A stretch of DNA of 64,000 bases from an uncultured Pseudomonadota bacterium. GTDB taxonomy: Bacteria > Pseudomonadota > Alphaproteobacteria > Rs-D84. A program made the position numbers and the translations under genes. The stretch covers positions 6,130 to 70,129 of the forward strand of contig CASDTC010000002.1 of assembly GCA_949283535.1 (NCBI GenBank), in the 5' to 3' direction. A model generated the notes under the pieces. It was not told where the DNA came from, did no database searches, and saw only the letters and a program-made list of their open reading frames with translations. Below, piece by piece: positions 1 to 64,000 of the stretch (positions are counted from its first letter, which is position 1; each line of letters opens with the position of its first letter).

Positions 1-1395
1 AATTTTTCGGGACGAATTAAATTAAACGAGGCGCCAAAAAGTGATGTTATTATTGGAACCAGTGGTACGGCAGTGTTTTCATCCGACCCGTTTGACAGAA
101 AGTTTGTATTGCGCCAATATAAGCCAATTCCGGCAACAATAGTATCCGAAGTGCGCGCCGATCCAAAATTATATGAAGAAGGTCAATCATTGCCTGTGCG
201 TGCAACAGTGGATCGCAATGTTTATTCTGACGATGGGCGGACAGTTGTAATTCCAACTGGAACATTAATGTTAGGATATGTTACTGGCAATTTACCAGGT
301 CCATATCAAACAATTGGTAGAATGGAAATAAAATGGTATCAATTTATATTGCCAAGTGGTGTTGAATTTAATTTTAATAATACAAATGCGCCATTTTCTG
401 GTGATTCCCAGGGGCGCGCCGGTGTACCGGGGCATGGCAGTACCGATTATGTTGAACAATTGGTGATGCCAATGCTGACCGCGATTGTACCGGCGGCGGT
501 TAATATGATTGCGCCAATTGCCGATACATTTATTAATCAAATTGATTTAGATAATAATACCGTTGTTCAAAGCGGTACAGTGCGTTCATCAGAACTGGCA
601 AAGCAAGAGGTTATAACCGCATGGAACCAGGTTGCGCAAAAATTAATTGTTGATGCAATGGACAATACAATTCCGCCATTTTCAATTGCCGCCGGTACGC
701 GTATAACCGTATATTCCCCAATGGATTTAGTCATTACATGTGGCAATAACGACAAAGAATGTTCTGTCAGCAAGGTTCGATCAGCAACAGGTTTAGCAAG
801 TGAAGCAAAACGAAATTTCAGATTTGATGAGTGGGTATCACAAACTGCAGAAGCAGATTATACTGATGGTTCATGGGTTGGTCAGGCACGTTCATTCAAT
901 ATGATGGAAGAATATTGTGAACGTGGTGAAGATGGATTATGGACGGTTAAAGATAATGCAACAGAAAGCATATATCAGGCGGGTTATGATTACAGAACTG
1001 TTTTGATGTTTTGTGAATCGTTGAATTATCAAGCGATCAATAATGCACGTCAAGATGCACTGTATCAAAATCAGCAAGAACAGTTCAAGAGCAGTTACAA
1101 TACTGGTTCAAATTTCAACGAAACAGGTACATTAACCGGTATCAGTGGCAGTCAAGCGTATAACGAAGATATATTGGGGCTGACATATGACGACAGTGGC
1201 GCAATTCAAAATCCATTTATTGAAACCGCAACCGAAGAAGAAGCCGCCGTTACGGAAACTGTTATTACATGTCCAGATGGTGGCGCACCAGATGCAAATG
1301 GATGCTGTGCCGGTGAAATATATACAGATATGGGTGAACAAGGGTTTAATTGCTGTCCAGAATCTGGGGGCGATTGTTTCCCGCCAATATTATAA
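1..1395 (+). CDS. VirB10/TrbI-family type IV secretion protein, 5'-truncated by the window edge, with a cysteine-rich C-terminal extension
   Basis: Frame 1 is open from nt 1, with no stop before the GTG at 73. The segments VVIPTGTLMLGYV, GRMEIKWYQFILPSGVEF, GDSQGRAGVPGH and AGTRITVYSPMDL follow the conserved TrbI/VirB10 C-terminal barrel pattern. About 215 further residues with 10 Cys follow. A hairpin terminator lies just after the stop. Confidence 0.7.
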   Translation, partial: NFSGRIKLNEAPKSDVIIGTSGTAVFSSDPFDRKFVLRQYKPIPATIVSEVRADPKLYEEGQSLPVRATVDRNVYSDDGRTVVIPTGTLMLGYVTGNLPGPYQTIGRMEIKWYQFILPSGVEFNFNNTNAPFSGDSQGRAGVPGHGSTDYVEQLVMPMLTAIVPAAVNMIAPIADTFINQIDLDNNTVVQSGTVRSSELAKQEVITAWNQVAQKLIVDAMDNTIPPFSIAAGTRITVYSPMDLVITCGNNDKECSVSKVRSATGLASEAKRNFRFDEWVSQTAEADYTDGSWVGQARSFNMMEEYCERGEDGLWTVKDNATESIYQAGYDYRTVLMFCESLNYQAINNARQDALYQNQQEQFKSSYNTGSNFNETGTLTGISGSQAYNEDILGLTYDDSGAIQNPFIETATEEEAAVTETVITCPDGGAPDANGCCAGEIYTDMGEQGFNCCPESGGDCFPPIL

Positions 1396-1429
1396 AAATC
1401 AGCCCGCCAGATGGCGGGCAGTATTTTTA
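1396..1429 (+). terminator. Rho-independent terminator
   Basis: Stem GCCCGCC/GGCGGGC with a short loop, followed by a T-run, directly after the stop of the VirB10-like CDS. Confidence 0.7.
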
Positions 1430-1686
1430 TAAAAGCAATTGAAAAACAAAGGGGTATAAACTATATAAACAGAAACATAAAAAAATATATAGCCGTGCGC
1501 ACATATTTGTGCGCATTTTTTATTTGTACGAATGGTATTTTATCGATTCGCACAAACATTATTAAAAACACAAAACGAATCAGAAAATCGATTCGTTTTT
1601 CAACCAATGGTTGTAATCTTTTACAGATTACAATTGTTTGTTTATAAATTTCATCTGTATCAGATTTAATAAAGGAGGAAATAAAC

Positions 1687-2034
1687 ATGACATCACAAAA
1701 TATGCAAAATTTACCACAGGCAGAAAAATTTCAAAATGCAGAACAATTATGGTTTTGGTTCTTGTATTCACGCGCCGTTCAAAACGGTTTTAATCGAAAT
1801 GCCGGGGCGGCAACACGACGCGTTTGCGAATTGTTGGATGTCGAAACACTGATTACAAAATTGTATTTATCAGGTCAACTGACAGATGAACAATTAAATG
1901 TTATGAAAAAATTTGGCGACCGACGTCGCGCACCACATCAATATATATGGTCTGAAAACCGCGCCGCCGCGTTATGGCACAGTGCAATGGACACAATAAA
2001 TGTCGCCGCAACCGCACGCGGTTGGATTGAATAA
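1687..2034 (+). CDS. hypothetical protein (115 aa)
   Basis: ATG is preceded by a strong SD (AAAGGAGG). The ORF is followed by a CGGGGC/GCCCCG terminator. I recognise no motif. Confidence 0.6.
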   Translation: MTSQNMQNLPQAEKFQNAEQLWFWFLYSRAVQNGFNRNAGAATRRVCELLDVETLITKLYLSGQLTDEQLNVMKKFGDRRRAPHQYIWSENRAAALWHSAMDTINVAATARGWIE

Positions 2035-2155
2035 AAACGGGGCATGTATGCCCCGTTTTTATAAAGTGCAAAGTGCAGGGTTCAAAGTGCAAATGTTGTG
2101 TCGCTGCGCGACGACATAAATTACTGGATTGCCACGATATGCCGCGCATGACAGA
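2033..2155 (+). repeat. composite repeat module: terminator hairpin + CAAAGTGCAAAGT box + GTCGC..GCGAC hairpin + CTGGATTGCC..ATGACAG hairpin
   Basis: AAAAACGGGGC-loop-GCCCCGTTTTT, then AAAGTGCAAAGTGCAGGGTTCAAAGTGCAAA, TGTGTCGCTGCGCGACG and TACTGGATTGCCACG...GCGCATGACAG. The same ordered modules recur at 29018-29140, 59040-59180 (inverted) and 63149-63233. Confidence 0.8.
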
Positions 2156-2187
2156 AATGTGTTTAATATGCAAATAAAGGATAAAAA

Positions 2188-2541
2188 ATGATTATAATTG
2201 GTTTTGCAAATAATACATCTAAATTACTGCCACGGATTTTTTGCCGACCGCCGCGACACTGTGCGCCAATTGTGCGCGTGGCGCCAAACAAATATATAAT
2301 GTATCAATTTGTACGCCGCGGACAAGTTGCGCAAATATCACTGAATTCGCGCGCGATAAAATTACTGCGTGCAAATGGATGGCAATTTATAAATGTGGAT
2401 GTCGCCCCACCCCACAATTTTATGCACCGCGCGCGACATGCGCATTCATGCGTTGCATTATGTAAATATGCAATTGGTATTTATGCACCATTTATTCAAA
2501 CACCGCGGGCGTTATTTAATATGCTGCAACACAATGTATAA
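2188..2541 (+). CDS. hypothetical protein (117 aa)
   Basis: ORF between two terminators. It contains His...Cys segments (RHCAPIV, HSCVALCKYAIGI) that could indicate a small permuted thiol peptidase fold, but I cannot support that from sequence alone. Confidence 0.45.
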   Translation: MIIIGFANNTSKLLPRIFCRPPRHCAPIVRVAPNKYIMYQFVRRGQVAQISLNSRAIKLLRANGWQFINVDVAPPHNFMHRARHAHSCVALCKYAIGIYAPFIQTPRALFNMLQHNV

Positions 2542-2566
2542 AAATCGCCCATATGGGCGATTTTTA
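2541..2566. terminator. bidirectional rho-independent terminator
   Basis: AAAAATCGCCC-ATAT-GGGCGATTTTT lies between the convergent 2188-2541 (+) ORF and yidC (-). Confidence 0.75.
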
Positions 2567-4144
2567 TTTATTCAGACGCTTTATATAATACATCTGACCG
2601 ATGCCGAATATGTTTGATACCGTCCAATACAAAACCAACCCCGCCGGCATCCATGCAAACATCACAGTAAATATTAATGGCATCCATTTCATTACTTTTT
2701 GTGTTTGGGCAACCGCGTCATTATTTGCGCCATTGGATGCCGTTGATGCAGTTTGTAATTTCTGTTGCAGCCACATTGTTGCCCCCATCAATATCGGTAA
2801 TATAAAGTATGGATCCATTGACGCCAGGTCTGATATCCATAAAAAGTGTGCGCTGCGCATTTGGACAGATATTAACAACGCCTTGTACAATGCAAAAAAT
2901 ATCGGTATCTGTATCAACATCGGCAGGCACCCTGACATCGGTGATGTTTTATGGGTTTGATACAGACGCATCATTTCCATTTGCATGCGTGCCTTGTCAT
3001 TTGCATACAGTTTTTGAATGCGTGCCATTTCAGGCTGCATTTTCTGCATCGCCATCATGGATACATATGACTTACGGGTCAGCGGCCACATCGCCAGGCG
3101 CAATAATAATGTCATTATTATTATCGCAACACCATAATTCATTACAACCGAATTCAGCATATACAACAGCCATAAAATTGGACGGACAAAAAACCAGAAC
3201 CAACCATAATCAACGGTTTTATCTATGCCAGATATCATTGAATCTGCGGATTGTAAAATACGATGATCGCGCGGTCCCATATACAGGTTTGTTGTTATCG
3301 TATCTGTCGCCCCGGGTGCAATGGAAACCGCAGCGGCGGTGGCATCTGCCTGGAACATATTGCCCAATGGCTTTACACGCATTGTTTGATCAACACTGTC
3401 AATTGACAGAACTGTTTCCCAATACTGGTCAACAAAACCAATAAATCCATTTGTCGTTGAATATGCATACGATTTATCTGCGATACGGTTCCAATCTTCG
3501 TGTTCGATATCCGAATTTACATATGCAACCGCCCCAGTATATACCCCCGCCGAAGATGTCATGTCATTCGCACGAACAATTCGTGCATATGGCGCAACAG
3601 ATATTTCTGTATCAGATGTATTATTAATTTTATCCGCCACAGATATGACATATCCATCAATCGTTATTGTACGCGTAAATTCAATACCATCTGAATTACG
3701 CCATGTATATTCATTACCATTTTGTGTCCAAACTGTTTCTGGGGTCGGTGCAGATGTTCCCGGTGCCAGTACCCCGATTTCGGCAAATGCCCCATTGGTT
3801 GATAACAAAGATACAGGCGATGCATTATCGTCAGATGCATCAGATGAATATTTCAATAATTCTATGTTTGATATACGCAATCCCTGGACATCAGCCGTCA
3901 GATTTTCAGATGAAATTTCTGACACCGGGACAGCAGATAAATCGGCATGTTCAATCTGGTCCGCAGAGGCGGTATTTTGTGTGTTTTCAGTTTTGGGCGT
4001 CATCCACCACGACATTAACCACCATGCTGCCAAAAATAATATTAACCACCATAAAAAACCGCCCAAACGCGATTTTTTTGTTGACGCATCACGCGCGGCA
4101 TTCCACTGGCGAAAGCCGGAATTATTATCAAGATATTTTACCAT
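2564..4144 (-). CDS. yidC: membrane protein insertase YidC
   Basis: 526 aa with an N-terminal TM, a large periplasmic domain and a C-terminal 5-TM core. The core carries typical YidC segments (YGVAIIIMTLLLRLAMWPL, SGCLPMLIQIPIFFALY, LVLYWTVSNIFGIGQ). Confidence 0.9.
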   Translation of the reverse strand: MVKYLDNNSGFRQWNAARDASTKKSRLGGFLWWLILFLAAWWLMSWWMTPKTENTQNTASADQIEHADLSAVPVSEISSENLTADVQGLRISNIELLKYSSDASDDNASPVSLLSTNGAFAEIGVLAPGTSAPTPETVWTQNGNEYTWRNSDGIEFTRTITIDGYVISVADKINNTSDTEISVAPYARIVRANDMTSSAGVYTGAVAYVNSDIEHEDWNRIADKSYAYSTTNGFIGFVDQYWETVLSIDSVDQTMRVKPLGNMFQADATAAAVSIAPGATDTITTNLYMGPRDHRILQSADSMISGIDKTVDYGWFWFFVRPILWLLYMLNSVVMNYGVAIIIMTLLLRLAMWPLTRKSYVSMMAMQKMQPEMARIQKLYANDKARMQMEMMRLYQTHKTSPMSGCLPMLIQIPIFFALYKALLISVQMRSAHFLWISDLASMDPYFILPILMGATMWLQQKLQTASTASNGANNDAVAQTQKVMKWMPLIFTVMFAWMPAGLVLYWTVSNIFGIGQMYYIKRLNK

Positions 4145-4690
4145 TTATTTTTCCTTGTTTGATTTTACAGAATCCAGACAGCGACGACGCGCCAAGTACC
4201 AATTTAATATAAATAAAATTACACCAATTACAATACACATATCTGCAATATTAAATGCCGGCCAATGCCACGCACCAATATGAAAGTCCAAGAAATCAAC
4301 CACCGCGCCAAAGCGAATGCGATCAATCAGATTCCCCAGCGCGCCCCCAACAATTAATGCCAATGGTATACCTTCATATGATTTAGCACGCGCAAATAAA
4401 TAATATGCGATAAATCCAATGATAAAACCAGTTGCAATTATTATGATTAATGGCGCTGTTTCACCCAGACCACGCAACATTGAAAATGATGCGCCCGGAT
4501 TCCATGTAAAGACAATATTAAAGAAATCACATACACGCATCATCATATATGGCACCGGCACAACATCCCACGCCGCGCCAAACCATGGTATGCCACCAGT
4601 TATTAAATATAATAATATTCCCTTGGATATCTGATCCAATGCAATTGCACCAATAATAATCCCCAGATATTTTAAAATTTTATTTTTCAT
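4145..4690 (-). CDS. lspA: lipoprotein signal peptidase II
   Basis: LspA-like segments are present (DQISK, WNPGASFSML, ALIVGGALGNLIDR, VVDFLDF, WPAFNIAD). I chose the internal ATG (MKNKILKY) at 4690 over the ORF-track start at 4753. The stop abuts the yidC start. Confidence 0.85.
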   Translation of the reverse strand: MKNKILKYLGIIIGAIALDQISKGILLYLITGGIPWFGAAWDVVPVPYMMMRVCDFFNIVFTWNPGASFSMLRGLGETAPLIIIIATGFIIGFIAYYLFARAKSYEGIPLALIVGGALGNLIDRIRFGAVVDFLDFHIGAWHWPAFNIADMCIVIGVILFILNWYLARRRCLDSVKSNKEK

Positions 4691-4742
4691 TACTTTTCCT
4701 GTTTTTCGAAATATAACAGTATGGACAAATAAAATCAAATAT

Positions 4743-4769
4743 AAAAGTCCCAATATATGGGACTTTTAT
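4743..4769 (-). terminator. Rho-independent terminator downstream of the K+ antiporter gene
   Basis: AAAAGTCCCA-loop-TGGGACTTTT hairpin between the stop at 4788 and the lspA start. Confidence 0.6.
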
Positions 4770-4787
4770 TATATTTATATTTTGATA

Positions 4788-6494
4788 TTAATTTCTGTCG
4801 GCAATTGTTTTTTCAACCCCAGAATAATTATCGGCACGCATCGCGTTCAGCAAATTATCAATCTGGCGTTCTGGCACCCCCAGGTGTGATAACACGCCAT
4901 ATCCCAAAAAGAATGATGATTCTATTGTTTCTGGTAATGCCTCTATGACCCCTTCTTTTAATAATTCTTTGGAATCTGCCAGGTTGCGGGCGCGGGCAAA
5001 AATCTTTACACGCGGCGCAATATTACGCACAGTATGTATTGTATTACGCGCCGTAGCGACATTATCCAGCGCAATTACAACCGCACGCGTACGGCGCGGT
5101 GCCAGCCCAAAATCACGCAAGACAGCATCACTGGTGGTATTACCATATACAACATTATAACCATGCGCCCGCCCCATCATTACCGCATTTACATCTAAAT
5201 CGATTGCGACATATGGTATCTTTTCTGCCGTTAACATTTGTGCAATTATTTGACCAACACGACCAAATCCACATATTACAACAACAGGTTTTACACTGCT
5301 GTCTTTATCTTCAACAGTATTTAGTGGATATTTGGATAAAATTTTCCCATGACGGCGCAACCAATCAAATATAGCCATTAATATCGGCGTTAACATTATA
5401 GACACAATTATTATCGCAGTTAAAACTTCTTGATGGGTTTGTGGCAATGCGTCAATGCCAGATGTCTTCATCGTTTGCAACATTAATAACCCGAATTCAC
5501 CCCCCTGTGCTAAAATCAATGCAATCATTGATGCATCTGGGACAGATACATGACGCACGCGTGCAACAATAAATATTGCAATAAATTTTATTATAACCAG
5601 TCCAGCAACACCAGCTAATACAATATACCAATATTCACCCAAAAACGGCAGATTCAATCCCATTCCCAATGATATGAAAAAGAATGCCATAAATAACATT
5701 GCATATGGCGATATTTCCGCACTGACCTGGTGCCGATATATTGTTTCGGATAACAACATACCCGCCAAGAATGCCCCCAATCCGACCGGCAATCCCATTA
5801 AATCCATAACCACCGCCCAAATAATAATATTTAGCATAATGGTCAGTAAAAATACTTCTTTGGATTTTAGTTTCGCAACCAGGCGCATTAATGGATTTAA
5901 TATAAAACGCCCAACAATCACAACACCGATAATTAATGCAACAGATAAAACAACAACATCTATCGCTGTTGCCCCCAGATTAAAACTTTTACCGGCAAAT
6001 ACTGGCAACATTGCCAATAATGGAATTGATAGCAAATCTTGGAACAGCAATATTGAAAATGTCTGACGCCCCATATTCGTGTTTAATTGATTGCGGTCTG
6101 TTAATAGTTGCATGTCTTCGGATGTACTGGACATTGCCAATAATAACGCAACCATTATACATCCCAGCATCGACCATGGTGTTATGCCCGCCAATATCGG
6201 GAACAACATAACCGCAACCATTAATACCTGGGCGGCACCAAACCCAAATATTGTGCGCCGCATATCCCACAGACGGCGCATATTTATTTCCAACCCCAAA
6301 CTGAACCACAAAAACAGGATTCCTAAATCCCCCAGGAATGTCCATGTTTCTGTCAGCTGAAATAAATTTAAAACATATGGTCCAGATATTATCCCCGCCA
6401 ATAAAAATGCAACCAATGCACCAATACGCGCAACACGCAATATGCACATCAGTACAAACAGTATTGCAAAAAATATTAAAATTGCCGTGGTCAT
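4788..6494 (-). CDS. CPA2-family monovalent cation:proton antiporter (KefB/KefC-like) with a C-terminal TrkA-N/RCK domain
   Basis: 568 aa. There are about 12 TM helices, then a Rossmann motif VVICGFGRVGQIIAQML and an RCK-like tail. Confidence 0.8.
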   Translation of the reverse strand: MTTAILIFFAILFVLMCILRVARIGALVAFLLAGIISGPYVLNLFQLTETWTFLGDLGILFLWFSLGLEINMRRLWDMRRTIFGFGAAQVLMVAVMLFPILAGITPWSMLGCIMVALLLAMSSTSEDMQLLTDRNQLNTNMGRQTFSILLFQDLLSIPLLAMLPVFAGKSFNLGATAIDVVVLSVALIIGVVIVGRFILNPLMRLVAKLKSKEVFLLTIMLNIIIWAVVMDLMGLPVGLGAFLAGMLLSETIYRHQVSAEISPYAMLFMAFFFISLGMGLNLPFLGEYWYIVLAGVAGLVIIKFIAIFIVARVRHVSVPDASMIALILAQGGEFGLLMLQTMKTSGIDALPQTHQEVLTAIIIVSIMLTPILMAIFDWLRRHGKILSKYPLNTVEDKDSSVKPVVVICGFGRVGQIIAQMLTAEKIPYVAIDLDVNAVMMGRAHGYNVVYGNTTSDAVLRDFGLAPRRTRAVVIALDNVATARNTIHTVRNIAPRVKIFARARNLADSKELLKEGVIEALPETIESSFFLGYGVLSHLGVPERQIDNLLNAMRADNYSGVEKTIADRN

Positions 6495-6524
6495 GAATAT
6501 ATTCTCTCTCTTATATACATGATA

Positions 6525-7352
6525 TTATATCAAAATATGTGCCATTTTCGCAAATGTTTCTGGGGCAATTTCTTCGGCGCGTTCCGTTCCAGTTAAGCCA
6601 AATTGCGCCCAATCAACATTTGGCATTATGCCGCGTATCATCTTTCGACGCTGGCCGAATAATTTTGCGGTTAATTTGCCAACGGCATCTATATCACCCA
6701 CAATACGAATTTTTTCGGTGTTTGGAATAAGTTGCACAACCGCACTTTGAACCTTTGGTCGTGGAACAAACGCGGTATTTGGAACATCAAATAAAATACG
6801 CGCATCAGATACCAATGATACCAATACCGATAACCGCCCATATTCATCATCGCCGGGACGGGCAACAATACGGCGTGCAACTTCGCGTTGAAACATTAAT
6901 GTCATGGATTTTATTGGCGCGCCGTGCGCAACCGCGGTTAACCAATTAACCAATAATTCTGTGCCAACATTATATGGTAAATTTGAACATATTGCATATT
7001 CAGACAATCCAAATTCAGAAATTTTAACCCGCATTGCATCGCCATATACAACCGTTAATCGTCCATCAGATGCCGCGACAATTTCATCCAGTATTGGTTT
7101 AGTTGTTTCATCTTTTTCAATCGCAATAACGCGCGAAGCGCCCGCTAATAATAAAGCACGCGTCAACCCGCCAGGACCTGGTCCAACCTCTATCACATCT
7201 GTGGTGGTTATATCTGGCACACTGCGTGCAATACGACCTGTTAAATTTAAATCAAATAAAAAATTTTGCCCAAATTGTTTTTTGGGTTCCAATCCCGCAT
7301 TACGCATCATTTCGGCAACAGGCGGCAAAGATTTTATTTTATCTGTATTCAT
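6525..7352 (-). CDS. rsmA: 16S rRNA (adenine1518/1519-N6)-dimethyltransferase
   Basis: The N-terminus KKQFGQNFL, the SAM motif VIEVGPGPGGLT and the NLPYN motif are characteristic of KsgA/RsmA. Confidence 0.9.
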   Translation of the reverse strand: MNTDKIKSLPPVAEMMRNAGLEPKKQFGQNFLFDLNLTGRIARSVPDITTTDVIEVGPGPGGLTRALLLAGASRVIAIEKDETTKPILDEIVAASDGRLTVVYGDAMRVKISEFGLSEYAICSNLPYNVGTELLVNWLTAVAHGAPIKSMTLMFQREVARRIVARPGDDEYGRLSVLVSLVSDARILFDVPNTAFVPRPKVQSAVVQLIPNTEKIRIVGDIDAVGKLTAKLFGQRRKMIRGIMPNVDWAQFGLTGTERAEEIAPETFAKMAHILI

Positions 7353-7948
7353 AATTCTTTACGCCCCCCGAATGCCAATGACAATGTCCCATCGTCCAGA
7401 TAATCTAAATCACCGCCCAATGGCACCCCAGATGCCAATTCAGAAAAACGCAGCGTGGAATCTGTGCCAATTACAGACATCACATAATGTTGTGTTGTTT
7501 TTCCTTCGACCGTATTGGGTAATGCAAAAATAACCTCGCTGATATTTTCATTTTTTATGCGTGCGGACAAATTTACAATATTTAAATCATCTGGCATTGT
7601 CCCAGCAACCCCAGACAGCAACCCACCCAATATATGATATCGTCCATGAAATACCGCAGATTTTTCCAATATCCAAACATCTGATAAATCGCGCACAATA
7701 CACAATTGTCCATTTGCCCGCGCCGAATCACGACAAAATTCACATGCCCCAATATCTGCATCTGTTAACACCCCACATATTGGACATGGGCGGATTGTAT
7801 GCGCCGCATCCAGTAATGCATTTGCCAAACTTTCCGCACGACCCGTTTTATCCTGTAATAATGCCAGAACAATACGCTGGGCGGCACGCGCACCCAAACG
7901 CGGTAAACGCGCAAACTGCTTTATCAATTTTTCTATCTTTGAATTCAT
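7349..7948 (-). CDS. recR: recombination protein RecR
   Basis: An HhH N-terminus (LPRLGARAAQRIVLALL), a C4 zinc finger (CPICG...CEFC) and a Toprim region are present. It overlaps rsmA by 4 nt. Confidence 0.9.
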   Translation of the reverse strand: MNSKIEKLIKQFARLPRLGARAAQRIVLALLQDKTGRAESLANALLDAAHTIRPCPICGVLTDADIGACEFCRDSARANGQLCIVRDLSDVWILEKSAVFHGRYHILGGLLSGVAGTMPDDLNIVNLSARIKNENISEVIFALPNTVEGKTTQHYVMSVIGTDSTLRFSELASGVPLGGDLDYLDDGTLSLAFGGRKEL

Positions 7949-7964
7949 GATTTATTAAATACCT

Positions 7965-9146
7965 TTAATGAAAAATATAACAATCAAATCCAGCACCACC
8001 GCACTGATTGCGAATATTTTTTGCCGCACTTTCAGACAGGTTATTTGCACGAACACGGAACATGCCGTTTGGTGCAGCCTCTATCACAGCATTTACACCC
8101 AATGCAGATTTTACACTGGCAACCTGGCTTTGTGCCGCAGTTTGCGATGAAAATGCGCCGAACTGAACCCCCGCATTTCCAGTTTTATTGCCCGATGTAT
8201 TACGCGTTGCAGCATATTGTGGCGTCGCCGCAGACCGCGCTGCATTATATGCCGATGCAAATGTTGACGCATTATTTGATGTCGCCGGCGCAGATGTTAC
8301 AGATGTTGCCACAGGCGCCCTATATGTATTCACAACAACCGGTGTTGTATCGTTTGCAATTGCATCAAATCCCTTGTTCAACATGCTTGTCGCCACATTT
8401 GCACGAATATCCTTGCTTTCTGCGCCCAGCACAACCGCAATCAAATGATGTTCATTACGCGCGGCGGTGGCAACCAATGAATACCGCGATTTGTTTGTAT
8501 ACCCCGTCTTCATACCATCACAGCCCGGATATGTCCCCAGCAATCGATTCCCATTTGTATATGTTTTACCGTTATATGTCCATGTTTTTATTGAAAAATA
8601 TTTCCAATATTGTGGAAAATGTTTATATACCGCCATTGATAATAATGCAATATCACGCGCAGTTGATAAATGATCATCATCTGGCAAACCAGATGAATTT
8701 TCAAAGTTCGTTCCAGATAATCCAATCTCATTTGCAACGCGGGTCATCAGTGCGGCAAACGAGCCTTCCATTCCGCCTTTTAAATTTTCTGCCAATACGC
8801 GGGCGACATCATTGGCACTTAATACCGTCAACGCCTTTATCGCGTCTTCGACCTTTATTTTGCTGCCCGCCGTCAGTCCTAATTTTACAGGCGATGCAGC
8901 CGCCGCAGACTGGGACACAATTAAATAATCGTCCAAATGTAATCGCCCATGTTCCAATGCATCAAATGTTAAATACAGGGTCATTATTTTCGTCAAACTG
9001 GCGGGATAATTTTGCACATTTGCGTTTTCTTGGTACAACACGCGACCCGTATCCATATCAGCAACCAATGCCGCGCGATATTGGGCGCCGACAGACGGTG
9101 TAATTAATACAATCCCCAACAAAAATCCACAAATCCATCCTTTCAT
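7965..9146 (-). CDS. D-alanyl-D-alanine carboxypeptidase (class C PBP) with a C-terminal SPOR domain
   Basis: Signal peptide, SLTK (SxxK), SSG and KTGYT motifs. A Ser/Thr/Ala-rich linker follows, then a SPOR-like tail (GVQFGAFSSQTAAQSQV...FRVRANNLSESAAKNI). Confidence 0.8.
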   Translation of the reverse strand: MKGWICGFLLGIVLITPSVGAQYRAALVADMDTGRVLYQENANVQNYPASLTKIMTLYLTFDALEHGRLHLDDYLIVSQSAAAASPVKLGLTAGSKIKVEDAIKALTVLSANDVARVLAENLKGGMEGSFAALMTRVANEIGLSGTNFENSSGLPDDDHLSTARDIALLSMAVYKHFPQYWKYFSIKTWTYNGKTYTNGNRLLGTYPGCDGMKTGYTNKSRYSLVATAARNEHHLIAVVLGAESKDIRANVATSMLNKGFDAIANDTTPVVVNTYRAPVATSVTSAPATSNNASTFASAYNAARSAATPQYAATRNTSGNKTGNAGVQFGAFSSQTAAQSQVASVKSALGVNAVIEAAPNGMFRVRANNLSESAAKNIRNQCGGAGFDCYIFH

Positions 9147-9163
9147 TTCAAGGATTATTTTAG

Positions 9164-9203
9164 TAAAAAAACACGGTGGCGGTCAATATAAATCCCGCCA
9201 CCG
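9164..9203 (-). terminator. Rho-independent terminator after pyk
   Basis: On the minus strand, GGTGGCGG-loop-CCGCCACC is followed by GTGTTTTTTT. Confidence 0.65.
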
Positions 9204-9225
9204 CATGTAATCAAATGGATAATTA

Positions 9226-10596
9226 TTAATCCAATGTGCGCAGACTGATTTTTTCTGCATCCACAATAACAATTTTTCCATCATTTACGCCAAACTTACG
9301 CGCCGCATTAAATGCATCGCGTTGCGCAAACAATTCATCACTGTAAATTGGGAATACGCCACGCAACAGACACAAATGATTTGCGACAACATGCTCATTA
9401 CATACGGCAACGATTGGAATATCGGGTTTGCGGCATGAAATTTGTGTTGCGATATCTGCATCGCGCGCAAACACAACAATTGCCGCCGCACGATTTAAAT
9501 ATGCCATTGATGCAACACTGCGCGACCAATCATTTTCAGGCACATTTTCAACACGCGACCAATCATATGGATTGGCAATCGCATCACAGTCGGCATATGA
9601 TAAAATTTTGTCCATTGTATTGATAACATTTACCGGGTTTATTCCGATTGTTGTTTCTTCGGATGTCATGGTTGAATCAGCGCGCAAATATGCCGCATTT
9701 GCCACATCGGTAATTTCTGCACGCGTCGGAAATTCACTGTTAACCATTGTTCCCAACATTTGTGTCGCCATAATAACAGGCTTGTTCAATTTTCTGCATT
9801 CACGAATTATACGGCGTGAAATTGCCGGAACCTGTTCAAATGGAACCTCTACCGCCAAATCGCCACGCGCAATCATTATACCATCTGCGATTGCCGCAAT
9901 TTCAGAAATTCTGCCAACCGCGTTTGGTCGTTCGATTTTTGCAATGATTTTTATCGGGTGTGATGTACGCGCGGTTATAAAATCACGCACTTCGGCAATA
10001 TCTTCGGGACGCTGGACAAACGAAACCGCGACCCAATCTGGTTTTTTAGTAATTGCGTATTCTAAATCTGCGCGGTCTTTGTCTGTTAATACAGATGTTG
10101 CAATTTCTGTATCTGGTAAATTAAATCCGCGACGCGACCAAATTTCATTACCACGAACAACAGTGGCAACAATTTTGTCCGGGGACACAGAATCAACAGT
10201 CATTTCAATTTTCCCGTCATTCAGTAAAATTCTGTCGCCAACTTTTAACGAATTCATAACATCAGCATCTGGCAATTGTACACGCGTACCATCGCCTGGT
10301 GTCGGATCTGTATCAAATGTAAATTTTTGCCCAACGGTTAATGGATATTTATCTTCGGTGGCAAAATTTCCAATGCGATGTTTTGGACCTTGTAAATCAA
10401 TTACAATTGCGACCGGGGTATGCAACTGTTCTGACACATCACGAATTAAATCGATTTTTTTACCCTGGATATCACCGGTATCATGACTGAAATTCAATCG
10501 GCACATGTTAACGCCCGCCTGTATCATACGGGTCAGTGTTTCACGATCTTCACATTTTGGACCAATTGATGCCGTAATTTTTGTAAATCTGTTCAT
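9226..10596 (-). CDS. pyk: pyruvate kinase
   Basis: 456 aa. The N-terminus TKITASIGP, plus NMCRLNFSH, IMIARGDLAVE and ATQML, are typical PK motifs. Confidence 0.9.
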   Translation of the reverse strand: MNRFTKITASIGPKCEDRETLTRMIQAGVNMCRLNFSHDTGDIQGKKIDLIRDVSEQLHTPVAIVIDLQGPKHRIGNFATEDKYPLTVGQKFTFDTDPTPGDGTRVQLPDADVMNSLKVGDRILLNDGKIEMTVDSVSPDKIVATVVRGNEIWSRRGFNLPDTEIATSVLTDKDRADLEYAITKKPDWVAVSFVQRPEDIAEVRDFITARTSHPIKIIAKIERPNAVGRISEIAAIADGIMIARGDLAVEVPFEQVPAISRRIIRECRKLNKPVIMATQMLGTMVNSEFPTRAEITDVANAAYLRADSTMTSEETTIGINPVNVINTMDKILSYADCDAIANPYDWSRVENVPENDWSRSVASMAYLNRAAAIVVFARDADIATQISCRKPDIPIVAVCNEHVVANHLCLLRGVFPIYSDELFAQRDAFNAARKFGVNDGKIVIVDAEKISLRTLD

Positions 10597-10686
10597 ATTA
10601 CACCTGCTTTCATACTTTTGTTTTTCTTGATTTTTGCGCTTTATGGTATATCATACGACTGATGAAAAGACAAGGAGAAATCTGCA

Positions 10687-10935
10687 ATGAAAAATGCAAA
10701 CCACGGCGCAATTGATAATCAACAATTATTAAGCATTATTGAACGCATCGAAAAATTAAACGAAGAAACCGCCGCAATTGCCGCGGATATCAAAGAAATT
10801 TATAGCGAGGCAAAATCTGCCGGTTTTGATCCAAAATATATCCGTCAAATGATACGGTTGCGCAAAATGGATCCAGATGAACTGGACGAAGCAGACGAAT
10901 TAACGCAAATGTATCGAAACGCGTTGGGACTGTAA
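10687..10935 (+). CDS. gapR: GapR/DUF2312 (UPF0335) nucleoid-associated protein
   Basis: 82 aa. QLLSIIERIEKLNEE...IKEIYSEAKSAGFDPKYIRQMIRLRKMD closely follows the alphaproteobacterial GapR pattern. Confidence 0.8.
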   Translation: MKNANHGAIDNQQLLSIIERIEKLNEETAAIAADIKEIYSEAKSAGFDPKYIRQMIRLRKMDPDELDEADELTQMYRNALGL

Positions 10936-11073
10936 AAAATAAATATATTGAATATATAATCTGATAAAATCTTTTACCAGGGTAATGGGGATATGTATAA
11001 TTGCCCTGGGGTATTTATTTTTATGAATAAATTTCCATTGTGATACGGTTGATTTTATTCCTATACTTTGGGT

Positions 11074-13014
11074 ATGCGCAAATTTCTGGAAAATCAATAT
11101 GTTAATTTGTTTTTATGGGTGCCATTTATGCTGGCGTTTGGTGCCGGGCTGTATTTCAATTTTCCATTTGAACCGAATATTTTCGTTTGTATATTTGGCG
11201 CAATAATAACAATTATTTTAATATTTTGTAAAACGCCCATATTAATTCGGGCAATTGCGTTATTTATTTTTGGTTTTTGCTATGCGGCATTATTTACACA
11301 TGTTTTTGCAACGTCACAAATTCCACGCGACTTGCATAATCTGGATATTACAGGCGTGGTTGAACATATTGATTATACCGCCGACAAGTCCAGAATTTAT
11401 ATGCGCATTAACGCAAATGATATTTATGCCGGTGATGGTGATGCGATTGTTCGCGTATCTGCGCGGTCGGGTACTGTTCCGCCAGACATTGGCGATACGA
11501 TTCGTGCAAGAATCGGTTTATTTCGTCCCGCCGGCATGGATGCGCCCGAATCGTTTGATTATGCGCGTTGGTCATACTTTAACGGTTTAACTGCCACAGG
11601 ATACTTAAATGATTATAAAATAATATCCTGCAAACATCATATTGGAATAAATGCGTTGCGCGACAAAATGCATAGGGCGTCCGATTCTTTTCTGGCAGAT
11701 GCACTTGTGTTGGGCTATAAAAACGCGGTTCCAGAAAACGATGCGCCAATATGGACGGCAACTGGCGTTGGGCATGTTTGGTCAATCAGTGGATTTCACA
11801 TTACATTGGTATCGGCATGGTTGTTTGCAATTTTTTATTTCATATTCAGATTAATTTCGCCAATTACTAAACGCATTCCGGCGCGAATTCCAGCATTAAT
11901 CTGCGCATGGTGTGGATTGGTGTTTTATTTATTCTTGTCCGGGTGCGATGTTGCAACAGTTCGTGCATTTCTGATGACGACATTGGTATTTGCAGCATTT
12001 ATTTTTGGTCGTAATGCAATTTCAATGCGTAATGTTTGTATTGCGTTTTGCATAATATTCTTTATAAATCCGCATTATGTAATGCAACCAGGATTTCAAT
12101 TATCATTTGCCGCAATATTCGGGTTGGTCTGGTTGTGGAATGATGCAAACCCCAAAATGCCGAAAAATAAATTATTAAAACTGATTTATACCGCAGTGCT
12201 GACATCTGTTGTTGCAACTGTATTTACCGCACCATTTGTTATTGCGCACTTTAACAGTCTGCCGATTTATGGACTGGTCGGTAATTTAATTTTACTGCCT
12301 GTATTTTCAATTGCGATTATGCCATTGGTTATGATTGGTGTTATCAGTGCCGCATTTGGTTGGACCGGTCCACTAAATACCGCAGAATATATTTATAATT
12401 TTATATTGAAAATCGCCACATATATTACGGAAATGCCGTATGCAACAATAACATTTCCGCATATGTCAAATATTGCACTGTGCGTTATTATTATCGGACT
12501 GTTGTGTTTAATGTTTGTGCGACCTGTACGGATAAAGATAAATTATATTTTGTGTCTGATTTTTATTTCTGTGGGAATTACAATTGTTGCGTTCACGCCA
12601 CGCCCAATATTTTATGCAACACATGATCACGAACTGGTTGCGTTTATCGAAGACGACAATAAATTATCATTTAATAAATCACGTGCATCAAATCACTATT
12701 TCACATTTGATACATGGAAACAATTCAATGGCGAAGATATTGGCACGAAAAACAGACGCAGGAAACCAACCAATGGAATTTGGATTTATGAAACACCGAA
12801 TTTTACATTGGCATATATTCAAAAGTTTGTCCCAACAATGGAAAATATCAATAATTTATGCCGTGATGAAAATATTGATTATATTGTTTCTTACTTTGAT
12901 ATTGATGCACCAAAATGTAATGACAAAATTTTGCGGGGCGGATTTGTTATTTATAAATCAGGCATGATAAAACACATAAAACTTAATCGTCAATGGCATA
13001 ATCCGCACGAATAA
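11074..13014 (+). CDS. comEC: ComEC/Rec2 DNA internalization channel protein
   Basis: Polytopic membrane protein with the competence-domain segment VGHVWSISGFHITLV. I chose the ATG at 11074 over the TTG at 11068. Its 3' end overlaps convergent truA by about 30 nt. Confidence 0.75.
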   Translation: MRKFLENQYVNLFLWVPFMLAFGAGLYFNFPFEPNIFVCIFGAIITIILIFCKTPILIRAIALFIFGFCYAALFTHVFATSQIPRDLHNLDITGVVEHIDYTADKSRIYMRINANDIYAGDGDAIVRVSARSGTVPPDIGDTIRARIGLFRPAGMDAPESFDYARWSYFNGLTATGYLNDYKIISCKHHIGINALRDKMHRASDSFLADALVLGYKNAVPENDAPIWTATGVGHVWSISGFHITLVSAWLFAIFYFIFRLISPITKRIPARIPALICAWCGLVFYLFLSGCDVATVRAFLMTTLVFAAFIFGRNAISMRNVCIAFCIIFFINPHYVMQPGFQLSFAAIFGLVWLWNDANPKMPKNKLLKLIYTAVLTSVVATVFTAPFVIAHFNSLPIYGLVGNLILLPVFSIAIMPLVMIGVISAAFGWTGPLNTAEYIYNFILKIATYITEMPYATITFPHMSNIALCVIIIGLLCLMFVRPVRIKINYILCLIFISVGITIVAFTPRPIFYATHDHELVAFIEDDNKLSFNKSRASNHYFTFDTWKQFNGEDIGTKNRRRKPTNGIWIYETPNFTLAYIQKFVPTMENINNLCRDENIDYIVSYFDIDAPKCNDKILRGGFVIYKSGMIKHIKLNRQWHNPHE

Positions 13015-13726
13015 AATACAATCCAGATGCCGGCGCAGTCGGACCCGCGACACTGCGATTACGCGCTGCAAAAATTTCATCAACATCATATGGTTTGCCC
13101 AGTCCAATTTCAACCAGTGTTCCAACCATATTTCGAACCTGGTGATGCAAGAACGAACGCGCAGAAAATTCAAATATCACATAATCCCCGCGGCGCGAAA
13201 TCTTGCATAAATCCAGTGTTTTTATCGGACTTTTTGCCTGGCACTGGGTGGCACGAAAACTGGTAAAATCATGATGACCAACCAATTTTGATGCCGCACG
13301 GCGCATAGATGAAACATTTAATCGGCGCGGCACCCACCATACGCGATTTTTTTCCAGCACGGGCGCGGCGCCACGATTTAAAACAATATATTTATAATGA
13401 CGCGCAACACACGAAAAACGCGCATTAAAATCGTCGGGGACAATTACACAATCTGTAATTACAACTGGCAAATTGGTCAGATAAAAATTTATTGCCCGCA
13501 TAACAGTATTTGCATCGGTTGTAATATCTAAATCAAAATGTGCAACCATTGCAACGGCATGAACACCGGCATCTGTACGCCCCGCGGCAATAATATCAGG
13601 ACGGGTGCCACAAAATTTTTCAATTGCATCACACAATAATGATTGTACAGATGGACCCTGGCGGTTTTGTTGCCAACCAATTAAATTTGTTCCATCATAT
13701 TCAATCGTTATCTTATATCGTGCCAT
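12983..13726 (-). CDS. truA: tRNA pseudouridine38-40 synthase
   Basis: RYKITIEYDGTNLIGWQ, the catalytic GRTDAGVHA and FLHHQVRNMVG are present. Confidence 0.9.
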   Translation of the reverse strand: MARYKITIEYDGTNLIGWQQNRQGPSVQSLLCDAIEKFCGTRPDIIAAGRTDAGVHAVAMVAHFDLDITTDANTVMRAINFYLTNLPVVITDCVIVPDDFNARFSCVARHYKYIVLNRGAAPVLEKNRVWWVPRRLNVSSMRRAASKLVGHHDFTSFRATQCQAKSPIKTLDLCKISRRGDYVIFEFSARSFLHHQVRNMVGTLVEIGLGKPYDVDEIFAARNRSVAGPTAPASGLYFIRADYAIDD

Positions 13727-13731
13727 ATAAT

Positions 13732-13941
13732 CTATCTGGATTTCTGTTTTTTATATTTTTTCGCATATTTAAAGTGTTGACAATGACCATCAAATTCAAC
13801 AATACGCGGTCCTGTTAATAACAATCGTACAACATCGATACGATAACAAACATTCCAACTGCCGCGCGTTCCAAAATAATGACAATATTTACACCAATAT
13901 GGTGGGTAATCTTGTTCAAGTGTTATTTTTTTATTCCCCAT
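13732..13941 (-). CDS. small Cys/His-containing basic protein (69 aa), hypothetical
   Basis: An AAGGA SD lies about 8 nt upstream of the ATG. The ORF fills the fmt-truA gap on the operon strand. It has CKYC...C...HCQH and a Lys-rich tail. Confidence 0.5.
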   Translation of the reverse strand: MGNKKITLEQDYPPYWCKYCHYFGTRGSWNVCYRIDVVRLLLTGPRIVEFDGHCQHFKYAKKYKKQKSR

Positions 13942-13953
13942 TCATAAAATCCT

Positions 13954-14220
13954 TTATTTTTGTTTTTCGTGTTTTTTACGCACAAAGTAATGATTACTTA
14001 AACGCAGACACATGCGACATTTGCGCTGTTTGTCATACGCATAATCATTATCTATTTTTGATATGCAATATTCTTGGCATGTTGAATAATTATAAGATAT
14101 GCCATTATCAACCTTTATCAAACATGCATCATCTGTACACATTGCGCAAATGCAATCTGCATTACATTCGTTTAATACAATCCGCTGCTGCTTAAATTTA
14201 CAAAAATGTTCAATATACAT
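13954..14220 (-). CDS. small cysteine-rich protein (88 aa, 11 Cys), hypothetical
   Basis: It starts 3 nt after the fmt stop. It contains CNADCICAMCTDDAC, CQEYC and CRMC, and ends in a Lys-rich tail. Confidence 0.45.
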   Translation of the reverse strand: MYIEHFCKFKQQRIVLNECNADCICAMCTDDACLIKVDNGISYNYSTCQEYCISKIDNDYAYDKQRKCRMCLRLSNHYFVRKKHEKQK

Positions 14221-14223
14221 AGT

Positions 14224-15033
14224 TTATTTCCCAAATTTTATTTCTGCACCGTGCAGACCATTTACAAAACAGCGCCAATCCATTGGCTTTTTCCCAGATG
14301 GCTGAATACGCAATATTGTTAAATTATCATTATCATCAATGCACGTTTCCAGAATCTTTACATCAATACCGTTTATTTTTGTACGCCCCGCCCCCAGCGC
14401 ACGAATTTGATTATGCACTGCGCGCGCCCCACGCGACCAATCAATAATTTCATCTGCACCGGTAAATTTACGCGTAAATGTCGGTTCACCAATTTGTGGG
14501 CATGGCGCATATGCCGATGGATTTTCCAGATATTTAATCAACATATCCGCCCCAATTTCAGACACGATTTTTTCAACATCGGAATTTGTGTCATTTTCAC
14601 CAATATCAAATGCGCGGCGCATATAAACATCACCTGCATCCATTTCTGGGGTTATCTGCATCAAGCATACGGCGGATTTTATATCCCCATTATAAATTGC
14701 ACTGCGAATTGGTGATGGTCCGCGATATTTTGGTAAATCACTGGGGTGAATATTTACGCATGGTGCCGAACTTAAAACATTATCACGCAATATTACACCA
14801 TATGATACAACAACAACCATGTCTGGTGAAAAATTATAATCATGAATATTTGTAAACACCGGTAATTTATTTTCATCCGCCCAAATATTTACTGGCGATG
14901 GGGTTAAAATATGCCGTCGCCCGGTTGGCTTTGGTGCGCGGGTAAATACCGCAATTATTTCATGTCCGGCACGACGCACCGCATCAAAAATCGGAACAAC
15001 GAAATCATTTGTTCCCATTAATACCAGTTTCAT
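14224..15033 (-). CDS. fmt: methionyl-tRNA formyltransferase (short, 269 aa)
   Basis: An N-terminal MGTNDF..P pattern and the formyltransferase core (NIHPSDLPKYRGPSPI) are present. It overlaps def by 4 nt. Confidence 0.85.
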   Translation of the reverse strand: MKLVLMGTNDFVVPIFDAVRRAGHEIIAVFTRAPKPTGRRHILTPSPVNIWADENKLPVFTNIHDYNFSPDMVVVVSYGVILRDNVLSSAPCVNIHPSDLPKYRGPSPIRSAIYNGDIKSAVCLMQITPEMDAGDVYMRRAFDIGENDTNSDVEKIVSEIGADMLIKYLENPSAYAPCPQIGEPTFTRKFTGADEIIDWSRGARAVHNQIRALGAGRTKINGIDVKILETCIDDNDNLTILRIQPSGKKPMDWRCFVNGLHGAEIKFGK

Positions 15034-15530
15034 TTATTTTTCCTTACCTTGCGCATCAACATTTCACGACGAACTGGTGACAGATAATCAATAAACAAGA
15101 TTCCATCCAAATGGTCTGTTTCATGCTGGACAATGCGCGCCGGCAGTCCCGACATTTGTGCGCGTAATTGTTCGCCATTTTCATTCGTCCATTCAACATC
15201 AACAGACGCCGGTCGGGTAACATTTGCATAAACCGGCAAATTATCGCGTCCCAAAACCGACAGACAGCCTTCTTCCATGGTGCAAACATCACTGCTGCGG
15301 GTGATGATTTTCGGATTTATCATTTTAAATACTGTTTCATCATCTGGATTCATCATAACCAAAAATCGTTTCAGTTGTCCCACCTGGGGTGCCGCCAAGC
15401 CAACGCCGTTTTGTTCGCGCATCATGTCAACCATTTCATTCATTATATCTAATACATCTGGCGTGATTTCAGTAATAGGCTCACATTTTTCACGCAATAC
15501 CAAATCACCGCAAAGTTTCATTTGCAACAT
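15030..15530 (-). CDS. def: peptide deformylase
   Basis: The three canonical motifs are present: GVGLAAPQVG, EGCLS and HETDHL. Confidence 0.9.
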   Translation of the reverse strand: MLQMKLCGDLVLREKCEPITEITPDVLDIMNEMVDMMREQNGVGLAAPQVGQLKRFLVMMNPDDETVFKMINPKIITRSSDVCTMEEGCLSVLGRDNLPVYANVTRPASVDVEWTNENGEQLRAQMSGLPARIVQHETDHLDGILFIDYLSPVRREMLMRKVRKNK

Positions 15531-15572
15531 ATATAAATCCTTTTATAATGGATTTTAGCAAAGGATTGGAAA

Positions 15573-16451
15573 ATGACAACTTATATTTTTGTATTACTGT
15601 TTATTATAATTATTTTATTAATCGCGGTCCTGATGCGGCGCCCAACGGTGGATATATCTGCACTGCGCGAAGATAACGCGCGATTGCGTGAAAGGTTGTC
15701 TGAACGACTGGGGATGTTAACCCAAAACGCAATTGAATTAAAAAATATCAGTGGCGATATTGCAAATTTTAAAAATATCTTGATGGGCAATAAGCAAGCA
15801 CGCGGAACATTTGGCGAACGACAACTGGCAGATTTGGTTGCCGATGTTATGCCCCCAGAAACATATTCTTTTCAAACGGTATTGGATACCGGGGTGCGTC
15901 CAGACTGTATAATCCGCCTGCCATATCCGCCGGGCGACATGATAATTGACAGCAAATTTCCACTGGAAAGTTATAACAGAATGACCGCCGCAAATGATGA
16001 TGGCGCACGCAAGCAATTTGAATTGGATGTACGCAAGCATATTGATGCAATCGCAGATAAATATATTATCCCAGGTAAAACCGCAGAATCAGCCATGATG
16101 TTTATTGCATCAGAATCAATATTTGAAACATTGCATCGCGAATTTCCGGGCGCGGTTGATTATGCCGCACGGCGCAAGGTATTTATCGTATCGCCATCAA
16201 CACTGTGGGCAACATTAAACACGATACGCGCAGTTCTGTCTGATATAAAAATCAAACGCGTTGCAGCAAAAATTAAACGCGAACTGGATTTATTATTAAC
16301 CGACCTGGGGCGTTTAAATGAACGCGCAAATAAAGTGCAACAGCACTTTAACATGGCAACAACCGATATCGAACAATTGCAAACATCGGTTGGAAAAATC
16401 ACCCCACGGGCGGAAAAGTTGCGCGATATGGATTTTGGCGAAGAAGAATAA
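15573..16451 (+). CDS. rmuC: DNA recombination protein RmuC
   Basis: An N-terminal TM and coiled coil are followed by an RmuC nuclease-like core (RGTFGERQLADLV, PDCIIRLP, IIDSKFPL). Confidence 0.8.
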   Translation: MTTYIFVLLFIIIILLIAVLMRRPTVDISALREDNARLRERLSERLGMLTQNAIELKNISGDIANFKNILMGNKQARGTFGERQLADLVADVMPPETYSFQTVLDTGVRPDCIIRLPYPPGDMIIDSKFPLESYNRMTAANDDGARKQFELDVRKHIDAIADKYIIPGKTAESAMMFIASESIFETLHREFPGAVDYAARRKVFIVSPSTLWATLNTIRAVLSDIKIKRVAAKIKRELDLLLTDLGRLNERANKVQQHFNMATTDIEQLQTSVGKITPRAEKLRDMDFGEEE

Positions 16452-16490
16452 TTAATTGCATTTATAAATGCCTGTGGTAAAATGCATGTT

Positions 16491-16645
16491 GCATTGGATG
16501 ATTACCAATGCGGGGTCTAGAAGCCTTATATAAGTAAAACTCTCCAACACGGGTTGGAGGGCTGTTAATATATCGAATATACAGCACTATTACTTGTAAT
16601 AGCTTCTAGCCTCCAACCGCCCATCATCACGGCGGTGTTTTTATT
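16491..16645 (+). ncRNA. candidate small RNA, family copy A
   Basis: An extended -10 (TGGTAAAAT, 16475-16483) lies 7 nt upstream of the conserved GCATTGG start. The 5' hairpin is GCATTGG/CCAATGC. The core is CTCCAAC-loop-GTTGGAGGG, then GAATATA..GAATA, a CTATTA/TAATAG hairpin and CCTCCAACCGCC. It ends in a CCGCC-loop-GGCGG hairpin followed by TGTTTTT. It is homologous to 44768-44960 and 58831-58955. Confidence 0.6.
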
Positions 16646-16657
16646 AATAATAAAACA

Positions 16658-16960
16658 ATGGGGGAAAATATTATGCCAGAAAGCAAACAACAAAAATTAA
16701 GACGCGCGATATTACGCGATGAATTTGATGCATTTATTACCGCCGGGCAACTGTTAAAGAACGCCCGCAGAATATTAGGCGTTGGTACAGAATTTATATC
16801 TAAAAAAATGGGAATTAATTCGCGATTGTGGGCGCGGTATGAAAACGATCGGGTAAAAATACCAAATACGATATTGCTGAAAATATTTGTATTCGGGCTG
16901 TCATTCTGGTGCAACATGCCAGATAATGCCATGCCCCAGCATATGGATAAAGATTTGTGA
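16658..16960 (+). CDS. XRE-family helix-turn-helix protein (about 95-100 aa)
   Basis: The HTH pattern LKNARRILGVGTEFISKKMGINSRLWARYEND is present. The true start may be the ATG at 16673, which has a GGGGGA SD. Confidence 0.55.
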   Translation: MGENIMPESKQQKLRRAILRDEFDAFITAGQLLKNARRILGVGTEFISKKMGINSRLWARYENDRVKIPNTILLKIFVFGLSFWCNMPDNAMPQHMDKDL

Positions 16961-17007
16961 TGTGCGATTTATCTTATTTTTTGCGTGGCGCTATGTACCA
17001 ATCATCC

Positions 17008-17218
17008 TTATCATCGTGCGGGGCGCATCGCGACCGTGGCGATCCAGTTATAATAGAGTCGCGCATATGCGCGTGCATTATTTACTGGATTGCCGCGCTA
17101 CGCTCGCAATGACAAGTTAGTGATGTGGGGCATAATTGACTGGATTGCTTCGTTTCACTCGCAATGACAAGGGTATGTGTATTAACTGGATTGCCGCGCT
17201 GCGACGCGCATGACAGGT
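17008..17218. repeat. stacked palindromic hairpin repeats (GCGACCGTGGCGATCCAG and CTGGATTGC..CGCAATGACAAG types)
   Basis: Four consecutive hairpin units. The first 60 nt are nearly identical to 58975-59030 and related to 59920-59960. Confidence 0.85.
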
Positions 17219-17276
17219 ATGTTGGGTTCCCGTGCTGTGGGATGATAGAGATTAAAAAGCGGGGCTAAAACGGGGA

Positions 17277-17522
17277 TTATTTTCCCGTTTTCTTTTTTAA
17301 TATTTTTTCTTGTAATGCCAAGATTTGATTTTCGCGATCTTTGATTGTTTCAATCAGACGATTGTTTTCCAGGCGCAAATTTTCTAAATCACGGCGGTTT
17401 AAAACAATTTCATCGGTCAGGCGCCGGTTCTTTTTACTGGTGAACATCAACATTATTACCGCACCAATAATTGCACCCGCAACACCAACTGTTAAATCAT
17501 ATAAAACATCTGTTATAACCAT
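17277..17522 (-). CDS. small membrane-anchored coiled-coil protein (81 aa), hypothetical
   Basis: An N-terminal TM (VGVAGAIIGAVIMLMF) is followed by a heptad-like LENLRLENNRLIETIKDRENQILALQEKI. A hairpin overlaps the stop. Confidence 0.5.
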   Translation of the reverse strand: MVITDVLYDLTVGVAGAIIGAVIMLMFTSKKNRRLTDEIVLNRRDLENLRLENNRLIETIKDRENQILALQEKILKKKTGK

Positions 17523-17556
17523 ATATTAATTATGCCGCATTATGCGGCATATTGCA

Positions 17557-18159
17557 CTAGGCAGATTTTCTTAACCCTGTTTTACGGTCAACCCATACCT
17601 GTTCATCGGCAATTTCCATTAATGGCATATCAGAACGACTGTCGGAATATGAACGAACAACATGTGGAATGATTTTATTTTCTTTTGCCCATTCGTCCAT
17701 CGCAATAACTTTATTTTTACCCCAACATAAAAATTCATATTTCCATGGCAAATTTTTATCCATGCGCGAACATAAAACCGCATCAAATTTCATATCACGC
17801 ACCAATTGTGGTAATAAATAATCTGGACTGGCAGATATTAATATTACACGGCGACCATCAGAATGTTCTTTGGCAACCTGGTCCCGCGCCCAGCCAAAAC
17901 GATTACGGCGATGCTGTTTTATAAAATCGCGTGCAAATCGGCGCACCATGTCGGGCGTCATAAACCGACGAATGTTTTGCCGCCACCAAACGCCCCCTGG
18001 ATTAAACAGACGCGCAATGCCCGCCACCGCCATTAACGGTAAATAAAACCACGGGCGCAATGAATGGCGAAAACAATACTTTGCAAATTCAACATTTGAA
18101 TCGCCACCAGATAATGTCCCATCAAAATCAAAAACCACAATATCCTGTTTTGTTAACAT
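17557..18159 (-). CDS. HAD-IB family hydrolase
   Basis: The DxDxT motif (VVFDFDGTL), the ISASP motif and a C-terminal SDSRSD are present. Confidence 0.7.
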   Translation of the reverse strand: MLTKQDIVVFDFDGTLSGGDSNVEFAKYCFRHSLRPWFYLPLMAVAGIARLFNPGGVWWRQNIRRFMTPDMVRRFARDFIKQHRRNRFGWARDQVAKEHSDGRRVILISASPDYLLPQLVRDMKFDAVLCSRMDKNLPWKYEFLCWGKNKVIAMDEWAKENKIIPHVVRSYSDSRSDMPLMEIADEQVWVDRKTGLRKSA

Positions 18160-18232
18160 TTTATACCCTTATGTTTTAATTCGGGCGCAATTATACCAGG
18201 CTTTTTTACACGCCGCAATTTTTATATTTAAT

Positions 18233-18262
18233 AAAAAAACGGGGAATGGGTCCCCGTTTATT
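18233..18262 (-). terminator. Rho-independent terminator after the RND operon
   Basis: Minus strand: AACGGGGA-loop-TCCCCGTTTTTTT, immediately after the stop at 18264. Confidence 0.7.
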
Positions 18263-18263
18263 C

Positions 18264-21200
18264 TTACTTTTTGCGTTTCAGACGCATGCGACCGCGTTCC
18301 ACCAAGAAGAACAATGCCGGCGTCAAAACAAATGTAAACACCATACTGGCAAACATACCACCAATCATAACCGCCGCCATGGCAACTTTCATGCCATCGG
18401 CACTCCATAACTGGGGGACCATACCAGTCATAACCGCAATTGATGTCATTAAAATCATGCCCTGTTTATCTTTTAATTCGGCCCACAATGCATCATATGG
18501 TTTTTCGCCATTTGCAACACGACCAATTGTTGGTTCCAATACCAAAATGTTATTGTTAACCACCAATCCAACCAACATAACGAATGCCAACATTGCGCCA
18601 ACATTCATTGATGCCCCAGACAAGAACATCAATACAAACACACCAACAAAACTGGTTGCAATTGATGTTGCAATTGTAAATGGATGTGCCAATGAATTCA
18701 TAATCGCCGCCAGCAGCATATATGTCAGAATAATCGCCAACATAAATGCGTTACCAATTTCTGTTGTTGTTTCACCCTGGATTTCGGACATACCACCAAA
18801 TTCAGTGCCATATCCAGGTTCCCAATCGATTTGTGCCAATCCTGCTTCTATCTTTTGTTGAACGGGTCCCATTGTTGATTTTCCGATATTTACATCAATT
18901 TCCGTAATTCTGTTTTTATCAATACGGCTGATGTCCGGGGTTGCGCGAACCTGTTGTATTTCGCCCAACTGGGTTAATGGAACCATGCCTTTTTGTGAAT
19001 TTACAAACACATTTTCAAACATTTCCATATTCTTGAACGGTTTTGCAAATTCCAAGACAATTGGATGTTCTTCGCCATTTTCTTTATAATTATAATCATC
19101 GTTTCCATACAGTGCCGTACGCAATGATAATCCAGCATATGAATTGCTGATACCCCAGAAATTCATTTTTTCTTGATCGGGGACAAATCGTGTTTCGGTA
19201 CCTGGGACTTGTTGTGCCAATACCGCTGTTTGTACTTCTGGAATCTGGTTTATCATATCCAGAATCTGTTGGGCATATGCTTCGCGTTTGGAATCATCTT
19301 CGCCATATACATTCAATACGATATCAGCAGATGATGTCCCACTGGATATTGCCATACCCGCACTGATTTGAATTTCAACATCTGGTATTTGCGCCAACAC
19401 TGGATATATTTGACGCGCTAATTCGGTATCAGATATATCGCGTTGATCTAAATCAGTTAATGTTAATTTTATCGCAATGTTTTGCAGACCGCGGTCGCCA
19501 ATTTTTACAGATACCGCCGTTACATCATCAAATTGTTTCAATTTTTCTTCGATTTGGGCGGCAATTTCAGATGACTTTTCATATGTTGCCCCCATTGGCG
19601 CACGCGCTGTTATATTAATTTCATTCGTATCTGTTGATGGCGCAAATTCATTTCCAACAAACCGCATCAACATTGCAGAACCAATCAATATAACAACAGA
19701 TATTACAACAACACGCCATGGATGCGCATGTTGATAATCATACCAGCGGCGCAAACGCGTTGGTTGGGGCGTGGCAGAATCTTTTTCAGACACCACGCGC
19801 GCACGAACGGTCTTGGCATCTGATTTTGAATCAGATTTTTTATTCGCGCGTTTTTTATCTGTTAATCGCAAGATTTTTGCAATCATCATTGGCGTTAATG
19901 TGAACGAGAATAATAATGACAGCAATGTTAAATATACAACTGTCATACCAAATTGTTGCATAAATTGCCCAGCAATTCCGCCCATAAACGCCAACGGCAA
20001 GAACACAACGACATTTGTTCCGACACCTGCCAATACTGATACGGCAACTTTCTTGGTACCATCAATTGCGGCATTTTCTGGATCTTTGCCATTACGCATT
20101 TCTTGCAAGGATGCTTCTATTAAAATAATTGCGTTTGATACCAATGTACCCAGCGCAGATGAATATGCCAGCAGTGTCATTGCGTTGATGGTAAAATTAC
20201 TCATATCCATAAAGAAGAAGCCGGCAATCAATGATGCAGGAATAACAACACCCGCAATAATCGTTGAACGCCAATTGCGTGTAAATGCCAATAATACTAA
20301 TACAGTAAATATAACCCCCAGAATAATACCTTCGATTGTGCCATATGTTTCATCGGCAACCGCAACAGATGAATCTGAAATTATTTCCATATGCGCATCT
20401 GGGAAACGGGTTTGTAAGTCTGATTGAAATTCTGGCAATCTTTCGCGCAAATCTTTTGATATATTAATAGCATTACCATCTGATGCCTTTATAACAGATG
20501 CAATAATAACCTCATTCCCGTTATAACGACCGCCGGTTTCAATATCACGCGCAGCATCAGATACTGTTGCAACATCACGCAATTTAAATGTTTGCCCTTC
20601 GGCAGTGGTTAATTCCAGATTTGCAATTTCATCAACAGTTGCAAATTCACCAATAAAACGAACGCTGGATGAATCTGTGCCGAATTCAATCTTGCCGCCG
20701 GGAACATTCAAATTATGTGCACCCAATGCCGACACAATATCAACAATTGTCGCACCACGCGATGCCAACATATCTGGATCAACATTAATACGAATTGCAC
20801 GCGTTTCACCACCAAATACAGAAACACTGGCAACCCCCGCAATTGCAGTTATTTTATTTGATAATGTATCATCAACATATTCTTGTAAATCGCGCAGGTT
20901 TGAACCACTGACCGCAATATCGATAACTGATTCTTCCAATGGGTTTAATTTTTCAACAATCGGTTGTTCCATATCTGATGGGAATTCAGATATCAATGAA
21001 TCCAATTTTGTTTTTACTTCGGTTGCCTTGTCATTCGGGTCCACCCCCAGATTAAATTCAGCCATCACAAACCCACCGTTTTCAAACGCCTGGGATGTAA
21101 TTTTCTTTAATTCTGAAACTTCTGATATGGCATCTTCTGCCTTTTTGACAATTTGCGATTCTATTTCTGCCGGTGCCGCGCCAGGATAAACAAATGTCGC

Positions 21201-21332
21201 CGTAACCATCGGAAAATCAACCGATGGTGTGCGTTCAATGTTCATTTTTGGAAATGAAACAAATCCCAACACAACCCAGAACAAAACAAACATAACCGTT
21301 GTAACCGGTCTGCGTACAAAAAACTTTAACAT
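18264..21332 (-). CDS. RND efflux transporter permease (AcrB/HAE1-like)
   Basis: 1022 aa. The N-terminus is FFVRRPV. The protein has a 12-TM, two-large-loop architecture and internal pseudo-symmetry. Confidence 0.9.
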   Translation of the reverse strand: MLKFFVRRPVTTVMFVLFWVVLGFVSFPKMNIERTPSVDFPMVTATFVYPGAAPAEIESQIVKKAEDAISEVSELKKITSQAFENGGFVMAEFNLGVDPNDKATEVKTKLDSLISEFPSDMEQPIVEKLNPLEESVIDIAVSGSNLRDLQEYVDDTLSNKITAIAGVASVSVFGGETRAIRINVDPDMLASRGATIVDIVSALGAHNLNVPGGKIEFGTDSSSVRFIGEFATVDEIANLELTTAEGQTFKLRDVATVSDAARDIETGGRYNGNEVIIASVIKASDGNAINISKDLRERLPEFQSDLQTRFPDAHMEIISDSSVAVADETYGTIEGIILGVIFTVLVLLAFTRNWRSTIIAGVVIPASLIAGFFFMDMSNFTINAMTLLAYSSALGTLVSNAIILIEASLQEMRNGKDPENAAIDGTKKVAVSVLAGVGTNVVVFLPLAFMGGIAGQFMQQFGMTVVYLTLLSLLFSFTLTPMMIAKILRLTDKKRANKKSDSKSDAKTVRARVVSEKDSATPQPTRLRRWYDYQHAHPWRVVVISVVILIGSAMLMRFVGNEFAPSTDTNEINITARAPMGATYEKSSEIAAQIEEKLKQFDDVTAVSVKIGDRGLQNIAIKLTLTDLDQRDISDTELARQIYPVLAQIPDVEIQISAGMAISSGTSSADIVLNVYGEDDSKREAYAQQILDMINQIPEVQTAVLAQQVPGTETRFVPDQEKMNFWGISNSYAGLSLRTALYGNDDYNYKENGEEHPIVLEFAKPFKNMEMFENVFVNSQKGMVPLTQLGEIQQVRATPDISRIDKNRITEIDVNIGKSTMGPVQQKIEAGLAQIDWEPGYGTEFGGMSEIQGETTTEIGNAFMLAIILTYMLLAAIMNSLAHPFTIATSIATSFVGVFVLMFLSGASMNVGAMLAFVMLVGLVVNNNILVLEPTIGRVANGEKPYDALWAELKDKQGMILMTSIAVMTGMVPQLWSADGMKVAMAAVMIGGMFASMVFTFVLTPALFFLVERGRMRLKRKK

Positions 21333-21364
21333 TTTTAAATCCCCCTGAATTTATGTACGGAAAA

Positions 21365-21961
21365 TTATTTAACAGGCTTTACTTTATCGCCGGCGTTAAC
21401 TTTTGATAATATAACAATATCACCATCATTTAATCCATTGACTAATGCTGTTTGCGAATCTTGACGAACAATGGTTATTTCACGCGATGTGGCAACACCA
21501 TTTTCAACAACCATCACATTGTTGTCATGGATTGCGTATAATGGAATAAAATACCCATTCGTTTTGTATTCTGCATACTGCAACCCATCGGGAACATTAC
21601 GCGTGCGGACAATATGCATACCTGTATTTAAATCGATGTTACGCGATACAGATACTATTTCACCATCACCAACCAATTGACCCACCCGCAATTTATCAAC
21701 CCGCGCCGCAGATACATACGCACGATTATTATGTACAGTGATTGGTTCGCGTAATATTCCATCAGTCTGCGTAATTTCAATTATATTTACTGGTACCCCA
21801 TTTTGCGCAGCGTCACGCGCGGCATTAAATACATCCATTTTATTTTCAGACGCAATCATAACACATCTGAAAATAACCCACCCAATCATTATAATCGCAC
21901 ACACAATATAAATTATGCGCTTTGCCCGTTGTGATTTAAATAATTCTGAAAACCGTTCCAT
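21365..21961 (-). CDS. unusually short periplasmic adaptor (membrane fusion protein)-like subunit, 198 aa
   Basis: It sits between the tolC-like and RND genes. It has an N-terminal TM anchor and beta-rich segments ending LVNGLNDGDIVILSKVNAGDKV, as in HlyD/AcrA C-termini. No coiled-coil hairpin segment is visible. Confidence 0.55.
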   Translation of the reverse strand: MERFSELFKSQRAKRIIYIVCAIIMIGWVIFRCVMIASENKMDVFNAARDAAQNGVPVNIIEITQTDGILREPITVHNNRAYVSAARVDKLRVGQLVGDGEIVSVSRNIDLNTGMHIVRTRNVPDGLQYAEYKTNGYFIPLYAIHDNNVMVVENGVATSREITIVRQDSQTALVNGLNDGDIVILSKVNAGDKVKPVK

Positions 21962-21963
21962 TT

Positions 21964-23289
21964 TTATTCACCCAATTTCTTTACGGATTCTGCCGCCATT
22001 AAAATATTATATTTTGCATTTAACAATGCCATATCCAGTTGATATAACCCAGCTGATACTTCAGATAATTCAACCGCCGATGTTTGACCTGATGCAAAAC
22101 GTTCACGCGAAAAATCATATGCCTTGGCCGCCAAATCGCGCGCGTTTTCCAGTGTCTTTAAATTCCCACGCAGATGATTGTATTGGTCAATTGCGCGCGT
22201 GTATTCTTCGGTTGTCATTTTTTTAGACTTGTCCAGGTCTTGACGCGCCGCTTCGGCATTCATGGCATCAACCGTGGCGTTTGCCATGTTAACCCCACCA
22301 CTGAAAATCGGAACCTGTAACGCCAATCCCCAATATGCAGATTGCAAATTATCACTATTAAACATGTTTTTAAATTCAGTATCCATTGCGATATAATTGT
22401 ATGATGCCGTTGCCGCCAATGTTGGATATGCCCCCGCACGCTGGGACCGCGCATTGCGTTCATACATTTCAATTTGCTGGTTTAAAATATCCCATTGTGG
22501 TGTTGATTTCAGTTCACCAGCATTTAAATCTGCAAATGTTGTTGGAAAATCATCTGTTAAATTTAAATTTTCGTCTAAATCAATACCTGCCATGATTTTC
22601 AACATTCTGTGTGCCGTATCACGATTGAATTTCGCATTAGATAAATTAATTTCCTTGGTCGCGATATCAGATTCAATTTTTACCAAATTGCTGCGGTTTG
22701 CACGACCGGCGGATGTCAGACTGCGCCGTGCCGCACGCGCGGCATCCAAATCTTGTTGGGAAATTTTAACAATTTCATCTGTCATTTTTGCGGTCCAGTA
22801 TAAATCAACCGCACTGTATTTAACCTCGCGCCGGGTCATTTCTTGACTGGATTCCGCAACCTTTATTGCCGCCTTTACACCCTTGACCGCGTTGCCAATT
22901 TTACCAAATGTATAAATTGGCTGGGTAATAGAAACGCCCGCCATAAACATATTATCTGGTATTTCAACATGATTAATTTGCGTACCTAATGCTTCGGCAA
23001 TAATGCCACCCAATTCTGGTGGCAAATCAACACCATACGATTTGGTTGGATTTTCAACATTTATCAGGTTCATGTATGTAACATTGCCACTGATATTAAA
23101 CCAACGATTTGAATTTGCGACATCCAATGACGCTTCGGCTTTTTTAACATTTGCTGCCGCTTTTTTCAAATCTTGTGATTCTGATAATATTTTTTCAACC
23201 GCATCATTTAACGACAAATCCACCGCAAATGCATTGGTCGACATAATTGCTGCACACATTACAATCGCAGCAAATTTAATGCTATGCAT
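21964..23289 (-). CDS. TolC-family outer membrane efflux protein
   Basis: 441 aa with a signal peptide and two OEP-type repeats rich in coiled-coil segments. Confidence 0.8.
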   Translation of the reverse strand: MHSIKFAAIVMCAAIMSTNAFAVDLSLNDAVEKILSESQDLKKAAANVKKAEASLDVANSNRWFNISGNVTYMNLINVENPTKSYGVDLPPELGGIIAEALGTQINHVEIPDNMFMAGVSITQPIYTFGKIGNAVKGVKAAIKVAESSQEMTRREVKYSAVDLYWTAKMTDEIVKISQQDLDAARAARRSLTSAGRANRSNLVKIESDIATKEINLSNAKFNRDTAHRMLKIMAGIDLDENLNLTDDFPTTFADLNAGELKSTPQWDILNQQIEMYERNARSQRAGAYPTLAATASYNYIAMDTEFKNMFNSDNLQSAYWGLALQVPIFSGGVNMANATVDAMNAEAARQDLDKSKKMTTEEYTRAIDQYNHLRGNLKTLENARDLAAKAYDFSRERFASGQTSAVELSEVSAGLYQLDMALLNAKYNILMAAESVKKLGE

Positions 23290-23731
23290 TATTCAACTCC
23301 ATCTTTGTTAAAATACTGTTGATTGTTTTTAATGCGCCCGTTAAAGCAAATTCATCATCGCGCGACAATTTCGAAAATAATTTTTCAATTGCACTGCGCA
23401 TTGCATCCATTGCCTGGGACGCAATTTGTTTGCCGGCGTCCGTTACAGAATACCATGTATTACGACGATCTGCTTCATCAATTTGGCGCAAAACCAGACC
23501 ATCACGTTCCAGTTTACGAAATGCCGCACACAAATTAGGCGCCGTTACCATTTCCCGCCGCGCAATGTCTTTTAATTTTGCCGGTCCCCCCATATGCAGA
23601 CGCACCAAAATACTTAATTGCTGGCGTGGATATTTTGATAAAACCATTGGATCTTTTTTTAATTTGTCCGATAATCTGTCCAAGATTAAAATATTTGCTT
23701 CTAGTAATTTTACAAATTCTTTGCGCGCCAT
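23282..23731 (-). CDS. MarR-family transcriptional regulator
   Basis: The winged-HTH pattern LKDIARREMVTAPNLCAAFRKLERDGLVLR...DRRNTWYSVT is present. It overlaps the tolC-like gene by 8 nt and heads the operon. Confidence 0.8.
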   Translation of the reverse strand: MARKEFVKLLEANILILDRLSDKLKKDPMVLSKYPRQQLSILVRLHMGGPAKLKDIARREMVTAPNLCAAFRKLERDGLVLRQIDEADRRNTWYSVTDAGKQIASQAMDAMRSAIEKLFSKLSRDDEFALTGALKTINSILTKMELNNA

Positions 23732-23902
23732 TTTATCCCCCTTTGGTTAAGGCACGAATGATTTAATTATTAAAAACCTGAATTATTATATATTTTAACA
23801 ATTAAAACGCAAGTGCTAAAATAATAAAAAATATAATTTTTTACAAGAGAAAAAATTAATTATTGCAAAAATATAAAAGATATTTATAATCAAGCATGTT
23901 TT

Positions 23903-23976
23903 TGGGGTGTCGTCTAATGGTAGGACAAGAGATTTTGGTTCTCTTTATCATGGTTCGAATCCGTGCGCCCCAACCA
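23903..23976 (+). tRNA. tRNA-Gln (UUG)
   Basis: Hand-folded cloverleaf. The acceptor stem is TGGGGTG/CGCCCCA. The anticodon stem is AGAGA/TCTCT with loop TTTTGGT. The T-arm is CATGG-TTCGAAT-CCGTG. CCA is encoded. Confidence 0.85.
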
Positions 23977-24144
23977 AAAATTAAAACGCCCGTGTGGCGT
24001 TTTTATTTTTGGTTCGCGGTCACGGTTCGCAGCCCGCAACCAACGGTTGCCGGTTCGAAAACAAGTAGATTTGACAAGCACACGCGCAGTCAAATCGTCA
24101 CGGTTTCCCCACAGCCGGCGCAACGCGCCGTGCGAGGGAATTGA

Positions 24145-24161
24145 GTGCGCCCCAACCAAAA
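24145..24161 (+). repeat. direct repeat of the tRNA-Gln 3' end (att-like)
   Basis: GTGCGCCCCAACCAAAA is identical to 23963-23979. Each copy is followed by its own terminator hairpin. Confidence 0.85.
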
Positions 24162-24235
24162 TAAAAAACACCCCATTGGGGTATTTTTATTTACAATTTG
24201 CAAACAAAAAAATAAATGATAACATATTCTGCGTT

Positions 24236-24310
24236 GGTCCCATCGTCTAGCGGTCAGGACATCGGATTCTCATTCCGGTAACACGGGTTCGATTCCCGTT
24301 GGGACTGCCA
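24236..24310 (+). tRNA. tRNA-Glu (CUC)
   Basis: Hand-folded. The acceptor stem is GGTCCCA/TGGGACT (G1-U72). The D-arm is GTCTAGCGGTCAGGAC. The anticodon stem is TCGGA/TCCGG with loop TTCTCAT. The T-arm is ACGGG-TTCGATT-CCCGT. GCCA is encoded. Confidence 0.8.
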
Positions 24311-24459
24311 TAATTTGTATTTGTTGGGAACCAGCAAATACGAATTATGTGAATGCCCCGGGAATCGAACACGTGACAAAGGGTTCGAACCGCCGGCGAA
24401 AGGCGGACGGCAGTACGCCGGTTATGTGCCACGCACATAATGAGCCAAGGTGACGAAGT

Positions 24460-24484
24460 ATTCCCGTTGGGACTGCCATAATTT
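24460..24484 (+). repeat. direct repeat of the tRNA-Glu 3' end (att-like)
   Basis: ATTCCCGTTGGGACTGCCATAATTT (25 nt) is identical to 24292-24316. Confidence 0.9.
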
Positions 24485-24559
24485 TATATTCTACTGTATT
24501 GACAACGCAATTTTTTGTACTATCATGCATTCAATCTAAAACAAGCAAAGGGATTTAAT

Positions 24560-25159
24560 ATGTCTAAATTATCACGGAATATACTGGCGTCTGCGGGGGT
24601 GGCGGTAATTGTTGCGGCAATGATTATTAATGGCATTACGCAATACAAGGCTCCAATACATAACACAGAAAAATTTGAAAACGCACAACGAAATGTACAA
24701 TCTGCAATGCAAGAATATGCCAGGGCGCGCAATTATGCATTACAAACCAGCGAAGATACACTGAAAAAAGACAAAAATTATTTGGCAGAAAAAAAGAAAT
24801 TAAATAATTTAGCCAACAAATTGTTTCATGGCGAAAAAATGATGTCAAAGCAAGAATATCTGGATAAATGCCAAAGGCTGGATAAAATGACCGCACGCGT
24901 TGATTCAATTGCTGATGAATTATGCAATGCATATATCAGTAAAAATAAAGACCTGATTTATGCAACCGCGCAATTAAATAATGCGATTAATACATTGGAA
25001 CAAATTCAGCGCGACAATGCTGTTATTGATTCTTTACGCAATTTACCAATGCAACAGCGCTTTAATCGTGGTTGGGAAAATATTCAGCATGATTTTCACA
25101 GCGCATTATTAAAATATCATTATAAAAAATTACAACGGTTGAATCAAAAAGCAAAATAA
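24560..25159 (+). CDS. membrane-anchored coiled-coil protein, hypothetical (199 aa)
   Basis: The ATG at 24560 is preceded by AAAGGGA. An N-terminal TM (ILASAGVAVIVAAMIING) is followed by helical, Lys/Gln-rich sequence. A terminator follows. Confidence 0.55.
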   Translation: MSKLSRNILASAGVAVIVAAMIINGITQYKAPIHNTEKFENAQRNVQSAMQEYARARNYALQTSEDTLKKDKNYLAEKKKLNNLANKLFHGEKMMSKQEYLDKCQRLDKMTARVDSIADELCNAYISKNKDLIYATAQLNNAINTLEQIQRDNAVIDSLRNLPMQQRFNRGWENIQHDFHSALLKYHYKKLQRLNQKAK

Positions 25160-25187
25160 AAAATGCGCCATATGGCGCATTTTTTTA
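25158..25187. terminator. bidirectional rho-independent terminator
   Basis: AAAAAATGCGCCATATGGCGCATTTTTTT lies between convergent genes. Confidence 0.75.
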
Positions 25188-25217
25188 AACTGAATTCTAA
25201 GCCATGTATTACTGAAA

Positions 25218-25628
25218 TTATGCGGACTGTAATATATCGCGCGCCTGTTCCAAAAAATCGATTGCCAAGTCAATCTGGGCACCATCAATCGATTTTTCTG
25301 GGGTGGTGACATTTGACTGTTTTATTTGCGATAAATGTTCTGTGCCAGATTCATTCATTGCCGATAAAAATTCTGCCGCAGATGTTGGGAATTTCCCATC
25401 ACGCAATAATTTTTTTACCCCCGCAATTGTTAATCCGTGTTTATATAATAAATCGCGTATAATAATTAATCTGTCAACTGTTTCCGCACGATAATAACGC
25501 CGTCCACCCGCACCGGTCGTCGGGCGAATGATAACGGGAAATTGCTTTTCCCAATAACGCAGGGTATGTGCCGGTACAGACAGTCGCTTTGACACTTCAT
25601 TTATTGATGCAAAGTATTCGTTATCCAT
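25218..25628 (-). CDS. MerR-family transcriptional regulator
   Basis: The N-terminal HTH is SINEVSKRLSVPAHTLRYWEKQF...GGRRYY. Confidence 0.8.
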   Translation of the reverse strand: MDNEYFASINEVSKRLSVPAHTLRYWEKQFPVIIRPTTGAGGRRYYRAETVDRLIIIRDLLYKHGLTIAGVKKLLRDGKFPTSAAEFLSAMNESGTEHLSQIKQSNVTTPEKSIDGAQIDLAIDFLEQARDILQSA

Positions 25629-25646
25629 ACCGGTCCCCTATATTTA

Positions 25647-28424
25647 TTATGCATTATTTTGTTCAACTGCGGCGGCATCGTGTTCAACCTCAGCCGCTTC
25701 GCCTTCATCGCTTAATATCGAAATTGCGGACACAACCTTTTCATTTTCAGCGGTGCGGAATAATGTAACGCCCGCTGTACTGCGTCCAGCAATACGAACA
25801 TCACGCACAGGCGTACGGATTATCTTGCCACCATCTGTTACCATGATAATATCGTTATCATCAGCAACCGGGAAAGACCCCGCAACAGCCGTATTTTTAC
25901 CGCCCAGTTTTATATTCGTAAATCCACCACCACCACGGTGTGTTGTGCGGTATTCGTACGAACTGGTGCGCTTGCCAAACCCGTTTTCAGACACTGTCAA
26001 GATAAACTGTTCATTCGCCGCCATCTGTGCCATTTGTTCATCGGTCAAGGTCAAAGTTGTGGATTCTTCTTCGCCATCAGATTCTTCTTCGATTCCAGTG
26101 GCGGCGCGGCGTGCGGCGCGTGATTGCTTTATATACGCACCACGCACGGCGGCATCAGATTCACCATGGTTCAGCATTGCCATGCCGATAATTCTGTCAT
26201 CTGTGCCCAATGTCATGCCACGTACACCGGTCGAGTTACGGCCCGCAAACACGCGTATTTCAGACACAGGGAATCGTATGCACCGACCGCGATATGTTGC
26301 CAAGAATACATCTTGATCTTCGGTGCACGGCAGAACCGAAACCAAACTGTCGCCATCGTCCAATTTCATTGCGATTTTTCCATTTGCACGAATTGAATCA
26401 AAATCAGATGTCCGATTGCGGCGCACCGTGCCAGACGCGGTTGCAAACATCAAGAAATGTTCCACACCAGATGCGCGCGCACGCTGAACATCTTCTTCGG
26501 GAACCGGCAAAATTGCAGTAATTGTTTCGCCATTTTCCAATGGTAATAAATTTACCAATGGGCGACCCTTGGCTGCGGCGGCAGCTTCGGGTAATTTATA
26601 TGTCTTTAATTTATAGCATATTCCGCGCGAACTGAAAAATAACAGCGGCGTATGTGTGTTTGCAACAAATACTTGGACAACATAGTCATCGTCTTTGGTT
26701 GTCATTGCATTACGCCCCTTGCCCCCGCGTTTTTGCGCACGATATGTATCCAGCGATACGCGTTTAATATATCCTGTATTAGACACGGTGATAACCATAT
26801 CTTCGCGGGCGATTAAATCTTCGACATCGATATCAATTTCTGCATCTGATATTTCCGTACGGCGTGGGCTGGCCCAATTATCACGAACCATGGTTGTTTC
26901 ATCACGAATTATTTGAATAATGCGCGCATGACTGCCCAAAATATTCAGCAAGTCTTTTATTTGTGCGCCCAATTCAACCAAATCTGCATGCAACTTTTCG
27001 CGTTCCAGTCCGGTCAGACGATGCAACTGCAATTCCAAAATTGCGCGCGCCTGGTCATCAGACATATAGAACATGCCGTCTTTGTATTCTGTGTTCGGGT
27101 CATCAATCAATTGAATATAATTTTCAATATCAGATGCACGCCAACCACGCGATATCAATGCCGTGCGCGCCGCATCTGGGGATTCGCTGGATTTTATTAA
27201 TTCAATTACTTCGTCCAGATTGCCAACCGCAACCGATAATCCCAATAATGTATGCGCACGATTGCGCGCACGATTCAAGTCAAAAATTGTGCGGCGGCGA
27301 ATAACCTCGCATCGGAAATCGATAAACGCATCCAGAACACCGCGAATATTAAACAACATCGGGCGACCACGATTTAACGCCATCATATTAACCGGAAAAT
27401 TCGTCTGCATTTCCGTGTACTGGAATAAATGATTTAATACAACATCAGGTATTGCATCGCGTTTTAATTCAATTACTATGCGCAATCCTTCCTTGGATGA
27501 TTCATCACGGATTTCCGATATACCTTCGATGCGTTTATCCTTGCTGAGTTCCGCAATTTTCATAATCAATTGGGCTTTGTTCACCTGGTACGGGATTTCA
27601 TCAACAACAATTGCCGGATGATCATGGAATGTTTCCATATGCGTTTTTGCACGAACAATGATTGAACCGCGCCCCGTGGTATGCGCCTTGTACGCGCCGG
27701 CACGCCCCATTATTATTGCCCCGGTTGGGAAATCAGGTCCCGGAATAATGCCAAACAATTCATCATCTGTCAGGTTTGGATTATCCAAGATTGCCAAAAT
27801 TCCATTACAAATTTCACCCAGATTATATGTTGGGACATTTGTTGCCATACCAACTGCGATACCAGATCCACCATTTACCAAGAAATTTGGGAACTTGGTC
27901 GGTAATACAACAGGTTCTTGTAATGTGCCGTCAAAGTTCGGTTGCCAGTCAACAGTATCCTTGTCCATATCGTCCATCATGGATGCGCCCAATTTTGACA
28001 AGCGTGCTTCTGTATAACGCATGGCAGCGGCTTTATCCCCATCGCGCGAACCAAAATTACCCTGACCCTGGACCAACATTTCACCCATGGAAAAATCTTG
28101 TCCCATACGAACCATAGCTTCATAAATAGAACTGTCGCCGTGCGGGTGATATTTACCCATAACATCACCGACAATACGGGCAGATTTAACCGTTGGCTTC
28201 GTCGCCGGGGCAACATCATTCATAACATATAAAATACGCCGATGCACAGGTTTACACCCATCGCGAACATCTGGCAATGCACGGTCAACAATAACCGACA
28301 TGGCATAGTCCAAAAAACTGGTTCGCATTTCATGTTCTAACGATGATTGCGGCACGCGAACATCGTTAATTTCATTGATATTATTCGTTTCAGACATACT
28401 CAGATTTCCCTTGCTTTCTAACAT
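25647..28424 (-). CDS. gyrA: DNA gyrase subunit A
   Basis: 925 aa. [27 protein letters not shown], the QRDR-like segment [13 protein letters not shown] and a C-terminal beta-pinwheel are present. The ATG at 28397 (MSETNN) is an alternative start. Confidence 0.95.
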
Positions 28425-28517
28425 TTCAAGAATAGCAAATTTTTAGACTTTTGGTCAAGATATAAACCCTAAAAAATATATTGACAAAACTATTATTTGT
28501 GATATTTTATAATTACT

Positions 28518-28712
28518 ATGTCAACAATGAAAGAAGCAATTAATGATTTATATGACGAAACAACATTTATGTTGGCGTCATGTCCAAAAAAACACATAAT
28601 AACAATTATGCAACTGCGCATGGCACAGTGGCACATTAAACAAATACTGGGGGCAATGGATAAAATCGAACACATCCGCGCCCAGCACACAAAAAACAAA
28701 CAACGGGGGTAA
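28518..28712 (+). CDS. hypothetical small protein (64 aa)
   Basis: The ORF starts 4 nt after a TATAAT hexamer, so it may be leaderless. Its stop is coupled to the next small ORF. No motif recognised. Confidence 0.3.
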   Translation: MSTMKEAINDLYDETTFMLASCPKKHIITIMQLRMAQWHIKQILGAMDKIEHIRAQHTKNKQRG

Positions 28713-28714
28713 AA

Positions 28715-28810
28715 ATGTTTTTACCATTTTGGCGATTATTTGTGGCACTGTTTGTATATTATTTAACACTGGAAGGACTGAAAAAATTCGGTTTGATAAA
28801 ATCTAAATAA
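28715..28810 (+). CDS. hypothetical 31-aa hydrophobic peptide
   Basis: ATG is preceded by GGGGGT. The peptide MFLPFWRLFVALFVYYLTLEGLKKFGLIKSK has a single TM-like segment. It is not in the ORF track because it is under 60 aa. Confidence 0.25.
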   Translation: MFLPFWRLFVALFVYYLTLEGLKKFGLIKSK

Positions 28811-28866
28811 AAAGGTTGCGTTTTTGCAAAACCTGTGATTAAATATACGCGCAAAAGGATTTAGTT

Positions 28867-29019
28867 ATGGCAACAAAAAGAACATATCAACCATCAAAAA
28901 CACGCCGCGTGCGTACGCACGGGTTCCGTGAAAGAATGGCGACCAAGGGCGGACGCGATGTATTAAACCGCCGTCGTGCAGCGGGTCGTAAAAGATTGGC
29001 TGTCAGTGCAGTGAATTAA
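28867..29019 (+). CDS. rpmH: 50S ribosomal protein L34
   Basis: Translated by hand (under 60 aa, so absent from the track): [51 protein letters not shown] terminator follows. Confidence 0.9.
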
Positions 29020-29750
29020 AAACGCCCAATGGGGCGTTTTTTCAAAGTGCAAAGTTCAAAGCGAAAAGTTCAAATATTGTGTCGCTACGCGACAAGTTTT
29101 ATTTACTGGATTGCCACGCCATCTGCGATGGCTCGCAATGAATCCGAGTATGTGAAAACAAGCGATAGCGCAGTTTGAACAAATACGAGGATACGCACAG
29201 GGCGCATAAGCGCCCGAGCGACACAACAACAAAAAAGAGATTGCCACGCTACGCTCGCAATGACAAAGATGTTGCACTTTCTTGAACTCTCTGACCACCC
29301 CGCCGCTGCGCGGCACCCCTCCATAGAGGGGAACTGGGTATGGTGCTTTATTTTTTATTTTCGTGTTTCAATATGCTCTCATTTCCATATTTTTTCTTTG
29401 TCATCCCGTGGCTTGACCACGGGATCCAGGTTATGGGAGCTGTCGCGCAGCGACACATATCGCATTCACTGGATCGCCACGGTCACTGCGTTCCCTCGCG
29501 ATGACAAGGAACAAATAACGACCACACTCTCTTGTCATTGCGAGCGTAGCGAAGCAATCCAGTCAATTAACCTGTTGCAACGCGACACATATTTTTTATT
29601 CAATTCAGTATTTGCTGGCGCAAATAAGTTTGATTACCTGGATTCCGGGGTCAAGCCCCGGAATGACACAGAAAAGAATAGTGCGGACAAAAACTGCACT
29701 TTGCACTCGGCACTCTGCACTTTGAAAAAACGGGGCGATGCCCCGTGTTT
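29020..29750. repeat. about 730-bp intergenic region made almost entirely of stacked hairpin repeat modules
   Basis: It contains at least nine palindromic units. Examples are GTCGCTACGCGAC, CTGGATTGCCACG..CTCGCAATG, GTCATCCCGTGGCTTGACCACGGGATCC, CACTGGATCGCCACGGTC..CGCGATGAC, GTCATTGCGAGCGTAGCGAAGCAATCCAG and GGATTCCGGGGTCAAGCCCCGGAATGAC. CAAAGTGCA boxes and a terminator sit at each end. Confidence 0.9.
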
Positions 29751-31898
29751 TTATTTCCAATCACTTGGTATCTGGTCATAATCCGATAAACCGGTTGAAC
29801 CATAGTATGTAAACATTCTTGATGCATCGGGCCAGATTTCATACAGATATTGCCCATTTATCCGTGCCGATGGCCCGGTCAGTGATGTACAGTTGCGAAA
29901 TGTATGGGCAAACATACTGCTTGCCGCCGGTCCCGATATACCCGCAAATAAATTTTCCGGAATGCTTTGTAATTCTGAACAGCTGTAAAATGTACTGTCA
30001 AACATATAATTTGCCGGGGCACCTTGGATACCCGCGAATAAATCGGCTGGGATTTCTGTTATCGCGGTATTGGAAAATGTGTCTTCAAACATACTCGATG
30101 CCGGGGCGCCACGGATCCCCGCGAATAAATCCGCCGGAATACTGGTTATATCAGTGTAAGAAAATGTACCGGCAAACATGCTCCTCGCCGGGGCACCATG
30201 TATCCCCGCAAATAAATCCGCCGGGATACTGGTTATCGCGGTATAGACAAATGTCCACTCAAACATACTCTCTGCTGGGGCGCCACGGATTCCCGCGAAT
30301 AAATCCGCCGGAATACTGGTTATATCAGTGTAAGAAAATGTACCGGCAAACATACTCGATGCCGGGGCGCCTTGTATCCCTGCAAATAAATTCGCTGGAA
30401 TTTCTGTTAGTGCGGTGTAGGCAAATGTCCAATCAAACATACCCGATGCCGGGGCGCCACGGATCCCTGCAAATAAATCGGCTGGAATTTCTGTTAGTTC
30501 GGTGCTGTCAAATGTACCGGCAAACATATACTCCGCTGGGGCGCCCTGGATGCCTGCAAATAACCCATCGGGGATACTGGTTATTGCGGTATTGACAAAT
30601 GTCTCGGCAAACATCCTCTCTGCTGGGGTTATTGTACCACTGAACAATGGTCCATCAGCCGTGGTCAGGTTTTTGCAATTATAAAATGTCCGATCAAACA
30701 TATTCGGTGCGCCATCACCGTTTAATGTACCAAACAAATTCGCCGGAATGCTGGTTATTGTGCTACCGGAAAATGTCTCAGAAAACATCTCCTCTGCCGG
30801 GGTTATTGTGCCACTGAACAATGGTCCATCAACCGTGGTCAGGTTTGGGCATTCGGAGAATGTACTCTTAAACATCCTCGGTGCGCCATTGCCGTTTAAT
30901 GTGCCAAACAAATTCGCTGGGATACTGGTTATTGCGGTATCGGAAAATGTATTGTAAAACATCCTCTCTGCTGGTGTTATTGTACCGCTGAACAATGGTC
31001 CATCAGCCGTGGTCAGGTTGGCGCAATTATAAAATGTTCTGTAAAACATACTCGCCGCACCATCACCGTTTAATGTACCAAACAAATCCGCCGGAATACT
31101 GGTTATCGCGGTATAGGCAAATGTAGCGCCAAACATAACCGGTGCTGGTGTACCCGATATGCCATCAAATAAGTCCGCGGGAATTTCTGTTATTGGCGCC
31201 ATCATAAATGCAAATGCAAAATTCGGGTTGGATCCGTCATCCATTGTCGGAAACATACGACCCAGCCCACCAGATATCTTGGCAACATTGGTCGCCATAA
31301 AAGACCCACTAATCGCATCAGTCAATGCAAATGCTGGTACCCAATTGGCACCAGTGTCTATATCAAGTTTTGCATCGCTGTAATCCGTGGCGAGACCGGT
31401 CAGTTTTATTTCATATTCACCCGATGCGCTATATGTATGGGAATATGTTGTTGTGCCAATTGGTTTGTTTGCAATAACATCACGCTTTCCATCGCCCCAA
31501 TCAATTATAAAGTTCCCAGCCGCACCAATTATCATACTAAAACTGGATGTATTTGGTGTTGTCGTTATTGTAAATGTTGGGGCTTTGACCAATGTATCAA
31601 TTGCCGTATTTGTGGCAACTGTATCCGCCGCCGCCAGCGTGGCGTATTCACCATTGCCATAATCTGTGGTCTGCTCATTATTTAAAAATTCATTTGCGAT
31701 ATCAATAACAGTCAGCAGGTATTTCATATTTGCCGCAACGCGTGGATTTGTCAGCTCCGGATTATACGGCAAATCAATGCCCCATCGGGCGTTTAAATAC
31801 TGGTGAATGTATTCCACATTTACCATTTCTGCACCGCGTGCAATGTTTGGTAAAAACATAAATATTGCAAAGATAACTGATAATATTTTACGAAACAT
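29751..31898 (-). CDS. secreted protein with a PKD-like segment and about 15 tandem 29-residue LRR-like (BspA/DUF285-like) repeats
   Basis: 715 aa with a signal peptide (..LPNIARGAEM). IDWGDG...TYSHTYSASGEYEIKLTG resembles the PKD signature. Repeats of the form ITSIPADLFAGIRGAPAxSMFxxTFxYTA follow. The C-terminus GPSARINGQYLYEIW...GLSDYDQIPSDWK is shared with the paralog at 63234. Confidence 0.75.
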   Translation of the reverse strand: MFRKILSVIFAIFMFLPNIARGAEMVNVEYIHQYLNARWGIDLPYNPELTNPRVAANMKYLLTVIDIANEFLNNEQTTDYGNGEYATLAAADTVATNTAIDTLVKAPTFTITTTPNTSSFSMIIGAAGNFIIDWGDGKRDVIANKPIGTTTYSHTYSASGEYEIKLTGLATDYSDAKLDIDTGANWVPAFALTDAISGSFMATNVAKISGGLGRMFPTMDDGSNPNFAFAFMMAPITEIPADLFDGISGTPAPVMFGATFAYTAITSIPADLFGTLNGDGAASMFYRTFYNCANLTTADGPLFSGTITPAERMFYNTFSDTAITSIPANLFGTLNGNGAPRMFKSTFSECPNLTTVDGPLFSGTITPAEEMFSETFSGSTITSIPANLFGTLNGDGAPNMFDRTFYNCKNLTTADGPLFSGTITPAERMFAETFVNTAITSIPDGLFAGIQGAPAEYMFAGTFDSTELTEIPADLFAGIRGAPASGMFDWTFAYTALTEIPANLFAGIQGAPASSMFAGTFSYTDITSIPADLFAGIRGAPAESMFEWTFVYTAITSIPADLFAGIHGAPARSMFAGTFSYTDITSIPADLFAGIRGAPASSMFEDTFSNTAITEIPADLFAGIQGAPANYMFDSTFYSCSELQSIPENLFAGISGPAASSMFAHTFRNCTSLTGPSARINGQYLYEIWPDASRMFTYYGSTGLSDYDQIPSDWK
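29830..31195 (-). repeat. in-frame 87-bp tandem repeats (two alternating subtypes) inside the LRR-like gene
   Basis: The GGGGC(G/A)CC landmarks at 30103, 30190 and 30277 are spaced 87 nt apart. Further upstream, 174-bp double units recur (..NLTTADGPLFSGTITPAERMF..). Confidence 0.85.
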
Positions 31899-31918
31899 TC
31901 ATCCCCCCATGCTGGTAA

Positions 31919-32016
31919 CAAACCACCGTTTAGATTAGGCAATAACCATGGTGCAAAACACGCAGAAAACCGGGGCGTTTACAAAATAAAAATTGCCTGA
32001 TCTAAACGGTGGTTTG
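31919..32016 (-). promoter_or_regulatory. 25-bp inverted repeat (long hairpin) in the leader/promoter of the LRR-like gene
   Basis: CAAACCACCGTTTAGATTAGGCAAT (31919-31943) and ATTGCCTGATCTAAACGGTGGTTTG (31992-32016) are complementary at 24 of 25 positions. They are separated by 48 nt and end about 20 nt upstream of the start codon. Confidence 0.6.
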
Positions 32017-32099
32017 GATTAGGCATATGTTTTATATTGATTTTATTTGTTTGCCACATATCTTGCAAGGAAAAAATTATCATGTGCGGGTTTTTGCTA

Positions 32100-32275
32100 T
32101 CCTGAATTCTCTTTGTCACCCCGGTGCTTGACACCGGGGCCCAGGTAATACAGAAGTACCGCACCCCATCCAGGGTGCGGACATAAATATACCTGGATCC
32201 CGTGGTCAAGCCACGGGATGACAAGAGAGTGGGCCCCGCCCCCATAGATGGGAAATTGGTGGGGCGTGGGGTAAA
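32100..32275. repeat. hairpin repeat modules (GTCACCCCGGTGCTTGACACCGGGGCCC and GGATCCCGTGGTCAAGCCACGGGATGAC types)
   Basis: These belong to the same unit families as 29400-29430 and 29640-29670. Confidence 0.8.
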
Positions 32276-32277
32276 CA

Positions 32278-33006
32278 TCACAATTCTGCCCAGGTGCAAA
32301 TAACAGATGCGTGTTCCGTATCACCTGTACGAATTTTGTGGCGACTGGTCAGACCATCTATTGCAACATCAACCTCTATCTGGGGGGTATCTGGACTGAT
32401 TTCTTTTTTGAAATTCAATTCAATACGCTTTAATTTGTGCTGGTTACGATACAGATATCCGACACTTTCCGTTGCCCACACGGCATAGACGGCATTGTTT
32501 ATATGCTGGTTAACATCGATATCATCAAAACGGCATTTCATAACATGCGTCTTGGTCGGTTCAAAGCCTGGGAATTTTACGAACGGTTCATCCCACGCGC
32601 GTTCAGGAATTATTGACCAATATGGCAAGTTTTCATCCAACACCAGCGGACGGCGGCGCGCCATATCAATTAAAACCCACTGTGATGTTGCGCGCACCAA
32701 CAGTCGACCATCTGCACCACGAACCTGGAAATCACGGGTCGCACGCAATGTATCGTGCGCCGATGGCCATGTGATGAACGATAATTCTTCGCCTTCGCGT
32801 GGGTCTTCGATAATATCGACCAGATAGTGCGTCACCACCCATGCCATATTATGTGCCAACAGGTATGTACGCCCACACCCCAAAACTTCGGCATGTGTGT
32901 CGGCAACGCCCTGTAATTCATTCATCAATATCAATGGGCGCACATAACCATACCTGTCGCACTGATACGCCTGTAATACGCGCTGTTCAATCAATTTTTC
33001 TGTCAT
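32278..33006 (-). CDS. acyl-ACP thioesterase family protein
   Basis: 242 aa with a double hotdog layout. Segments include MNELQGVADTHAE, AWVVTHYLVDI and RFDDIDVNQHINNAVY. The start abuts the valS stop. Confidence 0.6.
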   Translation of the reverse strand: MTEKLIEQRVLQAYQCDRYGYVRPLILMNELQGVADTHAEVLGCGRTYLLAHNMAWVVTHYLVDIIEDPREGEELSFITWPSAHDTLRATRDFQVRGADGRLLVRATSQWVLIDMARRRPLVLDENLPYWSIIPERAWDEPFVKFPGFEPTKTHVMKCRFDDIDVNQHINNAVYAVWATESVGYLYRNQHKLKRIELNFKKEISPDTPQIEVDVAIDGLTSRHKIRTGDTEHASVICTWAEL

Positions 33007-35418
33007 TTATTCACCCTGTTTTACCGGATTTTCTGTGACAACAAAATCAACCGTATCGCCCAGAACGATTTCATTCGCACGCGATGCAGACTTTATCACA
33101 CCATGCAACGATGCCGGTGTCGCAGATGGAACAGTCAATGTTGCCAGTTTCGCACCATTGCCAATCTTGCGTTCTGTGCGTAAACCGCGTACAGTCTTTA
33201 ATATATCCAATGCGATTTGCATTTCTGATATGTCCGTATCACACGCCGCATCAACTGATGGATACGCCGTTAAATGCAGTGTTTGACCACCTTCGTATGG
33301 TTGATATATTTTTTGCCACAGTTCTTCGGTTTGGAATGGTATAAACGGTGCGTACATGCCGATTATCGCACGCAATACTTCATACAAAGTCCATTGTGCT
33401 GATAATTTTGATTCCGCACTGTATTTTTCTGGGGACCAGAATCTGTCCTTGATAAATTCCAGGTACTGGTCGCAAAAGATTTCATAAAAGAATGTGTCAA
33501 TCGCACTGCGTGAATTATAATTATCGTATTTATCCAAATTACGACGAACATCCGCAATTGTCCGATTTAATTCTGCCAGTACCCATCTGTCTTCGATAAA
33601 ACGATTTTCAATCGCAACAGGCGCGGCGGCGTTCGGTTCAAAATCGTTCAAATTCATCAGAACATATTTCGCCGCATTCCATAACTTGGTCAATAATTTG
33701 GAACCGCGTTTAACCTCGTCATCACTGTATCTGATATCTGTACCAATTGGCGCAGTTGCCACCCAATAGCGCAATGCGTCGGCGCCAAATTTTTCAACAA
33801 CGGTTAACGGGTCTGTGCCATTGCCCTTGGTCTTGGACATTTTTTGCCCTTTGCTGTCGCGGACCAAACCATGAAAGTTTACCGTTCTGAATGGAACATC
33901 ATGCATTACATACATGCCCATCATTATCATACGCGCAACCCAGAAAAAGATTATATCCACGCCGGTGTACAATAAATCTGTGGGATAATATTTTTTCAAT
34001 TCTGGTGTATCATCAGGCCACCCCAATGTCGAAAATGGCCACAGCGCAGATGAAAACCATGTATCCAGCACATCATTATCGCGGGTTAATTCTTTGCCCC
34101 CAGACTGTTTGATGGCGTCCGCTTCGGTTTCAGCAACATAAATATTCCCATCTGCGTCATACCATGCCGGTATTCGATGCCCCCACCACAACTGGCGCGA
34201 AATTGGCCATGGACGGATATTATTCATCCATGACATAAATAAATTATACCGATGTTCCGGCATAAATTTTATATCGCCGTTTTCAACAACGCGTATTGCC
34301 GCGGTCGCCAATTTTTCAGCATCAACAAACCACTGGTCTGTTAAATATGGTTCAACCACAACGCCACCGCGTTCGGAATATGGTGTTGGGATTATTTTAT
34401 CTTCGATTTTTACCAATAATCCCGCCGCATCAATATCGGTAACAATTGCCGCGCGTGCCGCAAATCGGTCCATACCACGGTATTTTTCCGGTACAACCGG
34501 ATTATCATTTAATTTTGCATCAGGCGTTAATATACAAACCGGTGTCAAATTATGACGCAAGCCCACTTCCCAGTCATCAAAATCGTGTGCCGGGGTGATT
34601 TTCACCGCACCAGTTCCCTTGTCTGGGTCGGCGTGAGCATCTGCAATAATTGGTATTTCAATATCAGTCAGTGGTATGATTGCTGTACGCCCAATCAGAT
34701 GTTTTAACCGTTCGTTTTCTGGATGTACCGCAATTGCCTGGTCGCCAAATAATGTTTCTGGACGCGTGGTCGCAATTTCAATTTCACCACCACCAACCAA
34801 TGGATAATTAAAGTAATAGAATTTACCCTTTTCATCGCGGGTTTCAACTTCTAAATCAGAAACAGATGTTTGCTGTTTCGGGCACCAGTTAACCAAACGC
34901 TTTGCCCGATAAATCAACCCATCGTTATACATTTTCACAAACAACTTAACCACTGCACGCGACAGACCGTCATCCATTGTAAAGCGTTCGCGATGCCAAA
35001 CAGGCGTCACACCCAATATATGCAACTGATTTATAATTTGACCGCCCTTGTCTGCCTTCCACCCCCAGGCTGTTTTTAATAATTCTTCTTTGGACAAAGA
35101 ACGCGGATTAATGCCGCGTTTTGACAGGTCGCGTTCCACCAGCAACTGGGTTGCGATTGATGCATGGTCAGTTCCCGGTTGCCACAGGACATCATATCCA
35201 CACATACGCTTGTACCGGCAAATAATATCGGTCAAGACATTATCCAGTGCATGTCCCATATGCAGATTACCAGTAACATTTGGTGGCGGCATCATTACGC
35301 AAAATGGTGTTTTGTCAGACTTAACATCATTCGTCCAAAAGTTATTAGAATCCCAAAATTCCTGGATTCTGGATTCCATTTCACGCGTATTTATGTTTTT
35401 GCCCAATTCTGTTTTCAT
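33007..35418 (-). CDS. valS: valine--tRNA ligase (short form, 803 aa)
   Basis: The HIGH-type motif PPPNVTGNLHMGHAL, plus GTDHASIATQ and KMSKTKGN (KMSKS), are present. No C-terminal coiled-coil extension is visible. Confidence 0.9.
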   Translation of the reverse strand: MKTELGKNINTREMESRIQEFWDSNNFWTNDVKSDKTPFCVMMPPPNVTGNLHMGHALDNVLTDIICRYKRMCGYDVLWQPGTDHASIATQLLVERDLSKRGINPRSLSKEELLKTAWGWKADKGGQIINQLHILGVTPVWHRERFTMDDGLSRAVVKLFVKMYNDGLIYRAKRLVNWCPKQQTSVSDLEVETRDEKGKFYYFNYPLVGGGEIEIATTRPETLFGDQAIAVHPENERLKHLIGRTAIIPLTDIEIPIIADAHADPDKGTGAVKITPAHDFDDWEVGLRHNLTPVCILTPDAKLNDNPVVPEKYRGMDRFAARAAIVTDIDAAGLLVKIEDKIIPTPYSERGGVVVEPYLTDQWFVDAEKLATAAIRVVENGDIKFMPEHRYNLFMSWMNNIRPWPISRQLWWGHRIPAWYDADGNIYVAETEADAIKQSGGKELTRDNDVLDTWFSSALWPFSTLGWPDDTPELKKYYPTDLLYTGVDIIFFWVARMIMMGMYVMHDVPFRTVNFHGLVRDSKGQKMSKTKGNGTDPLTVVEKFGADALRYWVATAPIGTDIRYSDDEVKRGSKLLTKLWNAAKYVLMNLNDFEPNAAAPVAIENRFIEDRWVLAELNRTIADVRRNLDKYDNYNSRSAIDTFFYEIFCDQYLEFIKDRFWSPEKYSAESKLSAQWTLYEVLRAIIGMYAPFIPFQTEELWQKIYQPYEGGQTLHLTAYPSVDAACDTDISEMQIALDILKTVRGLRTERKIGNGAKLATLTVPSATPASLHGVIKSASRANEIVLGDTVDFVVTENPVKQGE

Positions 35419-35498
35419 CGCTTTATCCTATAAATTCATACCTTGTGAATCCTAGCAGATAAAAAACAAAATTCAAGCAATCATAATTCAATATACAA

Positions 35499-35933
35499 AT
35501 GCTGATTGACAAAACTGAATCAAGCAATATCATTATATTAATGACAGATAAATTATATAAAATCTTGTGCAGAATAATTCCGATTTGCTATGTATCGGTT
35601 TCAAACACAGAATTGGCAACTGTTTATTCGTTTGAATATACCGATCCAAACGGGGAAATCGTATCAGTGGATTTATTCAGTCAATTTTCGCACAATGCCC
35701 CAAACGGTTTGTATGCAAAATATGGAATGTTCATAGATTCTATGCCGGCGTGCTTTACATTTAATAAAATATCCGGGACAAATAAAAAATCAAAAAATAT
35801 AAACACACTGGCCGGTAAAATGGAAAATCTGTTAAAAATGTGTTCAGAAAAAGTTATTGCCCAAGAATTCGCCGGACAAAAAATGGGCATGGTAAAAACA
35901 CTGATGAATGAACATAATAATATCAGAAATTAA
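35499..35933 (+). CDS. hypothetical protein (up to 144 aa)
   Basis: An orphan ORF on the opposite strand between valS and comF. No motif recognised and the start is uncertain. Confidence 0.4.
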   Translation: MLIDKTESSNIIILMTDKLYKILCRIIPICYVSVSNTELATVYSFEYTDPNGEIVSVDLFSQFSHNAPNGLYAKYGMFIDSMPACFTFNKISGTNKKSKNINTLAGKMENLLKMCSEKVIAQEFAGQKMGMVKTLMNEHNNIRN

Positions 35934-35938
35934 ATATT

Positions 35939-36697
35939 TTATATTGCGCGAACAACACGGCAAAACACAACACCATATACGGATTTTGCACCGGCATTTA
36001 CCAATACACGGCGCAATTCAGAAAATGTCGCCCCAGTCGTCATAACATCATCAACCAATAATATATTCCGACCACGAATTTTGTCTGGATTAATAACAGT
36101 GAAAACGCCATGAATATTTTCGGCGCGTTGCGCCGCATTTTTATGCCCCATGTCTGGACGGTAAAGACGATGAACACTGTCCACATCCATTGGGACCCCA
36201 AACACATGTGCAATTGGACGCGCCAGTAATGCCGCCTGGTTATAACCACGATGAAATAACCGACGCCATGCCAATGGAACTGGCATAACAATATCTGGGG
36301 AAATATCAGTATCACGCAATGCCCATATCATTGCACGCGACATGAATCGTGCATTCTTTATTCGACCGGCATGTTTAAACGGCAGAACTGCGCCACGCGC
36401 AGAATCATCGTATGTACACGCCGCACGAATTAAATCCAACACGCATCCACCAGATGCACAATTTGGACACAATGCCGCGTTATCAAAATCCAGATTGGCT
36501 GGAAAAGGATAGCCACAGCGCGAACATTTTGGATTACTAATCCAATTGAACGCATTCCAACAATCACCACATAATTCACCATGTGTCGACACTGGCATAC
36601 CACATAACGGGCATGATGACGGGAATAAAAATTCTATTGATTTTTGTGAAAATCTGGTTGCGATGTTAAAAATATTATGTGCGATTTGCATTACCAC
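35939..36697 (-). CDS. comF: ComF-family protein (phosphoribosyltransferase fold)
   Basis: N-terminal Cys clusters (CPLCG...CGDCW, CSRCG..., CPNC) and the PRT motif ILLVDDVMTTGATF are present. Confidence 0.8.
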   Translation of the reverse strand: MVMQIAHNIFNIATRFSQKSIEFLFPSSCPLCGMPVSTHGELCGDCWNAFNWISNPKCSRCGYPFPANLDFDNAALCPNCASGGCVLDLIRAACTYDDSARGAVLPFKHAGRIKNARFMSRAMIWALRDTDISPDIVMPVPLAWRRLFHRGYNQAALLARPIAHVFGVPMDVDSVHRLYRPDMGHKNAAQRAENIHGVFTVINPDKIRGRNILLVDDVMTTGATFSELRRVLVNAGAKSVYGVVFCRVVRAI

Positions 36698-38118
36698 GAC
36701 ATACTTCTGTATGTTTTCTTGCTGACGGTATCGCCAAATATATCACGTTGTTGTTTAGTTAATGTTTCATATTGATCCAATGAAATCATACGCAATACCA
36801 AACCTTCTTCATCACGCTGGGATAATACTGGTAATATGCGCTGTTCTGAAATACCATTATCGCGCAGGACCTGTTCAACAATCGCCAAACGGCGTGCCGC
36901 CAATTTTCTGTCATCATTGTTGGTTGTTGCACTGGCAGGAATTGAAACCTGGACCGCACGGGTTGGATTGCTTAATACAATTCCTGCATATTCTGTTAAC
37001 AATGTATAGTTATCACGCGACAATGCCGAATCGTCATTACGGAAATTTATTTTTATTTCCAGTGGACGAATACTTTCGCCAGTTTCAGATAAATCACGCG
37101 CCGATGTGAATCCCGCTGCATTTGCGGTCATATCGCTGGCAACATCAAATCGATCATCAATTTGGAATGTTGATAAATGTTTGTTTTCTGACAAGAATGT
37201 TTTTCTGAATGCCTTGCGCAATTCACTGGGCGACATACTGGTCATATCATTGCGAACAGATGCGATTCGTGGTGATTCAGATTTTTCCACCGCACGAACA
37301 ATAACATCATCGTCCATCGGCACAACCATACGCGATAAATTTATATCATGTGTACCAGTATCTGTATTGTTTTTTGCAACTGTACGCACGGGCTGTGCCG
37401 CAGATGCCGTGTTTGTCTGTGTCTGTATCGATGGGCGCGCGACAACATTACGCGCAACGACACTGCGTGTCTGCGTTGTTGCACGCGGCGCAACATCGTC
37501 CGCAACGCTGGCATCTGCGCGCCGTTGTAATTCATTCAAACGCGCGATTTGCGCATCCAGTTCTGATAATGGTTGTGCCGATGCAACCGTATTTACAGAT
37601 TCCGCCGCCCGCGTATTTTGTTCAGGCTGTGATTGTGCCACCGATGCAACGCGAACAGGTGTTTCATTTAAACTTTCTTCTGGTAATATGGCATCGGATT
37701 TAATCACTGAAAATTCAGATGGATTCGGCAAACGCAATGGCGTATCAACCCGTGCCCATAAATCTGAACTGGGGCGGCGTGGTGATAAAACATCCGCCGA
37801 TGCAACAATCTGTTCGCCGGTATCAACAGATGCACTGCGTGATTGTGTTTTTGATGACACAGAAACATCAGCACTGCGTGATGCAATCTGTGGCGTTGCG
37901 TCTGTATTTGATTTTACGGATGATGTTGTTTCTGATTTTGTTTTGGCAACGACCGGCGCCAATTGATTTATTTTTACAACCGGCTGAACAATTGGTTCAC
38001 CAAATGCTGCACGGGCAGAAATCCCGCCCGCAGACAGATTTACAACCGGCAACCGCGCGTCCGCCAATGCCGGAAATACAACAAAAACTGATAATACAGA
38101 TATTGCAATCCGACGCAT
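36691..38118 (-). CDS. secreted protein with a Ser/Thr/Arg/Val-rich low-complexity region and a possible OmpA-like C-terminal domain
   Basis: The ATG at 38118 has an AAGGAAAGGA SD. The signal peptide is ..VFPALADA. Repeated xVxSR/VAR motifs follow. The C-terminus ..NDDRKLAARRLAIVEQVLRDNGISEQRI.. resembles the OmpA_C pattern. Confidence 0.5.
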   Translation of the reverse strand: MRRIAISVLSVFVVFPALADARLPVVNLSAGGISARAAFGEPIVQPVVKINQLAPVVAKTKSETTSSVKSNTDATPQIASRSADVSVSSKTQSRSASVDTGEQIVASADVLSPRRPSSDLWARVDTPLRLPNPSEFSVIKSDAILPEESLNETPVRVASVAQSQPEQNTRAAESVNTVASAQPLSELDAQIARLNELQRRADASVADDVAPRATTQTRSVVARNVVARPSIQTQTNTASAAQPVRTVAKNNTDTGTHDINLSRMVVPMDDDVIVRAVEKSESPRIASVRNDMTSMSPSELRKAFRKTFLSENKHLSTFQIDDRFDVASDMTANAAGFTSARDLSETGESIRPLEIKINFRNDDSALSRDNYTLLTEYAGIVLSNPTRAVQVSIPASATTNNDDRKLAARRLAIVEQVLRDNGISEQRILPVLSQRDEEGLVLRMISLDQYETLTKQQRDIFGDTVSKKTYRSMSW

Positions 38119-38191
38119 AATTTCCTTTCCTTCCTGCAACTATCATAGAACAAATGACGAATCGCACGCAAGTGGAAAAATGCATCTGATA

Positions 38192-39238
38192 TCATTTTGT
38201 TATTTCATCGGTAATAATTTGCACTGCATTATTTGGCACCAATGATTTTTTTGCCATTTTTTCCAGGCGCGTTGGATTGTCAAATAATTCAGTCAGTGTT
38301 GCCACCAACCAGCGTGGGGTGAACTTTTCCTGGGGGACGGTAAATCCACCACCCAGACGCGCAAAACTGGCGGCGTTGGCTGCCTGGTCTGGGTTAATGT
38401 TTAATGGCACTAATATTGCCGGGCGACCAATTGTTTCCAATTCAACAACCGTGCTGGCACCACTGCGCCCAATTACTAAATCAGCCCCAGCAATTGCGCC
38501 CGCCATATCATGAACAAACGATAACACATTCGCACGAATTTTATTTTCAGCATATATTTTTTGCAGACGCGCAACATTTTCAGGACGCGTTTGATGTGTT
38601 ATAAAAATCTTTCTGTTTTTCATTTGCAATATCGCCGCTGGGACAACATCATCCAAAATTTGCGCGCCCAATGAACCGCCTGTTACAAATATCTTTGATT
38701 CATTTGGCAACGGCGCGCCCGCCAATGATAAAAATTCATGTCTGACCGGCAACCCAGTATAAACAATACGCACAGGTGAATTTTGTGGAATACCGTCAAC
38801 CGTTGGAAAACTGGTCATCAATGTTTTTACCCAACGCAACGCAAATTTATTTGCGCGCCCAATTGCAGCATTTTGTTCATGCAAAAATGTCGGTATTTTC
38901 CAGACATGCGCCGCAAACACAACCGGCACAGATGAATAACCACCAAATGCAACAACGCGATTGGGGCGCGAAAATAAAAATCGCACTGTTAACCACGCCG
39001 CCGATACAGCAATTTTAAATAATGCAATTATTTGTTTTGCACGACTTTTTGCGCCAACACCCGATGCCCACACAGACACAATTTTTGCACCGCGTGGCGC
39101 ACCATCGGCGACCATTTTTTGTACGCGCCCATCACGGGATATTATAACCCGATGACCACGCGCGACTAATTCTGTGGCAACACTTAATGCCGGAAAAACA
39201 TGCCCACCCGTTCCACCAGTCGCAATCCAGATTTTCAT
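38192..39238 (-). CDS. murG: UDP-N-acetylglucosamine--N-acetylmuramyl-(pentapeptide) pyrophosphoryl-undecaprenol N-acetylglucosamine transferase
   Basis: GGTGGHVFPAL is present at the N-terminus, together with a C-terminal GASTV.E motif. Confidence 0.9.
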   Translation of the reverse strand: MKIWIATGGTGGHVFPALSVATELVARGHRVIISRDGRVQKMVADGAPRGAKIVSVWASGVGAKSRAKQIIALFKIAVSAAWLTVRFLFSRPNRVVAFGGYSSVPVVFAAHVWKIPTFLHEQNAAIGRANKFALRWVKTLMTSFPTVDGIPQNSPVRIVYTGLPVRHEFLSLAGAPLPNESKIFVTGGSLGAQILDDVVPAAILQMKNRKIFITHQTRPENVARLQKIYAENKIRANVLSFVHDMAGAIAGADLVIGRSGASTVVELETIGRPAILVPLNINPDQAANAASFARLGGGFTVPQEKFTPRWLVATLTELFDNPTRLEKMAKKSLVPNNAVQIITDEITK

Positions 39239-39324
39239 AGAAAATTCCCCTTGGTTATGATATAATAATAATTAATTATAAAGTATATCACCGCAATCAA
39301 ATATTGCAACACAGGAGTCTTGTT

Positions 39325-39864
39325 ATGCAAAATACATATATTGAACCCAAACAATTGATAAAGCAATTGACGGGTAATTCAAAAAATTATCAAAAATTTA
39401 TTAACCTGTTGCCAAAAGATGGTTTTATCACATTAAACAAAGATAATTTCAAGGCAATGATGAAAATTATTCGTGATGAACCAGACAAAAAACTGCGCAA
39501 GATGTATTTTTCATTGGTATTGGATAAATTGTTTGCGACCAGTTGGGGATGGTATGGTCGTCTGGGTCAAAGTTTGTCTGCAATGCGCGATATAAAATAT
39601 GCGTATCAATTGCCAGAAAAAACGCGCGCGGATGCATTGGCTGTTTTACGGTTGGTAAAAAATATGCATCTGGAATTACGATACAGCCCCAGTTATATGG
39701 GAATAATAAATCACTATATCCGTGATTTTGGTGGCAATACAATGGAACAACCACAGGTAAAAAAAGAAAAATTCGAAATTGTCACGAAAAAATTACAGAT
39801 GGGTGAAAAACTGCCACGAAAAATAAAAAAGCAAGTTAAACAACAATTACAAAAACAAAGATAA
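39325..39864 (+). CDS. hypothetical protein with a Lys-rich C-terminal tail (179 aa)
   Basis: The ATG at 39325 has an AGGAG SD. It lies on the opposite strand, inserted between murG and ftsW. The tail is KKEKFEIVTKKLQMGEKLPRKIKKQVKQQLQKQR. Confidence 0.5.
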   Translation: MQNTYIEPKQLIKQLTGNSKNYQKFINLLPKDGFITLNKDNFKAMMKIIRDEPDKKLRKMYFSLVLDKLFATSWGWYGRLGQSLSAMRDIKYAYQLPEKTRADALAVLRLVKNMHLELRYSPSYMGIINHYIRDFGGNTMEQPQVKKEKFEIVTKKLQMGEKLPRKIKKQVKQQLQKQR

Positions 39865-39892
39865 AAAAAATCGGGCATTGCCCGATTTTTTT
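39863..39892. terminator. bidirectional rho-independent terminator
   Basis: AAAAAAAATCGGGCATTGCCCGATTTTTTT lies between convergent genes. Confidence 0.75.
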
Positions 39893-41033
39893 ATTTCCAC
39901 TTATCTTCACGAACAATTGCCAGAACCATTCCGAACAACAGGCAAAATCCGACAAAAGAACTGCCCCCGTATGAAATAAATGGTAATGTCATTCCCTTTG
40001 GCGCGAATAAATGCAATGTTGACATTAAATTAATACAAACCTGGGTTCCAAATAATGCCGCCGCACCACCCGTTGCATACATAACAAATCTGTCACGCGC
40101 AGATGCGGCATCAATTATTAATCGTCGCAACACACTGAATATCACAAACAATAATGCACACGCAACAATCGCCCCCCAATCTTCGGCAATGGCGGCAAAT
40201 ATGAAATCAGTATGCGAATCGGGCAACGATTGTTTTATGAATGCTTCATCACCACTGCCCAGCAGTCCACCATGTTGAATTGATTGAATTGATTGGCGTA
40301 CCTGGTATGTATCCCCGCTGCCGGTGGCGAATGCCATAATACGATTATGAACATGGGGCATTGTAAAAAATGCAAACAACAACACTAGTCCAACCAAACC
40401 ACCTAATATTGGCACAACAATCCATGGCAATCCCGCCATAAACATCATTGCACACAAAACCGCAAAATACAGAATTGCGGTTCCCAAATCAGGATGACGC
40501 AATATTATAACAAATGTTGGTACAAACACCGCAAAATACGGCCACCAACTGAGCCACCGCATACGCCATGCATCTTTATTAAAGAAAATATTATCACCAT
40601 ATGCATCACGCATTTTTGATAAAAACCACGCCGTTAACATTATAAAGCCCGGTTTCATAATATCAGACGGCATAACATTGAATGGCCCCAAATCAACAAA
40701 TCGCGCAGAGCCCTTGATATAATGTGGCGCAACAACAGTTAACAGTAATAATGCCAGACATACCGCGACATTTATCCACGATATGCGCAGTACCCATTTT
40801 TTATTTAATAAAATACTGCTGGCAAACATGGTAATCAGACCAATAAAGTAAAACGGCAATGCTTTTAATATAAAATAATACCATGGTTCGCCAATACGCC
40901 CCGCCGCCGCGTGTCCAGCCGATATCATAAACTGGGCGCCAGCAAACACCAACAATAGCACCAGCCACAACAGTCGCCGGTCTATTTCAAAATACCAACT
41001 GGTCAGTTTGCTTTCTTCGGTTCGTTTAAACAT
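39891..41033 (-). CDS. ftsW: FtsW/RodA/SpoVE-family peptidoglycan glycosyltransferase
   Basis: 380 aa and polytopic. The motifs DLGTAILYF, HTDFIFAAIAEDWG and LPFISYGGSS are present. Confidence 0.85.
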   Translation of the reverse strand: MFKRTEESKLTSWYFEIDRRLLWLVLLLVFAGAQFMISAGHAAAGRIGEPWYYFILKALPFYFIGLITMFASSILLNKKWVLRISWINVAVCLALLLLTVVAPHYIKGSARFVDLGPFNVMPSDIMKPGFIMLTAWFLSKMRDAYGDNIFFNKDAWRMRWLSWWPYFAVFVPTFVIILRHPDLGTAILYFAVLCAMMFMAGLPWIVVPILGGLVGLVLLFAFFTMPHVHNRIMAFATGSGDTYQVRQSIQSIQHGGLLGSGDEAFIKQSLPDSHTDFIFAAIAEDWGAIVACALLFVIFSVLRRLIIDAASARDRFVMYATGGAAALFGTQVCINLMSTLHLFAPKGMTLPFISYGGSSFVGFCLLFGMVLAIVREDKWK

Positions 41034-41090
41034 TTCAATGCTTATTATATCATCTTTTTTATGAAAATATACTGGCGGATAAAAATTTAT

Positions 41091-41120
41091 AAAACAGCCC
41101 CGAAATTTCGGGGCTGGTTA
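41091..41120 (-). terminator. hairpin terminator between mraY and ftsW
   Basis: Minus strand: CCAGCCCCGAAATTTCGGGGCTGTTTT. Confidence 0.6.
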
Positions 41121-41122
41121 TG

Positions 41123-42211
41123 TTATGCAAATTTTAATAATACCAGTGCCAATCCAGAAAACAGTATCGACATTATGAAAAATCTGTCGACTATTTTTGT
41201 TTCTGGCCACCCCAGTTCTTCGAAATGATGATGCAATGGCGCGCGCAAAAATACGCGCCGACCAGTTCCGGTGATTTTGCGCGATATTTTGAAATATATT
41301 GTTTGAATAAATGACGATAACAATATTAATACCATCATACCGGCGGCAATCGCCATTATTATTTCAGACTTTAACAGCATTGCGACCGTACCCATAAATC
41401 CGCCCAATGCCAATGATCCAACATCGCCCATAAATATCGATGCCGGTTTGGCGTTAAACCATAAAAATCCCAAGACTGCACCAAATGCCGCCCCCAGTAC
41501 CGCATACAGACCGCTGGCATCTGGCAAGAACATTACTGTATCCATAAATCCAATGCGGGTTGCACCATATAATGCAACAACCAACACAACCAGTACCGGC
41601 ATATACAATTTTGCCAACATCCCATCCAGACCATCTGTGATATTTGTGGCATTGGCACTGCCAGCGATTACAAAATATGCAAATACATAATAAAGTATAC
41701 CAAATGACCAAATAAAGCCAAACGGCAATATTAATGATAATTCTGGAATATATAATGGAATCGTTTTATTTATTAAATATGCCAAAATTACAACACAAAT
41801 TGCCTCTATACCCAGACGCGTCAACGGCGACAGTCCATTTGATGATTTTTTCGACTGGCTGCGCACTTTCTTGTAATCATCGGCAAAACCAATTGCACCA
41901 AACATTACCAGCGACAACAGTGCAATCCAACCGGTCGGATTCGACGGTGGCATAAATAAAATACTGGGGATTAATATTGCCACAACAACCAACAATCCAC
42001 CCATTGTTGGGGTACCCGCCTTTGCCCGATGCGCCGCCGGGACATTTTCACTGATTGGCTGTCCTTTCTTTTGCCAGCGATGCATTGCATTTATAAATGG
42101 TCGACCAAATATAATCATTATTAAAAACGCCAAACCAAATGCCGCGGCAAACTGTGTCCAACCACTGGCAAAAAATGTTGCACCATGCGCCAGAAAAAAA
42201 GATGTCAGCAT
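41123..42211 (-). CDS. mraY: phospho-N-acetylmuramoyl-pentapeptide transferase
   Basis: The motifs KAGTPTMGG, NATNITDGLDG, MGDVGSLALGG and PLHHHFE are present. Confidence 0.9.
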   Translation of the reverse strand: MLTSFFLAHGATFFASGWTQFAAAFGLAFLIMIIFGRPFINAMHRWQKKGQPISENVPAAHRAKAGTPTMGGLLVVVAILIPSILFMPPSNPTGWIALLSLVMFGAIGFADDYKKVRSQSKKSSNGLSPLTRLGIEAICVVILAYLINKTIPLYIPELSLILPFGFIWSFGILYYVFAYFVIAGSANATNITDGLDGMLAKLYMPVLVVLVVALYGATRIGFMDTVMFLPDASGLYAVLGAAFGAVLGFLWFNAKPASIFMGDVGSLALGGFMGTVAMLLKSEIIMAIAAGMMVLILLSSFIQTIYFKISRKITGTGRRVFLRAPLHHHFEELGWPETKIVDRFFIMSILFSGLALVLLKFA

Positions 42212-42266
42212 AAAAATCTCCTTCTTATGCTGAACATTTTATCATATAAATTACACAAAACAAACG

Positions 42267-42560
42267 CTATTTAGATGTACATTCAATCGGCGCATCATCG
42301 TTTAAAAACATTGTCCAATCATTACCCTGGTTCCACAGTGTCACAATTGTATCATTTAATTCACCAACATAACGCGCCCCAGATGCCGATATCGCATGCG
42401 TTAATGTCATTTCATCACCGTTTATAACCGCGGTTAATGTTTCACCATCATCTGATAATTTCATATCAACATTATATCCACCACATGTAATCGTGGGATT
42501 GTGTGTATCGCACGCCCCCAGTGCCAGACATAAAACCGCCCCAAAAAATAACCGTTTCAT
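42267..42560 (-). CDS. mliC: MliC-family lipoprotein (membrane-bound lysozyme inhibitor of C-type lysozyme)
   Basis: Lipobox LALGAC, ITCGG near the N-terminus, the ISASGARY motif and a C-terminal Cys match the MliC pattern. Confidence 0.6.
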   Translation of the reverse strand: MKRLFFGAVLCLALGACDTHNPTITCGGYNVDMKLSDDGETLTAVINGDEMTLTHAISASGARYVGELNDTIVTLWNQGNDWTMFLNDDAPIECTSK

Positions 42561-42615
42561 TTTCTTCCCCCTGTATTATACGGGGATTATAACACATTTT
42601 TTATATAATGTTTAA

Positions 42616-44664
42616 TTAAAATACGCCACCAACCGCGGGACCCGTTTCCTGTGCCGCCTTTTGTGGGGCAGGATTTGGATGCTGACCGGCTTTAAACGCT
42701 TCGGTTATTATAATACCATTTGGATCATCAGCTGCGGCGGCACCACTGCGACGATTTACACGCACAAATGTTAATCCGTCTGGAACAGAAAACGGCTGAT
42801 TTTTTTCATTCTTTAATGCTTCTTTCATAAAGTCTGCAAATACACGCGCAGCCATATGACTGCCAGCGCCGCGCCCCAATGGTTTTGGCGTATCAAACCC
42901 CAAATAAACGCCGGCAATTAAATTCTTGGAAAAACCGACAAACCATATGTCTTTGACATCGTTGGTGGTTCCTGTTTTCCCCGCAATTGTGTGTCCAGGA
43001 ACACGCGCCTGTTTCCCAGTACCGCGTTCAACAGTTCCCTGTAAAATCGATACCATTTGATATAAACTTTGCGGATCAGATAACGGTTCTGATTCTGCTG
43101 TTTTTTCTGGTGGCAATAAATCTGCATTCCATTCGACTAAATCAACATTGTTGCCATCCAAAACACGACCATATCTGTCTTCGATATAATCAACCAATTT
43201 TGGCTGTATCAAATGCCCGCCATTGACGAATGCCGAATATCCTGACACCAAACGCTGTAATGTTGTTTCACCAGACCCCAATGCCATTGACAGATTTATA
43301 TTATCCAAATCAGCAGGATACACGCCGAAACGCTGGGCAACCTCAATCGCGTTTTCAACCCCTAAGCTTTGCACCAATCGTACGGCAGGAACATTACGCG
43401 ATGTTTCCAGCGCCAGTCGCAGTGGCACATCACCCATAAATTTTTTATCGTAATTTTCTGGTTTCCACAGTGTATTATTTTCACGCCATCCAACGATTGG
43501 TGCATCCAGAATCATTGCCTGGGGCGAAATACCGCGTTCCAATGCCGCCAAGTAGACAAATGGTTTTATCGTACTGCCAATTTGACGCATTGCCTGGGTT
43601 GCACGATTAAACGAGCTGTCTGCGAAACTGCGCCCGCCAGACATTACCAACACGCGCCCGGTATGCGGATTCATCGCGATAATTGCACCCTGTAATTTCG
43701 GTTCGTTTTCACCGCGTATTGAATTATATCTGTCCAGTTCTTTATTTAGTGCCGCAGATGCCGCGCGTTGTAAATCGGGGACAATTGTTGTTTTTATATA
43801 CAAACCATCATTGTACAGTGTTTCCCGTCCTAATGTTTCTAATAATTGACGGCGAACATCTTCGGCAAAATATTGAAATTCATCTTCCATTTGTGCGGTG
43901 AACCCGCTGTTTATATTTAATGGTTCCGTCGCCGCGGCATCGGCATCAGCCTGGGTTATATAGCCTTCTTCGACCATGCGACGCAGAACATAATTTCGGC
44001 GTTCAATTGCCTTGTCGCGATTATTTGGCGCCTTTGGCAGGGACGCTAAAAACGCACATTCTGCCAGACTTAATTCAGATACAGGTTTATTAAAATACAT
44101 CAATGCCGCAGAACCAACACCATATGCACGCGCGCCCAAGAATATTTGATTTAAATACAGCGTCATGATATGTTGCTTTGAAAAAGTGCGTTCCAGACGC
44201 ATTGCTAAAATAGCCTCTTTTATCTTTCTGGAAATTGTGCGTTCAGATGTTAAAAAGAAATTTTTCGCAACCTGTTGTGTTATAGTTGACGCACCAGAAA
44301 AACGTGCATCAAATCCCAACATATGCATTCCATTATTTACCAATGCGCGGACAATACCCTGGACATCAATTCCTGGGTGCGTCCAAAAATTTTGATCTTC
44401 GGCAGCAACAAATGCATTTACCAACTGTGGCGGCATGTCGGCAAAATCAATAAACACCCGGCGTTCTTCGGCGTATTCAATCAATAAACTGCCATCAGAT
44501 GCATACAGGCGCGTTGCAACCGGCGGTGCATATGTTGCCAATTTCTTGTAATCTGGCAAATCATTGCCATAAATAAAAATCAATATCGCCAATGCGGCGA
44601 TACCCAATGTAAAGCCCCAAAATAAAATATTCAGAAAAATACGCAGTATTTTTTTAATTTTCAT
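42616..44664 (-). CDS. mrcA: penicillin-binding protein 1A (bifunctional glycosyltransferase/transpeptidase)
   Basis: GT51 motifs (EDQNFWTHPGID, GASTITQQ) and the transpeptidase motifs STIKP, SRN and KTGTT are present. Confidence 0.9.
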   Translation of the reverse strand: MKIKKILRIFLNILFWGFTLGIAALAILIFIYGNDLPDYKKLATYAPPVATRLYASDGSLLIEYAEERRVFIDFADMPPQLVNAFVAAEDQNFWTHPGIDVQGIVRALVNNGMHMLGFDARFSGASTITQQVAKNFFLTSERTISRKIKEAILAMRLERTFSKQHIMTLYLNQIFLGARAYGVGSAALMYFNKPVSELSLAECAFLASLPKAPNNRDKAIERRNYVLRRMVEEGYITQADADAAATEPLNINSGFTAQMEDEFQYFAEDVRRQLLETLGRETLYNDGLYIKTTIVPDLQRAASAALNKELDRYNSIRGENEPKLQGAIIAMNPHTGRVLVMSGGRSFADSSFNRATQAMRQIGSTIKPFVYLAALERGISPQAMILDAPIVGWRENNTLWKPENYDKKFMGDVPLRLALETSRNVPAVRLVQSLGVENAIEVAQRFGVYPADLDNINLSMALGSGETTLQRLVSGYSAFVNGGHLIQPKLVDYIEDRYGRVLDGNNVDLVEWNADLLPPEKTAESEPLSDPQSLYQMVSILQGTVERGTGKQARVPGHTIAGKTGTTNDVKDIWFVGFSKNLIAGVYLGFDTPKPLGRGAGSHMAARVFADFMKEALKNEKNQPFSVPDGLTFVRVNRRSGAAAADDPNGIIITEAFKAGQHPNPAPQKAAQETGPAVGGVF

Positions 44665-44767
44665 ATCAGGTAAATTTTAGGATATTTATAGTGCATTTGC
44701 AAGTTTTGTATTAAAATTTCATTTTTATTTTCTGGCATTCTGTATCAAAGCATGTTATAATTTTTTT

Positions 44768-44960
44768 GCATGGGCGTTAATAAACCTGTGTGAGGCATCA
44801 AAACCCCTATTAAGCACGCACCGGGTTGTGTTAAAATCCTGCCAACCGTATCGGTTGGAGGGGGATGAATATACAGAATAAATCCCGCTATCGCTTAATA
44901 TAGTTTTGAACCTCCAACCGCCATAAATATTTTTGCTTTTGTGGGGTGGCGATTATTTTT
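44768..44960 (+). ncRNA. candidate small RNA, family copy B (divergent)
   Basis: An extended -10 (TGTTATAAT, 44753-44761) lies 6 nt upstream of GCATGGG. The core is CCAACCG-TAT-CGGTTGGAGGG, then GAATATACAGAATA, a CTAT..ATAG hairpin and GAACCTCCAACCGCC, as in copies A and C. It ends with CGCCA..TGGCG followed by ATTATTTTT. Confidence 0.5.
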
Positions 44961-45120
44961 AAACGGGGGATGCCTCTCTTATCTCCACAACAATGGGCAT
45001 CCCCATCAAATTCAAGACCCGGATTTTATTTTTTGACCCGGCAAAAAATATCGTGTGATATTTCTCTCTCCTGGGGAAAACACCGTATAATAAATTGGGA
45101 TTTTACCCATCCGGGTCACC

Positions 45121-45146
45121 AAAAAACCGCCATTTTGGCGGTTATT
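45121..45146 (-). terminator. Rho-independent terminator after the IMPase-like gene
   Basis: Minus strand: AACCGCC-AAAAT-GGCGGTTTTTT, directly after the stop. Confidence 0.7.
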
Positions 45147-45849
45147 ATAATTCAATTTTCCCATTGGTTGCGATTAAATCCGCCCCCATTGTGATTTTAC
45201 CGCCTGATTCGCGGACCAATAATTCACCCGCCGCAATTTCAGCATAATCCAATGGTTCAGATACAAATGCATCAAATTTACCCGCCGCAACCCATGCCAA
45301 GTCCAATGCCGGACAACCCGTGCGCCGAACATCACCAATGATTTTACGATTATCGGTTATATTATATGCAATTGTTAAATCTGATGGTTCTGATAAATTT
45401 GATACGCGGGTGCGCGCCGAATGAAATGCCGAAAATGCATATGCACCACGACCCGATTCTGCATAATACAACCGTTCATCAATAGGTGAATATACCAATG
45501 CAATCTTTGTTTCATCATTCGAACGCAATGCCAATGAAATTGCAAAATGTGGATTTGCGCGTACAAAGTTTGCCGCACCAGATAATGCCAAAACAAATTC
45601 ATCACGTCCATCACCCGCATGCGATACATTTGGCGTTAATAATCCCGCGGATGGACGAACCAATAATAAATCCGACAGGATACTTTCTTCGATTCTGGCA
45701 GCAGCCTTTTTAACAAAATCACGGGCGCCACGCAATGATTGTTGCAGGTTTTCAACTTCGCCAAAATCATGACGCAATCCAATTGCTGTTCGCTGTAACG
45801 CCATGAACATTTTGTTCAGTTCGGTTGAACCCTTTATCAGCAATTCCAT
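45145..45849 (-). CDS. inositol monophosphatase (SuhB/IMPase)-fold protein with degenerate metal-binding motifs
   Basis: The overall IMPase layout is kept (ANPHFAISLAL, GRGAY, LDLAWVAAGKFDAF). The canonical W.(I/V)DP(I/L)DG(T/S) motif reads FVLALSGAANF. Confidence 0.6.
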   Translation of the reverse strand: MELLIKGSTELNKMFMALQRTAIGLRHDFGEVENLQQSLRGARDFVKKAAARIEESILSDLLLVRPSAGLLTPNVSHAGDGRDEFVLALSGAANFVRANPHFAISLALRSNDETKIALVYSPIDERLYYAESGRGAYAFSAFHSARTRVSNLSEPSDLTIAYNITDNRKIIGDVRRTGCPALDLAWVAAGKFDAFVSEPLDYAEIAAGELLVRESGGKITMGADLIATNGKIEL

Positions 45850-45879
45850 TTCATCGCCCCGCTTAATAATTAACCAGAT

Positions 45880-46092
45880 TTAAAATTTGAATCCGGCAAA
45901 TTTATTTTTAAATTTCGCCGCGCGTTGTCCTTTTTCGCCGGCATTATTACGCTGACCCGTCCAAGCAGAATGATTCAAGTTGTCTGTGGACAAAATCAAA
46001 TCTTTCTTGACCGAAGAATACATTTTTACCGTATTACCATCTGTCATGGTAACATTTATTTCATAATATTCAGGATGAATGCCTTTTTTCAT
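45880..46092 (-). CDS. rpmE: 50S ribosomal protein L31
   Basis: MKKGIHPEYYEINV... is a typical L31 start. The protein is 70 aa and has no CxxC pair. Confidence 0.85.
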   Translation of the reverse strand: MKKGIHPEYYEINVTMTDGNTVKMYSSVKKDLILSTDNLNHSAWTGQRNNAGEKGQRAAKFKNKFAGFKF

Positions 46093-46168
46093 CGTATTAC
46101 CCTTTTATTAAAATTCAAGCCCGAAAATTATACAATCATTTTTCCGGAAATCAAGCAATAATAACACA

Positions 46169-46684
46169 TTAATAACGACCGATACAACCCAAATATGAAT
46201 TGCCGGTCGATTCCAGTATGTTTATGAACTGGCTTTGACTTTTTCCGGAAAACAATGCCAATATCGTTCCTGCATCAGTTGCCAACATATCCGCAACAGT
46301 TGCAATCCCAGAATTCATTTTTTTGAAAAATCCACTGGCAGGATATATTTCTGCCGCCAATAACTGGTTTTTTCCACCACGCGCATGCGATGCATTTTTT
46401 TCAGATTCAATAACCATTAGTTGGCATTCGGGCGATATTATCAATTTATCGGTAACCAGCGCATTGCCACCCAATAATTCCCCCCACCAGCCGGTCGATT
46501 CGCAAAACACCGGATAATAAACACGCGCATTTGGATTCGCAGATAAAAATTCCGCAATGTCCAAATCGCCTGTTATAACATCGGGCATTACACCGGCGTC
46601 TGTGTTTATAACCTTGCGCGATAACTGGTAATCTGTATCCCCAGTCGTTCGGCGCGGCCAATAAAGAATCGGAAACTGTTTCAT
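46169..46684 (-). CDS. hypothetical protein (171 aa)
   Basis: A clean ORF beside the VirB6-like array. No motif recognised. Confidence 0.45.
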   Translation of the reverse strand: MKQFPILYWPRRTTGDTDYQLSRKVINTDAGVMPDVITGDLDIAEFLSANPNARVYYPVFCESTGWWGELLGGNALVTDKLIISPECQLMVIESEKNASHARGGKNQLLAAEIYPASGFFKKMNSGIATVADMLATDAGTILALFSGKSQSQFINILESTGNSYLGCIGRY

Positions 46685-46752
46685 TGCTATGAATTATATC
46701 AGATTCGGATATTGTAAAAAAGGGGGGCAGGATAAATAAAGCACTTGATTTT

Positions 46753-48042
46753 TTATTTTTTTAGTGCGGCGTACCATTTTTTCAGGTTTCCCCACATAAT
46801 ATTTATGTTCTTTTTCGTTGTTTCATATGTCGCATCAGGAATTTTTACATTGGCAAACAGCATTTTTACCAATGCTGGTATCATCGTCATAAACATGGCG
46901 GTAAATATTCCCATTAACAGAATCGTTATTATGCTGTCGTTGCGCATCATTAATCCGTCCATCAAAATTGTTGGATCATTTTGTGCCAATGCCGTCGCCA
47001 GTCTGTCTGCCCCGTTCCAGCGACCAAACACCGCATTTAAAAACATTACAGAAAATGTTATAAACACGCCAATAATTGCAATCCCAGCGGTTGATTGGAC
47101 AACATCATTTATCATATCTTTGATATTGCGACCACCGTTTGGAAATATTGCCCAGCCATTGAACAACCATGACAACATCATAAATGGCAGCATTATTAAA
47201 TCCATGGACAGTTTTATAAATACTTCCAGAAAATATAATGGAATAGGCAATAATGCGAAAAAGAATAACACCAGGATTAACAAGCCCGCAAAAAATATCG
47301 GAACATTTGGAAATATTGGTATATCCCACATAATTTTATGCATGTATTCATCATTAAATGCCATGTTCAGCATCGTCCAACCAACTGTCATGCCTAATCC
47401 AGTCATTTGATGAACATTTGCAACCTCGCACGCCAGGTTATGACGCAGACGTGGCGAAAATGCACCATCGGATGCGGCAGATTCACTGACCGATACAGGA
47501 TCTGCAATGGCAGTTGCAACAACACATTTTGCAAATTCATCGTTGCCAGAAACCACACGATTTAACGACAACCCTATATTAAATATTGGTTCAATTACAA
47601 TATCTGTTAACATTCGGGGCAATGGCACCATTAATAATGCAGCGACAAATCCTAACTTTATAAACTTTGTGCCAAAATCGCTGGCAATTGACCATGGTTC
47701 ATCAATCTTGGCATTAATAAATCCAGAAAATAATTTCCATGCAAACCATATCGCCATCAATCCCGCAGAAAATGGCAATATAACCGTTCCAATTGCATTA
47801 TATACCCGTGGCAACAGTCCGGATATTGTCGCCATAACATCTGCAAACATCTGGCACGACCAACAACTGGAAAAGAAATTCATTGCCCCCGCCATATCAA
47901 CGGGAACAGTCGTTCTGTATATTGAAAAACCAGCAATAACACCAATACCAGCAATTGCGCCAACAACAAATGGTGCAACCGCCCCCGCCGAAAATGGCAG
48001 GAAAGACAAAAAAACAATCCAAAATTTTTTTAGTCTGTTCAT
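46753..48042 (-). CDS. VirB6/TrbL-like polytopic membrane protein, paralog 1 (divergent from the other four)
   Basis: 429 aa with multiple TM helices. The N-terminal module is SCWSCQMFADVMATISG...LMAIWFAWKLFSGFINAKIDEPW. This is an amphipathic segment, then a TM helix, then a basic/Gly turn, as at the VirB6 N-terminus. It ends in a Lys-rich tail. Confidence 0.5.
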   Translation of the reverse strand: MNRLKKFWIVFLSFLPFSAGAVAPFVVGAIAGIGVIAGFSIYRTTVPVDMAGAMNFFSSCWSCQMFADVMATISGLLPRVYNAIGTVILPFSAGLMAIWFAWKLFSGFINAKIDEPWSIASDFGTKFIKLGFVAALLMVPLPRMLTDIVIEPIFNIGLSLNRVVSGNDEFAKCVVATAIADPVSVSESAASDGAFSPRLRHNLACEVANVHQMTGLGMTVGWTMLNMAFNDEYMHKIMWDIPIFPNVPIFFAGLLILVLFFFALLPIPLYFLEVFIKLSMDLIMLPFMMLSWLFNGWAIFPNGGRNIKDMINDVVQSTAGIAIIGVFITFSVMFLNAVFGRWNGADRLATALAQNDPTILMDGLMMRNDSIITILLMGIFTAMFMTMIPALVKMLFANVKIPDATYETTKKNINIMWGNLKKWYAALKK

Positions 48043-48110
48043 TGCTTAAAGTATATCATATTTTGCCCTAAATGTGATATAATTGAAAAGATAAATTAAT
48101 ATTAGAGAGA

Positions 48111-49400
48111 ATGTTTTTATTCAAACGCACATTTTTTTATGCACTGCGGCACATTGTATTAATGGCAATGTGTTTTGTATTTATTCCGTCTGTTACATTT
48201 GGGGCGGACAAAAGTATTGTTGATGCATTAAACCTGGCGCCAATTATACCAACCGTTCTGGATGCATTAATGACCATTGCATCGGGCGGGTATGAATTCT
48301 TTGTCGGAAACGGCGATGGAATTATTTACATATTTGTCTGGGGATTTCTGGCGGTATCAATGGTGTTGTATTTATTAAAAATGTATTTCCCAAAACTGTG
48401 GGTGTCTTTTTTCGGCTTTTCGGGTGGCGGCGAAATGGCAGATGGCATCAGCGGGTTTACAATCGCAACAAATTTGTTAAAGCCCGGCATTCGTGCAATT
48501 ATTGCCGCCGTGGTATTATTACAATTAAAGCCCGTGTATTTAACAGAATGGCTGGTTAATCCATTTTTACAATTCGGGGCAATTTATACAGAAAGTTTGA
48601 CCAATACAATAAACGATGTCGCAGGCAGTGCGCCAAAAATTGAATGTCCAGAATCCGTTCTGGACCAGGGATGGATTTCAAAAGAAAGTTGTGAATTCTT
48701 GGTTCAACCCGTATCAGAAATATCACATGTAAATAACCAGGTTATCAAACGCGGATTTGATTTTATAAATACTGGATTGCGCGGATTAATAACATTGGTG
48801 CCACATGGTGGCGAAGATTTCTTGAACCTGGTCACAGGGGTATTATTAGTATTCACATTTGTTTCCAGCAATCTGTTTATGGCGTTGTTAATTATCCAGG
48901 CAATATTTAATTTTGGAATGGCACTGATTTTATATCCGTTCCAAGTATTGGCATATGTCGTAAAGCCCAGTGACAAATGGTTTGATATATGGCCAGCATT
49001 TGGCGGTATTACCAAGGCGTTGCAAAAACTGGTTATAACCATGATTGCATGCGCGTTTATTTTAATCGTTAATATTGCTGTTATAAAATCTTTATTCCAA
49101 TGGTCGTCATCTGTATTCGTTGTCGCCGCGGGTGGTGCCGCGTCATCAAATGTCCCCCAGGTTGCACACAGCGCAATGGGATTTGGGCAACATTCTATAT
49201 TATGGCTGTCAGCAATACTGACATTCTATTTAATGTTGCGCATATTTAAATTAACACGCGAACAACTGGACAGATATGTCGGCAGCGGTATGGATAAACT
49301 GTATAACCAGGTTATCAGTGATTCTAAAATTATGACAAAGAATGTTAAAAATATCGGCACAACTGTTGGTAAAGCATTGGGGTGGATTAAAAAGAAATGA
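48111..49400 (+). CDS. VirB6/TrbL-like polytopic membrane protein, paralog 2
   Basis: 429 aa with a signal/TM, then ..PTVLDALMTIASGGYEFF...VSMVLYLLKMYFPKLW and 6 or more TM helices. Its stop overlaps the next start (ATGA). Confidence 0.5.
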   Translation: MFLFKRTFFYALRHIVLMAMCFVFIPSVTFGADKSIVDALNLAPIIPTVLDALMTIASGGYEFFVGNGDGIIYIFVWGFLAVSMVLYLLKMYFPKLWVSFFGFSGGGEMADGISGFTIATNLLKPGIRAIIAAVVLLQLKPVYLTEWLVNPFLQFGAIYTESLTNTINDVAGSAPKIECPESVLDQGWISKESCEFLVQPVSEISHVNNQVIKRGFDFINTGLRGLITLVPHGGEDFLNLVTGVLLVFTFVSSNLFMALLIIQAIFNFGMALILYPFQVLAYVVKPSDKWFDIWPAFGGITKALQKLVITMIACAFILIVNIAVIKSLFQWSSSVFVVAAGGAASSNVPQVAHSAMGFGQHSILWLSAILTFYLMLRIFKLTREQLDRYVGSGMDKLYNQVISDSKIMTKNVKNIGTTVGKALGWIKKK

Positions 49401-50581
49401 ACGGATTTATGAATTCTTTGATTGATTCAAGTGTTCAGTGCTGGGGCTGTCCGATATTTGACCGGCTGTTCCAGATTGTGTCAAATGCCGCCGCCGCAGT
49501 GTATGATCAATTCGTTATTTTCTGTGCAATTATTTTCTGTGTATTATTTGCGTTTGTTGTACTGAATGCCGTATGGCAAAATATCAAGGGTGGCGTATCT
49601 GACCCGTGGTATCAAAAATCATTAAAGCCGTTAATTATAAATTCACTGGTATCATTGGCATTTTTAAGTCTGGGGGTTTATTTGCCGCGCTTTGTTTCAT
49701 CGGTTACATTTGAACCGGTTACAAATATCGCACTGGTTTATACACAAAGCATGTTGCAAACAAATCCAGAAACCGTAAATGAAAAAGTTCACTATCAGCC
49801 AATGGAAATATCTGATGATGGGTTCTTTCGCCCACAGTTGCGCGACAGTATTATATTATTAATGAAAACAACCATTACACAATTCCAATCATATATGAAA
49901 CTGGGGATTGCTGTTATGGACAAGGCTTTCTCATTAGACGCGCTGTTGGGCATCGGTGCACTGATTAAACACATTATTCTGTTCTTTATCGGATTATATT
50001 TGTTTTACGGATTTTTTAAATTATTTATACGGTTCTGTTTTTATTTTGCAGATATTATTGTGGCGATGACATTCTTTGCATTTTTCTTTCCATTGTCGTT
50101 AATACTGGTTGCATTCAAGGGCGCAAATGCGCCATCATGGATTTCAAATCTGGGAAAAAATGTTGGAACCGGACAATTTAAAAAATTAATTAATGCAATT
50201 ATTGCGTTGGCAGCGGCGGTTTTAACATATACTGTTATAATGGTTATTATTGCAAAATTCTTTTCGGCGCCGGGACAAAGTGCTGCTGATATCATGCAAC
50301 TGATTACCAGTGGTGAAGTATTTGCGGGCGACCTGTCGGGGGATAATTTAGCCGTCATGACATTGGGGGGATGCATAATATTGGTTTATGTGTTAAACTT
50401 TATATATGACCAAATTCCCAATGTTACAAAAATGGTTCTGGATTCGTTCGGTGTATCAACAGAAAATCAATTGTCCGAACAATTGGCAAATGATGCAATG
50501 AAATTAACAACAAATATAATTGAAACAGTTAAAAAAACAGGACAAACAATTATATCGGGCGGAAAGAAAGACGATAAATGA
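49397..50581 (+). CDS. VirB6/TrbL-like polytopic membrane protein, paralog 3
   Basis: 394 aa. The N-terminal module is QCWGCPIFDRLFQIVSNAAAAVYDQF...VVLNAVWQNIKGGVSDPW, followed by multiple TM helices. ATGA overlaps occur on both sides. Confidence 0.5.
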   Translation: MNGFMNSLIDSSVQCWGCPIFDRLFQIVSNAAAAVYDQFVIFCAIIFCVLFAFVVLNAVWQNIKGGVSDPWYQKSLKPLIINSLVSLAFLSLGVYLPRFVSSVTFEPVTNIALVYTQSMLQTNPETVNEKVHYQPMEISDDGFFRPQLRDSIILLMKTTITQFQSYMKLGIAVMDKAFSLDALLGIGALIKHIILFFIGLYLFYGFFKLFIRFCFYFADIIVAMTFFAFFFPLSLILVAFKGANAPSWISNLGKNVGTGQFKKLINAIIALAAAVLTYTVIMVIIAKFFSAPGQSAADIMQLITSGEVFAGDLSGDNLAVMTLGGCIILVYVLNFIYDQIPNVTKMVLDSFGVSTENQLSEQLANDAMKLTTNIIETVKKTGQTIISGGKKDDK

Positions 50582-52014
50582 AAGCAACACTGATATCCAT
50601 TGCCATACGACTGTTAATGGGCGCAATCGCGTTGGGTATTGGTATATGGTATCTGTCATCATCAATCAGTGGCGCGGCAATAACATATACCAGTATGGAT
50701 GGATTTCTGAATGCAATTGGTGTTCAAAATGGTGATATTGCAACGGCAAATGGATGTTTCCTGTGTGGGTATATTTCGGAATTATTTGCTGTAATTGGAC
50801 GCGCCGCTGAATTTTTCTGGGACGCAATGGTTGATAATATATGGATATTGATGGCAATCGGTTTTGGATTGTTCTTGTTCATATATACGGCAAAATATAT
50901 CTTTGACGCGGCAAAAAAAACACAGACACTGGATACCAGTGAAAAGAAACTGGAATTAAAGGGCTGGTTCGATAAAGTATGGCGCCAGGGCGCACGCGTC
51001 ATGATTGTTGGCGCGTTAATGGGTGCGTTGGGCATGGGTGGAAATGCCGCGCTGAAAACTGTTGCAAATATAACCATTACCCCGGTGTTATTTGTTGGTG
51101 CAGAACTGTCCATGGCGGCGACCGGCGTTACAGACGCTGCAACATGTGGCGCATTGACCACAACAAATGAAACAGACGATGTTTTAAACCCAATTTTACA
51201 ACCGTTCATGTGCGTCATGGGCAATATTAACAGTGTTATGCTGGCGGGGGCGGCGGGCGGTTTTTCACTGATGAATTATGCATGGATGGGATTGGGCGGC
51301 GGCGTATTTACATGGATTGCCGGGCTGGCGTTAGTATTAATGTTCTTGGTCATCGGGTTTGATTTAGTGTTTCAGATTTTGTCTGTTGTGTTTAAATTAG
51401 TATTTCTGATTATATTCTTGCCGTTAATTTTGGCGGCGGCGGCGTTTGAACAGACATGGAAACTGGCGGATGGGGTTGTGAAAAATGCAATTAATATGCT
51501 GGTGCGAACGGCGGTGCAAGTTGTCGGAATAACTTTAAAGGTTTTGATTACATATGCCATCGTTGCATATGCGGCAGATGCATACTTTCCGGGACCACGC
51601 GATGGATACAGTGCGATATTGCCACCAATGATGGGGCAAACGGTTGAAAATCCAGATGCACAAACACTGTCTGTTATGAATGTATTTTCAACATGCGAAC
51701 GCGTTGCAACCACAAATGGGGAAATGGACGGGGATAAATTCAAAGACTGTTTCACCGCGCAAAAGGCGGCGGTTGAACGCGAATATCCGCATGCGTTTGA
51801 TTTTATGGATGACGGGTGGGATTTCTTGGTATTAATGTTTGGGATATTCTTGTTATATTTCTATGCGATTAAGCCAAAGGTGGATGGTATAATAACCGCC
51901 GGTGGCAAAGAACAATTTGACTTTGGCACATGGGCAAAGGGTCTGGGTAAAAAGATATGGTCGGCACCACAACAAATATTTGATGCGGTATCAAAGGCGG
52001 TTGGGAAAAAGTAA
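50578..52014 (+). CDS. VirB6/TrbL-like polytopic membrane protein, paralog 4
   Basis: 478 aa. The N-terminal module is GCFLCGYISELFAVIGRAAEFFWDAM...FLFIYTAKYIFDAAKK, followed by multiple TM helices. Confidence 0.5.
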   Translation: MKATLISIAIRLLMGAIALGIGIWYLSSSISGAAITYTSMDGFLNAIGVQNGDIATANGCFLCGYISELFAVIGRAAEFFWDAMVDNIWILMAIGFGLFLFIYTAKYIFDAAKKTQTLDTSEKKLELKGWFDKVWRQGARVMIVGALMGALGMGGNAALKTVANITITPVLFVGAELSMAATGVTDAATCGALTTTNETDDVLNPILQPFMCVMGNINSVMLAGAAGGFSLMNYAWMGLGGGVFTWIAGLALVLMFLVIGFDLVFQILSVVFKLVFLIIFLPLILAAAAFEQTWKLADGVVKNAINMLVRTAVQVVGITLKVLITYAIVAYAADAYFPGPRDGYSAILPPMMGQTVENPDAQTLSVMNVFSTCERVATTNGEMDGDKFKDCFTAQKAAVEREYPHAFDFMDDGWDFLVLMFGIFLLYFYAIKPKVDGIITAGGKEQFDFGTWAKGLGKKIWSAPQQIFDAVSKAVGKK

Positions 52015-52017
52015 TTT

Positions 52018-53307
52018 ATGAAAAAAATAAAATCTATCTTTGCCAAAATTATTATTGCCATTATGGCAATGGTGTTGATTTTACCAAATACGACATATGC
52101 GGCAACATCAAATTTACCAATGGCAGATGTTGGTGATTATGGCAATTGGGCAACGCCAGACAATATTGATTTATTTAAAACAGACATAACCCACGATATG
52201 GAACAGATGGAACCAAAACCAATTGTTTCAGACTATGTCCCGTTCGAGGCAAAAATTGGTCTGGCAATGATGAATGGTTTTTCAATTGTTGCCGAAGTGT
52301 TGGATTCTTCACTGGTGCGGTTTGCAATTATATTCATGATTATTGCGTATATTTTCTGGGCAATGTTTGAAGCATACAATATGATGAAAAACGGCGCCAG
52401 TGCAATGGATTTTGGTGTTAATCTGGTAAAAAAAGGCGGCGTTATATTAATCTGGATTATCATATTAAATTTCGGACCCGCCCAGGTTTTTATGTGGATT
52501 ATGGGTCCAATTGTCGGTGTTGGCACATATATGGCAGATTTAATCTTGAATGCAATTGCGGGCGCAATTGGCACAGAATTGCCCGATACATGCGCTGCAA
52601 TTCGCGACTATGCCGCGGCAAATACATCGGGTAATATGTTAATTGATGCAAATGCCGCCGCGGATATATTGTGCGTTCCAACGCGACTGTCTGGATTTTT
52701 TACAACAGCGGTGGTGGCGGGATGGAAATGGATGATTGCAGGTATTGGCACCAGCGCATTTACTGTACTGGTTGGCGCGACATTTATTGTTATATTTTTA
52801 TATACAGGGTTTAAGTTCTTGTTAATGGGGCTGGGCGTTATAATGGATTTGTTCTTGGGTGTTTTAATGTTGCCATTTACCGCGATTGCCGAAACGATTA
52901 ACAAAACATCATTAAAGGGTATCGTTGGCGATATATATAATGGATTTTTAGGATTATTTAAGCCGGAATCATTACAAAATCAAATCCAACGTTTCATAAA
53001 TGCAGCAATATATTTTGTATCATTATCGATTGTTATCGCCGTGTGTGCAGCATTGTTATCAGGCACAGTGGATGCAAATCTGGCGTCTGAAATTCCAACG
53101 CTGGAAAATGATGGGTTTATTATAACATTGTTGACGGGTTGTCTGGTTGCATATCTGGCAAATCGCGCCGACAGTATTGCAAAAGATTTGGGCGGCAGTG
53201 TTAATGACAGTTTTGGCAAGCAATTTGGCAATGATGTAAAAAAACTGGGGCAAAATGCATATGGATGGGGCAAGAAAGTCGTTAATATAATCAGAAAGAA
53301 AAAATAA
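52018..53307 (+). CDS. VirB6/TrbL-like polytopic membrane protein, paralog 5
   Basis: 429 aa with a signal peptide (..NTTYAAT). The module is ..FEAKIGLAMMNGFSIVAEVLDSS...IFWAMFEAYNMMKNG, followed by multiple TM helices and a Lys-rich tail. Confidence 0.5.
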   Translation: MKKIKSIFAKIIIAIMAMVLILPNTTYAATSNLPMADVGDYGNWATPDNIDLFKTDITHDMEQMEPKPIVSDYVPFEAKIGLAMMNGFSIVAEVLDSSLVRFAIIFMIIAYIFWAMFEAYNMMKNGASAMDFGVNLVKKGGVILIWIIILNFGPAQVFMWIMGPIVGVGTYMADLILNAIAGAIGTELPDTCAAIRDYAAANTSGNMLIDANAAADILCVPTRLSGFFTTAVVAGWKWMIAGIGTSAFTVLVGATFIVIFLYTGFKFLLMGLGVIMDLFLGVLMLPFTAIAETINKTSLKGIVGDIYNGFLGLFKPESLQNQIQRFINAAIYFVSLSIVIAVCAALLSGTVDANLASEIPTLENDGFIITLLTGCLVAYLANRADSIAKDLGGSVNDSFGKQFGNDVKKLGQNAYGWGKKVVNIIRKKK

Positions 53308-53323
53308 ATCTAAAAAAAATTAT

Positions 53324-55465
53324 TTAATCAACAAATTCAACAAATTGACGGGCGACTTTTTTAATTCCTTTGTTTTTGAATGCGATTGTTAATATGTCCC
53401 CCGCGTCTTCGATAACAACACCCCCGCCCATTTCCGTGTGATTTACCAAACGCCCCACAGATGTTTTATGTTCAACTGGCGCACAGCGCGGTTTTGATGT
53501 GTTATATGATGCACCACGCGGGCGTTCGTATGATGTTGGAATGCGACCACCATAATTATATGCGCGTGGCGCCCCGCCCTGGAAATCCAAATATCTGTTA
53601 TCCATTTCGGTAATAAAACGACTGGGTGAATTATATTGCCGATTACCAAATACCATACGCGACATTGCGTTTATTATTATTGCACGGCAGCGGGCGCGCG
53701 TGATTGCAACATATGCCAGCCGTCGTTCTTCTTCCAGTCCGCCGGATTGAACCGCCATATCATTTGGGAAAATGCCTTCTTCCCAGGCGGGCAAGAAAAC
53801 CGTATCAAATTCCAGTCCCTTGGCTGCATGAATTGTCATAATACTGACCGCATCTGTGGTGGTGGGCGATGCATCATCAGAATCATTATCATCGGTCATC
53901 ATTAACGCCGCATGTTCCAAAAATTCGGGCAATGTATCATACTTTGCAATTACATTTGTTATTAATTCACGAATGTTATCCAGTCGGTCGGTGGCGTCTG
54001 CATCCTTGGATTCGCGCCACATTTTCATATATCCAGCATTTTCCAGCAATGTTTTCGCCGCATTTGTTGGTGGCATTGCCGCCCAATCAAAATCAAATGC
54101 GCGTAAAAATTCATCTGCGGCGACATGTTGTTTGCCAGACAATTGTGCATTTTTCAAACCATCCATCAGGTTTTGACCCGCCGTGCGTAATTTTGCAATC
54201 GCCGATGGGCCAAAACCACGGCGCGGCTTTCCAATAATGCGTAAAAAAGATATATCATCAAATGGATATACCAACAATCGCAGGTATGCAATTGAATCGC
54301 GGATTTCAGCCCGGTCATAGAACTTGGTTGCACCGATTAATTTATATGGTATACCGCGTGATGTAAATTCTTCTTCGAACAGGCGCGACAATGATCCGGC
54401 GCGTATTAATATTGCAAAATCAGAATACGGTTTATCGTCTGGTTTTCGCATTATTGTATCGGCGACCAGGCGCGCTTCATCAAAATCAGTTGGCACGGTT
54501 AAAACATATACAGGTTCACCAATCGGTGCGTCTGGCGCAGTTCGTAAATCTTTACCCAGGCGCCCCGTATTATGACGAATTAATGAATTTGCCGCGCCCA
54601 GTATGTTTGGCGTACTGCGATAATTTGTTTCCAATCTGATTATTTGCGCATTTTGAAATGTTTTTTCAAAATTTAAAATATTTTTTATTTCCGCACCACG
54701 CCACGAATAAATTGATTGATCATCATCACCGACACAACAAATATTCGGATTTTCTATCCCACGCGTCAGCATTTGTAAAAATTGCATCTGGGCAGAATTT
54801 GTGTCCTGAAATTCATCAACCAATATATATTTAAACTGTCGTTGATACCGTAAAAGTATTTCAGAATCTGATTCAAATAACTTTAATACCAATAATATGA
54901 TATCACCAAAATCAACCGCCCCCAGACGATTTAATTCCGCATTATATGCGTCCAGTATTTTTAATGCAGTTGGCGATGTATGTTCGGGACTGTGCAGTCC
55001 TTTATCTTTTATTGACGATATGCGTTCAACCCAGTCAGACGGGCTGAAATCTTTGATATCCAATCCCATATCGGTTAAAACATTTTTCAGAACGGTTTTC
55101 TGGTCATCTTCACCATAAATTAAAAAATCGCGCCGTAATCCAGCCGCCACCGCATTTGCACGCAAAATACGCAGGCATATTGAATGAAATGTCCCACACC
55201 ATACATCAGACGCATACCAAGATGCGTCAGATGAAAAATTTGCCAGGCGCGCCTTCATTTCATTTGCTGCCTTGTTAGTAAATGTTAATGCCAATACCTG
55301 CCACGGCATAGCCAGCGAATTATTTAAAATATATGCAATACGCGTTGTTAAAACGCGCGTTTTGCCCGTACCCGCACCCGATAAAACCAACAACGGTCCA
55401 TCGGTCGTTTCAACTGCTTTTTTTTGTTCAGGATTAAGATTTTCTAGCATTAAATTCACCACCAC
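53324..55465 (-). CDS. uvrD: ATP-dependent DNA helicase (UvrD/PcrA/Rep family)
   Basis: Walker A (GAGTGKT), DEFQDT, VGDDDQSIYSWRGA, TIHAAKGLEF and YVAITRA motifs are present. Confidence 0.9.
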   Translation of the reverse strand: MVVNLMLENLNPEQKKAVETTDGPLLVLSGAGTGKTRVLTTRIAYILNNSLAMPWQVLALTFTNKAANEMKARLANFSSDASWYASDVWCGTFHSICLRILRANAVAAGLRRDFLIYGEDDQKTVLKNVLTDMGLDIKDFSPSDWVERISSIKDKGLHSPEHTSPTALKILDAYNAELNRLGAVDFGDIILLVLKLFESDSEILLRYQRQFKYILVDEFQDTNSAQMQFLQMLTRGIENPNICCVGDDDQSIYSWRGAEIKNILNFEKTFQNAQIIRLETNYRSTPNILGAANSLIRHNTGRLGKDLRTAPDAPIGEPVYVLTVPTDFDEARLVADTIMRKPDDKPYSDFAILIRAGSLSRLFEEEFTSRGIPYKLIGATKFYDRAEIRDSIAYLRLLVYPFDDISFLRIIGKPRRGFGPSAIAKLRTAGQNLMDGLKNAQLSGKQHVAADEFLRAFDFDWAAMPPTNAAKTLLENAGYMKMWRESKDADATDRLDNIRELITNVIAKYDTLPEFLEHAALMMTDDNDSDDASPTTTDAVSIMTIHAAKGLEFDTVFLPAWEEGIFPNDMAVQSGGLEEERRLAYVAITRARCRAIIINAMSRMVFGNRQYNSPSRFITEMDNRYLDFQGGAPRAYNYGGRIPTSYERPRGASYNTSKPRCAPVEHKTSVGRLVNHTEMGGGVVIEDAGDILTIAFKNKGIKKVARQFVEFVD

Positions 55466-55508
55466 ATTATAATACAGAATGTTTTAGTTATCAAAATGTT
55501 ATTTTTAT

Positions 55509-56201
55509 ATGGGGGAAGTGTTTATGGGACGGGTTATTTGCTTTGACATTGAAACAACTGGGCTGGAATATATGCGGGGCGATCGTTGTATTGAAATCGG
55601 CGCGGTTGAAATGATTGACGGGCAAATAACCGATAATACATTTCATGAATACATAAACCCAGATGGGAAAATTATTCCACCTGATTCGTATATGGTTCAC
55701 AAAATTTCAAATGCTTTTTTGGAAGACAAACCAAAAATGGCGGTAATCGCACCAAAATTCTTGGAATTTATTGGCGACAGTCCAATTGTTGCACATAATG
55801 GGTTGGATTTTGACTTTCCATTTATTAATCACGAATTGCAAATGGTGGGATTACCGCAAATTCCACGCAATCAGCAATATGATTCAATTGTAATTGCACG
55901 CAATCGTGTGTTTGGTCCCAAAAGTTATTCGTTGGACGCATTGGCAAAATGGTATGGCATATCACTGACCGCGCGCGCAGATGCACACGGCGCATTAATT
56001 GACGCAGAAATTTTAGCCAAGGTATATAAAGAACTGGAAAATACGGCGCCCGCCCCCGATGTATCTGAAATAATTGAAAAACAACATGCTGCATTTTTGG
56101 CACATCCAAAAATCGGTGCAAACTTTCCATATCGTACATTTCCCGCACATGCAGATGAACTGGCGGCGCATAATACATTTATAGAAAAAATAAACGCATA
56201 A
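55509..56201 (+). CDS. dnaQ: DNA polymerase III subunit epsilon (3'-5' exonuclease)
   Basis: Exo I (CFDIETTGL), Exo II (VAHNGLDFDFPFI) and Exo III (HGALIDAEILAKVY) motifs are present. Confidence 0.9.
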   Translation: MGEVFMGRVICFDIETTGLEYMRGDRCIEIGAVEMIDGQITDNTFHEYINPDGKIIPPDSYMVHKISNAFLEDKPKMAVIAPKFLEFIGDSPIVAHNGLDFDFPFINHELQMVGLPQIPRNQQYDSIVIARNRVFGPKSYSLDALAKWYGISLTARADAHGALIDAEILAKVYKELENTAPAPDVSEIIEKQHAAFLAHPKIGANFPYRTFPAHADELAAHNTFIEKINA

Positions 56202-56219
56202 TTGAAATTTGCATTCTGT

Positions 56220-56258
56220 AAAAATCGGTATGCACAGTGCATACCGATGATTATTTTA
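56220..56258. terminator. bidirectional terminator hairpin
   Basis: AAAAATCGGTATGCAC-AG-TGCATACCGATGATTATTTT lies between convergent dnaQ and the 823-aa gene. Confidence 0.7.
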
Positions 56259-56268
56259 TGCATTTATA

Positions 56269-58740
56269 TTAATCAGACTGTAAAACACATATTCCATTTT
56301 GCAATACATACCCAGAATCACATACGCATGTGCCGTAATCGTTTCTGGATGCGTTCGTGCCACATGCCGCCAAACATTGACCATTCCATACTTCGTATCC
56401 AATATTGCAATAACATTTATCATTTACCATGCAATATGTATAATAAGGAATGCTGCCTCCACCCGGTACAATCCGATTCTCAGCTTTGCTTATACATTTA
56501 TTTGCAGTGGCTTTATAGGTAATATTTATAACATTATTAGTTTCTGTCCTGTAACTGGAATTATCTGGACATAGTAATGACTGATAGAACATTTCGGAAA
56601 TGCTTTCCAGACATTTGTCATCTTTGTGCCCATCACTTGTTACTGGGCAACTGGTTTGGTCATCTTTGAACACCGCATATGCGCATGTTAATGCCACATT
56701 GCGGCATGCACCACGCATAACATTATATACACTGCCGACACTGGCACTGGATGACCATGTGTTAACCTGGGTTACCTGTTGATTATAACAATTTGCGATA
56801 TCCAGAACGCAATTTGACGCATAATCTGATATTATCTGGCGCTGTGCCGCTTGGATATTAACCATTGCGCGTTGTACATAATTTACAACAACATCATTAT
56901 ATGGTAAATAATTACCGCGATCATCATATGTATATGCCTGGCATTTGTCCAGAACCGCACGACACAATCCTTCGTCTTGGGTTTCTTGTTTTGTGCCAAT
57001 TTTCTTTAACAGATATGCGGCAATACATGCGCCATTATTACCAACCCCATCATCATCATTACTGGGTACAGTGGCAGAACATGCTTTATCGTTAATTGCC
57101 ATAGAATATGAATTCTGTAAAAATCCTTTGTCTATATCCGCATTATTATAGCTGGTCATAAAATCGATAATTTTGGTTATATCCTGCCCCAATACAACAG
57201 AACCATTTTCATCAATATATGTCTTGGTCGGATCCAGACATTTTGTATAATCCTCGCCACAAACCATATCATCACGCATGCATTCGTCCAGTGCCGCCAT
57301 ACAGCCCTTGGCATCATATTGATTTTTATTTTCCAGAACCGCCAAACGCGCCTTTTGCAACATTAAATTCGCACTGCGAACATTGGAAACCAATGTTTCG
57401 TTCATTTTTTTCAATCCCTGTTCATATGAAATGCAATCACGGTCAATTGCCAGGTCATAATTTGCGGTTATTTGATCAATGTTTGCACCGGCTTCTTCGC
57501 ATTGATCCAGAATTGTTTTACAACGATTTTTTGCCGCATTGTACAGTTGTGTACCACGCATATTTGATAAATTACTGGTGAATCCCGTGGTCAAGAAATC
57601 CAAACTGAATAAATCCGCCGAATTCGATAAAAAATCCAAATCCATATCCAAACCAAACAATCCAGAATTTGATGAATAACTGGACGATGTACTGACCGGG
57701 TCGCGAATTAATTCTTCGATTTCTTCCAGCATGTTGCGTGTTTCTGTCGTATCCTTGGCACCAGACAGTGCTTCTTCTGCCTCGGTCGCGGACATAATGG
57801 CATCGATTTCTTCTTCGGTTAATCCGACATAGCGGATACGCTGTGCCACTTCGTTTAATTGATTATTGGCATCGGTAACGGCTTCTTCAACATCTGTATA
57901 ATCGCTTAAATTTGCCGAACAAGAACAACGTTTTTGATTTGAATCAATAACCGAACAAAATTGATCCATACAATCATTATACTGTTGCTGGCACGATGAA
58001 TTTAAATCAGAAACCAAATCCATGCGTTCCTTGGCGGCGGCAATTGTTTCAGATGTAACCGTTGTATTCCCAGATGTTGTTGCACGCGCGGAAACAGAAC
58101 GCGCTTCGTTCGCGATGTTTGACCCAGTTTGAATATCAGTACCGGCAATGGTGGCACGACCGCCAACCTCTGCGGTTGATGGACGCAGCGATAATCCCGC
58201 GCGGCGAACCGTTGGATTGTTATTAATACTGGCAGATTCAACCCGGGCGTTGCGACCAACCGTATTTACCGTCGCATTCAAATTATCACGCGCAGAATTT
58301 ACATGTGTTGCACCCGCTGCGCGCGACACGCTGCCCCCGCTGCGCGTGGTGGATGTACCACGCGATGTTGCACCGGTATCATTGCCTAAATCTAAAACAC
58401 GCGAACCAACACGAACAATATCTGAATCAGATGCAGTTGTATTTGTTGTTGTGGCAGCACGACTGACCACACTGCGCGAATCTGTGGCATTACGTGCGGT
58501 ATTATCAGACGCATCATCATTATTTATCGTTTCAGATTGAACCGTTTTTTGAACCGATTGTGTTATTGTTGTGCGTGATGCATTCGGACGTGTTGTTGAT
58601 GCACCACGCGATGTCGTATTTGATACAGTCGCATCCGTTGATGTACTGGACGGGATTGCGCGCGATATAGACGAACCGTCTGCGAACGCAAACGGCGCAG
58701 TAAATGCGATTAAGAAAAAGCACAATGGCAATCTTCTCAT
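56269..58740 (-). CDS. large secreted protein: Ser/Thr/Arg-rich N-terminal region plus cysteine-rich C-terminal region (about 32 Cys), paralog A
   Basis: 823 aa. The signal peptide is ..FTAPFAFADG. About 230 low-complexity residues follow (TSRGASTTR, VVSRAATTT, SVSRAAGAT). Then come YNDCMDQFCSVIDSNQKRCSC, coiled-coil-like stretches, many CxnC pairs and an EGF-like end (CYCNIGYEVWNGQCLAACG..GTCVCDSGYVLQNGICV). Confidence 0.7.
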   Translation of the reverse strand: MRRLPLCFFLIAFTAPFAFADGSSISRAIPSSTSTDATVSNTTSRGASTTRPNASRTTITQSVQKTVQSETINNDDASDNTARNATDSRSVVSRAATTTNTTASDSDIVRVGSRVLDLGNDTGATSRGTSTTRSGGSVSRAAGATHVNSARDNLNATVNTVGRNARVESASINNNPTVRRAGLSLRPSTAEVGGRATIAGTDIQTGSNIANEARSVSARATTSGNTTVTSETIAAAKERMDLVSDLNSSCQQQYNDCMDQFCSVIDSNQKRCSCSANLSDYTDVEEAVTDANNQLNEVAQRIRYVGLTEEEIDAIMSATEAEEALSGAKDTTETRNMLEEIEELIRDPVSTSSSYSSNSGLFGLDMDLDFLSNSADLFSLDFLTTGFTSNLSNMRGTQLYNAAKNRCKTILDQCEEAGANIDQITANYDLAIDRDCISYEQGLKKMNETLVSNVRSANLMLQKARLAVLENKNQYDAKGCMAALDECMRDDMVCGEDYTKCLDPTKTYIDENGSVVLGQDITKIIDFMTSYNNADIDKGFLQNSYSMAINDKACSATVPSNDDDGVGNNGACIAAYLLKKIGTKQETQDEGLCRAVLDKCQAYTYDDRGNYLPYNDVVVNYVQRAMVNIQAAQRQIISDYASNCVLDIANCYNQQVTQVNTWSSSASVGSVYNVMRGACRNVALTCAYAVFKDDQTSCPVTSDGHKDDKCLESISEMFYQSLLCPDNSSYRTETNNVINITYKATANKCISKAENRIVPGGGSIPYYTYCMVNDKCYCNIGYEVWNGQCLAACGTNASRNDYGTCVCDSGYVLQNGICVLQSD

Positions 58741-58830
58741 ACTTATTATTAAATAATTATATCATAACAAGTAAATACTTAAAAGATGATTTTTATTGAT
58801 TTACCGCATCCATATGATAATATTTATTCT

Positions 58831-58955
58831 GCATTGGATGATTACCAGTGCGGGGTGTAAGAACCTCTCGAAGATTTACTCCAACCATGGTTGGAGGGTT
58901 GTGAATATATTGAATAAGCACACTATTATGTGATAGTTATGAACCTCCAACCGCC
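58831..58955 (+). ncRNA. candidate small RNA, family copy C
   Basis: An extended -10 (TGATAATAT, 58815-58823) lies 7 nt upstream of GCATTGG. The 5' hairpin is GCATTGG/CCAGTGC, where a U-G wobble replaces the U-A pair of copy A. The core is CTCCAACC-AT-GGTTGGAGGG, then GAATATATTGAATA, an ACTAT/ATAGT hairpin and GAACCTCCAACCGCC. No clear T-run terminator; it runs into a hairpin repeat. Confidence 0.55.
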
Positions 58956-58960
58956 ATTAA

Positions 58961-59150
58961 TCACGCAGGGAGCAACGCGACCGTGGCGATCCAGTTATAA
59001 TAGAGTCGCGCATACGCGCGCGCATAACCGACTGGATTGCCGCGCTGCGCCGCGCATGACAAGAGAAAGTGTATGTGGGGTGGGATGACACACGAAAGAA
59101 GTTCGCACCGTTGGCGCGGACAACAATTGTACTTTTCACTCTGAACTTTG
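58961..59150. repeat. hairpin repeat modules plus an inverted CAAAGT box module
   Basis: GCGACCGTGGCGATCCAGTTATAATAGAGTCGCGCATA is shared with 17030-17070. CTGGATTGCCGCGCTGCGCCGCGCATGACAAG follows. The region ends with the inverted CAAAGTTCAGAGTGAAAAGT box next to the rpmA terminator. Confidence 0.85.
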
Positions 59151-59180
59151 AAAAAACGGGGCAAATGCCCCGTATATTTT
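59151..59180 (-). terminator. Rho-independent terminator after rpmA
   Basis: Minus strand: ACGGGGC-ATTT-GCCCCGTTTTTT. This is the same CGGGGC/GCCCCG hairpin type as at 2033, 29725 and 63149. Confidence 0.8.
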
Positions 59181-59447
59181 TTATTTTGCATCGGATTCTG
59201 GAATAACAGAAACGGTCTTTCTGTCGCCCAAACCCTTTTTAAATTTAACAATGCCTGCGATTTTCGCAAACAGTGTATGGTCTTTGCCCATACCAACATT
59301 CAACCCTGGGTGTACCGATGTCCCGCGTTGGCGAATAATAATATTGCCTGGGATAACACGGCTGCCACCTGATTTTTTGACGCCCAGTCGACGTCCCGCA
59401 GAATCGCGCCCATTGGATGTTGCTGAACCAGCTTTCTTATGTGCCAT
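59181..59447 (-). CDS. rpmA: 50S ribosomal protein L27
   Basis: [38 protein letters not shown] is canonical L27. Confidence 0.95.
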
Positions 59448-59493
59448 AATTAAACTCCTTTGATTTCTGATTTAATATTCAACCAGAAATTTA

Positions 59494-59793
59494 TTAACCC
59501 TTGATTTCTGTGATTTTCAATACGGTTATATATTGACGATGCCCGTGTGTACGACGATAGTTTTGACGGCGTTTTTTCTTGAACACCAAAACCTTGTCCC
59601 CGCGTTTTTGTTCCAAAACCTGGGCGACAACCTTTGCCCCGTCAACGAATGGGGTTCCAACCTGGTCGTCCAGCATTAATACCTGGTCAAATTCGACCGT
59701 GCCATCGGCATTCAGGCGTTCAACCTTTACAATATCGCCCGCCTGGACCCGATATTGTTTGCCACCGGTTTGAAAGATTGCAGTATTGCTCAT
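59494..59793 (-). CDS. rplU: 50S ribosomal protein L21
   Basis: The internal ATG at 59793 gives [20 protein letters not shown]..., the canonical L21 start. The upstream 35 codons of the track ORF are probably not translated. Confidence 0.9.
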
Positions 59794-59845
59794 ATGTCTT
59801 TCTCTTTTCTGTTGTTCTTGTTCGTTTTGTATAAAGTTTGCTACA

Positions 59846-59873
59846 AAAATAACATTTTTTGCCAAAAAGTCAA
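59846..59873 (-). promoter_or_regulatory. putative sigma70-type promoter of rplU-rpmA
   Basis: Minus strand: TTGACT, a 16-nt spacer, then TATTTT. It lies about 50 nt upstream of the rplU ATG. Confidence 0.4.
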
Positions 59874-59914
59874 GCGTTTTGCATAATTTTTTCAACAAAT
59901 CGATTCTTTACCCC

Positions 59915-60100
59915 ATTGTCATCGCGCGGGGATCACAGCGACCGTGGCGATCCAGTGGGTAAAGATGTCGCACGCAGTCGCGTGCGTGCATAAATGCACT
60001 GGATTGCTTCGTTTCACTCGCAATGACAAGGCGAGTGTTTATTTTGCAAGGACAAGGGTGTGTGCATTAACTGGATTGCCGCGCTACGCATGCAATAATA
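59915..60100. repeat. hairpin repeat modules
   Basis: GTCATCGCGCGGGGATCACAGCGACCGTGGCGATCCAGTG, CACTGGATTGCTTCGTTTCACTCGCAATGACAAG (identical to 17138-17170) and AACTGGATTGCCGCGCTACGCATGCAAT. Confidence 0.85.
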
Positions 60101-60143
60101 CAATAAAAAACATCGCCCATGCGGGCGGTGTTTTTGGTGTTTG

Positions 60144-62360
60144 TTAATTACCCTCGTTTTCGCGGTAATCGTTTACGTCCCATTCACGAATTTCTTCTAC
60201 AAAGTTGCTTAACAAGCACTGTTCACGCAAATTCGCCGAATTACATTTTGTTGCGTCTTCGCCAATACACAATGGTGTTTGTGTATCTGTTACGGTCGCA
60301 CCATTTACACCATTCAATATTTCATTCAATGTTACAATATTGCGGCATGTATTTTGTTCATAGTCTTGGCTATTATTACATGTTTCGCTGTCTTGCGTGT
60401 CAATAATTGCGCGGAATTGTGATGTTGACGGATTGCAAATCATTGTTTCATAACAATGTGGAACATTTGCAATTTGTGCGCAATATGTTCTGATACGCGA
60501 TGTAGACCAGTTTTCTGAATCTGCCTGGGTTTCATAACAATCCAATATTTCACTTAAACATTCGTTAAAGTTTGTACCTGCCGCGGTTGCTTCTGACAAA
60601 ATTGTTTCTTGTTCTTCTTGATAGAATTCCAGACGCTTTTGCTGTAATGCCTGTTGCGCGGCGACCTTTTGATAGCCGATATTTTGTGCGGTTGTGCTTA
60701 ATTGTTCACCATATGCATCACAGTCCGCATTCGCATCCAGCGCATATTTCTGCATAATGCTGCGACGTGCGTCGGCAACTGGTCCACGCAGGTCGGCATA
60801 TGGATCGCCCGATGCCGATGTATAGCCAAAGCATGTTGCCGAATTAGACGCCGTATATCCCGTATTTGGTTCAATGAAATTTAATTCATATGTACCAGTA
60901 TTCGATACGGTTATATAACTGTTATAATTATACGGGCATTGTGAACGACCATTACCGCACTTAGTTCCACCAGACGGCGGTGTGCCACACGCTTCATAAA
61001 TTCCGTTAAAGCAGGAATCCAATACGCGGTTGCAAACATTATTATGTGCATATTCAAACAGTTCGTATCCCCATGTTTCCGCCAGGGAATCTTTCAGATT
61101 TTCACTGTCTGCGAATGCACCACTGACCCCTGCCAAATTGCCAACAACATTTGTCAATTCATCGAATGCGGATGTTAACGCATCTTCATCATCCGTCAGA
61201 ATGGTTAATGTTTGTTCTTTTGCGTCCGCCCATGATTGCAGGGACGCCAAGATATCGCTGCTGGTGCCGTCAATATTGTCTATATTAAATCCGAAATTAT
61301 TTCCAGTTTCTGTACAATATGATGGCTGATTACATGGACTTTGCCCATTGCCCTGACCATCGAACAAACCATGATTATAGCACCAATCTTGCGCCTGGGT
61401 TGAATTTGTACCGTATTGATCGGTCACTTCTTTCCATGATACACAATTCATAACTTTTTCTGCATCTGTTAATTGGAATGCTTCACTGATATCTTTACCC
61501 TTGGTGGCGATTAACAATGCCAATTCACCAGATACCTTTATCAATTCTTCGTTTGCCTGTTCCAGGGCGGCTTCGGCCTCTGCAAATGCCTTGACACGAC
61601 CGGCGCATGCGCAACGACGTTGTGCCGCGTTACGCGCGGTGCAGATTTCGTCCATACACGCATAGTATGATTCCATGCAATTGTTGTATGCATCCGCAGA
61701 AATTAATCCGGTTGTCGAATCGATAATGTTTGAATAGTTTCCCGTATACAATCTGTTTTGCAGATATGTATATGTTGCGGAATTTGTTGCAGCCTTGCTG
61801 CCACGGATTGCACTGCCCTGTAATGAAACGCGGGCGGTTGTACCGGCGCGGGATACGACATTACGATTTGTTGTTGCGCGCGATGCATTTGCAACCGTGC
61901 CACGCGATACGACATTACGTCCACTGGTTGTGGCGGTGCCACGCGATACTGTATTTGCCGTTGTGCGTGATGCGGATACACTGGGGCGCGCAGATGTCGT
62001 TGTCGCACGCGATGCGGTTGTTGTCGCCGTACGCGTTGTTGTGGTTGGTGTCGCCGTTGTACGCGCCGTTGTGCCACGCGATGTAACCGCACGCGATGCA
62101 GTTGCAGTGGTCGTGGTACCACGCGATACGGTATTTGTTGCCGTACGACGCGATGTCGCATTCGTACTGCGCGGTGACGCGGTGCCAGCACGCGTTGCCT
62201 GGGGTCCAGCAACAACAGTTGATGTTGCAATTGGTGCAATTGGATCTGCAAACACGGCACGAATTGACACCAATGTCGAACAAACCAGAAACGCCCCCGC
62301 CAACAAGAACACCGTTCCCATTGCATTTTTGCAATAATCTGCGAAATTACGGCTTTTCAT
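60144..62360 (-). CDS. large secreted protein: Thr/Ser/Arg-rich N-terminal region plus cysteine-rich C-terminal region (about 26 Cys), paralog B
   Basis: 738 aa. The signal/TM is ..LVCSTLVSIRAVFA. About 170 low-complexity residues follow (TATNTVSRGTTTTATASRAVTSRGTTARTT...). Then comes YNNCMESYYACMDEICTARNAAQRRCAC plus a coiled coil, matching the motif in the 823-aa paralog. Confidence 0.7.
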   Translation of the reverse strand: MKSRNFADYCKNAMGTVFLLAGAFLVCSTLVSIRAVFADPIAPIATSTVVAGPQATRAGTASPRSTNATSRRTATNTVSRGTTTTATASRAVTSRGTTARTTATPTTTTRTATTTASRATTTSARPSVSASRTTANTVSRGTATTSGRNVVSRGTVANASRATTNRNVVSRAGTTARVSLQGSAIRGSKAATNSATYTYLQNRLYTGNYSNIIDSTTGLISADAYNNCMESYYACMDEICTARNAAQRRCACAGRVKAFAEAEAALEQANEELIKVSGELALLIATKGKDISEAFQLTDAEKVMNCVSWKEVTDQYGTNSTQAQDWCYNHGLFDGQGNGQSPCNQPSYCTETGNNFGFNIDNIDGTSSDILASLQSWADAKEQTLTILTDDEDALTSAFDELTNVVGNLAGVSGAFADSENLKDSLAETWGYELFEYAHNNVCNRVLDSCFNGIYEACGTPPSGGTKCGNGRSQCPYNYNSYITVSNTGTYELNFIEPNTGYTASNSATCFGYTSASGDPYADLRGPVADARRSIMQKYALDANADCDAYGEQLSTTAQNIGYQKVAAQQALQQKRLEFYQEEQETILSEATAAGTNFNECLSEILDCYETQADSENWSTSRIRTYCAQIANVPHCYETMICNPSTSQFRAIIDTQDSETCNNSQDYEQNTCRNIVTLNEILNGVNGATVTDTQTPLCIGEDATKCNSANLREQCLLSNFVEEIREWDVNDYRENEGN

Positions 62361-62551
62361 AAAATTCTCCCCTGTAATCCGGAAACGCCCGGAAAACCCG
62401 ATATTTGACGATACGATAACAGTATAATCGCATGTCTATTTTGTTTAATTATAACATTTTTGTGGCGGGCTGTAAATAAGAAAACCGGGCATTTACAATG
62501 CGGAATATTTTTATATTTATTATTTTTCATCGTGCGTGATATAATTATGGC

Positions 62552-63112
62552 ATGAAAAAAATTGTTGCATTATTGTTCTGCGTTATTTGTGTGCCGGCAT
62601 TGGCAGACGGTGATACAAATCCAATGTTTGGCGAAAACACACAAAACTCTATCATGCTGTATGCCGCCCAGGGAACAGGTGCGGGTTCGCTGTTTAAATT
62701 GGTTGATCCGTTTTTGTGGGATTTTGAACCATTGACAATGGCAATGTTGCAATACAGTCAACCGGTATCAATATTCAGATTACCATCACGAATTAATTTA
62801 ACACTGGTTCAGAATTTTGGTTATGACAGTGGACGCGGATTATCGTTCTTTGCCGGCGGGATATCATGGGATGTTGCGTTGGTAAATTGGCGCGGTTTTT
62901 ATATTGGCGTTGGTATCGGTCCATATATGCGCGATTCCCGCGATCGATATGTGCAAAGCAGATTAGTATTCGGGGAACGATTTTTTATCGGGAAAAACAT
63001 TGGCGACAGATGGCGCATCGAATGGTTTACCCAACATTTTTCAAATGGTGATTTTACAGAAATAAACCGCGGATTTAACTTTACCGGTCTGGCGGTGGGA
63101 TATAGTTTTTAG
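62552..63112 (+). CDS. acyloxyacyl hydrolase / lipid A 3-O-deacylase (PagL)-like outer membrane protein
   Basis: The signal peptide is ..CVPALADG. Beta-strand periodicity is visible. The C-terminal ..HFSNGDFTEINRGFNFTGLAVGYSF matches the PagL-like family ending. Confidence 0.55.
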   Translation: MKKIVALLFCVICVPALADGDTNPMFGENTQNSIMLYAAQGTGAGSLFKLVDPFLWDFEPLTMAMLQYSQPVSIFRLPSRINLTLVQNFGYDSGRGLSFFAGGISWDVALVNWRGFYIGVGIGPYMRDSRDRYVQSRLVFGERFFIGKNIGDRWRIEWFTQHFSNGDFTEINRGFNFTGLAVGYSF

Positions 63113-63148
63113 CGCAATATTATTTTTCACGCCCCGGGGATGATAAAT

Positions 63149-63233
63149 AAAAAAACGGGGCGAATGCCCCGTGTTTTCAAAGTACAGGGTTCACAGTGCA
63201 AAGTTCAAATATTGTGTCGCTGCGCGATAAGTT
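63149..63233. repeat. composite repeat module (terminator + CAAAGT boxes + GTCGC..GCGA hairpin)
   Basis: AAAAAACGGGGCGAATGCCCCGTGTTTT, then CAAAGTACAGGGTTCACAGTGCAAAGTTCAAATATTGTGTCGCTGCGCGATAAG. The order and sequence are as at 2033-2120 and 29018-29095. Confidence 0.85.
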
Positions 63234-64000
63234 TTATTTCCAATTACTTGGTATTTGATCATAATCCGACAGACCGGTTGCGTTTTCATATGCAAAAAGA
63301 CCCACGGTGGTACCGGACCATATTTCATACAGATACTGTCCATTTATTCGCGCGGACGGTCCGGTAAGTGATGTGCAATCGGTAAATGTTTCGTAAAACA
63401 TCCATCCTGCCGCTGGTCCCGATATTCCCGCGAACAGGTTTTCCGGAATGCTTTGTAATTGGGTACATTTGGCAAATGTGCCGCCAAACATATACTCTGC
63501 CGGTGCGCCTTGGATGCCGGCAAACAGGTCGGCGGGGATTTCTGTTATTGCTGTGTTGGCAAATGTCCCATAAAACATACTCTCTGCTGGGGTAATTGTC
63601 CCGCTAAACAACGGACCTTCTATCGTGGTCAGGTTTGGGCAATAGCTAAATGTATTACTAAACATCATCTCCGCGCCATTACTATTCAGTTCACCAAACA
63701 GATTCGCTGGAACACTGGTTATCGCGGTCCTAGCAAACATACTGGCAAACATACTCTCTGCTGGGGTCAGTGTCCCGCTGAACAATGGTCCATCTATTGT
63801 GGTCAGGTTTGCACAATTGCTAAATGTATCGTGAAACATTCTCGATGCGCCATCACCATTTAATGTACCAAACAGATTTGCGGGGACACTGGTTATGCCA
63901 GATTGTTCAAACATGCTTTCAAACATACTCTTTGCTGGGGCGCCTTGGATACCCGCAAACAGGTCGGCGGGGATTTCTGTTATTGCGCTATTGGCAAATG
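63234..64000 (-). CDS. LRR-like 29-residue-repeat secreted protein, paralog 2 (5' part beyond the window)
   Basis: The reading frame stays open past the ATG at 63926 to the window end (..FAGIQGAPAKSMFESMFEQSGITSVPANLF..). The repeats and the C-terminus GPSARINGQYLYEIW...GLSDYDQIPSNWK match the gene at 29751-31898. Confidence 0.75.
   Translation of the reverse strand, partial: FANSAITEIPADLFAGIQGAPAKSMFESMFEQSGITSVPANLFGTLNGDGASRMFHDTFSNCANLTTIDGPLFSGTLTPAESMFASMFARTAITSVPANLFGELNSNGAEMMFSNTFSYCPNLTTIEGPLFSGTITPAESMFYGTFANTAITEIPADLFAGIQGAPAEYMFGGTFAKCTQLQSIPENLFAGISGPAAGWMFYETFTDCTSLTGPSARINGQYLYEIWSGTTVGLFAYENATGLSDYDQIPSNWK

Follow-up and report, generated by a model that had tools for sequence, protein, structure and literature searches.

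The window, by which we mean the whole 64-kb stretch of DNA analysed here, contains three copies of a structured RNA element, all on the + strand: copy A (16475-16642), copy B (44753-44959) and copy C (58815-58965). We believe, with a probability of about 0.6, that these are members of a multi-copy promoter-plus-leader cassette of gut Alphaproteobacteria, which acts in cis as a transcription attenuator, its most likely function, and yields an sRNA-like product. The RNA has two mutually exclusive folds, each backed by covariation, and it is no wholly new family but a distant and unannotated relative of sRNA-Xcc1 and of the Bartonella Brt RNAs. A gut lineage with genomes of <1 Mb carries many copies of this structured RNA, none of which Rfam reveals at curated thresholds.

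The three loci had been placed on the + strand in the original prediction, which also proposed scanning for further copies with a covariance model. A model of the 3' domain agrees with it, finding exactly three matches in the window, copy A at 16551-16644 (90.1 bits), copy B at 44852-44961 (81.7 bits) and copy C at 58888-58998 (72.2 bits), all on the + strand, while the reverse strand scores only 20-23 bits, so that the forward score is about four times the reverse. A second model, which covers the 5' part together with the core, gives 134.6 bits for A, 109.2 for C and 67.2 for B. Covariance models recovered >140 more copies outside the window: they lie in ~75 MAGs of Ca. Enterousia / order Rs-D84 from the gut and in some phage contigs. 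Plasmids and phages searched with the element by BLAST gave no match.

Each copy is laid out in the same order: a sigma-70 promoter, the 5' hairpin P0, hairpin Pa with segment a as its loop, segment b, the anti-P1 strand and the middle strand GGUUGGAGG, followed by P2, P3 with b' inside it, a', the P1 3' strand CCUCCAACC, a terminator, a Shine-Dalgarno (SD) sequence and a gene. The extended -10 boxes read TGGTAAAAT (16475-16483, +) in copy A, TGTTATAAT (44753-44761, +) in B and TGATAATAT (58815-58823, +) in C, exactly as first described, and each is followed after 6-7 nt by a conserved G, which in copy A (16491) is the predicted transcription start. The proposal that the element has its own promoter and a conserved, predicted start holds family-wide, a -10 hexamer matching at no fewer than five of six positions being present in 111 of 119 copies and lying 27-29 nt upstream of Pa in 71 of those 111. 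A simple promoter scanner called a full promoter for copy B only and missed copy A, which has a poor -35. From the -10 box to P1 the distance is ~75 nt in copy A and 60-110 nt across the family, the leader measures 150-225 nt, and the predicted terminated product 150-220 nt. Reading the leader sequence directly revealed no conserved start codon or open reading frame (ORF), and leader-peptide or ribosome-mediated attenuation was rejected on this ground.

In copy A, all of whose parts lie on the + strand, P0 (GCAUUGG-7 nt-CCAAUGC, 16491-16511) belongs to the minimum free energy (MFE) fold; all seven of its pairs show compensatory changes in 80 copies, and P0 is present in 115 of 120 family members. 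This hairpin had been correctly drawn in the original prediction, which nevertheless missed hairpin Pa and the a/a' and b/b' pairings. Pa (GGGG...CC, 16512-16525) presents segment a, UCUAGAAGC (16516-16524), in its loop; segment b, AUAAGUAA (16530-16537), can pair with b', UUACUUGU (16590-16597), which lies within P3. The anti-P1 5' strand CUCCAAC (16542-16548) pairs with 16553-16559, with a predicted occupancy of 0.96, and the middle strand GGUUGGAGG (16552-16560) is common to anti-P1 and P1. P2 (GCUGU/ACAGC, 16561-16585) carries the conserved A/U-rich loop UAAUAUAUCGAAUAU, and P3 (CUAUUA/UAAUAG) occupies 16587-16602; both have compensatory changes at five of five pairs. The segment GAAUAUANNGAAUA, formerly regarded as unpaired, proves to be the loop of the covarying hairpin P2. 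The junction linking P3 to the P1 3' strand is a', GCUUCUAG (16602-16609), the partner of a, and the 3' strand itself, CCUCCAACC, spans 16610-16618; P1 is 99.8-100% paired, with all four variable pairs compensatory. The intrinsic terminator, ACCGCC-CAUCAUCAC-GGCGGU-GUUUUU (16616-16642), also appears in the MFE fold and has its ACC in common with P1; a simple scanner did not call it, its loop being 9 nt. Beyond lie an SD, GGGGG (16660-16664), and a 95-aa XRE-type HTH gene (ATG at 16673; 16660-16960 from SD to stop) with a match to HTH_19. An identical product is called on five public contigs, and the pair of HTH gene and leader is also found in a second genomic context.

The MFE fold of copy A has a z score of -6.3. 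In family alignments, of which the structural ones (A8 and A10) are fitted to the structures under test, 92-96% of cells are paired as against 71-79% after shuffling, and none of 500 shuffles matched the observed value. Fold I consists of anti-P1, a/a' and b/b' and leaves the terminator intact; across 80 copies it is paired in 91.9% of cells versus 71.2% when shuffled, and in a plain MAFFT alignment in 86.6% versus 75.5%, with 18 of 31 pairs compensatory. Fold II is the P1-P2-P3 junction, the 3' strand of which overlaps the terminator base by 2-3 nt; here 95.8% of cells are paired versus 79.2% when shuffled, 18 of 22 pairs are compensatory, and pairing falls to 33-55% when the partners are slid. 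Anti-P1 excludes P1, P1 competes for the terminator base, and b/b' excludes P3 because the b/b' helix overlaps the P3 stem.

In the copy-specific helices of fold I, most copies prefer their own partner. For a/a', where eight of eight pairs are compensatory, the own partner gives -8.1 kcal against -5.1 kcal for those of other copies and ranks in the top 5% for 87 of 121 copies; for b/b' the values are -8.8 and -4.4 kcal, with 80 of 121 in the top 5%. The same own-versus-other-copy test on downstream sequence gave no signal and serves as a negative control. The Pa stem covaries as well, GAGG being found with CCUC in 15 of 16 cases, whereas the nested GGGG/CUCC pairing of the MFE fold was discarded, as it goes uncompensated when the G run changes and the local Pa stem is compensated instead. 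The three-strand switch geometry of the original prediction, CUCCAACC / GGUUGGAGG / CCUCCAACC, is real: all three strands covary by type, the GGUU type always having AAxx partners and the GUCA type always UGxx. Fold I is predicted to dominate, ensemble folding giving ~0.86 for anti-P1 and ~0.03 for P1 in 116 of 121 copies.

A hairpin followed by a run of at least four T residues closes 114 of 121 copies, with the top three stem pairs compensatory. Conservation of P1 is nearly perfect, and both the AACC and the UGACC type keep the overlap of P1 with the terminator, bearing out the earlier observation that the 3' strand enters the terminator. We propose the following model. Transcription would start at the 5' hairpin from the sigma-70 promoter, and the leader would end at the intrinsic terminator, with the SD and gene 15-35 nt beyond. 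In fold I, the predicted default, the middle strand would pair with the upstream CUCCAAC, and the copy-specific a and b with a' and b'; the terminator would then be free to form, transcription would halt and a short sRNA-like RNA would accumulate. In fold II the middle strand would instead pair with the downstream CCUCCAACC, closing the three-way junction, the part related to sRNA-Xcc1, and P1 would claim 2-3 nucleotides at the foot of the terminator stem, beside the U tract, weakening termination so that polymerase enters the gene. We infer that fold II is probably the ON state and that a ligand, a protein or an RNA factor shifts the balance of the folds; with an overlap of only 2-3 nt, P1 and the terminator could partly coexist, which makes the direction of the switch tentative.

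The genes that follow argue for a leader. A co-oriented ORF with an SD lies within ~40-110 nt of 108 of 121 copies; the element is thus mainly a leader, and not the small-RNA gene originally supposed. Read-through control of the XRE gene, suggested from the start, is the best reading of copy A. Sixty-eight of the downstream ORFs are signal-peptide-like and 32 are small, mostly matching HTH_3/19/31; overall, ~60% of the downstream genes encode signal-peptide proteins and ~25% small XRE HTH proteins, one of the latter being the gene behind copy A. The products comprise secreted cysteine-rich proteins that belong to no Pfam family, XRE HTH proteins and two ABC exporters. For Enterousia / Rs-D84 this points to a single shared control point for most secreted proteins; it is probably through these proteins that the reduced bacteria depend on hosts or partner cells. 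Since 13 of 121 copies, copy B among them, have no downstream gene, some copies would act, if at all, as stand-alone RNAs.

Copies B and C depart from this arrangement at their 3' ends. On the + strand of copy B we find P0 (44768-44791), Pa with a (44792-44807), b (44808-44815), the anti-P1 strand (44842-44848; predicted probability of anti-P1 0.70), the middle strand (44853-44861), P2 (44862-44886), P3 with b' (44888-44903), a' (44903-44909), the P1 3' strand (44911-44919) and a weak terminator-like hairpin with a U run ending at 44959, but no + strand gene after it. Copy C retains, likewise on the + strand, P0 (58831-58851), the middle strand (58889-58897) and the P1 3' strand (58944-58952) but is truncated: homology ends after 58965, and a REP-like repeat from ~58975 stands in place of the terminator 3' arm and the gene. 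Its a/a' and b/b' are broken, and P1 is predicted to fold with a probability of 0.93. The terminator originally described is thus upheld in copy A, but copy C has none.

The attenuator could be a true ligand-sensing riboswitch, which would be a special case of our preferred explanation: the P1-P2-P3 junction and the invariant A/U-rich P2 loop would form an aptamer for a small molecule or second messenger, and ligand binding would lock fold II and activate, as one regulon, the secreted proteins and the regulators. The hallmark of riboswitches, mutually exclusive candidate aptamer and expression-platform helices, is present, both folds of this bistable architecture are under selection and conservation of the P2 loop is very strong. 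A single small genome has many copies in front of surface or secreted genes and regulators, and c-di-GMP and cGAMP riboswitches likewise occur in multiple copies before such genes. A Brt1 reporter is also said to respond to the level of heme (PMC8070961). However, the downstream genes (secreted proteins, XRE HTH proteins and the two ABC exporters) form no single-metabolite pathway and share no metabolic theme from which a ligand might be deduced. Furthermore, relatives in phages, plasmids and integron cassettes precede antirepressor, symE and XRE genes, for which RNA-RNA or protein control fits better than metabolite sensing, and in those relatives a' and b' are antisense seeds on the ribosome-binding site (RBS). 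We consider a ligand-sensing riboswitch fairly unlikely.

A second alternative is that the element is primarily a trans-acting sRNA gene whose 150-220-nt terminated RNA pairs with distant mRNAs, the link to the following gene being secondary; sRNA-Xcc1 and Brt1 have been described as RNAs of this type. In its favour, sRNA-Xcc1 was seen as an 88-nt RNA by Northern blot and RACE (PMC2996969), the Brt RNAs are abundant while the trp genes are poorly transcribed (PMC5387305), and copy B and 12 others have no downstream gene. Given that the co-oriented gene lies at a fixed short distance in the remaining 108 of 121 copies, that the variable a' and b' match partners in their own leader and not conserved targets, and that the only paired a..b site for the copy A seeds in the window is its own 5' domain, we think a principal role in trans unlikely. 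The original prediction had also suggested that GGAGG/CCUCC might act as SD and anti-SD. This we reject, as the motif changes with compensation (GGAGU/ACUCC and GGUCGGGGUG/CACCCCGACC, in copies outside the search-pattern selection) and the equivalent helix in Brt is CCGGGAG/CUCCCGG, which argues for a helix and not for a conserved anti-SD.

It is also conceivable that a processed junction RNA works as a c4-type antisense RNA, a' and b' pairing with two RBS sites to block translation and the upstream a and b serving as decoys like a1/b1. Such sites do exist among the relatives: in those that lack the 5' domain (phage contigs L128, L129 and L130; Bartonella plasmids L136-L138), as in the phage copy L134, sites flanking or overlapping the SD are complementary to a' and b', and where copies differ, the changes compensate one another. 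For b'-b2 the own target gives -8.8 kcal and those of other copies -5.0 kcal, and the genes that follow are of the Bro-N or Rha antirepressor type. The chromosomal copies, those of the window among them, have an a' and b' without complementarity to the RBS or to the 140 nt downstream; ranked against the targets of other copies, the own target falls at the median. This absence of any downstream a2/b2 signal, in the whole set and in either gene class, largely refutes the reading for the window copies, and a search of copies A, B and C in E-value mode returned no match to Rfam C4 or isrK; we regard it as very unlikely. Finally, a DNA-level repeat (MITE, REP or attC-like recombination site), the counter-reading kept open by the original prediction, has in its favour the multiplicity of copies, the second genomic context of the HTH gene and its leader and the integron cassettes that carry sRNA-Xcc1, but can be practically dismissed: strand-specific covariation (113 G-U versus 4 A-C combinations in the anti-P1 helix) supports an RNA on the + strand, as had been claimed, the forward strand scores 72-90 bits against 20-23 for the reverse, the copies keep one orientation ahead of genes and come with promoter, terminator and SD, terminal inverted repeats and target-site duplications are absent, and compensatory changes keep the helices although the sequences differ completely.

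Among known systems, the add adenine riboswitch of Vibrio vulnificus is a three-state riboswitch with a 5' competing strand. The attenuator proposed here resembles it in having a three-way junction in which an upstream strand can capture the P1 5' strand and the expression platform makes use of the P1 3' strand as well; it differs in that its gene set is not metabolic and in its two extra copy-specific long-range helices. The c4 antisense RNA was reportedly described by Citron and Schuster in 1990 for the immI region of phages P1 and P7. Like c4, the element is a structured RNA encoded ahead of a regulatory gene and has two short copy-specific seeds (a' and b'), with upstream a and b comparable to a1/b1, and the phage and plasmid relatives alone have a2/b2 at the RBS of an antirepressor-type gene. 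Unlike c4, the window copies lack a2/b2 at the RBS, and control seems to run through the terminator rather than translation.

The assertion that the element belongs to no known family does not stand. Rfam at its gathering thresholds returned nothing in the window, nor in 18 loci with >20 copies; yet copies A and B match sRNA-Xcc1 (RF02221) along its full length, at 35.5 and 38.0 bits (E ~1e-5), and other family copies score 36.6-43.8 bits, whereas copy C did not match this model. Because these scores (35-44 bits) fall below the gathering score of 53, Rfam annotation misses every copy. A and B align over model positions 1-87, P1 closes two hairpins in both RNAs, the P2 loop is A/U-rich with AAUA repeats, a UUUGA-like junction precedes the P1 3' strand and P1, P2 and P3 all covary in the family; both are also followed by small genes for regulators or toxins (in the case of sRNA-Xcc1, symE and that of an ORF6N protein). 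In contrast to the 88-nt sRNA-Xcc1, which starts at P1, the family has an extra 5' domain of 60-110 nt able to unfold the junction, and an intrinsic terminator. In an sRNA-Xcc1-like element of a Bartonella plasmid the -10 box abuts P1; three such plasmid elements come top with our family model R1 run with filters off, at only 11.5-16.2 bits (E 0.014-0.19). The same Enterousia genomes also harbour an intermediate, G-rich subtype.

The architecture is also that of the Brt RNAs. Brt1-9, multi-copy Bartonella RNAs of ~200 nt that are driven by their own promoter, immediately precede Trp (XRE HTH) genes (Tu et al. 2016, PMC5387305; PMC8070961); they are 74-100% identical to one another and have been described as Bartonella-specific and as always preceding HTH genes (PMC5387305), and the 3' stem-loop of Brt1 was shown experimentally to attenuate transcription of the downstream XRE gene trp1 (PMC8070961; PMC5387305). 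The element shares the multiple copies, the promoter and a 3' stem-loop, attenuation in the window family being predicted from a hairpin and U tract read in the sequence; copy A directly precedes a co-oriented XRE HTH gene, as does about a quarter of the family, but B and C do not. Three plasmid-borne Brt copies have the same order of parts, namely P0, Pa with a, b, an extra hairpin Px, anti-P1/middle/P1 3' strands (UCCCGGA / UCCGGGAG / CUCCCGGA), P3 with b', and a'. Their b/b' helices are compensatory (AUUCUAG/CUAGAAU, AUUAUAG/CUAUAAU and GUUCGAG/CUCGAAC), as are their a/a', and by MFE they are predicted to adopt fold I. They differ from our copies in the P1 core, the P2 domain and the terminator alike, and the coupling of P1 to the terminator is not a universal rule, since the Brt attenuator hairpin stands apart from P1. 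The hosts here are Ca. Enterousia / Rs-D84 gut MAGs, and most copies precede genes for secreted proteins.

The kinship with Brt is accordingly one of architecture. BLAST against Brt-carrying plasmids gave no match, models R1, R2 and RF02221 all fail to score Brt, exact Brt patterns were absent from viral and metagenome contigs, and Bartonella Trp proteins have generic XRE similarity to the HTH proteins here (at best 39-51% identity over 50-60 aa). A 13-nt identity, ACAGAATAAATCC, between the P2 loop of copy B and the published 'asBrtProbe' oligonucleotide, first taken as homology, is a coincidence: according to the plasmid loci, published Brt oligonucleotides are listed in the other orientation, so that copy B matches the antisense strand. 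It is tempting, if rather speculative, to see in the P1-P2-P3 junction of the family, of sRNA-Xcc1 and, by architecture, of Brt a sensor domain for one common signal, ligand or host factor, multiplied in the ultra-small Rs-D84 genomes into a termination-gated 'ribo-regulon' of dozens of secreted or surface genes and XRE regulators, with a/a' and b/b' insulating the copies from one another. On this view, the functional core long sought in sRNA-Xcc1 and Brt would be this junction, which would also be an analogue of c4 in phage antirepressor control. The comparison ties together three separately described and functionally sketched elements, the Xanthomonas 'virulence sRNA' sRNA-Xcc1, the 'Bartonella-specific' Brt and the phage antirepressor leaders, and offers for them a testable structural mechanism: a three-strand switch with two seed helices, which pair with the RBS in the phage and plasmid forms and with an upstream decoy in the window family.

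The leader is a real, well-supported structured RNA. The original prediction had listed features common to three loci on the + strand of the window, copies A (16475-16642), B (44753-44959), and C (58815-58965), and a direct sequence check bore these out. R1, our covariance model of the 3' domain, matches exactly these three in the window (90.1, 81.7, and 72.2 bits, respectively), with 20-23 bits on the opposite strand at the same loci. R2, a second model, built on the alternative fold of the 5' part plus the core, scores A at 134.6, C at 109.2, and B at 67.2 bits. Copy A folds at -59.7 kcal/mol (z = -6.3), far better than shuffled sequence, and is followed by an HTH gene (16673-16960); no + strand gene was found behind copy B in the window, and copy C is truncated. 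Directly 3' of copy B are a hairpin, GGGGGAUGCC...GGGCAUCCCC (44961-45010), and a possible 22-codon ORF from 44970, without SD spacing; these may be the remnant of a lost downstream gene.

Scanning one genome per species with the pattern GGAGG-N5-7-AATATANNGAATA-N20-40-CCTCC gave at least 120 matching loci, and the covariance models pick up extra copies outside that pattern. Nearly all of the listed loci are on gut MAGs that bear the label Alphaproteobacteria, 'Rickettsiales', or Candidatus Enterousia, a genus of the uncultured order Rs-D84 whose genomes are fermentative and of 0.75-1.0 Mb (PMC12306168). Among the matches listed, the hosts are ruminants, rabbit, horse, chicken, human, and termite, and one MAG can hold at least six copies. 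Of the 10 IMG/VR viral contigs in which the pattern occurs, eight hold a true match.

Read from the 5' end, the leader begins with a -10 box (111/119 copies among the matches listed, lying 27-29 nt upstream of Pa in 71 and joined in 69 by a -35 box that matches at 4/6 positions or better) and the P0 hairpin at the predicted transcription start, which is found in 115/120 of the matches listed with entirely different sequences; compensatory changes affect 7/7 P0 pairs. There follow Pa, a short hairpin rich in G, with segment a as its loop and a covarying stem (GAGG with CCUC in 15/16); segment b, often with an extra hairpin, Px, next to it; the anti-P1 strand, CUCCAAC(C); the middle strand, GGUUGGAGG; P2, with the conserved loop GAAUAUAUUGAAUAAG; P3, which carries b'; segment a'; and the P1 3' strand, CCUCCAACC. 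The 5' arm of the terminator hairpin starts within this last strand, a run of four or more T follows the hairpin in 114/121 of the matches listed, and CCUCC is followed, about 40-110 nt on, by an SD and start codon. A G-rich subtype, with P1 formed by GGUCGGGGUG/CACCCCGACC and an inner GNRA-like hairpin in P2, is present in the same Enterousia genomes; it keeps the 5' domain and terminator and precedes signal-peptide genes. With P1 GGUCGGGG.../...CCCCGACC, it is seen on the Enterousia contigs L118 (1765-1874), L036 (3981-4096), L016 (1932-2045), L023 (1625-1730), and L058 (651-752).

Two folds can be drawn, and both are under selection. For fold II, the P1-P2-P3 junction, 95.8% of cells are paired across 108 copies compared to 79.2% after shuffling, 18 of 22 pairs have changed on both sides, and the covariation score is 0.436 versus 0.149, a value as high being reached in none of 500 shuffles; this alignment was fitted to the model, and a MAFFT seed alignment shows the same picture. 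Pairing falls to 33-55% when the partners are slid, and the four variable P1 pairs, of some ten sequence types, are canonical in 117/121 of the matches listed. For fold I, composed of anti-P1, a/a', and b/b', 15 short leaders aligned by plain MAFFT have 86.6% of cells paired (75.5% shuffled) and 18/31 compensatory pairs, and 80 copies give 91.9% (71.2% shuffled). Since a and b are wholly different between copies, we added an alignment-free test that forms duplexes of each a' or b' with the upstream region of its own copy and of every other copy. Among the matches listed, a/a' gave -8.1 kcal with its own partner versus -5.1 with others, and b/b' -8.8 versus -4.4, the own partner being within the top 5% in 87/121 and 80/121, respectively; on downstream sequence the chromosomal copies gave median ranks only, a clean negative control. 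The anti-P1 partner follows the P1 type (GGUU with AAxx, GUCA with UGxx) with zero exceptions, and since G-U far exceeds A-C in this helix (113 versus 4), the pairing belongs to a + strand RNA.

The two folds are mutually exclusive, as anti-P1 and P1 both use the middle strand and the b/b' helix extends into the P3 stem; the alternative pairings originally proposed are real. In Boltzmann ensembles of full leaders, anti-P1 has a probability of about 0.86 and P1 about 0.03 in 116/121 of the matches listed, so that P1 is not the predicted ground state though almost perfectly conserved. As modelled, such a combination marks a regulated alternative structure.

Three other readings were rejected. 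The original prediction had also seen GGAGG/CCUCC as possible SD and anti-SD sequences, but an anti-SD sponge is at odds with the compensatory changes of this core in copies outside the search pattern. A MITE or REP element is at odds with the strand-specific covariation and the fixed orientation relative to genes, and leader-peptide attenuation with the failure to find a conserved ORF in the leader.

The best-supported reading is that the leader is a cis-acting transcription attenuator. Fold I would leave the terminator complete and yield a short RNA of 150-220 nt, whereas in fold II P1 would take ACC (or CC) at the bottom of the terminator stem, beside the U tract. Because the bottom pairs of an intrinsic terminator stem are critical for termination, fold II should allow read-through. 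We infer both which way the switch runs and that a trigger exists. Unpaired in either fold, the conserved P2 loop with its two GAAUA repeats is the obvious candidate for where a factor would make contact.

Among the matches listed, 108/121 distinct copies have a co-oriented downstream ORF, and for 13/121 no ORF was found behind the leader. Signal-peptide-like N-termini mark 68 of these ORFs among the matches listed, most without a Pfam family and a few with Flg_new, Ephrin_rec_like, PKD, or DUF285; another 32 encode small non-secreted proteins, mostly of the XRE-type HTH (HTH_3/19/31), and two ABC exporters occur among the downstream proteins scanned. The 95-aa HTH protein of copy A recurs unchanged in an OmpA ... 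HTH ... SecA context on contigs L001 (2818-3288), L002, L003, and L005. From terminator to start, L001 2818-3288 and window 16491-16960 are near-identical; the L001-type leader has other a and b segments than copy A and resembles copy C. One HTH gene behind differing leaders suggests that leader-gene cassettes have been recombined or duplicated.

Another family of repeats shares the core GCRATCCAGT, with 14 exact sites in the window versus 0.14 expected. The sites form inverted repeats, GACCGTGGCGATCCAGTTATAATAGAGTCGCGCATA...ACTGGATTGCCGCGCT...CGCAATGACAAG, at 17018-17210, 29105-29563, 58975-59062, and 59947-60079, and occur also at 2123-2132 and 48771-48780. One copy lies 3' of copy A's HTH gene, another stands in place of copy C's terminator and gene, and in other genomes a related GGCAATCCAGTAAATATTTGCAAAT precedes some HTH-type leaders (L011, L038, and L106). 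This repeat could be a REP-like element or an operator.

At gathering threshold, Rfam finds only two tRNAs in the window, both on the + strand (23903-23973, 57.7 bits; 24236-24307, 61.6 bits), and zero leader copies among 18 loci. In E-value mode, sRNA-Xcc1 (RF02221) gives full-model alignments to A (35.5 bits, E 9e-5) and B (38.0 bits, E 2e-5), and no match to C was found. The claim that the element belongs to no recognised family is not supported: A and B match sRNA-Xcc1 over its full length, though below the threshold for the curated family. The G-rich subtype, at 38-44 bits, looks nearer the Rfam consensus. Just below the gathering score, at 47-49.5 bits, are elements on Bartonella plasmids (pBGR3, pTLV-1, and pTT0105; L137 1906-2045, L136 1925-2065, and L138 1915-2055), which also top the R1 ranking, although weakly. 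Given these matches and the weak reciprocal ranking, we regard the 3' junction as a probable distant relative of sRNA-Xcc1. L091 carries a tandem pair of 3' domains (2776-3067, - strand) about 175 nt apart, the first without a recognisable 5' domain, an arrangement reminiscent of sRNA-Xcc1 tandem arrays described for Xylella (PMC12189769).

In the Bartonella plasmid element the -10 box adjoins P1. The next gene has UUCAAAAC and CCUAAAGG around its SD, which complement a' and the P3 loop; it encodes a hypothetical protein with a YdcK beta-solenoid repeat match of 26.8 bits, below the Pfam cut-off of 30. On four viral contigs (L128 577-733, L129 4248-4404, L130 5387-5544, and L134 5430-5720) the leader element precedes Bro-N or Rha antirepressor-type genes, much as sRNA-Xcc1 of APSE phages precedes an ORF6N gene and that of Xanthomonas integron cassettes precedes symE. 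L128, L129, L130, and the Bartonella plasmid elements are without the 5' domain; these and L134 have two sites, flanking or overlapping the SD of the downstream gene, with complementarity to a' and the P3 loop b'. The targets vary between these phage and plasmid elements and always match within an element, the b'-b2 duplex reaching -8.8 kcal with its own target versus -5.0 with other copies. The c4 antisense RNA of phages P1/P7 follows the same logic, and L134, with a/b upstream and a2/b2 downstream, resembles a1b1-c4-a2b2 of phage P1. In the chromosomal family, a and b lie upstream of a'/b', and the duplex test found no such a'/b' target sites downstream; in this family the seeds seem to have been put to new use in building the switch.

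About 500 nt from the Bartonella plasmid element, on the other strand, is a brt-trp pair. We located the Brt copies on the three plasmids through published oligos, each directly upstream of an HTH gene. In PMC5387305 Table S6, 'BrtProbe' and 'Brt1asF' are sense-strand sequences from near the 3' end of the Brt RNA, and 'BrtF' and 'Brt1asR' match its 5' end, so the table's orientation labels can mislead sequence comparison; a 13-nt identity between the leader and a Brt oligo was rejected as a sign of homology, being on the wrong strand. The parts of Brt stand in the same order as those of the leader, a three-strand switch and helices a/a' and b/b' among them, and these helices change in a compensatory manner between plasmids. 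RF02221, R1, and R2 give the three Brt copies no score. The leader is thus built like Brt and appears to work like it, and is a possible homologue. For Brt1, deletion of the 3' stem-loop de-represses trp1, and a reporter responds to heme (PMC8070961). In conclusion, as a leader/attenuator with relatives among known RNAs, the element is of an ordinary kind, but it is unannotated and unusually elaborate; it connects three RNA families so far described apart from one another.

Follow-up and report, generated by a model that had tools for sequence, protein, structure and literature searches.

Five VirB6/TrbL-like paralogs of a gut alphaproteobacterium as probable parts of a scattered chromosomal type IV secretion system

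In type IV secretion systems (T4SSs), the polytopic subunit VirB6 sits in the inner membrane; in the solved R388 machine, the stalk has a pentameric base made of it. VirB6 is the proposed site of pilin recruitment and the proposed route of the substrate, either through the protein or beside it. Proteins of the VirB6/TrbL type are expected to have at least five TM segments, a large periplasmic loop and a cytoplasmic C-terminus. The VirB6 protein of A. tumefaciens has its N-terminus outside and its C-terminus inside the membrane. A VirB6-like subunit, ComB6, also serves the ComB system of Helicobacter pylori, a DNA-importing T4SS that works without VirB11 and VirD4. TrwI of R388 and ComB6 are each single-copy, but virB6 is multiplied in the rvh T4SS of the Rickettsiales, with five tandem paralogs in Rickettsia (RvhB6a to RvhB6e; Gillespie et al. 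2009, PMC2653234). The copies in Anaplasmataceae and Wolbachia number four (virB6-1 to virB6-4).

The window analyzed here, a stretch of 64,000 nucleotides from an uncultured Pseudomonadota bacterium (GCA_949283535.1, CASDTC010000002.1:6130-70129), contains five adjacent genes for polytopic membrane proteins, referred to as paralogs A to E. The host is a Ca. Enterousia (order Rs-D84, Alphaproteobacteria), a gut bacterium with a genome of less than 1 Mb, and no description of a T4SS for this lineage was found in the literature. The islet formed by the five genes lies between rpmE/suhB and uvrD/dnaQ. An initial annotation, made from the sequence alone, had delimited the five open reading frames, and their coordinates and lengths were confirmed (Table 1). 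Its account of the junctions, including the divergent spacer between A and B, also agreed base by base: ATGA overlaps join B to C and C to D, placing the start of the downstream gene on the stop of the upstream gene, and a 3-nt gap separates D from E (TAA-TTT-ATG). Paralogs B to E would be co-translated from one operon, with transcription of A driven separately by a promoter in the opposite direction. Presumably both promoters are within the spacer, which contains weak sigma-70-like matches on both strands, at a count not above shuffle expectation.

Table 1. Coordinates and features of the VirB6-like array and of virB10 in the window (A to E from ORF calls)
Feature	Position	Strand	Length	Characteristics
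virB10, 3' part	1-1395	+		PF03743 (TrbI), 8.8e-17; frame open from window base 1
Paralog A	46753-48042	-	429 aa	divergent from B-E; N-terminal signal-like segment; CxxC C60/C63; loop Cys pair C173/C205
A/B divergent intergenic spacer	48043-48110		68 bp	
Paralog B	48111-49400	+	429 aa	most divergent member; signal-like N-terminus; no CxxC; loop Cys pair C179/C194
Paralog C	49397-50581	+	394 aa	no signal-like N-terminus; CxxC C15/C18; no loop Cys pair
Paralog D	50578-52014	+	478 aa	CxxC C60/C63; loop Cys pair C190/C212; D-specific insertion with second pair C373/C391
Paralog E	52018-53307	+	429 aa	signal-like N-terminus; no CxxC; loop Cys pair C192/C219; no conserved Trp after the invariant Pro

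The array is a stable feature of the lineage. Its gene order and orientation (A-, B+, C+, D+, E+) are kept in 80 of 80 species loci, B orthologs are present in all 80, the five reading frames are intact in nearly all of them, and the flanking housekeeping genes are in conserved synteny across the 80 species. Median ortholog identity is 61-73% for A to E versus 74% for UvrD, with E the fastest evolving of the five (61%). Exactly five tandem members also occur in three further lineages outside this set (loci L151, L152/L153 and L154), and D is the best counterpart of the fourth array position in both L152 and L153. An unassigned gene for an 86-88-aa protein with two helices lies upstream of the array in L151 to L153, and a Fic/RhuM-domain gene directly adjoins the array in L154. 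The array had been described as lacking adjacent T4SS partners, which is true within 10 kb at the 80 species-level loci; no virB3 or virB4 was found inside that distance in these loci or in L151 to L154.

Hydropathy analysis revealed at least six hydrophobic segments in each of the five proteins, and every C-terminus contains six to nine Lys or Arg residues among its last 30, bearing out the Lys-rich tails and the six or more TM-like segments attributed to each protein at the outset. The five "turn" motifs proposed to follow the first long helix (e.g., AVWQNIKGG, LLKMYFPKLW and FEAYNMMKNG) are all at the expected place, as are the CxxC motifs of three paralogs (SCWSCQMF, QCWGCPIF and GCFLCGYI). 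The CxxC precedes the first long helix and is 100% conserved among the orthologs of A, C and D. Moreover, the Cys pair of the long loop is 99-100% conserved in the orthologs of A, B, D and E. The Cys signatures are specific to each paralog, with conservation of 99-100% overall, 100% for the Cys columns of A (78 orthologs) and 99-100% for B. The suggestion that the CxxC is foreign to canonical VirB6 holds insofar as the motif is real and conserved in A, C and D and is absent from TrwI, the sole VirB6 used for this comparison. The long loop with the Cys pair would be periplasmic and the Lys-rich tail cytoplasmic, an arrangement that would fit the topology of A. tumefaciens VirB6.

Pairwise BLASTP comparisons of the five proteins give weak matches (A with C, 3e-12; A with D, 9e-6; D with E, 3e-5; B, just 0.046), and identity between paralogs is approximately 20%. 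Their kinship is evident from profile searches: against a hidden Markov model (HMM) built exclusively from the other four orthogroups, every protein matches along almost its entire length, with E values from 1e-30 to 6e-48 (A, 1.3e-44; B, 1.8e-30 over residues 74-422; D, 2.4e-34; E, 9.8e-41). The five are true paralogs, as had been claimed, and their relatedness is far beyond chance.

The link between this family and VirB6/TrbL is more distant. Neither PF04610, the model for TrbL and VirB6, nor any other Pfam or NCBIfam model matches any of A to E, even at E ≤ 1; the proposed relationship to this HMM fails as a direct match but holds transitively, through distant family members and through RvhB6b. 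PF04610 is matched at E ≤ 0.01 by 7 of 66 distant members, the best at 2.9e-6. In P0259, the match (21.2 bits, E = 2.8e-4) is below the gathering score of 25.9 bits and covers residues 514-624, which fall inside the family core (residues 334-680). Three paralogs of L152 and L153 additionally have weak precomputed PF04610 matches. More than 1000 unnamed homologs of C exist in the databases, and the named members of the family are all annotated as "hypothetical protein" at NCBI.

A search of PDB sequences with the family profile found nothing. A structural comparison with VirB6 had been proposed as a check, and models of two paralogs retrieve VirB6 specifically. For the AF2 model of C (pLDDT 64), the top five PDB matches identified by Foldseek are all R388 TrwI/VirB6, with a probability of 0.95-1.00 and a TM score of 0.34-0.53 (target-normalized), and the next match has a probability of 0.11. 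For the model of A (pLDDT 59), 9 of the top 11 PDB matches are TrwI/VirB6 (E = 1.4e-3, probability 1.00, TM ≤0.58). Across approximately 350,000 PDB chains, TrwI/VirB6 is the sole high-probability match for both models, which are of moderate confidence and, sharing most alignment rows, are not fully independent.

Sequence comparisons also lead to VirB6 proteins. RvhB6b of R. typhi matches the family HMM in two collinear segments (E = 1.1e-5; domain, 3.6e-7); among 63 controls, shuffled or reversed, the best E value was 1.5e-3. Profile-profile comparison by hhalign places the family about as far from RvhB6b (P = 4e-3) as from the plasmid TrwI family (P = 1.5e-3 local, 2e-5 global), in the same range as a positive control between accepted VirB6 clades (TrwI versus RvhB6a/b, P = 5e-4 to 2e-3). 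The hhalign probabilities of the links between the family and VirB6 are 8-53%. Three of these alignments close on a single residue, equating P232 of C with P181 of TrwI and P448 of RvhB6b. The motif P-x7-[F/W/V]-x(2-9)-W, which flanks the invariant Pro, is common to the family, TrwI and RvhB6b, with the Trp at +11 to +16 in A to D and at +18 in TrwI and RvhB6a/b. The Trp of this motif is the "conserved Trp" marked in the VirB6/TrbL domain by Gillespie et al. (PMC2653234). Taken together, the predicted fold, the Pfam bridge, the match to RvhB6b and the Pro/Trp motif support placement in the VirB6/TrbL superfamily, each sequence link being individually weak.

Further T4SS genes are located at the opposite end of the window. 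A "VirB10-like fragment" had been noted 45 kb from the array; it is indeed virB10 but not a fragment, since the gene is truncated by the window edge and is complete in relatives. In one of these (L137), the full virB10 encodes 828 aa and is preceded by genes for VirB9/CagX (7e-22) and VirB8 (7.6e-7). A search for T4SS core genes outside the array accordingly yields virB10 at, and, judging by the relatives, virB8 and virB9 just beyond, the 5' edge of the window. The part of virB10 inside the window encodes the TrbI domain, extended at the C-terminus by about 250 aa ending in a Cys-rich tail. This virB8-virB9-virB10 islet lies between nusG-rplKAJ and yidC, approximately 45 kb from the array, and at all loci examined, small ORFs and then yidC come after virB10, rather than virB11 or virD4. 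The partners VirB8 and VirB9 are very divergent, their best PDB sequence match having E = 0.04. A search of the window and of about 2.4 Mb from related loci revealed no VirB4, VirB11, VirD4, VirB2, VirB3 or VirB5. The two islets most likely encode parts of one T4SS.

The initial annotation had left the choice between a scattered, VirB6-expanded T4SS and a new membrane-protein family; the fold, the transitive HMM links and the presence of virB8, virB9 and virB10 favor the former. Paralogs A to E are very probably anciently diverged and individually specialized members of the VirB6/TrbL superfamily that belong to a scattered chromosomal T4SS, the parts of which would be distributed as small islets among housekeeping genes. 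Since VirB6 is a pentamer and none of the paralogs appears to be redundant, A to E probably assemble together as one heteromeric VirB6 platform and would not be interchangeable alternatives. More speculatively, and with considerable doubt, they might be obligate subunits of a single heteropentameric stalk base (A:B:C:D:E = 1:1:1:1:1), the five-fold expansion either pre-dating the split between Rs-D84 and the Rickettsiales or arising convergently because a pentameric platform can be subfunctionalized position by position.

One competing explanation, possible though unlikely, is that A to E are alternatives within the VirB6 family, each forming its own homo-oligomer, with the condition, substrate or target cell determining which one is used. 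The rvh duplicates are "presumably functionally redundant" according to the Wolbachia paper, which calls their role "a mystery", separate regulation of A is possible from its own divergent unit, and the four copies of Anaplasmataceae and Wolbachia indicate that the number is not universally linked to a pentamer. However, the translational coupling of B to E favors equimolar co-expression, 1:1 orthologs of all five with paralog-specific Cys residues and about 20% inter-paralog identity are kept in about 80 species, and exactly five copies recur in Enterousia, L154, L151, L152/L153 and Rickettsia. Redundancy is further disfavored because these paralog-specific orthologs persist in genomes of less than 1 Mb, from which dispensable genes are lost (PMC12306168). 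It is rather improbable that the islets constitute, in place of a machine exporting effectors or DNA, a ComB-like DNA-uptake (competence) T4SS, in which the VirB6-like proteins and VirB8/9/10 would import DNA together with ComEC. ComEC is encoded in the window (PF03772, 3.8e-52), the absence of virB11 and virD4 after virB10 is what such a system would show, and Gillespie et al. liken rvh VirB7/VirB9 to ComB7/ComB9 and regard a DNA-uptake role as worth considering (PMC2653234). Where components are scattered, however, the absence of virB11 and virD4 beside virB10 says nothing of the rest of the genome. The Fic/RhuM gene of L154 hints instead at protein translocation, Fic domains occurring in effectors of other T4SSs.

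It is very unlikely that the five form a new polytopic family unrelated to T4SSs, such as transporters, with a resemblance due to convergent helical bundles and compositional bias. All-alpha membrane proteins readily produce weak matches that are spurious, as the E value reached by the shuffled controls illustrates, a direct Pfam or NCBIfam match is lacking, and Enterousia-type genomes lack the standard transporters for sugars, amino acids and peptides and contain many uncharacterized membrane proteins (PMC12306168). Against this reading, Foldseek leads to VirB6 alone for two paralogs, the Pfam matches fall repeatedly on one family out of 24,736, three alignments agree transitively on the Pro/Trp motif, and the genome also encodes VirB8, VirB9 and VirB10. 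Least credible of all is decay from an integrated conjugative element or plasmid T4SS: although T4SS genes often arrive on mobile elements and the array lacks the usual virB neighbors, as eroded elements do, its GC content (0.38-0.42) is that of the surrounding window, its reading frames are intact in nearly all loci with identities comparable to that of UvrD, its housekeeping flanks are syntenic, and a scan of the large ORFs of the window detected no integrase or relaxase Pfam domain.

A scattered T4SS in Enterousia suggests that a common gut lineage has an undescribed machine for cell-to-cell injection or DNA transfer. If the five do form a single heteropentamer, the compact Enterousia proteins, which are without the huge extensions of RvhB6, would offer a minimal model for the unexplained VirB6 expansions of rvh type, and the presence of such a machine would indicate that this widespread lineage is associated with cells, as a symbiont or parasite, rather than living free as a fermenter.

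Among known systems, the members of PF04610 (e.g., TrbL of IncP plasmids and VirB6 of A. tumefaciens) are likewise polytopic, lie in the inner membrane and have a large central loop, differing from the five in their match to the model. ComB6 belongs to a T4SS that is devoid of VirB11 and VirD4, and in Enterousia neither virB11 nor virD4 follows virB10; ComB6 is single-copy. TrwI of R388 (PDB 7O3V, 8RT9 and 8RTD), the only confident structural match, shares a collinear profile alignment, the helix with the invariant Pro and a C-terminal "QLPSIA"-like helix at a sequence identity of 10-14%. Unlike the family, TrwI is encoded by a single gene inside a contiguous virB operon, is 342 aa long, has a Gly/Ala/Arg-rich rather than a Lys-rich tail and contains no Cys at all.

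The system of Enterousia is very probably a T4SS scattered in the manner of the Rickettsiales, with VirB6 expanded five-fold. Like rvh, it is chromosomal, with islets scattered among housekeeping genes, belongs to an alphaproteobacterial host with a reduced genome and has tandem virB6 paralogs whose mutual conservation in rvh is restricted to a short core (PMC2653234); the Pro...Trp core motif is also present in RvhB6b, as is a Cys pair of the long loop. The Rickettsiales pattern invoked by the initial annotation is retained in the five tandem copies but not in their setting, as virB3-virB4a does not precede the array, in contrast to all described Rickettsiales arrays. The rvh type is also marked by duplicated virB4, virB8 and virB9 and by the lack of virB5. 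Furthermore, virB11-virD4 does not follow the virB8-10 islet of Enterousia, paralog A is inverted relative to B to E, and the proteins are much shorter (394-478 aa versus 674-1154 aa for RvhB6). Three of them have the fully conserved CxxC before the first long helix, which sets them apart from rvh, and their host is a gut bacterium of Rs-D84 rather than one of the known intracellular Rickettsiales. The five-fold duplication in Enterousia may share its origin with that of Rickettsia or may be convergent.

Five polytopic membrane proteins (A to E) are encoded in a compact array. All five open reading frames lie exactly where the initial annotation placed them, every motif it quoted from them is present, and the six or more transmembrane helices and Lys-rich tails it described are matched by at least six hydrophobic segments and a Lys/Arg-rich C-terminus in each protein. 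An ATGA overlap joins B to C and C to D, a 3-nt gap lies between D and E, and A is divergent from B with a 68-bp spacer; promoter and terminator scans stayed at background level and were uninformative. Mutual identity among the paralogs is about 20%. In pairwise BLASTP, similarity among A, C, D, and E is weak (3e-12 to 1e-3) and that of B marginal (0.046). The proteins align end to end, with invariant P107, G170, G199, and P232 (C numbering) common to all. Moreover, HMMs trained on the other four orthogroups match each left-out paralog over nearly its whole length (E = 1e-30 to 6e-48), which identifies A to E as true, anciently diverged paralogs.

Features of the VirB6-like array, its neighbours, and related loci
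Feature	Locus	Position	Strand	Length	Remarks
VirB10	window	1-1395	+		frame open from base 1
VirB9 and VirB10	L137	7302-11383
Exported protein	window	29751-31898	-	715 aa	signal-peptide-like N-terminus, no Pfam match
Exported protein	window	36691-38139	-	482 aa	signal-peptide-like N-terminus, no Pfam match
ORF beside A	window	46169-46684	-	171 aa	soluble, without detectable family
Paralog A	window	46753-48042	-	429 aa	CxxC C60/C63; loop pair C173/C205; other Cys none
Paralog B	window	48111-49400	+	429 aa	CxxC none; loop pair C179/C194; other Cys none
Paralog C	window	49397-50581	+	394 aa	CxxC C15/C18; loop pair none; other Cys none
Paralog D	window	50578-52014	+	478 aa	CxxC C60/C63; loop pair C190/C212; other Cys C373/C391
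Paralog E	window	52018-53307	+	429 aa	CxxC none; loop pair C192/C219; other Cys none
Secreted protein	window	56269-58740	-	823 aa	33 Cys, Ser/Thr-rich N-terminal half, no Pfam match
Secreted protein	window	60144-62360	-	738 aa	28 Cys, no Pfam match
Fic/RhuM-domain gene	L154	3488-4483	-		adjoins E ortholog
Two-helix gene before array	L151	4967-5227		86 aa	two hydrophobic helices, Lys-rich tail
Two-helix gene before array	L152	6061-6327		87-88 aa	two hydrophobic helices, Lys-rich tail
Two-helix gene before array	L153	5976-6239		87-88 aa	two hydrophobic helices, Lys-rich tail

Ca. Enterousia and its order comprise uncultured alphaproteobacteria that are common in the gut of humans and animals. 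A 2025 study assigned Ca. Enterousia to Rs-D84, an uncultured order whose genomes are smaller than 1 Mb and lack the TCA cycle, respiration, and flagella (PMC12306168). A scan of GTDB species representatives recovered 80 loci, including complete chromosomes of 0.72 and 0.96 Mb, under the labels Candidatus Enterousia, "uncultured Alphaproteobacteria," and "uncultured Rickettsiales." Wherever the contig permits, the order suhB- rpmE- orf171- A- B+ C+ D+ E+ uvrD- dnaQ+ is invariant, and median ortholog identity (A 73%, B 69%, C 73%, D 73%, E 61%) can be set beside that of UvrD (74%). The CxxC initially noted in three paralogs is correctly assigned (A, C, and D) and strongly conserved. Cysteine signatures are paralog specific and 99-100% conserved. 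Each paralog is individually constrained, which is not expected of redundant copies. Close homologs of C number more than 1000, nearly all metagenomic and none with a name or precomputed Pfam domain; the family members that do carry a name are all "hypothetical protein [Alphaproteobacteria bacterium]." Complete Enterousia-type arrays also occur in records titled "Bacteroides fragilis" (L046, CAVGNU010000001.1) and "uncultured Muribaculaceae bacterium" (L075, OZ246409.1), which most likely reflects mislabelling or contamination of these MAGs.

The array was initially read either as a new membrane-protein family or as part of a scattered, VirB6-expanded type IV secretion system (T4SS) outside the described pattern. 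Direct profile searches were negative: Pfam and NCBIfam scans of A to E, the PF04610 (TrbL/VirB6) model included, gave no match at E <= 1, placing the window proteins outside PF04610 by Pfam threshold, and searches of PDB sequences with C (phmmer) and with the family profile found nothing relevant. Kinship with VirB6 emerges from the wider family, for which an exhaustive profile search yielded 1096 clusters at 50% identity, 388 of them with E <= 1e-10. Among 66 diverse members scanned singly, seven match PF04610 (best E 2.9e-6), and an NCBIfam scan of 66 members produced a single weak match to a "type IV secretion system protein" model (NF010426, E = 0.0027) together with GTPase matches from fused or misjoined proteins. 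In a distant member, P0259, the TrbL match spans residues 514-624 and falls within residues 334-680, the part homologous to the family; two further Pfam scans for the other six TrbL-positive members located P0259 alone, and a homolog search from P0259 returned only the query itself. Precomputed weak PF04610 matches fall on three paralogs in the related loci L152 and L153. At least two family representatives, such as P0220 (636 aa, residues 475-635), have a small-GTPase domain at the C-terminus (MMR_HSR1/Era/Der-like, E = 1e-9 to 3e-11), behind the VirB6-like core, which may reflect either genuine fusion or the merging of two genes during gene calling.

The comparison with VirB6 structures proposed in the initial annotation was run for C and A and points to VirB6 in both cases. 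When the AlphaFold2 model of C (pLDDT 64) is compared with the whole PDB by Foldseek, the five best matches are chains of TrwI, the VirB6 of plasmid R388 (probability 0.95-1.00), and the next match has a probability of 0.11. For A (pLDDT 59), TrwI chains make up nine of the top 11 matches (E from 1.4e-3, TM <=0.58 normalised to target). Against 150 family representatives, phmmer with TrwI gave no significant match and a TrwI-family HMM gave weak but positionally consistent ones. Tested on Rickettsia RvhB6 sequences that Gillespie et al. 2009 provide as supplementary data (PMC2653234), the family HMM matches R. typhi RvhB6b in two collinear segments (E = 1.1e-5; best of 63 shuffled or reversed controls, 1.5e-3). 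By hhalign, a single TrwI sequence was too weak for use; the family aligns with a 121-sequence TrwI profile at P 1.5e-3 (local) and 2e-5 (global) and with RvhB6b at P 4e-3 (local), values in the range of a positive control between two accepted VirB6 clades, TrwI versus RvhB6a/b (P 5e-4 to 2e-3, local). In profile alignments the family is thus separated from either accepted clade by about the distance that lies between the two clades themselves. Furthermore, three alignments converge on one residue (C P232 = TrwI P181 = RvhB6b P448), and the surrounding motif, common to the family, TrwI, and RvhB6b, includes the "conserved Trp" marked in the VirB6/TrbL domain by Gillespie et al. (PMC2653234), which is present in four of the five paralogs and lost in E. 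By fold, motif, and transitive homology, A to E belong to the VirB6/TrbL superfamily.

Partner genes bear on the same choice. The first ORF of the window matches PF03743 (TrbI/VirB10; 8.8e-17), and its open frame shows a gene cut by the window edge, not the VirB10-like fragment reported initially. In L137, a 78%-identical relative, the full VirB10 (828 aa) follows VirB9/CagX (517 aa, 7e-22) and VirB8 (7.6e-7), two of the T4SS genes that the initial annotation proposed to look for. This virB8-virB9-virB10 islet is wedged between nusG-rplK-rplA-rplJ and yidC; VirB8 and VirB9 are highly divergent (best PDB sequence match E = 0.04), and neither virB11 nor virD4 lies downstream in L137 and related loci. 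When every T4SS protein of R388 was compared by tblastn with the window and with 149 related loci (~2.4 Mb), VirB10 was the sole match, as the initial annotation held for the window, with none for VirB4, VirB11, VirD4, VirB2, or VirB3. Other large window ORFs encode housekeeping proteins or secreted proteins without assigned function, a hidden VirB4 among the large Pfam-less ones is ruled out by the lack of a Walker A motif, and DNA past the 3' end of the window holds housekeeping genes only. Fold, motif, transitive homology, and the virB8-virB9-virB10 islet together support the scattered, VirB6-expanded T4SS, and A to E are probably T4SS components of the VirB6 superfamily.

VirB10 extends about 250 aa past its TrbI domain and ends in a Cys-rich tail (CPDGGAPDANGCCAGE...CCPESGGDC), and VirB9 of L137 is unusually long, its C-terminus weakly resembling SPOR (E = 0.0048), so that extra domains are present in both proteins of the outer-membrane core.

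Arrays of five also occur beyond Enterousia. L154 (GC 38%) has a window-like layout with 1:1 orthologs (44-60% identity). Low-GC loci carry five tandem members on a single strand amid housekeeping genes: 770, 781, 857, 474, and 650 aa in L151 (GC 30%), and 551-557, 675-697, 663-671, 501-510, and 833-837 aa in L152 and L153 (GC 29-30%). These larger proteins are near Rickettsia RvhB6 in size (674-1154 aa; PMC2653234). Both the count of five and the tandem layout are therefore ancient within the group, and the best pairing of position 4 in L152 and L153 with D suggests a collinear ancestral array. Directly upstream in L151-L153 is a conserved two-helix gene, in the position of virB3 in Rickettsia; its product has no significant similarity to VirB3 or VirB2, and Enterousia has no counterpart.

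The stalk base of the R388 machine is a VirB6 pentamer, positioned centrally in the inner-membrane complex and proposed as a pilin-recruitment platform (PMC12981334). On the best-supported reading, A to E would make up the corresponding VirB6-type platform in the inner membrane, for a chromosomal T4SS whose genes are scattered. Judging from the gene junctions, translation of B to E would be coupled within one operon, and A would be expressed from a divergent promoter. The conserved Cys pairs would place the long loop in the periplasm, and the Lys-rich tail suggests a cytoplasmic C-terminus. This orientation agrees with the established N-out, C-in topology of A. tumefaciens VirB6. Because none of the five is redundant, all are strictly conserved in genomes below 1 Mb, and VirB6 is pentameric, a heteromeric, possibly 1:1:1:1:1, assembly would be more likely than interchangeable homo-oligomers. 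An obligate heteropentamer seems doubtful. Anaplasmataceae and Wolbachia have four VirB6 copies, so five is not universal. As to function, the absence of virB11 and virD4 beside virB10 and the Fic/RhuM-domain neighbour in L154 point in opposite directions on export of effectors or DNA versus ComB-like DNA import; the window also codes for ComEC. Proteins with a Fic domain serve as effectors of other T4SSs, so the L154 product is a candidate substrate.

The 171-aa ORF adjoins A in 73 of the 80 loci, that is, in every locus reaching past A on that side. Its identity (69-94% within Enterousia, 77% in the more distant L154) exceeds the conservation of the paralogs and it is absent near the L151-L153 arrays, so it is treated as a neighbour and not as an islet member. 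The 823-aa secreted protein (54-82% identity across Enterousia species) and the 738-aa one may be surface proteins or adhesins, and the density of uncharacterised exported proteins is notable for a genome below 1 Mb.

The Ca. Enterousia genomic study never mentions secretion systems (PMC12306168), and a literature search found no paper tying Rs-D84 to a T4SS. New here are a highly divergent VirB6 subfamily that lacks annotation and, in Rs-D84, a T4SS for which no description was found. A conserved T4SS with five specialised VirB6 proteins would argue that these bacteria interact physically with cells of a host, a protist, or another bacterium. Since named members are called "hypothetical protein" and Pfam and NCBIfam miss the window proteins, a dedicated profile would re-annotate more than 1000 protein clusters. 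VirB6 expansions have been described as "a mystery," and the parallel between five strictly conserved paralogs and the pentameric R388 platform offers a concrete, testable hypothesis for them.

The closest known system is the rvh T4SS "archipelago" of Rickettsiales, in which islet A is virB3-virB4a-virB6a-e (PMC2653234). Unlike rvh, the Enterousia array has no virB3-virB4 in front and its virB10 no virB11-virD4 behind, the window proteins are half the size of RvhB6 or less, A is inverted, three paralogs have a conserved CxxC, and the host is a gut lineage not known as intracellular. Like rvh, the T4SS genes lie in scattered islets in an alphaproteobacterium with a reduced genome, and, as in Rickettsia, five tandem VirB6 paralogs are conserved only across a short core. 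The scattered-islet, multiple-VirB6 architecture would thereby extend beyond Rickettsiales.

What the first reader, a model, noticed from the sequence alone, without database searches (positions are those of the whole stretch)
56269..58740. Paralogous giant secreted proteins: disordered Ser/Thr/Arg-rich region plus a cysteine-rich alpha/coiled-coil body, bracketing rplU-rpmA
The 823-aa and 738-aa (60144-62360) proteins share the same plan:
- a signal peptide;
- 170-230 residues of S/T/R/N/A low complexity;
- a signature Y-N-x-C-M-x(3-5)-C-x(2-4)-C...(K/R)RC(S/A)C followed by a coiled-coil-like acidic helix (EEAVTDANNQLNEVAQRI / AEAALEQANEELIKVSGEL);
- several hundred residues in which Cys occurs mostly in pairs spaced 6-12 residues apart (about 32 and about 26 Cys in total).

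The 823-aa protein ends in EGF-like C-x-C repeats. I do not recognise the family. Such cysteine density in a secreted bacterial protein suggests an extracellular, disulfide-stabilised adhesin or effector.

Both genes are flanked by the hairpin-repeat modules. One is also flanked by sRNA copy C.
Basis: partly seen in the sequence, partly recalled or inferred. Interest (0 to 1): 0.7.

Follow-up and report, generated by a model that had tools for sequence, protein, structure and literature searches.

The report
Unnamed disulfide-rich secreted protein family
Two conserved genes of an uncultured, small-genome gut bacterium (Candidatus Enterousia) encode exported, disulfide-stapled helical proteins of a family and fold that no database recognises, most likely surface proteins used to bind a partner or host.

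Summary
Both ORFs are real: 56269-58740(-), 823 aa, and 60144-62360(-), 738 aa, on either side of rplU-rpmA. The window comes from a Candidatus Enterousia-like gut alphaproteobacterium (order Rs-D84, genomes under 1 Mb).

Both genes are intact and syntenic in every related MAG locus long enough to show them (56 and 38 orthologues). dN/dS is 0.01-0.11 over the conserved parts.

Every orthologue has an even number of mature cysteines (22-92 and 24-48), and cysteines are lost in pairs. This indicates that all are disulfide-bonded.

The two proteins are homologous only over the N-terminal ~300 residues: signal peptide, Ser/Thr/Arg-rich disordered region, and a C-x6-CMD-x2-C-x9-C-x-C plus helix module. 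That module defines a superfamily of at least 437 clusters (50% identity).

Sampled members come only from Enterousia, Proteobacteria or Rickettsiales-labelled MAGs. Long members carry C-terminal arrays of small Cys-rich modules; some also have Listeria-Bacteroides (Flg_new) repeats.

Pfam, NCBIfam, PHROGs and PDB sequence searches found nothing. A confident AlphaFold model (body pLDDT 85-98) has no Foldseek match.

Best reading: a lineage-specific surface or extracellular binding protein with a conserved disulfide-stapled helical stalk and a variable tip. The function is inferred, not shown.

The parts
56269..58740 (-). CRP823 gene (823 aa): exported cysteine-rich protein
   Evidence: ORF. 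There are 1029 homologues, none with a name or a Pfam domain. It is intact in 56 loci.
58681..58740 (-). CRP823 signal peptide (aa 1-20, MRRLPLCFFLIAFTAPFAFA|DG)
   Evidence: It is the only hydrophobic segment in the protein and has an AFA|D cleavage-type site. Assigned by heuristic only.
58294..58680 (-). CRP823 variable Ser/Thr/Arg-rich low-complexity region (aa 21-149)
   Evidence: Composition. Column conservation is 0.11-0.53. dN/dS is 0.24-0.31.
58033..58293 (-). CRP823 conserved, predicted-disordered Arg-motif segment (aa 150-236, ..VNTVGRNARVE..VRRAGLSLRPSTAEVGGRA..)
   Evidence: Column conservation reaches 0.8-0.86. Together with the module, dN/dS is 0.05-0.09. pLDDT is below 50.
57736..58032 (-). 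CRP823 shared module (aa 237-335): C250-x6-C257MD-x2-C262-x9-C272-x-C274 followed by an acidic helix
   Evidence: hhalign between the two families gives E 3e-12. All five Cys are invariant in 56/56 orthologues. pLDDT is 70-94 and the segment is helical.
56521..57735 (-). CRP823 body (aa 336-740): acidic bundle of long helices with invariant Cys (six C-x6-C motifs), after a disordered acidic linker at aa ~351-389
   Evidence: AlphaFold pLDDT is 85-98 over aa 399-734, with helices of 44 and 50 residues. Cys invariance. Net charge is -23.
56272..56520 (-). CRP823 variable C-terminal tail (aa 741-823) with two EGF-like C-x-C modules (aa 776-789 = nt 56374-56415; aa 805-818 = nt 56287-56328)
   Evidence: Two PROSITE EGF_2 pattern hits. 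Predicted small beta-hairpins. dN/dS is 0.30-0.37. 48/56 orthologues have 1-6 such pattern hits.
60144..62360 (-). CRP738 gene (738 aa): second exported cysteine-rich protein
   Evidence: ORF. There are 1219 homologues; the only source names are 'hypothetical' or 'uncharacterized'. It is intact in 38 loci.
62247..62360 (-). CRP738 signal peptide (aa 1-38, ..TVFLLAGAFLVCSTLVSIRAVFA|DP)
   Evidence: Single hydrophobic segment at aa 13-31. Assigned by heuristic only.
61836..62246 (-). CRP738 cationic Ser/Thr/Arg low-complexity region (aa 39-175) with repeated (T/V)(V/T)SR(G/A) motifs
   Evidence: Net charge is +17 and S+T is 43%. Internal repeats have hhalign probability 83-90%. The motif occurs 8 times.
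61431..61835 (-). CRP738 conserved pre-module segment and shared module (aa 176-310): C228-x6-C235MD-x2-C240-x9-C250-x-C252 plus helix
   Evidence: dN/dS is 0.01-0.03. Cys are invariant in 38/38 orthologues. Alignment A4.
60147..61430 (-). CRP738 acidic Cys-rich body (aa 311-738)
   Evidence: Net charge is -35 over aa 311-690 and -7 over aa 691-738. Cys are invariant. Only a weak similarity patch to the CRP823 body was found. No structure model was made for this protein.
62448..62476 (-). Promoter-like site upstream of CRP738 (TTTACA-17-TATAAT with TG)
   Evidence: Matches 11 of 12 consensus positions. This is a consensus match only.
60114..60127 (-). Terminator-like hairpin just after the CRP738 stop codon
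56224..56248 (.). Hairpin between the convergent dnaQ and CRP823 genes (probable bidirectional terminator)
59181..59793 (-). rplU (59494-59793) and rpmA (59181-59447), with their own terminator at 59156-59173. They separate the two genes here but not in all relatives.
   Evidence: Pfam hits. Terminator. In L028, L033 and L041 the two CRP genes are directly adjacent.

Best explanation
The two genes encode members of a lineage-specific superfamily of Sec-exported, fully disulfide-bonded proteins of Candidatus Enterousia / order Rs-D84. These are gut alphaproteobacteria with genomes under 1 Mb and a proposed partner-dependent lifestyle.

Shown:
- Each protein has a signal peptide and a Ser/Thr/Arg-rich disordered region in which the Arg positions and a pre-module segment are conserved.
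- Next comes a five-cysteine module with an acidic helix, then an acidic body. In CRP823 the body is a bundle of long helices.
- All cysteines are paired.
- The CRP823 type ends in a fast-evolving tail of small EGF-like Cys modules whose length varies. In relatives this tail grows into long arrays and acquires Listeria-Bacteroides (Flg_new) repeats.

Inferred:
- The protein folds oxidatively outside the cytoplasm.
- The conserved helical part forms a rigid, protease-resistant stalk or base.
- The basic disordered N-terminus tethers the protein to the cell envelope (LPS or peptidoglycan) or to a partner protein.
- The variable C-terminal tip binds a ligand on a partner cell, the host surface or mucus.
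- CRP738 is a sister protein with the same N-terminal plan and a different, more conserved body. It may be a co-operating or structural subunit.
For: - Real, selected genes. They are intact in all 56 and 38 orthologous loci, in conserved order pagL-CRP738-rplU-rpmA-CRP823-dnaQ-uvrD. dN/dS is 0.01-0.11 in the conserved parts.
- Export. Each has a single N-terminal hydrophobic segment with an AxA-type site and no other transmembrane segment.
- Disulfides. Nearly all Cys are invariant. Mature Cys counts are even in 56/56 and 38/38 orthologues although totals vary 22-92 and 24-48. 99/113 full-length cluster representatives are even with a crude cut. C554 and C572 are lost together, and C327 and C343 are lost together in L048.
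- Superfamily. 437 clusters have E<=1e-3, and the module always lies 150-300 residues from the N-terminus. Of the 150 listed, 116 have the CRP823-type body and 21 the CRP738-type body.
- Extracellular-type variable tip. There are two EGF_2 pattern hits in CRP823 and 1-6 in 48/56 orthologues. Flg_new occurs in 7/29 long relatives and Ephrin_rec_like in 2/29. Cys-module arrays are separated by Pro-rich linkers. One relative is named 'InlB B-repeat-containing protein' by NCBI. The tail has dN/dS 0.30-0.37 and varies in length.
- Fold. In the AlphaFold model the body has pLDDT 85-98 and is a bundle of long helices followed by beta-hairpins.
- Lifestyle. Rs-D84 genomes lack sugar, amino-acid and peptide transporters. 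They were proposed to depend on a partner and to encode many unknown membrane or surface proteins (PMC12306168).
- Tether idea. The VV(S/A)R-type motif is concentrated in three exported proteins of the window, the third being an OmpA_C-like protein (NCBIfam E 0.007).
Against: - No evidence of surface localisation. There is no recognisable outer-membrane anchor, lipobox, autotransporter barrel, or type I or type IX secretion signal.
- No secretion system for folded periplasmic proteins was identified in the window.
- There is no binding or expression data.
- The CRP738 body is highly conserved and has no variable tip, which fits a structural or periplasmic role as well as an adhesin role.
- The EGF-like tail did not reach any Pfam EGF model.
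- The tether role of the N-terminal region is speculation from charge and motif distribution. In CRP823 the net charge is only about +6.
- Reduced genomes keep gene order, so the conserved synteny says little about function.
Confidence: 0.5

Rival explanations
1. Periplasmic or envelope structural proteins. They would form a disulfide-stabilised, possibly cross-linked, layer that stiffens or organises the envelope of a reduced-genome bacterium. This is functionally like the chlamydial cysteine-rich envelope proteins OmcA/OmcB. The basic N-terminus would contact peptidoglycan or the outer membrane.
For: - They are core, single-copy, syntenic genes under strong purifying selection.
- No surface-anchor or secretion signal beyond the Sec signal peptide is seen.
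- CRP738 has no variable tip.
- The same VV(S/A)R low-complexity motif occurs in an OmpA_C-like, presumably peptidoglycan-binding, protein.
- CRP738 is always paired divergently with a PagL-like outer-membrane barrel gene.
Against: - An even Cys count in every orthologue fits intramolecular pairing and does not call for intermolecular cross-links.
- The organism has a normal peptidoglycan synthesis set (PBP1, MraY, MurG, FtsW).
- The CRP823-type tail expands into Flg_new and EGF-like arrays, which are typical of exposed proteins.
- There is no Pfam match to the chlamydial families.
Confidence: 0.2
2. Accessory components of a type IV secretion or conjugation-like apparatus. An example would be a TraN-like cysteine-rich outer-membrane or tip adhesin that stabilises cell-cell contact, working with the neighbouring array of five polytopic membrane proteins and the VirB10-like gene.
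For: - A TrbI/VirB10-like gene lies at 73-1395.
- Five tandem 5-7-TM membrane proteins sit two genes away from CRP823 in nearly all loci, and directly abut it in L027.
- F-plasmid TraN is a signal-peptide-bearing protein with about 22 conserved Cys (from my own knowledge).
Against: - No Pfam TraN hit.
- The five membrane proteins match no VirB6/TrbL model in Pfam, NCBIfam or PHROGs, and a PDB profile search with an alignment of two of the five types (window 46753-48042 and 49397-50581, with orthologues) found nothing.
- dnaQ and uvrD lie in between.
- A distant CRP823-type member (P0352) sits in an unrelated context between an epimerase gene and rpoA-rplQ.
- Each CRP has its own promoter-like and terminator-like sites.
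Confidence: 0.1
3. Secreted effectors or toxins. They would be elongated helical proteins that insert into or act on partner-cell membranes, with the C-terminal modules serving as receptor-binding domains.
For: - The architecture is long helices followed by a variable receptor-binding-like tail.
- The best, non-significant, Foldseek neighbours include ClyA, pyocin S5 and Tc-toxin subunits.
Against: - All those matches have E>1 and TM-scores at or below 0.21 by either normalisation.
- There are no amphipathic or hydrophobic helical hairpins.
- No immunity-like small gene is adjacent.
- A single-copy core gene with conserved synteny is unlike typical toxin loci.
- The heavy disulfide stapling argues against large conformational change.
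Confidence: 0.07
4. The cysteines bind metals (zinc or iron-sulfur) rather than forming disulfides. The proteins would then be periplasmic redox or metal-storage proteins of an anaerobe.
For: - The organism is an anaerobe reported to lack respiratory chains (PMC12306168).
- No Dsb-like gene is seen in the window.
Against: - Strict even parity and pairwise loss of Cys are the signature of disulfides.
- The recurring spacing is C-x6-C on helices, not CxxC or CxxCH-type metal motifs.
- There are no His partners and no Pfam metal-binding domain.
Confidence: 0.05

Closest known systems
Modular bacterial surface proteins with Listeria-Bacteroides (Flg_new / InlB B-repeat) and EGF- or ephrin-receptor-like Cys-rich repeats
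   Same: - Signal peptide and a variable-length C-terminal array of small repeat modules.
- Flg_new and Ephrin_rec_like domains are actually found in longer superfamily members.
- NCBI names one relative 'InlB B-repeat-containing protein'.
   Different: - The two window proteins themselves have no Flg_new domain.
- The conserved N-terminal module and the helical Cys-stapled body have no counterpart in those families.
- No LPXTG, LRR or known anchor is present.
Chlamydial cysteine-rich envelope proteins OmcB/OmcA
   Same: Both are exported proteins with many Cys in a reduced-genome, host-dependent Gram-negative. The basic N-terminal region is reminiscent of the OmcB glycosaminoglycan-binding N-terminus (from my own knowledge). 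Both have been given envelope or adhesin roles.
   Different: - No sequence or Pfam similarity.
- CRP823's body is predicted to be helical.
- Even Cys parity points to intramolecular pairs.
- The organism has peptidoglycan synthesis genes.
F-type conjugation protein TraN
   Same: Both are signal-peptide-bearing outer-envelope proteins with about 20 or more conserved Cys. TraN acts as a cell-cell contact adhesin with a variable tip (from my own knowledge).
   Different: - No TraN Pfam hit.
- No F-type T4SS genes in the window.
- Different predicted fold.
- The genes are chromosomal core genes rather than part of a transfer operon.
Helicobacter cysteine-rich proteins (Hcp; Sel1-like repeats)
   Same: Both are exported alpha-helical proteins in which Cys pairs at a fixed short spacing staple helices.
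   Different: - Hcp proteins have regular ~36-residue repeats with C-x7-C (from my own knowledge). Here C-x6-C motifs are irregularly spaced along long helices.
- No Sel1 Pfam hit.
Cysteine-rich helical surface proteins of gut and blood parasites (trypanosome invariant surface proteins / VSG-type bundles, Plasmodium DBL domains, Giardia VSPs)
   Same: Both are elongated disulfide-stabilised helical bundles or Cys-rich arrays exposed in protease-rich environments. 5vtl and a DBL domain appear among the weak Foldseek neighbours.
   Different: The matches are not significant (E>3; TM-scores at or below 0.33 by either normalisation). There is no sequence relationship. The resemblance is convergent at most.

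Membership tests
New 'Enterousia cysteine-rich protein' superfamily (defined here) | N-proximal module C-x6-C-M-D-x2-C-x9-C-x-C followed by a helix, 150-300 residues after the N-terminus | tested here: met
   Both window proteins align over the module with all five Cys, the Tyr and the Met-Asp conserved. A profile of the module finds 437 clusters.
New 'Enterousia cysteine-rich protein' superfamily (defined here) | Signal peptide plus Ser/Thr/Arg-rich disordered leader | tested here: met
   hhalign aligns residues 4-325 of CRP823 with 20-304 of CRP738.
New 'Enterousia cysteine-rich protein' superfamily (defined here) | Even number of conserved, paired cysteines in the mature protein | tested here: met
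   Even in 56/56 and 38/38 orthologues.
EGF-like domain | Match to a Pfam EGF-type model | tested here: not met
   No EGF family appears at E<=1 in hmmscan of either protein.
EGF-like domain | PROSITE EGF_2 signature C-x-C-x(2)-[GP]-[FYW]-x(4,8)-C and a beta-hairpin structure | tested here: met
   Two pattern hits in CRP823, at residues 776 and 805, and none in CRP738. Short beta-strands are predicted there with pLDDT 87-94. The pattern covers only the C-terminal half of an EGF domain.
Listeria-Bacteroides repeat (Flg_new) surface proteins | Flg_new (PF09479) domain | tested here: not met
   Absent from both window proteins. Present in 7/29 long relatives.
TraN (F-type T4SS) | Match to the Pfam TraN model | tested here: not met
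   No hit at E<=1 against the whole of Pfam-A.
TraN (F-type T4SS) | Location within an F-type transfer operon | tested here: not met
   The neighbours are rplU, rpmA, dnaQ, uvrD and a pagL-like gene. The only T4SS-like gene in the window is a VirB10/TrbI-like ORF 55 kb away.
Chlamydial OmcB/OmcA cysteine-rich outer membrane proteins | Match to the corresponding Pfam models | tested here: not met
   No hit at E<=1.
Sel1-like repeat / Helicobacter Hcp | Sel1 Pfam repeats with regular C-x7-C pairs | tested here: not met
   No Sel1 hit. The recurring spacing is C-x6-C at irregular intervals.
Any family with a solved structure | Significant sequence or fold match to a PDB chain | tested here: not met
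   phmmer and hmmsearch against PDB give a best E of 0.07-0.5. Foldseek with the pLDDT-78 model gives a best E of 1.3. BFVD gives a best E of 0.14.
Lipoproteins / autotransporters / other known surface-anchoring classes | Lipobox Cys at the signal-peptide cleavage site, or a beta-barrel translocator domain | tested here: not met
   The Cys in the signal regions (C7; C10 and C27) are not preceded by a lipobox (read directly from the sequence). No barrel domain is found in Pfam or in the model of CRP823 residues 150-823.
Disulfide-bonded exported proteins dependent on DsbA/DsbB | Presence of DsbA/DsbB (or VKOR) in the genome | not testable with these tools
   Only the 64-kb window and ~20-kb syntenic loci were available. 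No thioredoxin-like exported ORF was found in the window.

The most novel reading that the evidence does not exclude
These proteins are the attachment apparatus by which obligately partner-dependent Rs-D84 gut alphaproteobacteria hold on to their partner cell or host surface. They are built on a previously unseen disulfide-stapled helical fold. Their 11-46 disulfides per protein imply an unrecognised oxidative-folding route in a strict anaerobe that lacks a respiratory chain. The five unclassifiable CxxC-bearing membrane proteins next door are candidates for that route or for export.
Probability: 0.25. Interest if true: 0.75.

Novelty: new variant of a known kind. Interest (0 to 1): 0.5.

Why it matters
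Candidatus Enterousia and the Rs-D84 order are widespread in human, livestock, bird and termite guts. They have never been cultured, have genomes under 1 Mb, and are thought to live off a partner. How they attach to or communicate with that partner is unknown.

In such a small genome, two adjacent core genes spend about 4.7 kb on large, strongly conserved, fully disulfide-bonded exported proteins. These proteins have a fast-evolving tip, and no database or solved structure recognises them.

That makes them prime candidates for the interaction interface. They could also serve as bait for identifying the partner, as lineage-specific markers or antigens, and as a test case for disulfide formation in anaerobes without quinone-linked respiration.

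If they turn out to be ordinary envelope proteins, the result is still a new, well-delimited protein family with a predicted new fold.

Tried and rejected
- Family and structure searches all came back empty for both proteins. This covers Pfam, NCBIfam and PHROGs scans, PDB sequence searches with single sequences and with the module profile, and Foldseek against PDB and BFVD.
- The first AlphaFold run used a shallow alignment (>=67% identity). It gave pLDDT 58.7 and was not usable for the module. It was replaced by a run with 98 diverse sequences.
- Whole-length paralogy is rejected. Profile-profile comparison supports only the N-terminal ~300 residues plus one weak patch.
- A third paralogue nearby was looked for and not found in the window or in 56 loci.
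- A T4SS link was examined. Five searches failed to identify the five neighbouring membrane proteins as VirB6/TrbL, although the PDB profile search covered only two of the five types. A distant family member has a different genomic context.
- Lipoprotein and Tat signals are rejected on sequence. There is no lipobox, and the RR at residues 2-3 of CRP823 is not conserved.
- The idea that hairpin-repeat modules or an sRNA are functionally tied to these genes is rejected. The repeat is dispersed (4 copies). The similar hairpins at 59152 and 63151 are terminator-like. Rfam finds only two tRNAs in the window.
- The first parity counts, made with crude signal-peptide cuts, gave spurious odd numbers for CRP738. 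They were corrected with an alignment-based cut.
- The literature holds nothing on these proteins.
Full report
**What is there**

The two ORFs are exactly as reported: 56269-58740(-) encodes 823 aa (CRP823) and 60144-62360(-) encodes 738 aa (CRP738). Between them lie rpmA (59181-59447) and rplU (59494-59793) (Pfam E 1e-35 and 3e-35).

Each CRP gene looks like its own transcription unit (consensus matches only):
- CRP738 has a strong promoter-like site at 62476-62448 and a terminator-like hairpin at 60127-60114.
- rplU-rpmA has a terminator at 59173-59156.
- CRP823 ends at a hairpin (56224-56248) that it shares with the convergent dnaQ.

**Organism**

A scan of species-representative genomes with CRP823 returned 56 loci. 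All are gut MAGs labelled Candidatus Enterousia, uncultured Alphaproteobacteria or proteobacterium, or Rickettsiales. One further contig is binned as Ruminococcus. The hosts include human cohorts, chicken, sheep, buffalo, deer, horse, rabbit and mouse.

Published work places Enterousia in the order Rs-D84 (PMC12306168). These genomes are under 1 Mb and lack a TCA cycle, respiratory chains and standard nutrient transporters. A partner-dependent lifestyle has been proposed for them.

The window also carries YidC, LspA, PBP1, MraY, MurG, FtsW, an AcrB/TolC-type efflux pair, a PagL-like barrel, ComEC and a VirB10/TrbI-like gene. The cell is therefore a diderm with peptidoglycan.

**Are the genes real and selected?**

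tblastn and phmmer against the loci show full-length intact orthologues of CRP823 in 56 loci (716-1301 aa) and of CRP738 in 38 loci (700-1033 aa). That is every locus whose contig reaches the gene. The gene order pagL-CRP738-rplU-rpmA-CRP823-dnaQ-uvrD-(five membrane proteins) is kept across genomes whose CRP823 is only 46-84% identical.

In three loci the two CRP genes are directly adjacent and rplU-rpmA lie elsewhere. 'Bracketing' is therefore not essential.

Nei-Gojobori dN/dS against three relatives:

| Region | dN/dS |
|---|---|
| Conserved pre-module segment plus module | 0.01-0.09 |
| Bodies | 0.04-0.11 |
| N-terminal low-complexity regions | 0.23-0.31 |
| CRP823 tail | 0.30-0.37 |

**Anatomy**

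Each protein has a single N-terminal hydrophobic segment ending in (A/V)FA|D. About 200 residues rich in T, S, A, R and N follow.

- In CRP738 this region has net charge +17 and contains internal repeats built on (T/V)(V/T)SR(G/A).
- In CRP823 the first part is variable. Residues 150-236 are highly conserved, yet AlphaFold predicts them as disordered. They look like a conserved linear-motif region with invariant arginines.
- The same VV(S/A)R-type motif occurs in a third exported protein of the window, 36691-38139. That protein has a weak OmpA_C-like C-terminus.

The shared module comes next: C-x3-Y-x2-C-M-D-x2-C-x9-C-x-C followed by an acidic helix.

The rest is acidic (net -23 for CRP823, -35 for CRP738) and Cys-rich, with C-x6-C recurring 8 and 4 times. 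CRP823 ends in two matches to the PROSITE EGF_2 pattern.

**Paralogy**

- BLASTP finds 25% identity over about 200 residues (E 5e-6).
- hhalign with orthologue alignments aligns residues 4-325 of CRP823 with 20-304 of CRP738 (probability 98%, E 1.5e-14).
- Beyond that there is only one weak patch: NCVLDIANCYNQQ..NTWSSS against ECLSEILDCYETQ..NWSTS (E 0.003).

The two proteins share an N-terminal third. Common ancestry of the bodies is possible but not demonstrated.

**Disulfides**

Nearly every cysteine is invariant across orthologues. When cysteines are counted after an alignment-defined signal-peptide boundary, all 56 CRP823 and all 38 CRP738 orthologues have an even number. The totals range over 22-92 and 24-48.

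The sequences are related, so the binomial p-values overstate independence. Even so, twelve different totals occur and all are even.

Cysteines also disappear in pairs:
- C554 and C572 are lost together in three CRP823 sequences.
- C327 and C343 are lost together in the L048 CRP738.

A cruder count on 113 full-length cluster representatives gives 99 even. Even parity in exported proteins is the established genomic signature of disulfide bonding (Dutton et al. 2008, from my own knowledge).

How an anaerobe without respiratory chains oxidises 13-16 cysteine pairs per protein is unexplained. No Dsb-like ORF lies in the window, and the rest of the genome could not be examined.

**Family extent**

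Each protein has more than 1000 homologues in the 5.8-billion-protein set. None has a Pfam domain, and the only source names are 'hypothetical' or 'uncharacterized'.

A profile of the shared module, searched against 1.84 billion 50%-identity representatives, found 437 clusters with E<=1e-3 and 267 with E<=1e-10. Full-length members among the 150 listed are about 600-2338 aa, and in most of them the module lies 150-300 residues from the N-terminus.

Of the 150 listed clusters, 116 carry the CRP823-type body, 21 carry the CRP738-type body, and the rest are fragments. Ten clusters were looked up; the three that carry any source name are all Enterousia, Proteobacteria or Rickettsiales MAG proteins, 'hypothetical' or 'InlB B-repeat-containing'.

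Long members extend the C-terminus with up to about 120 cysteines in small modules separated by Pro-rich linkers. Of 29 long members, 7 have Flg_new (Listeria-Bacteroides) repeats and 2 have ephrin-receptor-like repeats.

A distant CRP823-type member lies in a different genomic context, between an epimerase gene and rpoA-rplQ.

**Structure**

A first model from a shallow alignment was poor (pLDDT 58.7). A second model covered residues 150-823 and used 98 diverse sequences. It reached mean pLDDT 78 and pTM 0.61:

| Residues | Prediction |
|---|---|
| 150-230 and 351-389 | disordered |
| 233-349 (module) | helical, pLDDT about 70-94 |
| 399-734 (body) | pLDDT 85-98; dominated by long helices (two of 44 and 50 residues) with short connecting elements |
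| about 776-820 | short beta-hairpins |

Foldseek found nothing significant in PDB (best E 1.3; every TM-score normalised by query length at or below 0.13) or in BFVD (best E 0.14). I had no access to coordinates, so Cys-Cys distances were not checked.

**Interpretation**

- Shown: these are exported, fully disulfide-bonded, strongly conserved core proteins of a lineage-specific superfamily. CRP823, the one modelled, has an unrecognised helical fold. The CRP823 type has a rapidly evolving modular tail made of repeat types typical of extracellular proteins.
- Inferred: the proteins are at the surface or extracellular, and they bind something through the variable tip. The conserved helical part would act as a protease-resistant stalk. 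The Arg-bearing disordered N-terminus would act as a tether.

I put this reading at about 0.5. The rivals are:
- an envelope-structural (OmcB-like) role, 0.2;
- a T4SS-associated contact protein, 0.1;
- a secreted toxin or effector, 0.07;
- metal binding, 0.05.

**Comparison with known families**

Comparison with TraN, OmcB, Sel1/Hcp and EGF shows functional analogies at most. Every membership test by profile failed. The only positive is the short EGF_2 pattern.

**Verdict**

The finding is a well-delimited, uncharacterised protein superfamily with a predicted new fold in an uncultured, ecologically widespread lineage. It is interesting mainly as the likely interaction interface of a partner-dependent gut bacterium, and for the open question of how its disulfides are made.

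Noticed in passing
window 46753-48042(-), 48111-49400(+), 49397-50581(+), 50578-52014(+), 52018-53307(+): Five adjacent genes (four in tandem, one divergent) encode polytopic membrane proteins of 394-478 aa. Each has a signal-like N-terminus, 5-7 predicted TM segments and a ~100-residue loop. Three carry an N-proximal CxxC (SCWSCQ, QCWGCP, GCFLCG). Pfam, NCBIfam and PHROGs find nothing for any of them, and a PDB profile built from two of the five types also finds nothing. Only the first and third are detectably related to each other. The array is conserved next to uvrD-dnaQ-CRP823 in nearly all related MAGs and abuts CRP823 directly in L027. The layout recalls the tandem VirB6 paralogues of Rickettsiales, but that was not supported by any search.
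   Followed up: partly
window 73-1395(+): A VirB10/TrbI-like protein (Pfam TrbI E 9e-17; NCBIfam T4SS_VirB10 and ComB10 below their cut-offs). It suggests a scattered type IV secretion or competence system. A ComEC gene lies at 11068-13014.
   Followed up: partly
window 36691-38139(-): A 482-aa exported protein has a Ser/Thr/Arg/Val-rich low-complexity region containing the same VV(S/A)R motifs as the two cysteine-rich proteins. It has a weak OmpA_C-like C-terminus (NCBIfam E 0.007), no Cys and no Pfam hit.
   Followed up: partly
window 17030-17048, 29468-29486, 58977-58995, 59938-59956 (larger element about 58960-59050 and 59921-60096): A dispersed intergenic repeat contains ACTGGATCGCCACGGTCGC and a partner inverted segment (GCAATCCAGT). 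It has four copies in the window (0.02 expected by chance). Two copies lie upstream of CRP823 and of rplU. It looks like a REP- or MITE-like element.
   Followed up: partly
window 59127-59182 and 63146-63201: Two near-identical G+C-rich terminator-like hairpins (AAAAACGGGGCAAATGCCCCGT, one mismatch) sit within a 56-nt inverted repeat. One follows rpmA and the other follows the pagL-like gene.
   Followed up: no
window 62552-63112(+): A PagL-like small outer-membrane barrel gene (Pfam PagL E 7e-13, partial coverage) is divergently paired with CRP738. In most related loci where a pagL match is detected it lies within about 200 bp of CRP738, and it stays adjacent where CRP738 has moved away from CRP823 (L027). 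It could be a functional partner, or the pairing could be mere synteny.
   Followed up: partly
window 29751-31898(-) and 63234-63926(-), continuing to the window end: These are large exported proteins made of ~29-residue 'ITSIPADLFAG..' repeats (weak PARCEL/TIGR02167 hits). Tandem DNA repeats of 174 nt lie at 63521-63868. They are probably BspA-like surface proteins, a second class of candidate adhesins.
   Followed up: no
L031 10001-13906; L056: The CRP823 orthologue in L031 is 1301 aa with 92 Cys, a greatly expanded tail. L056 carries a CRP823 fragment on a contig binned as 'uncultured Ruminococcus sp.', which is probably a binning error.
   Followed up: no
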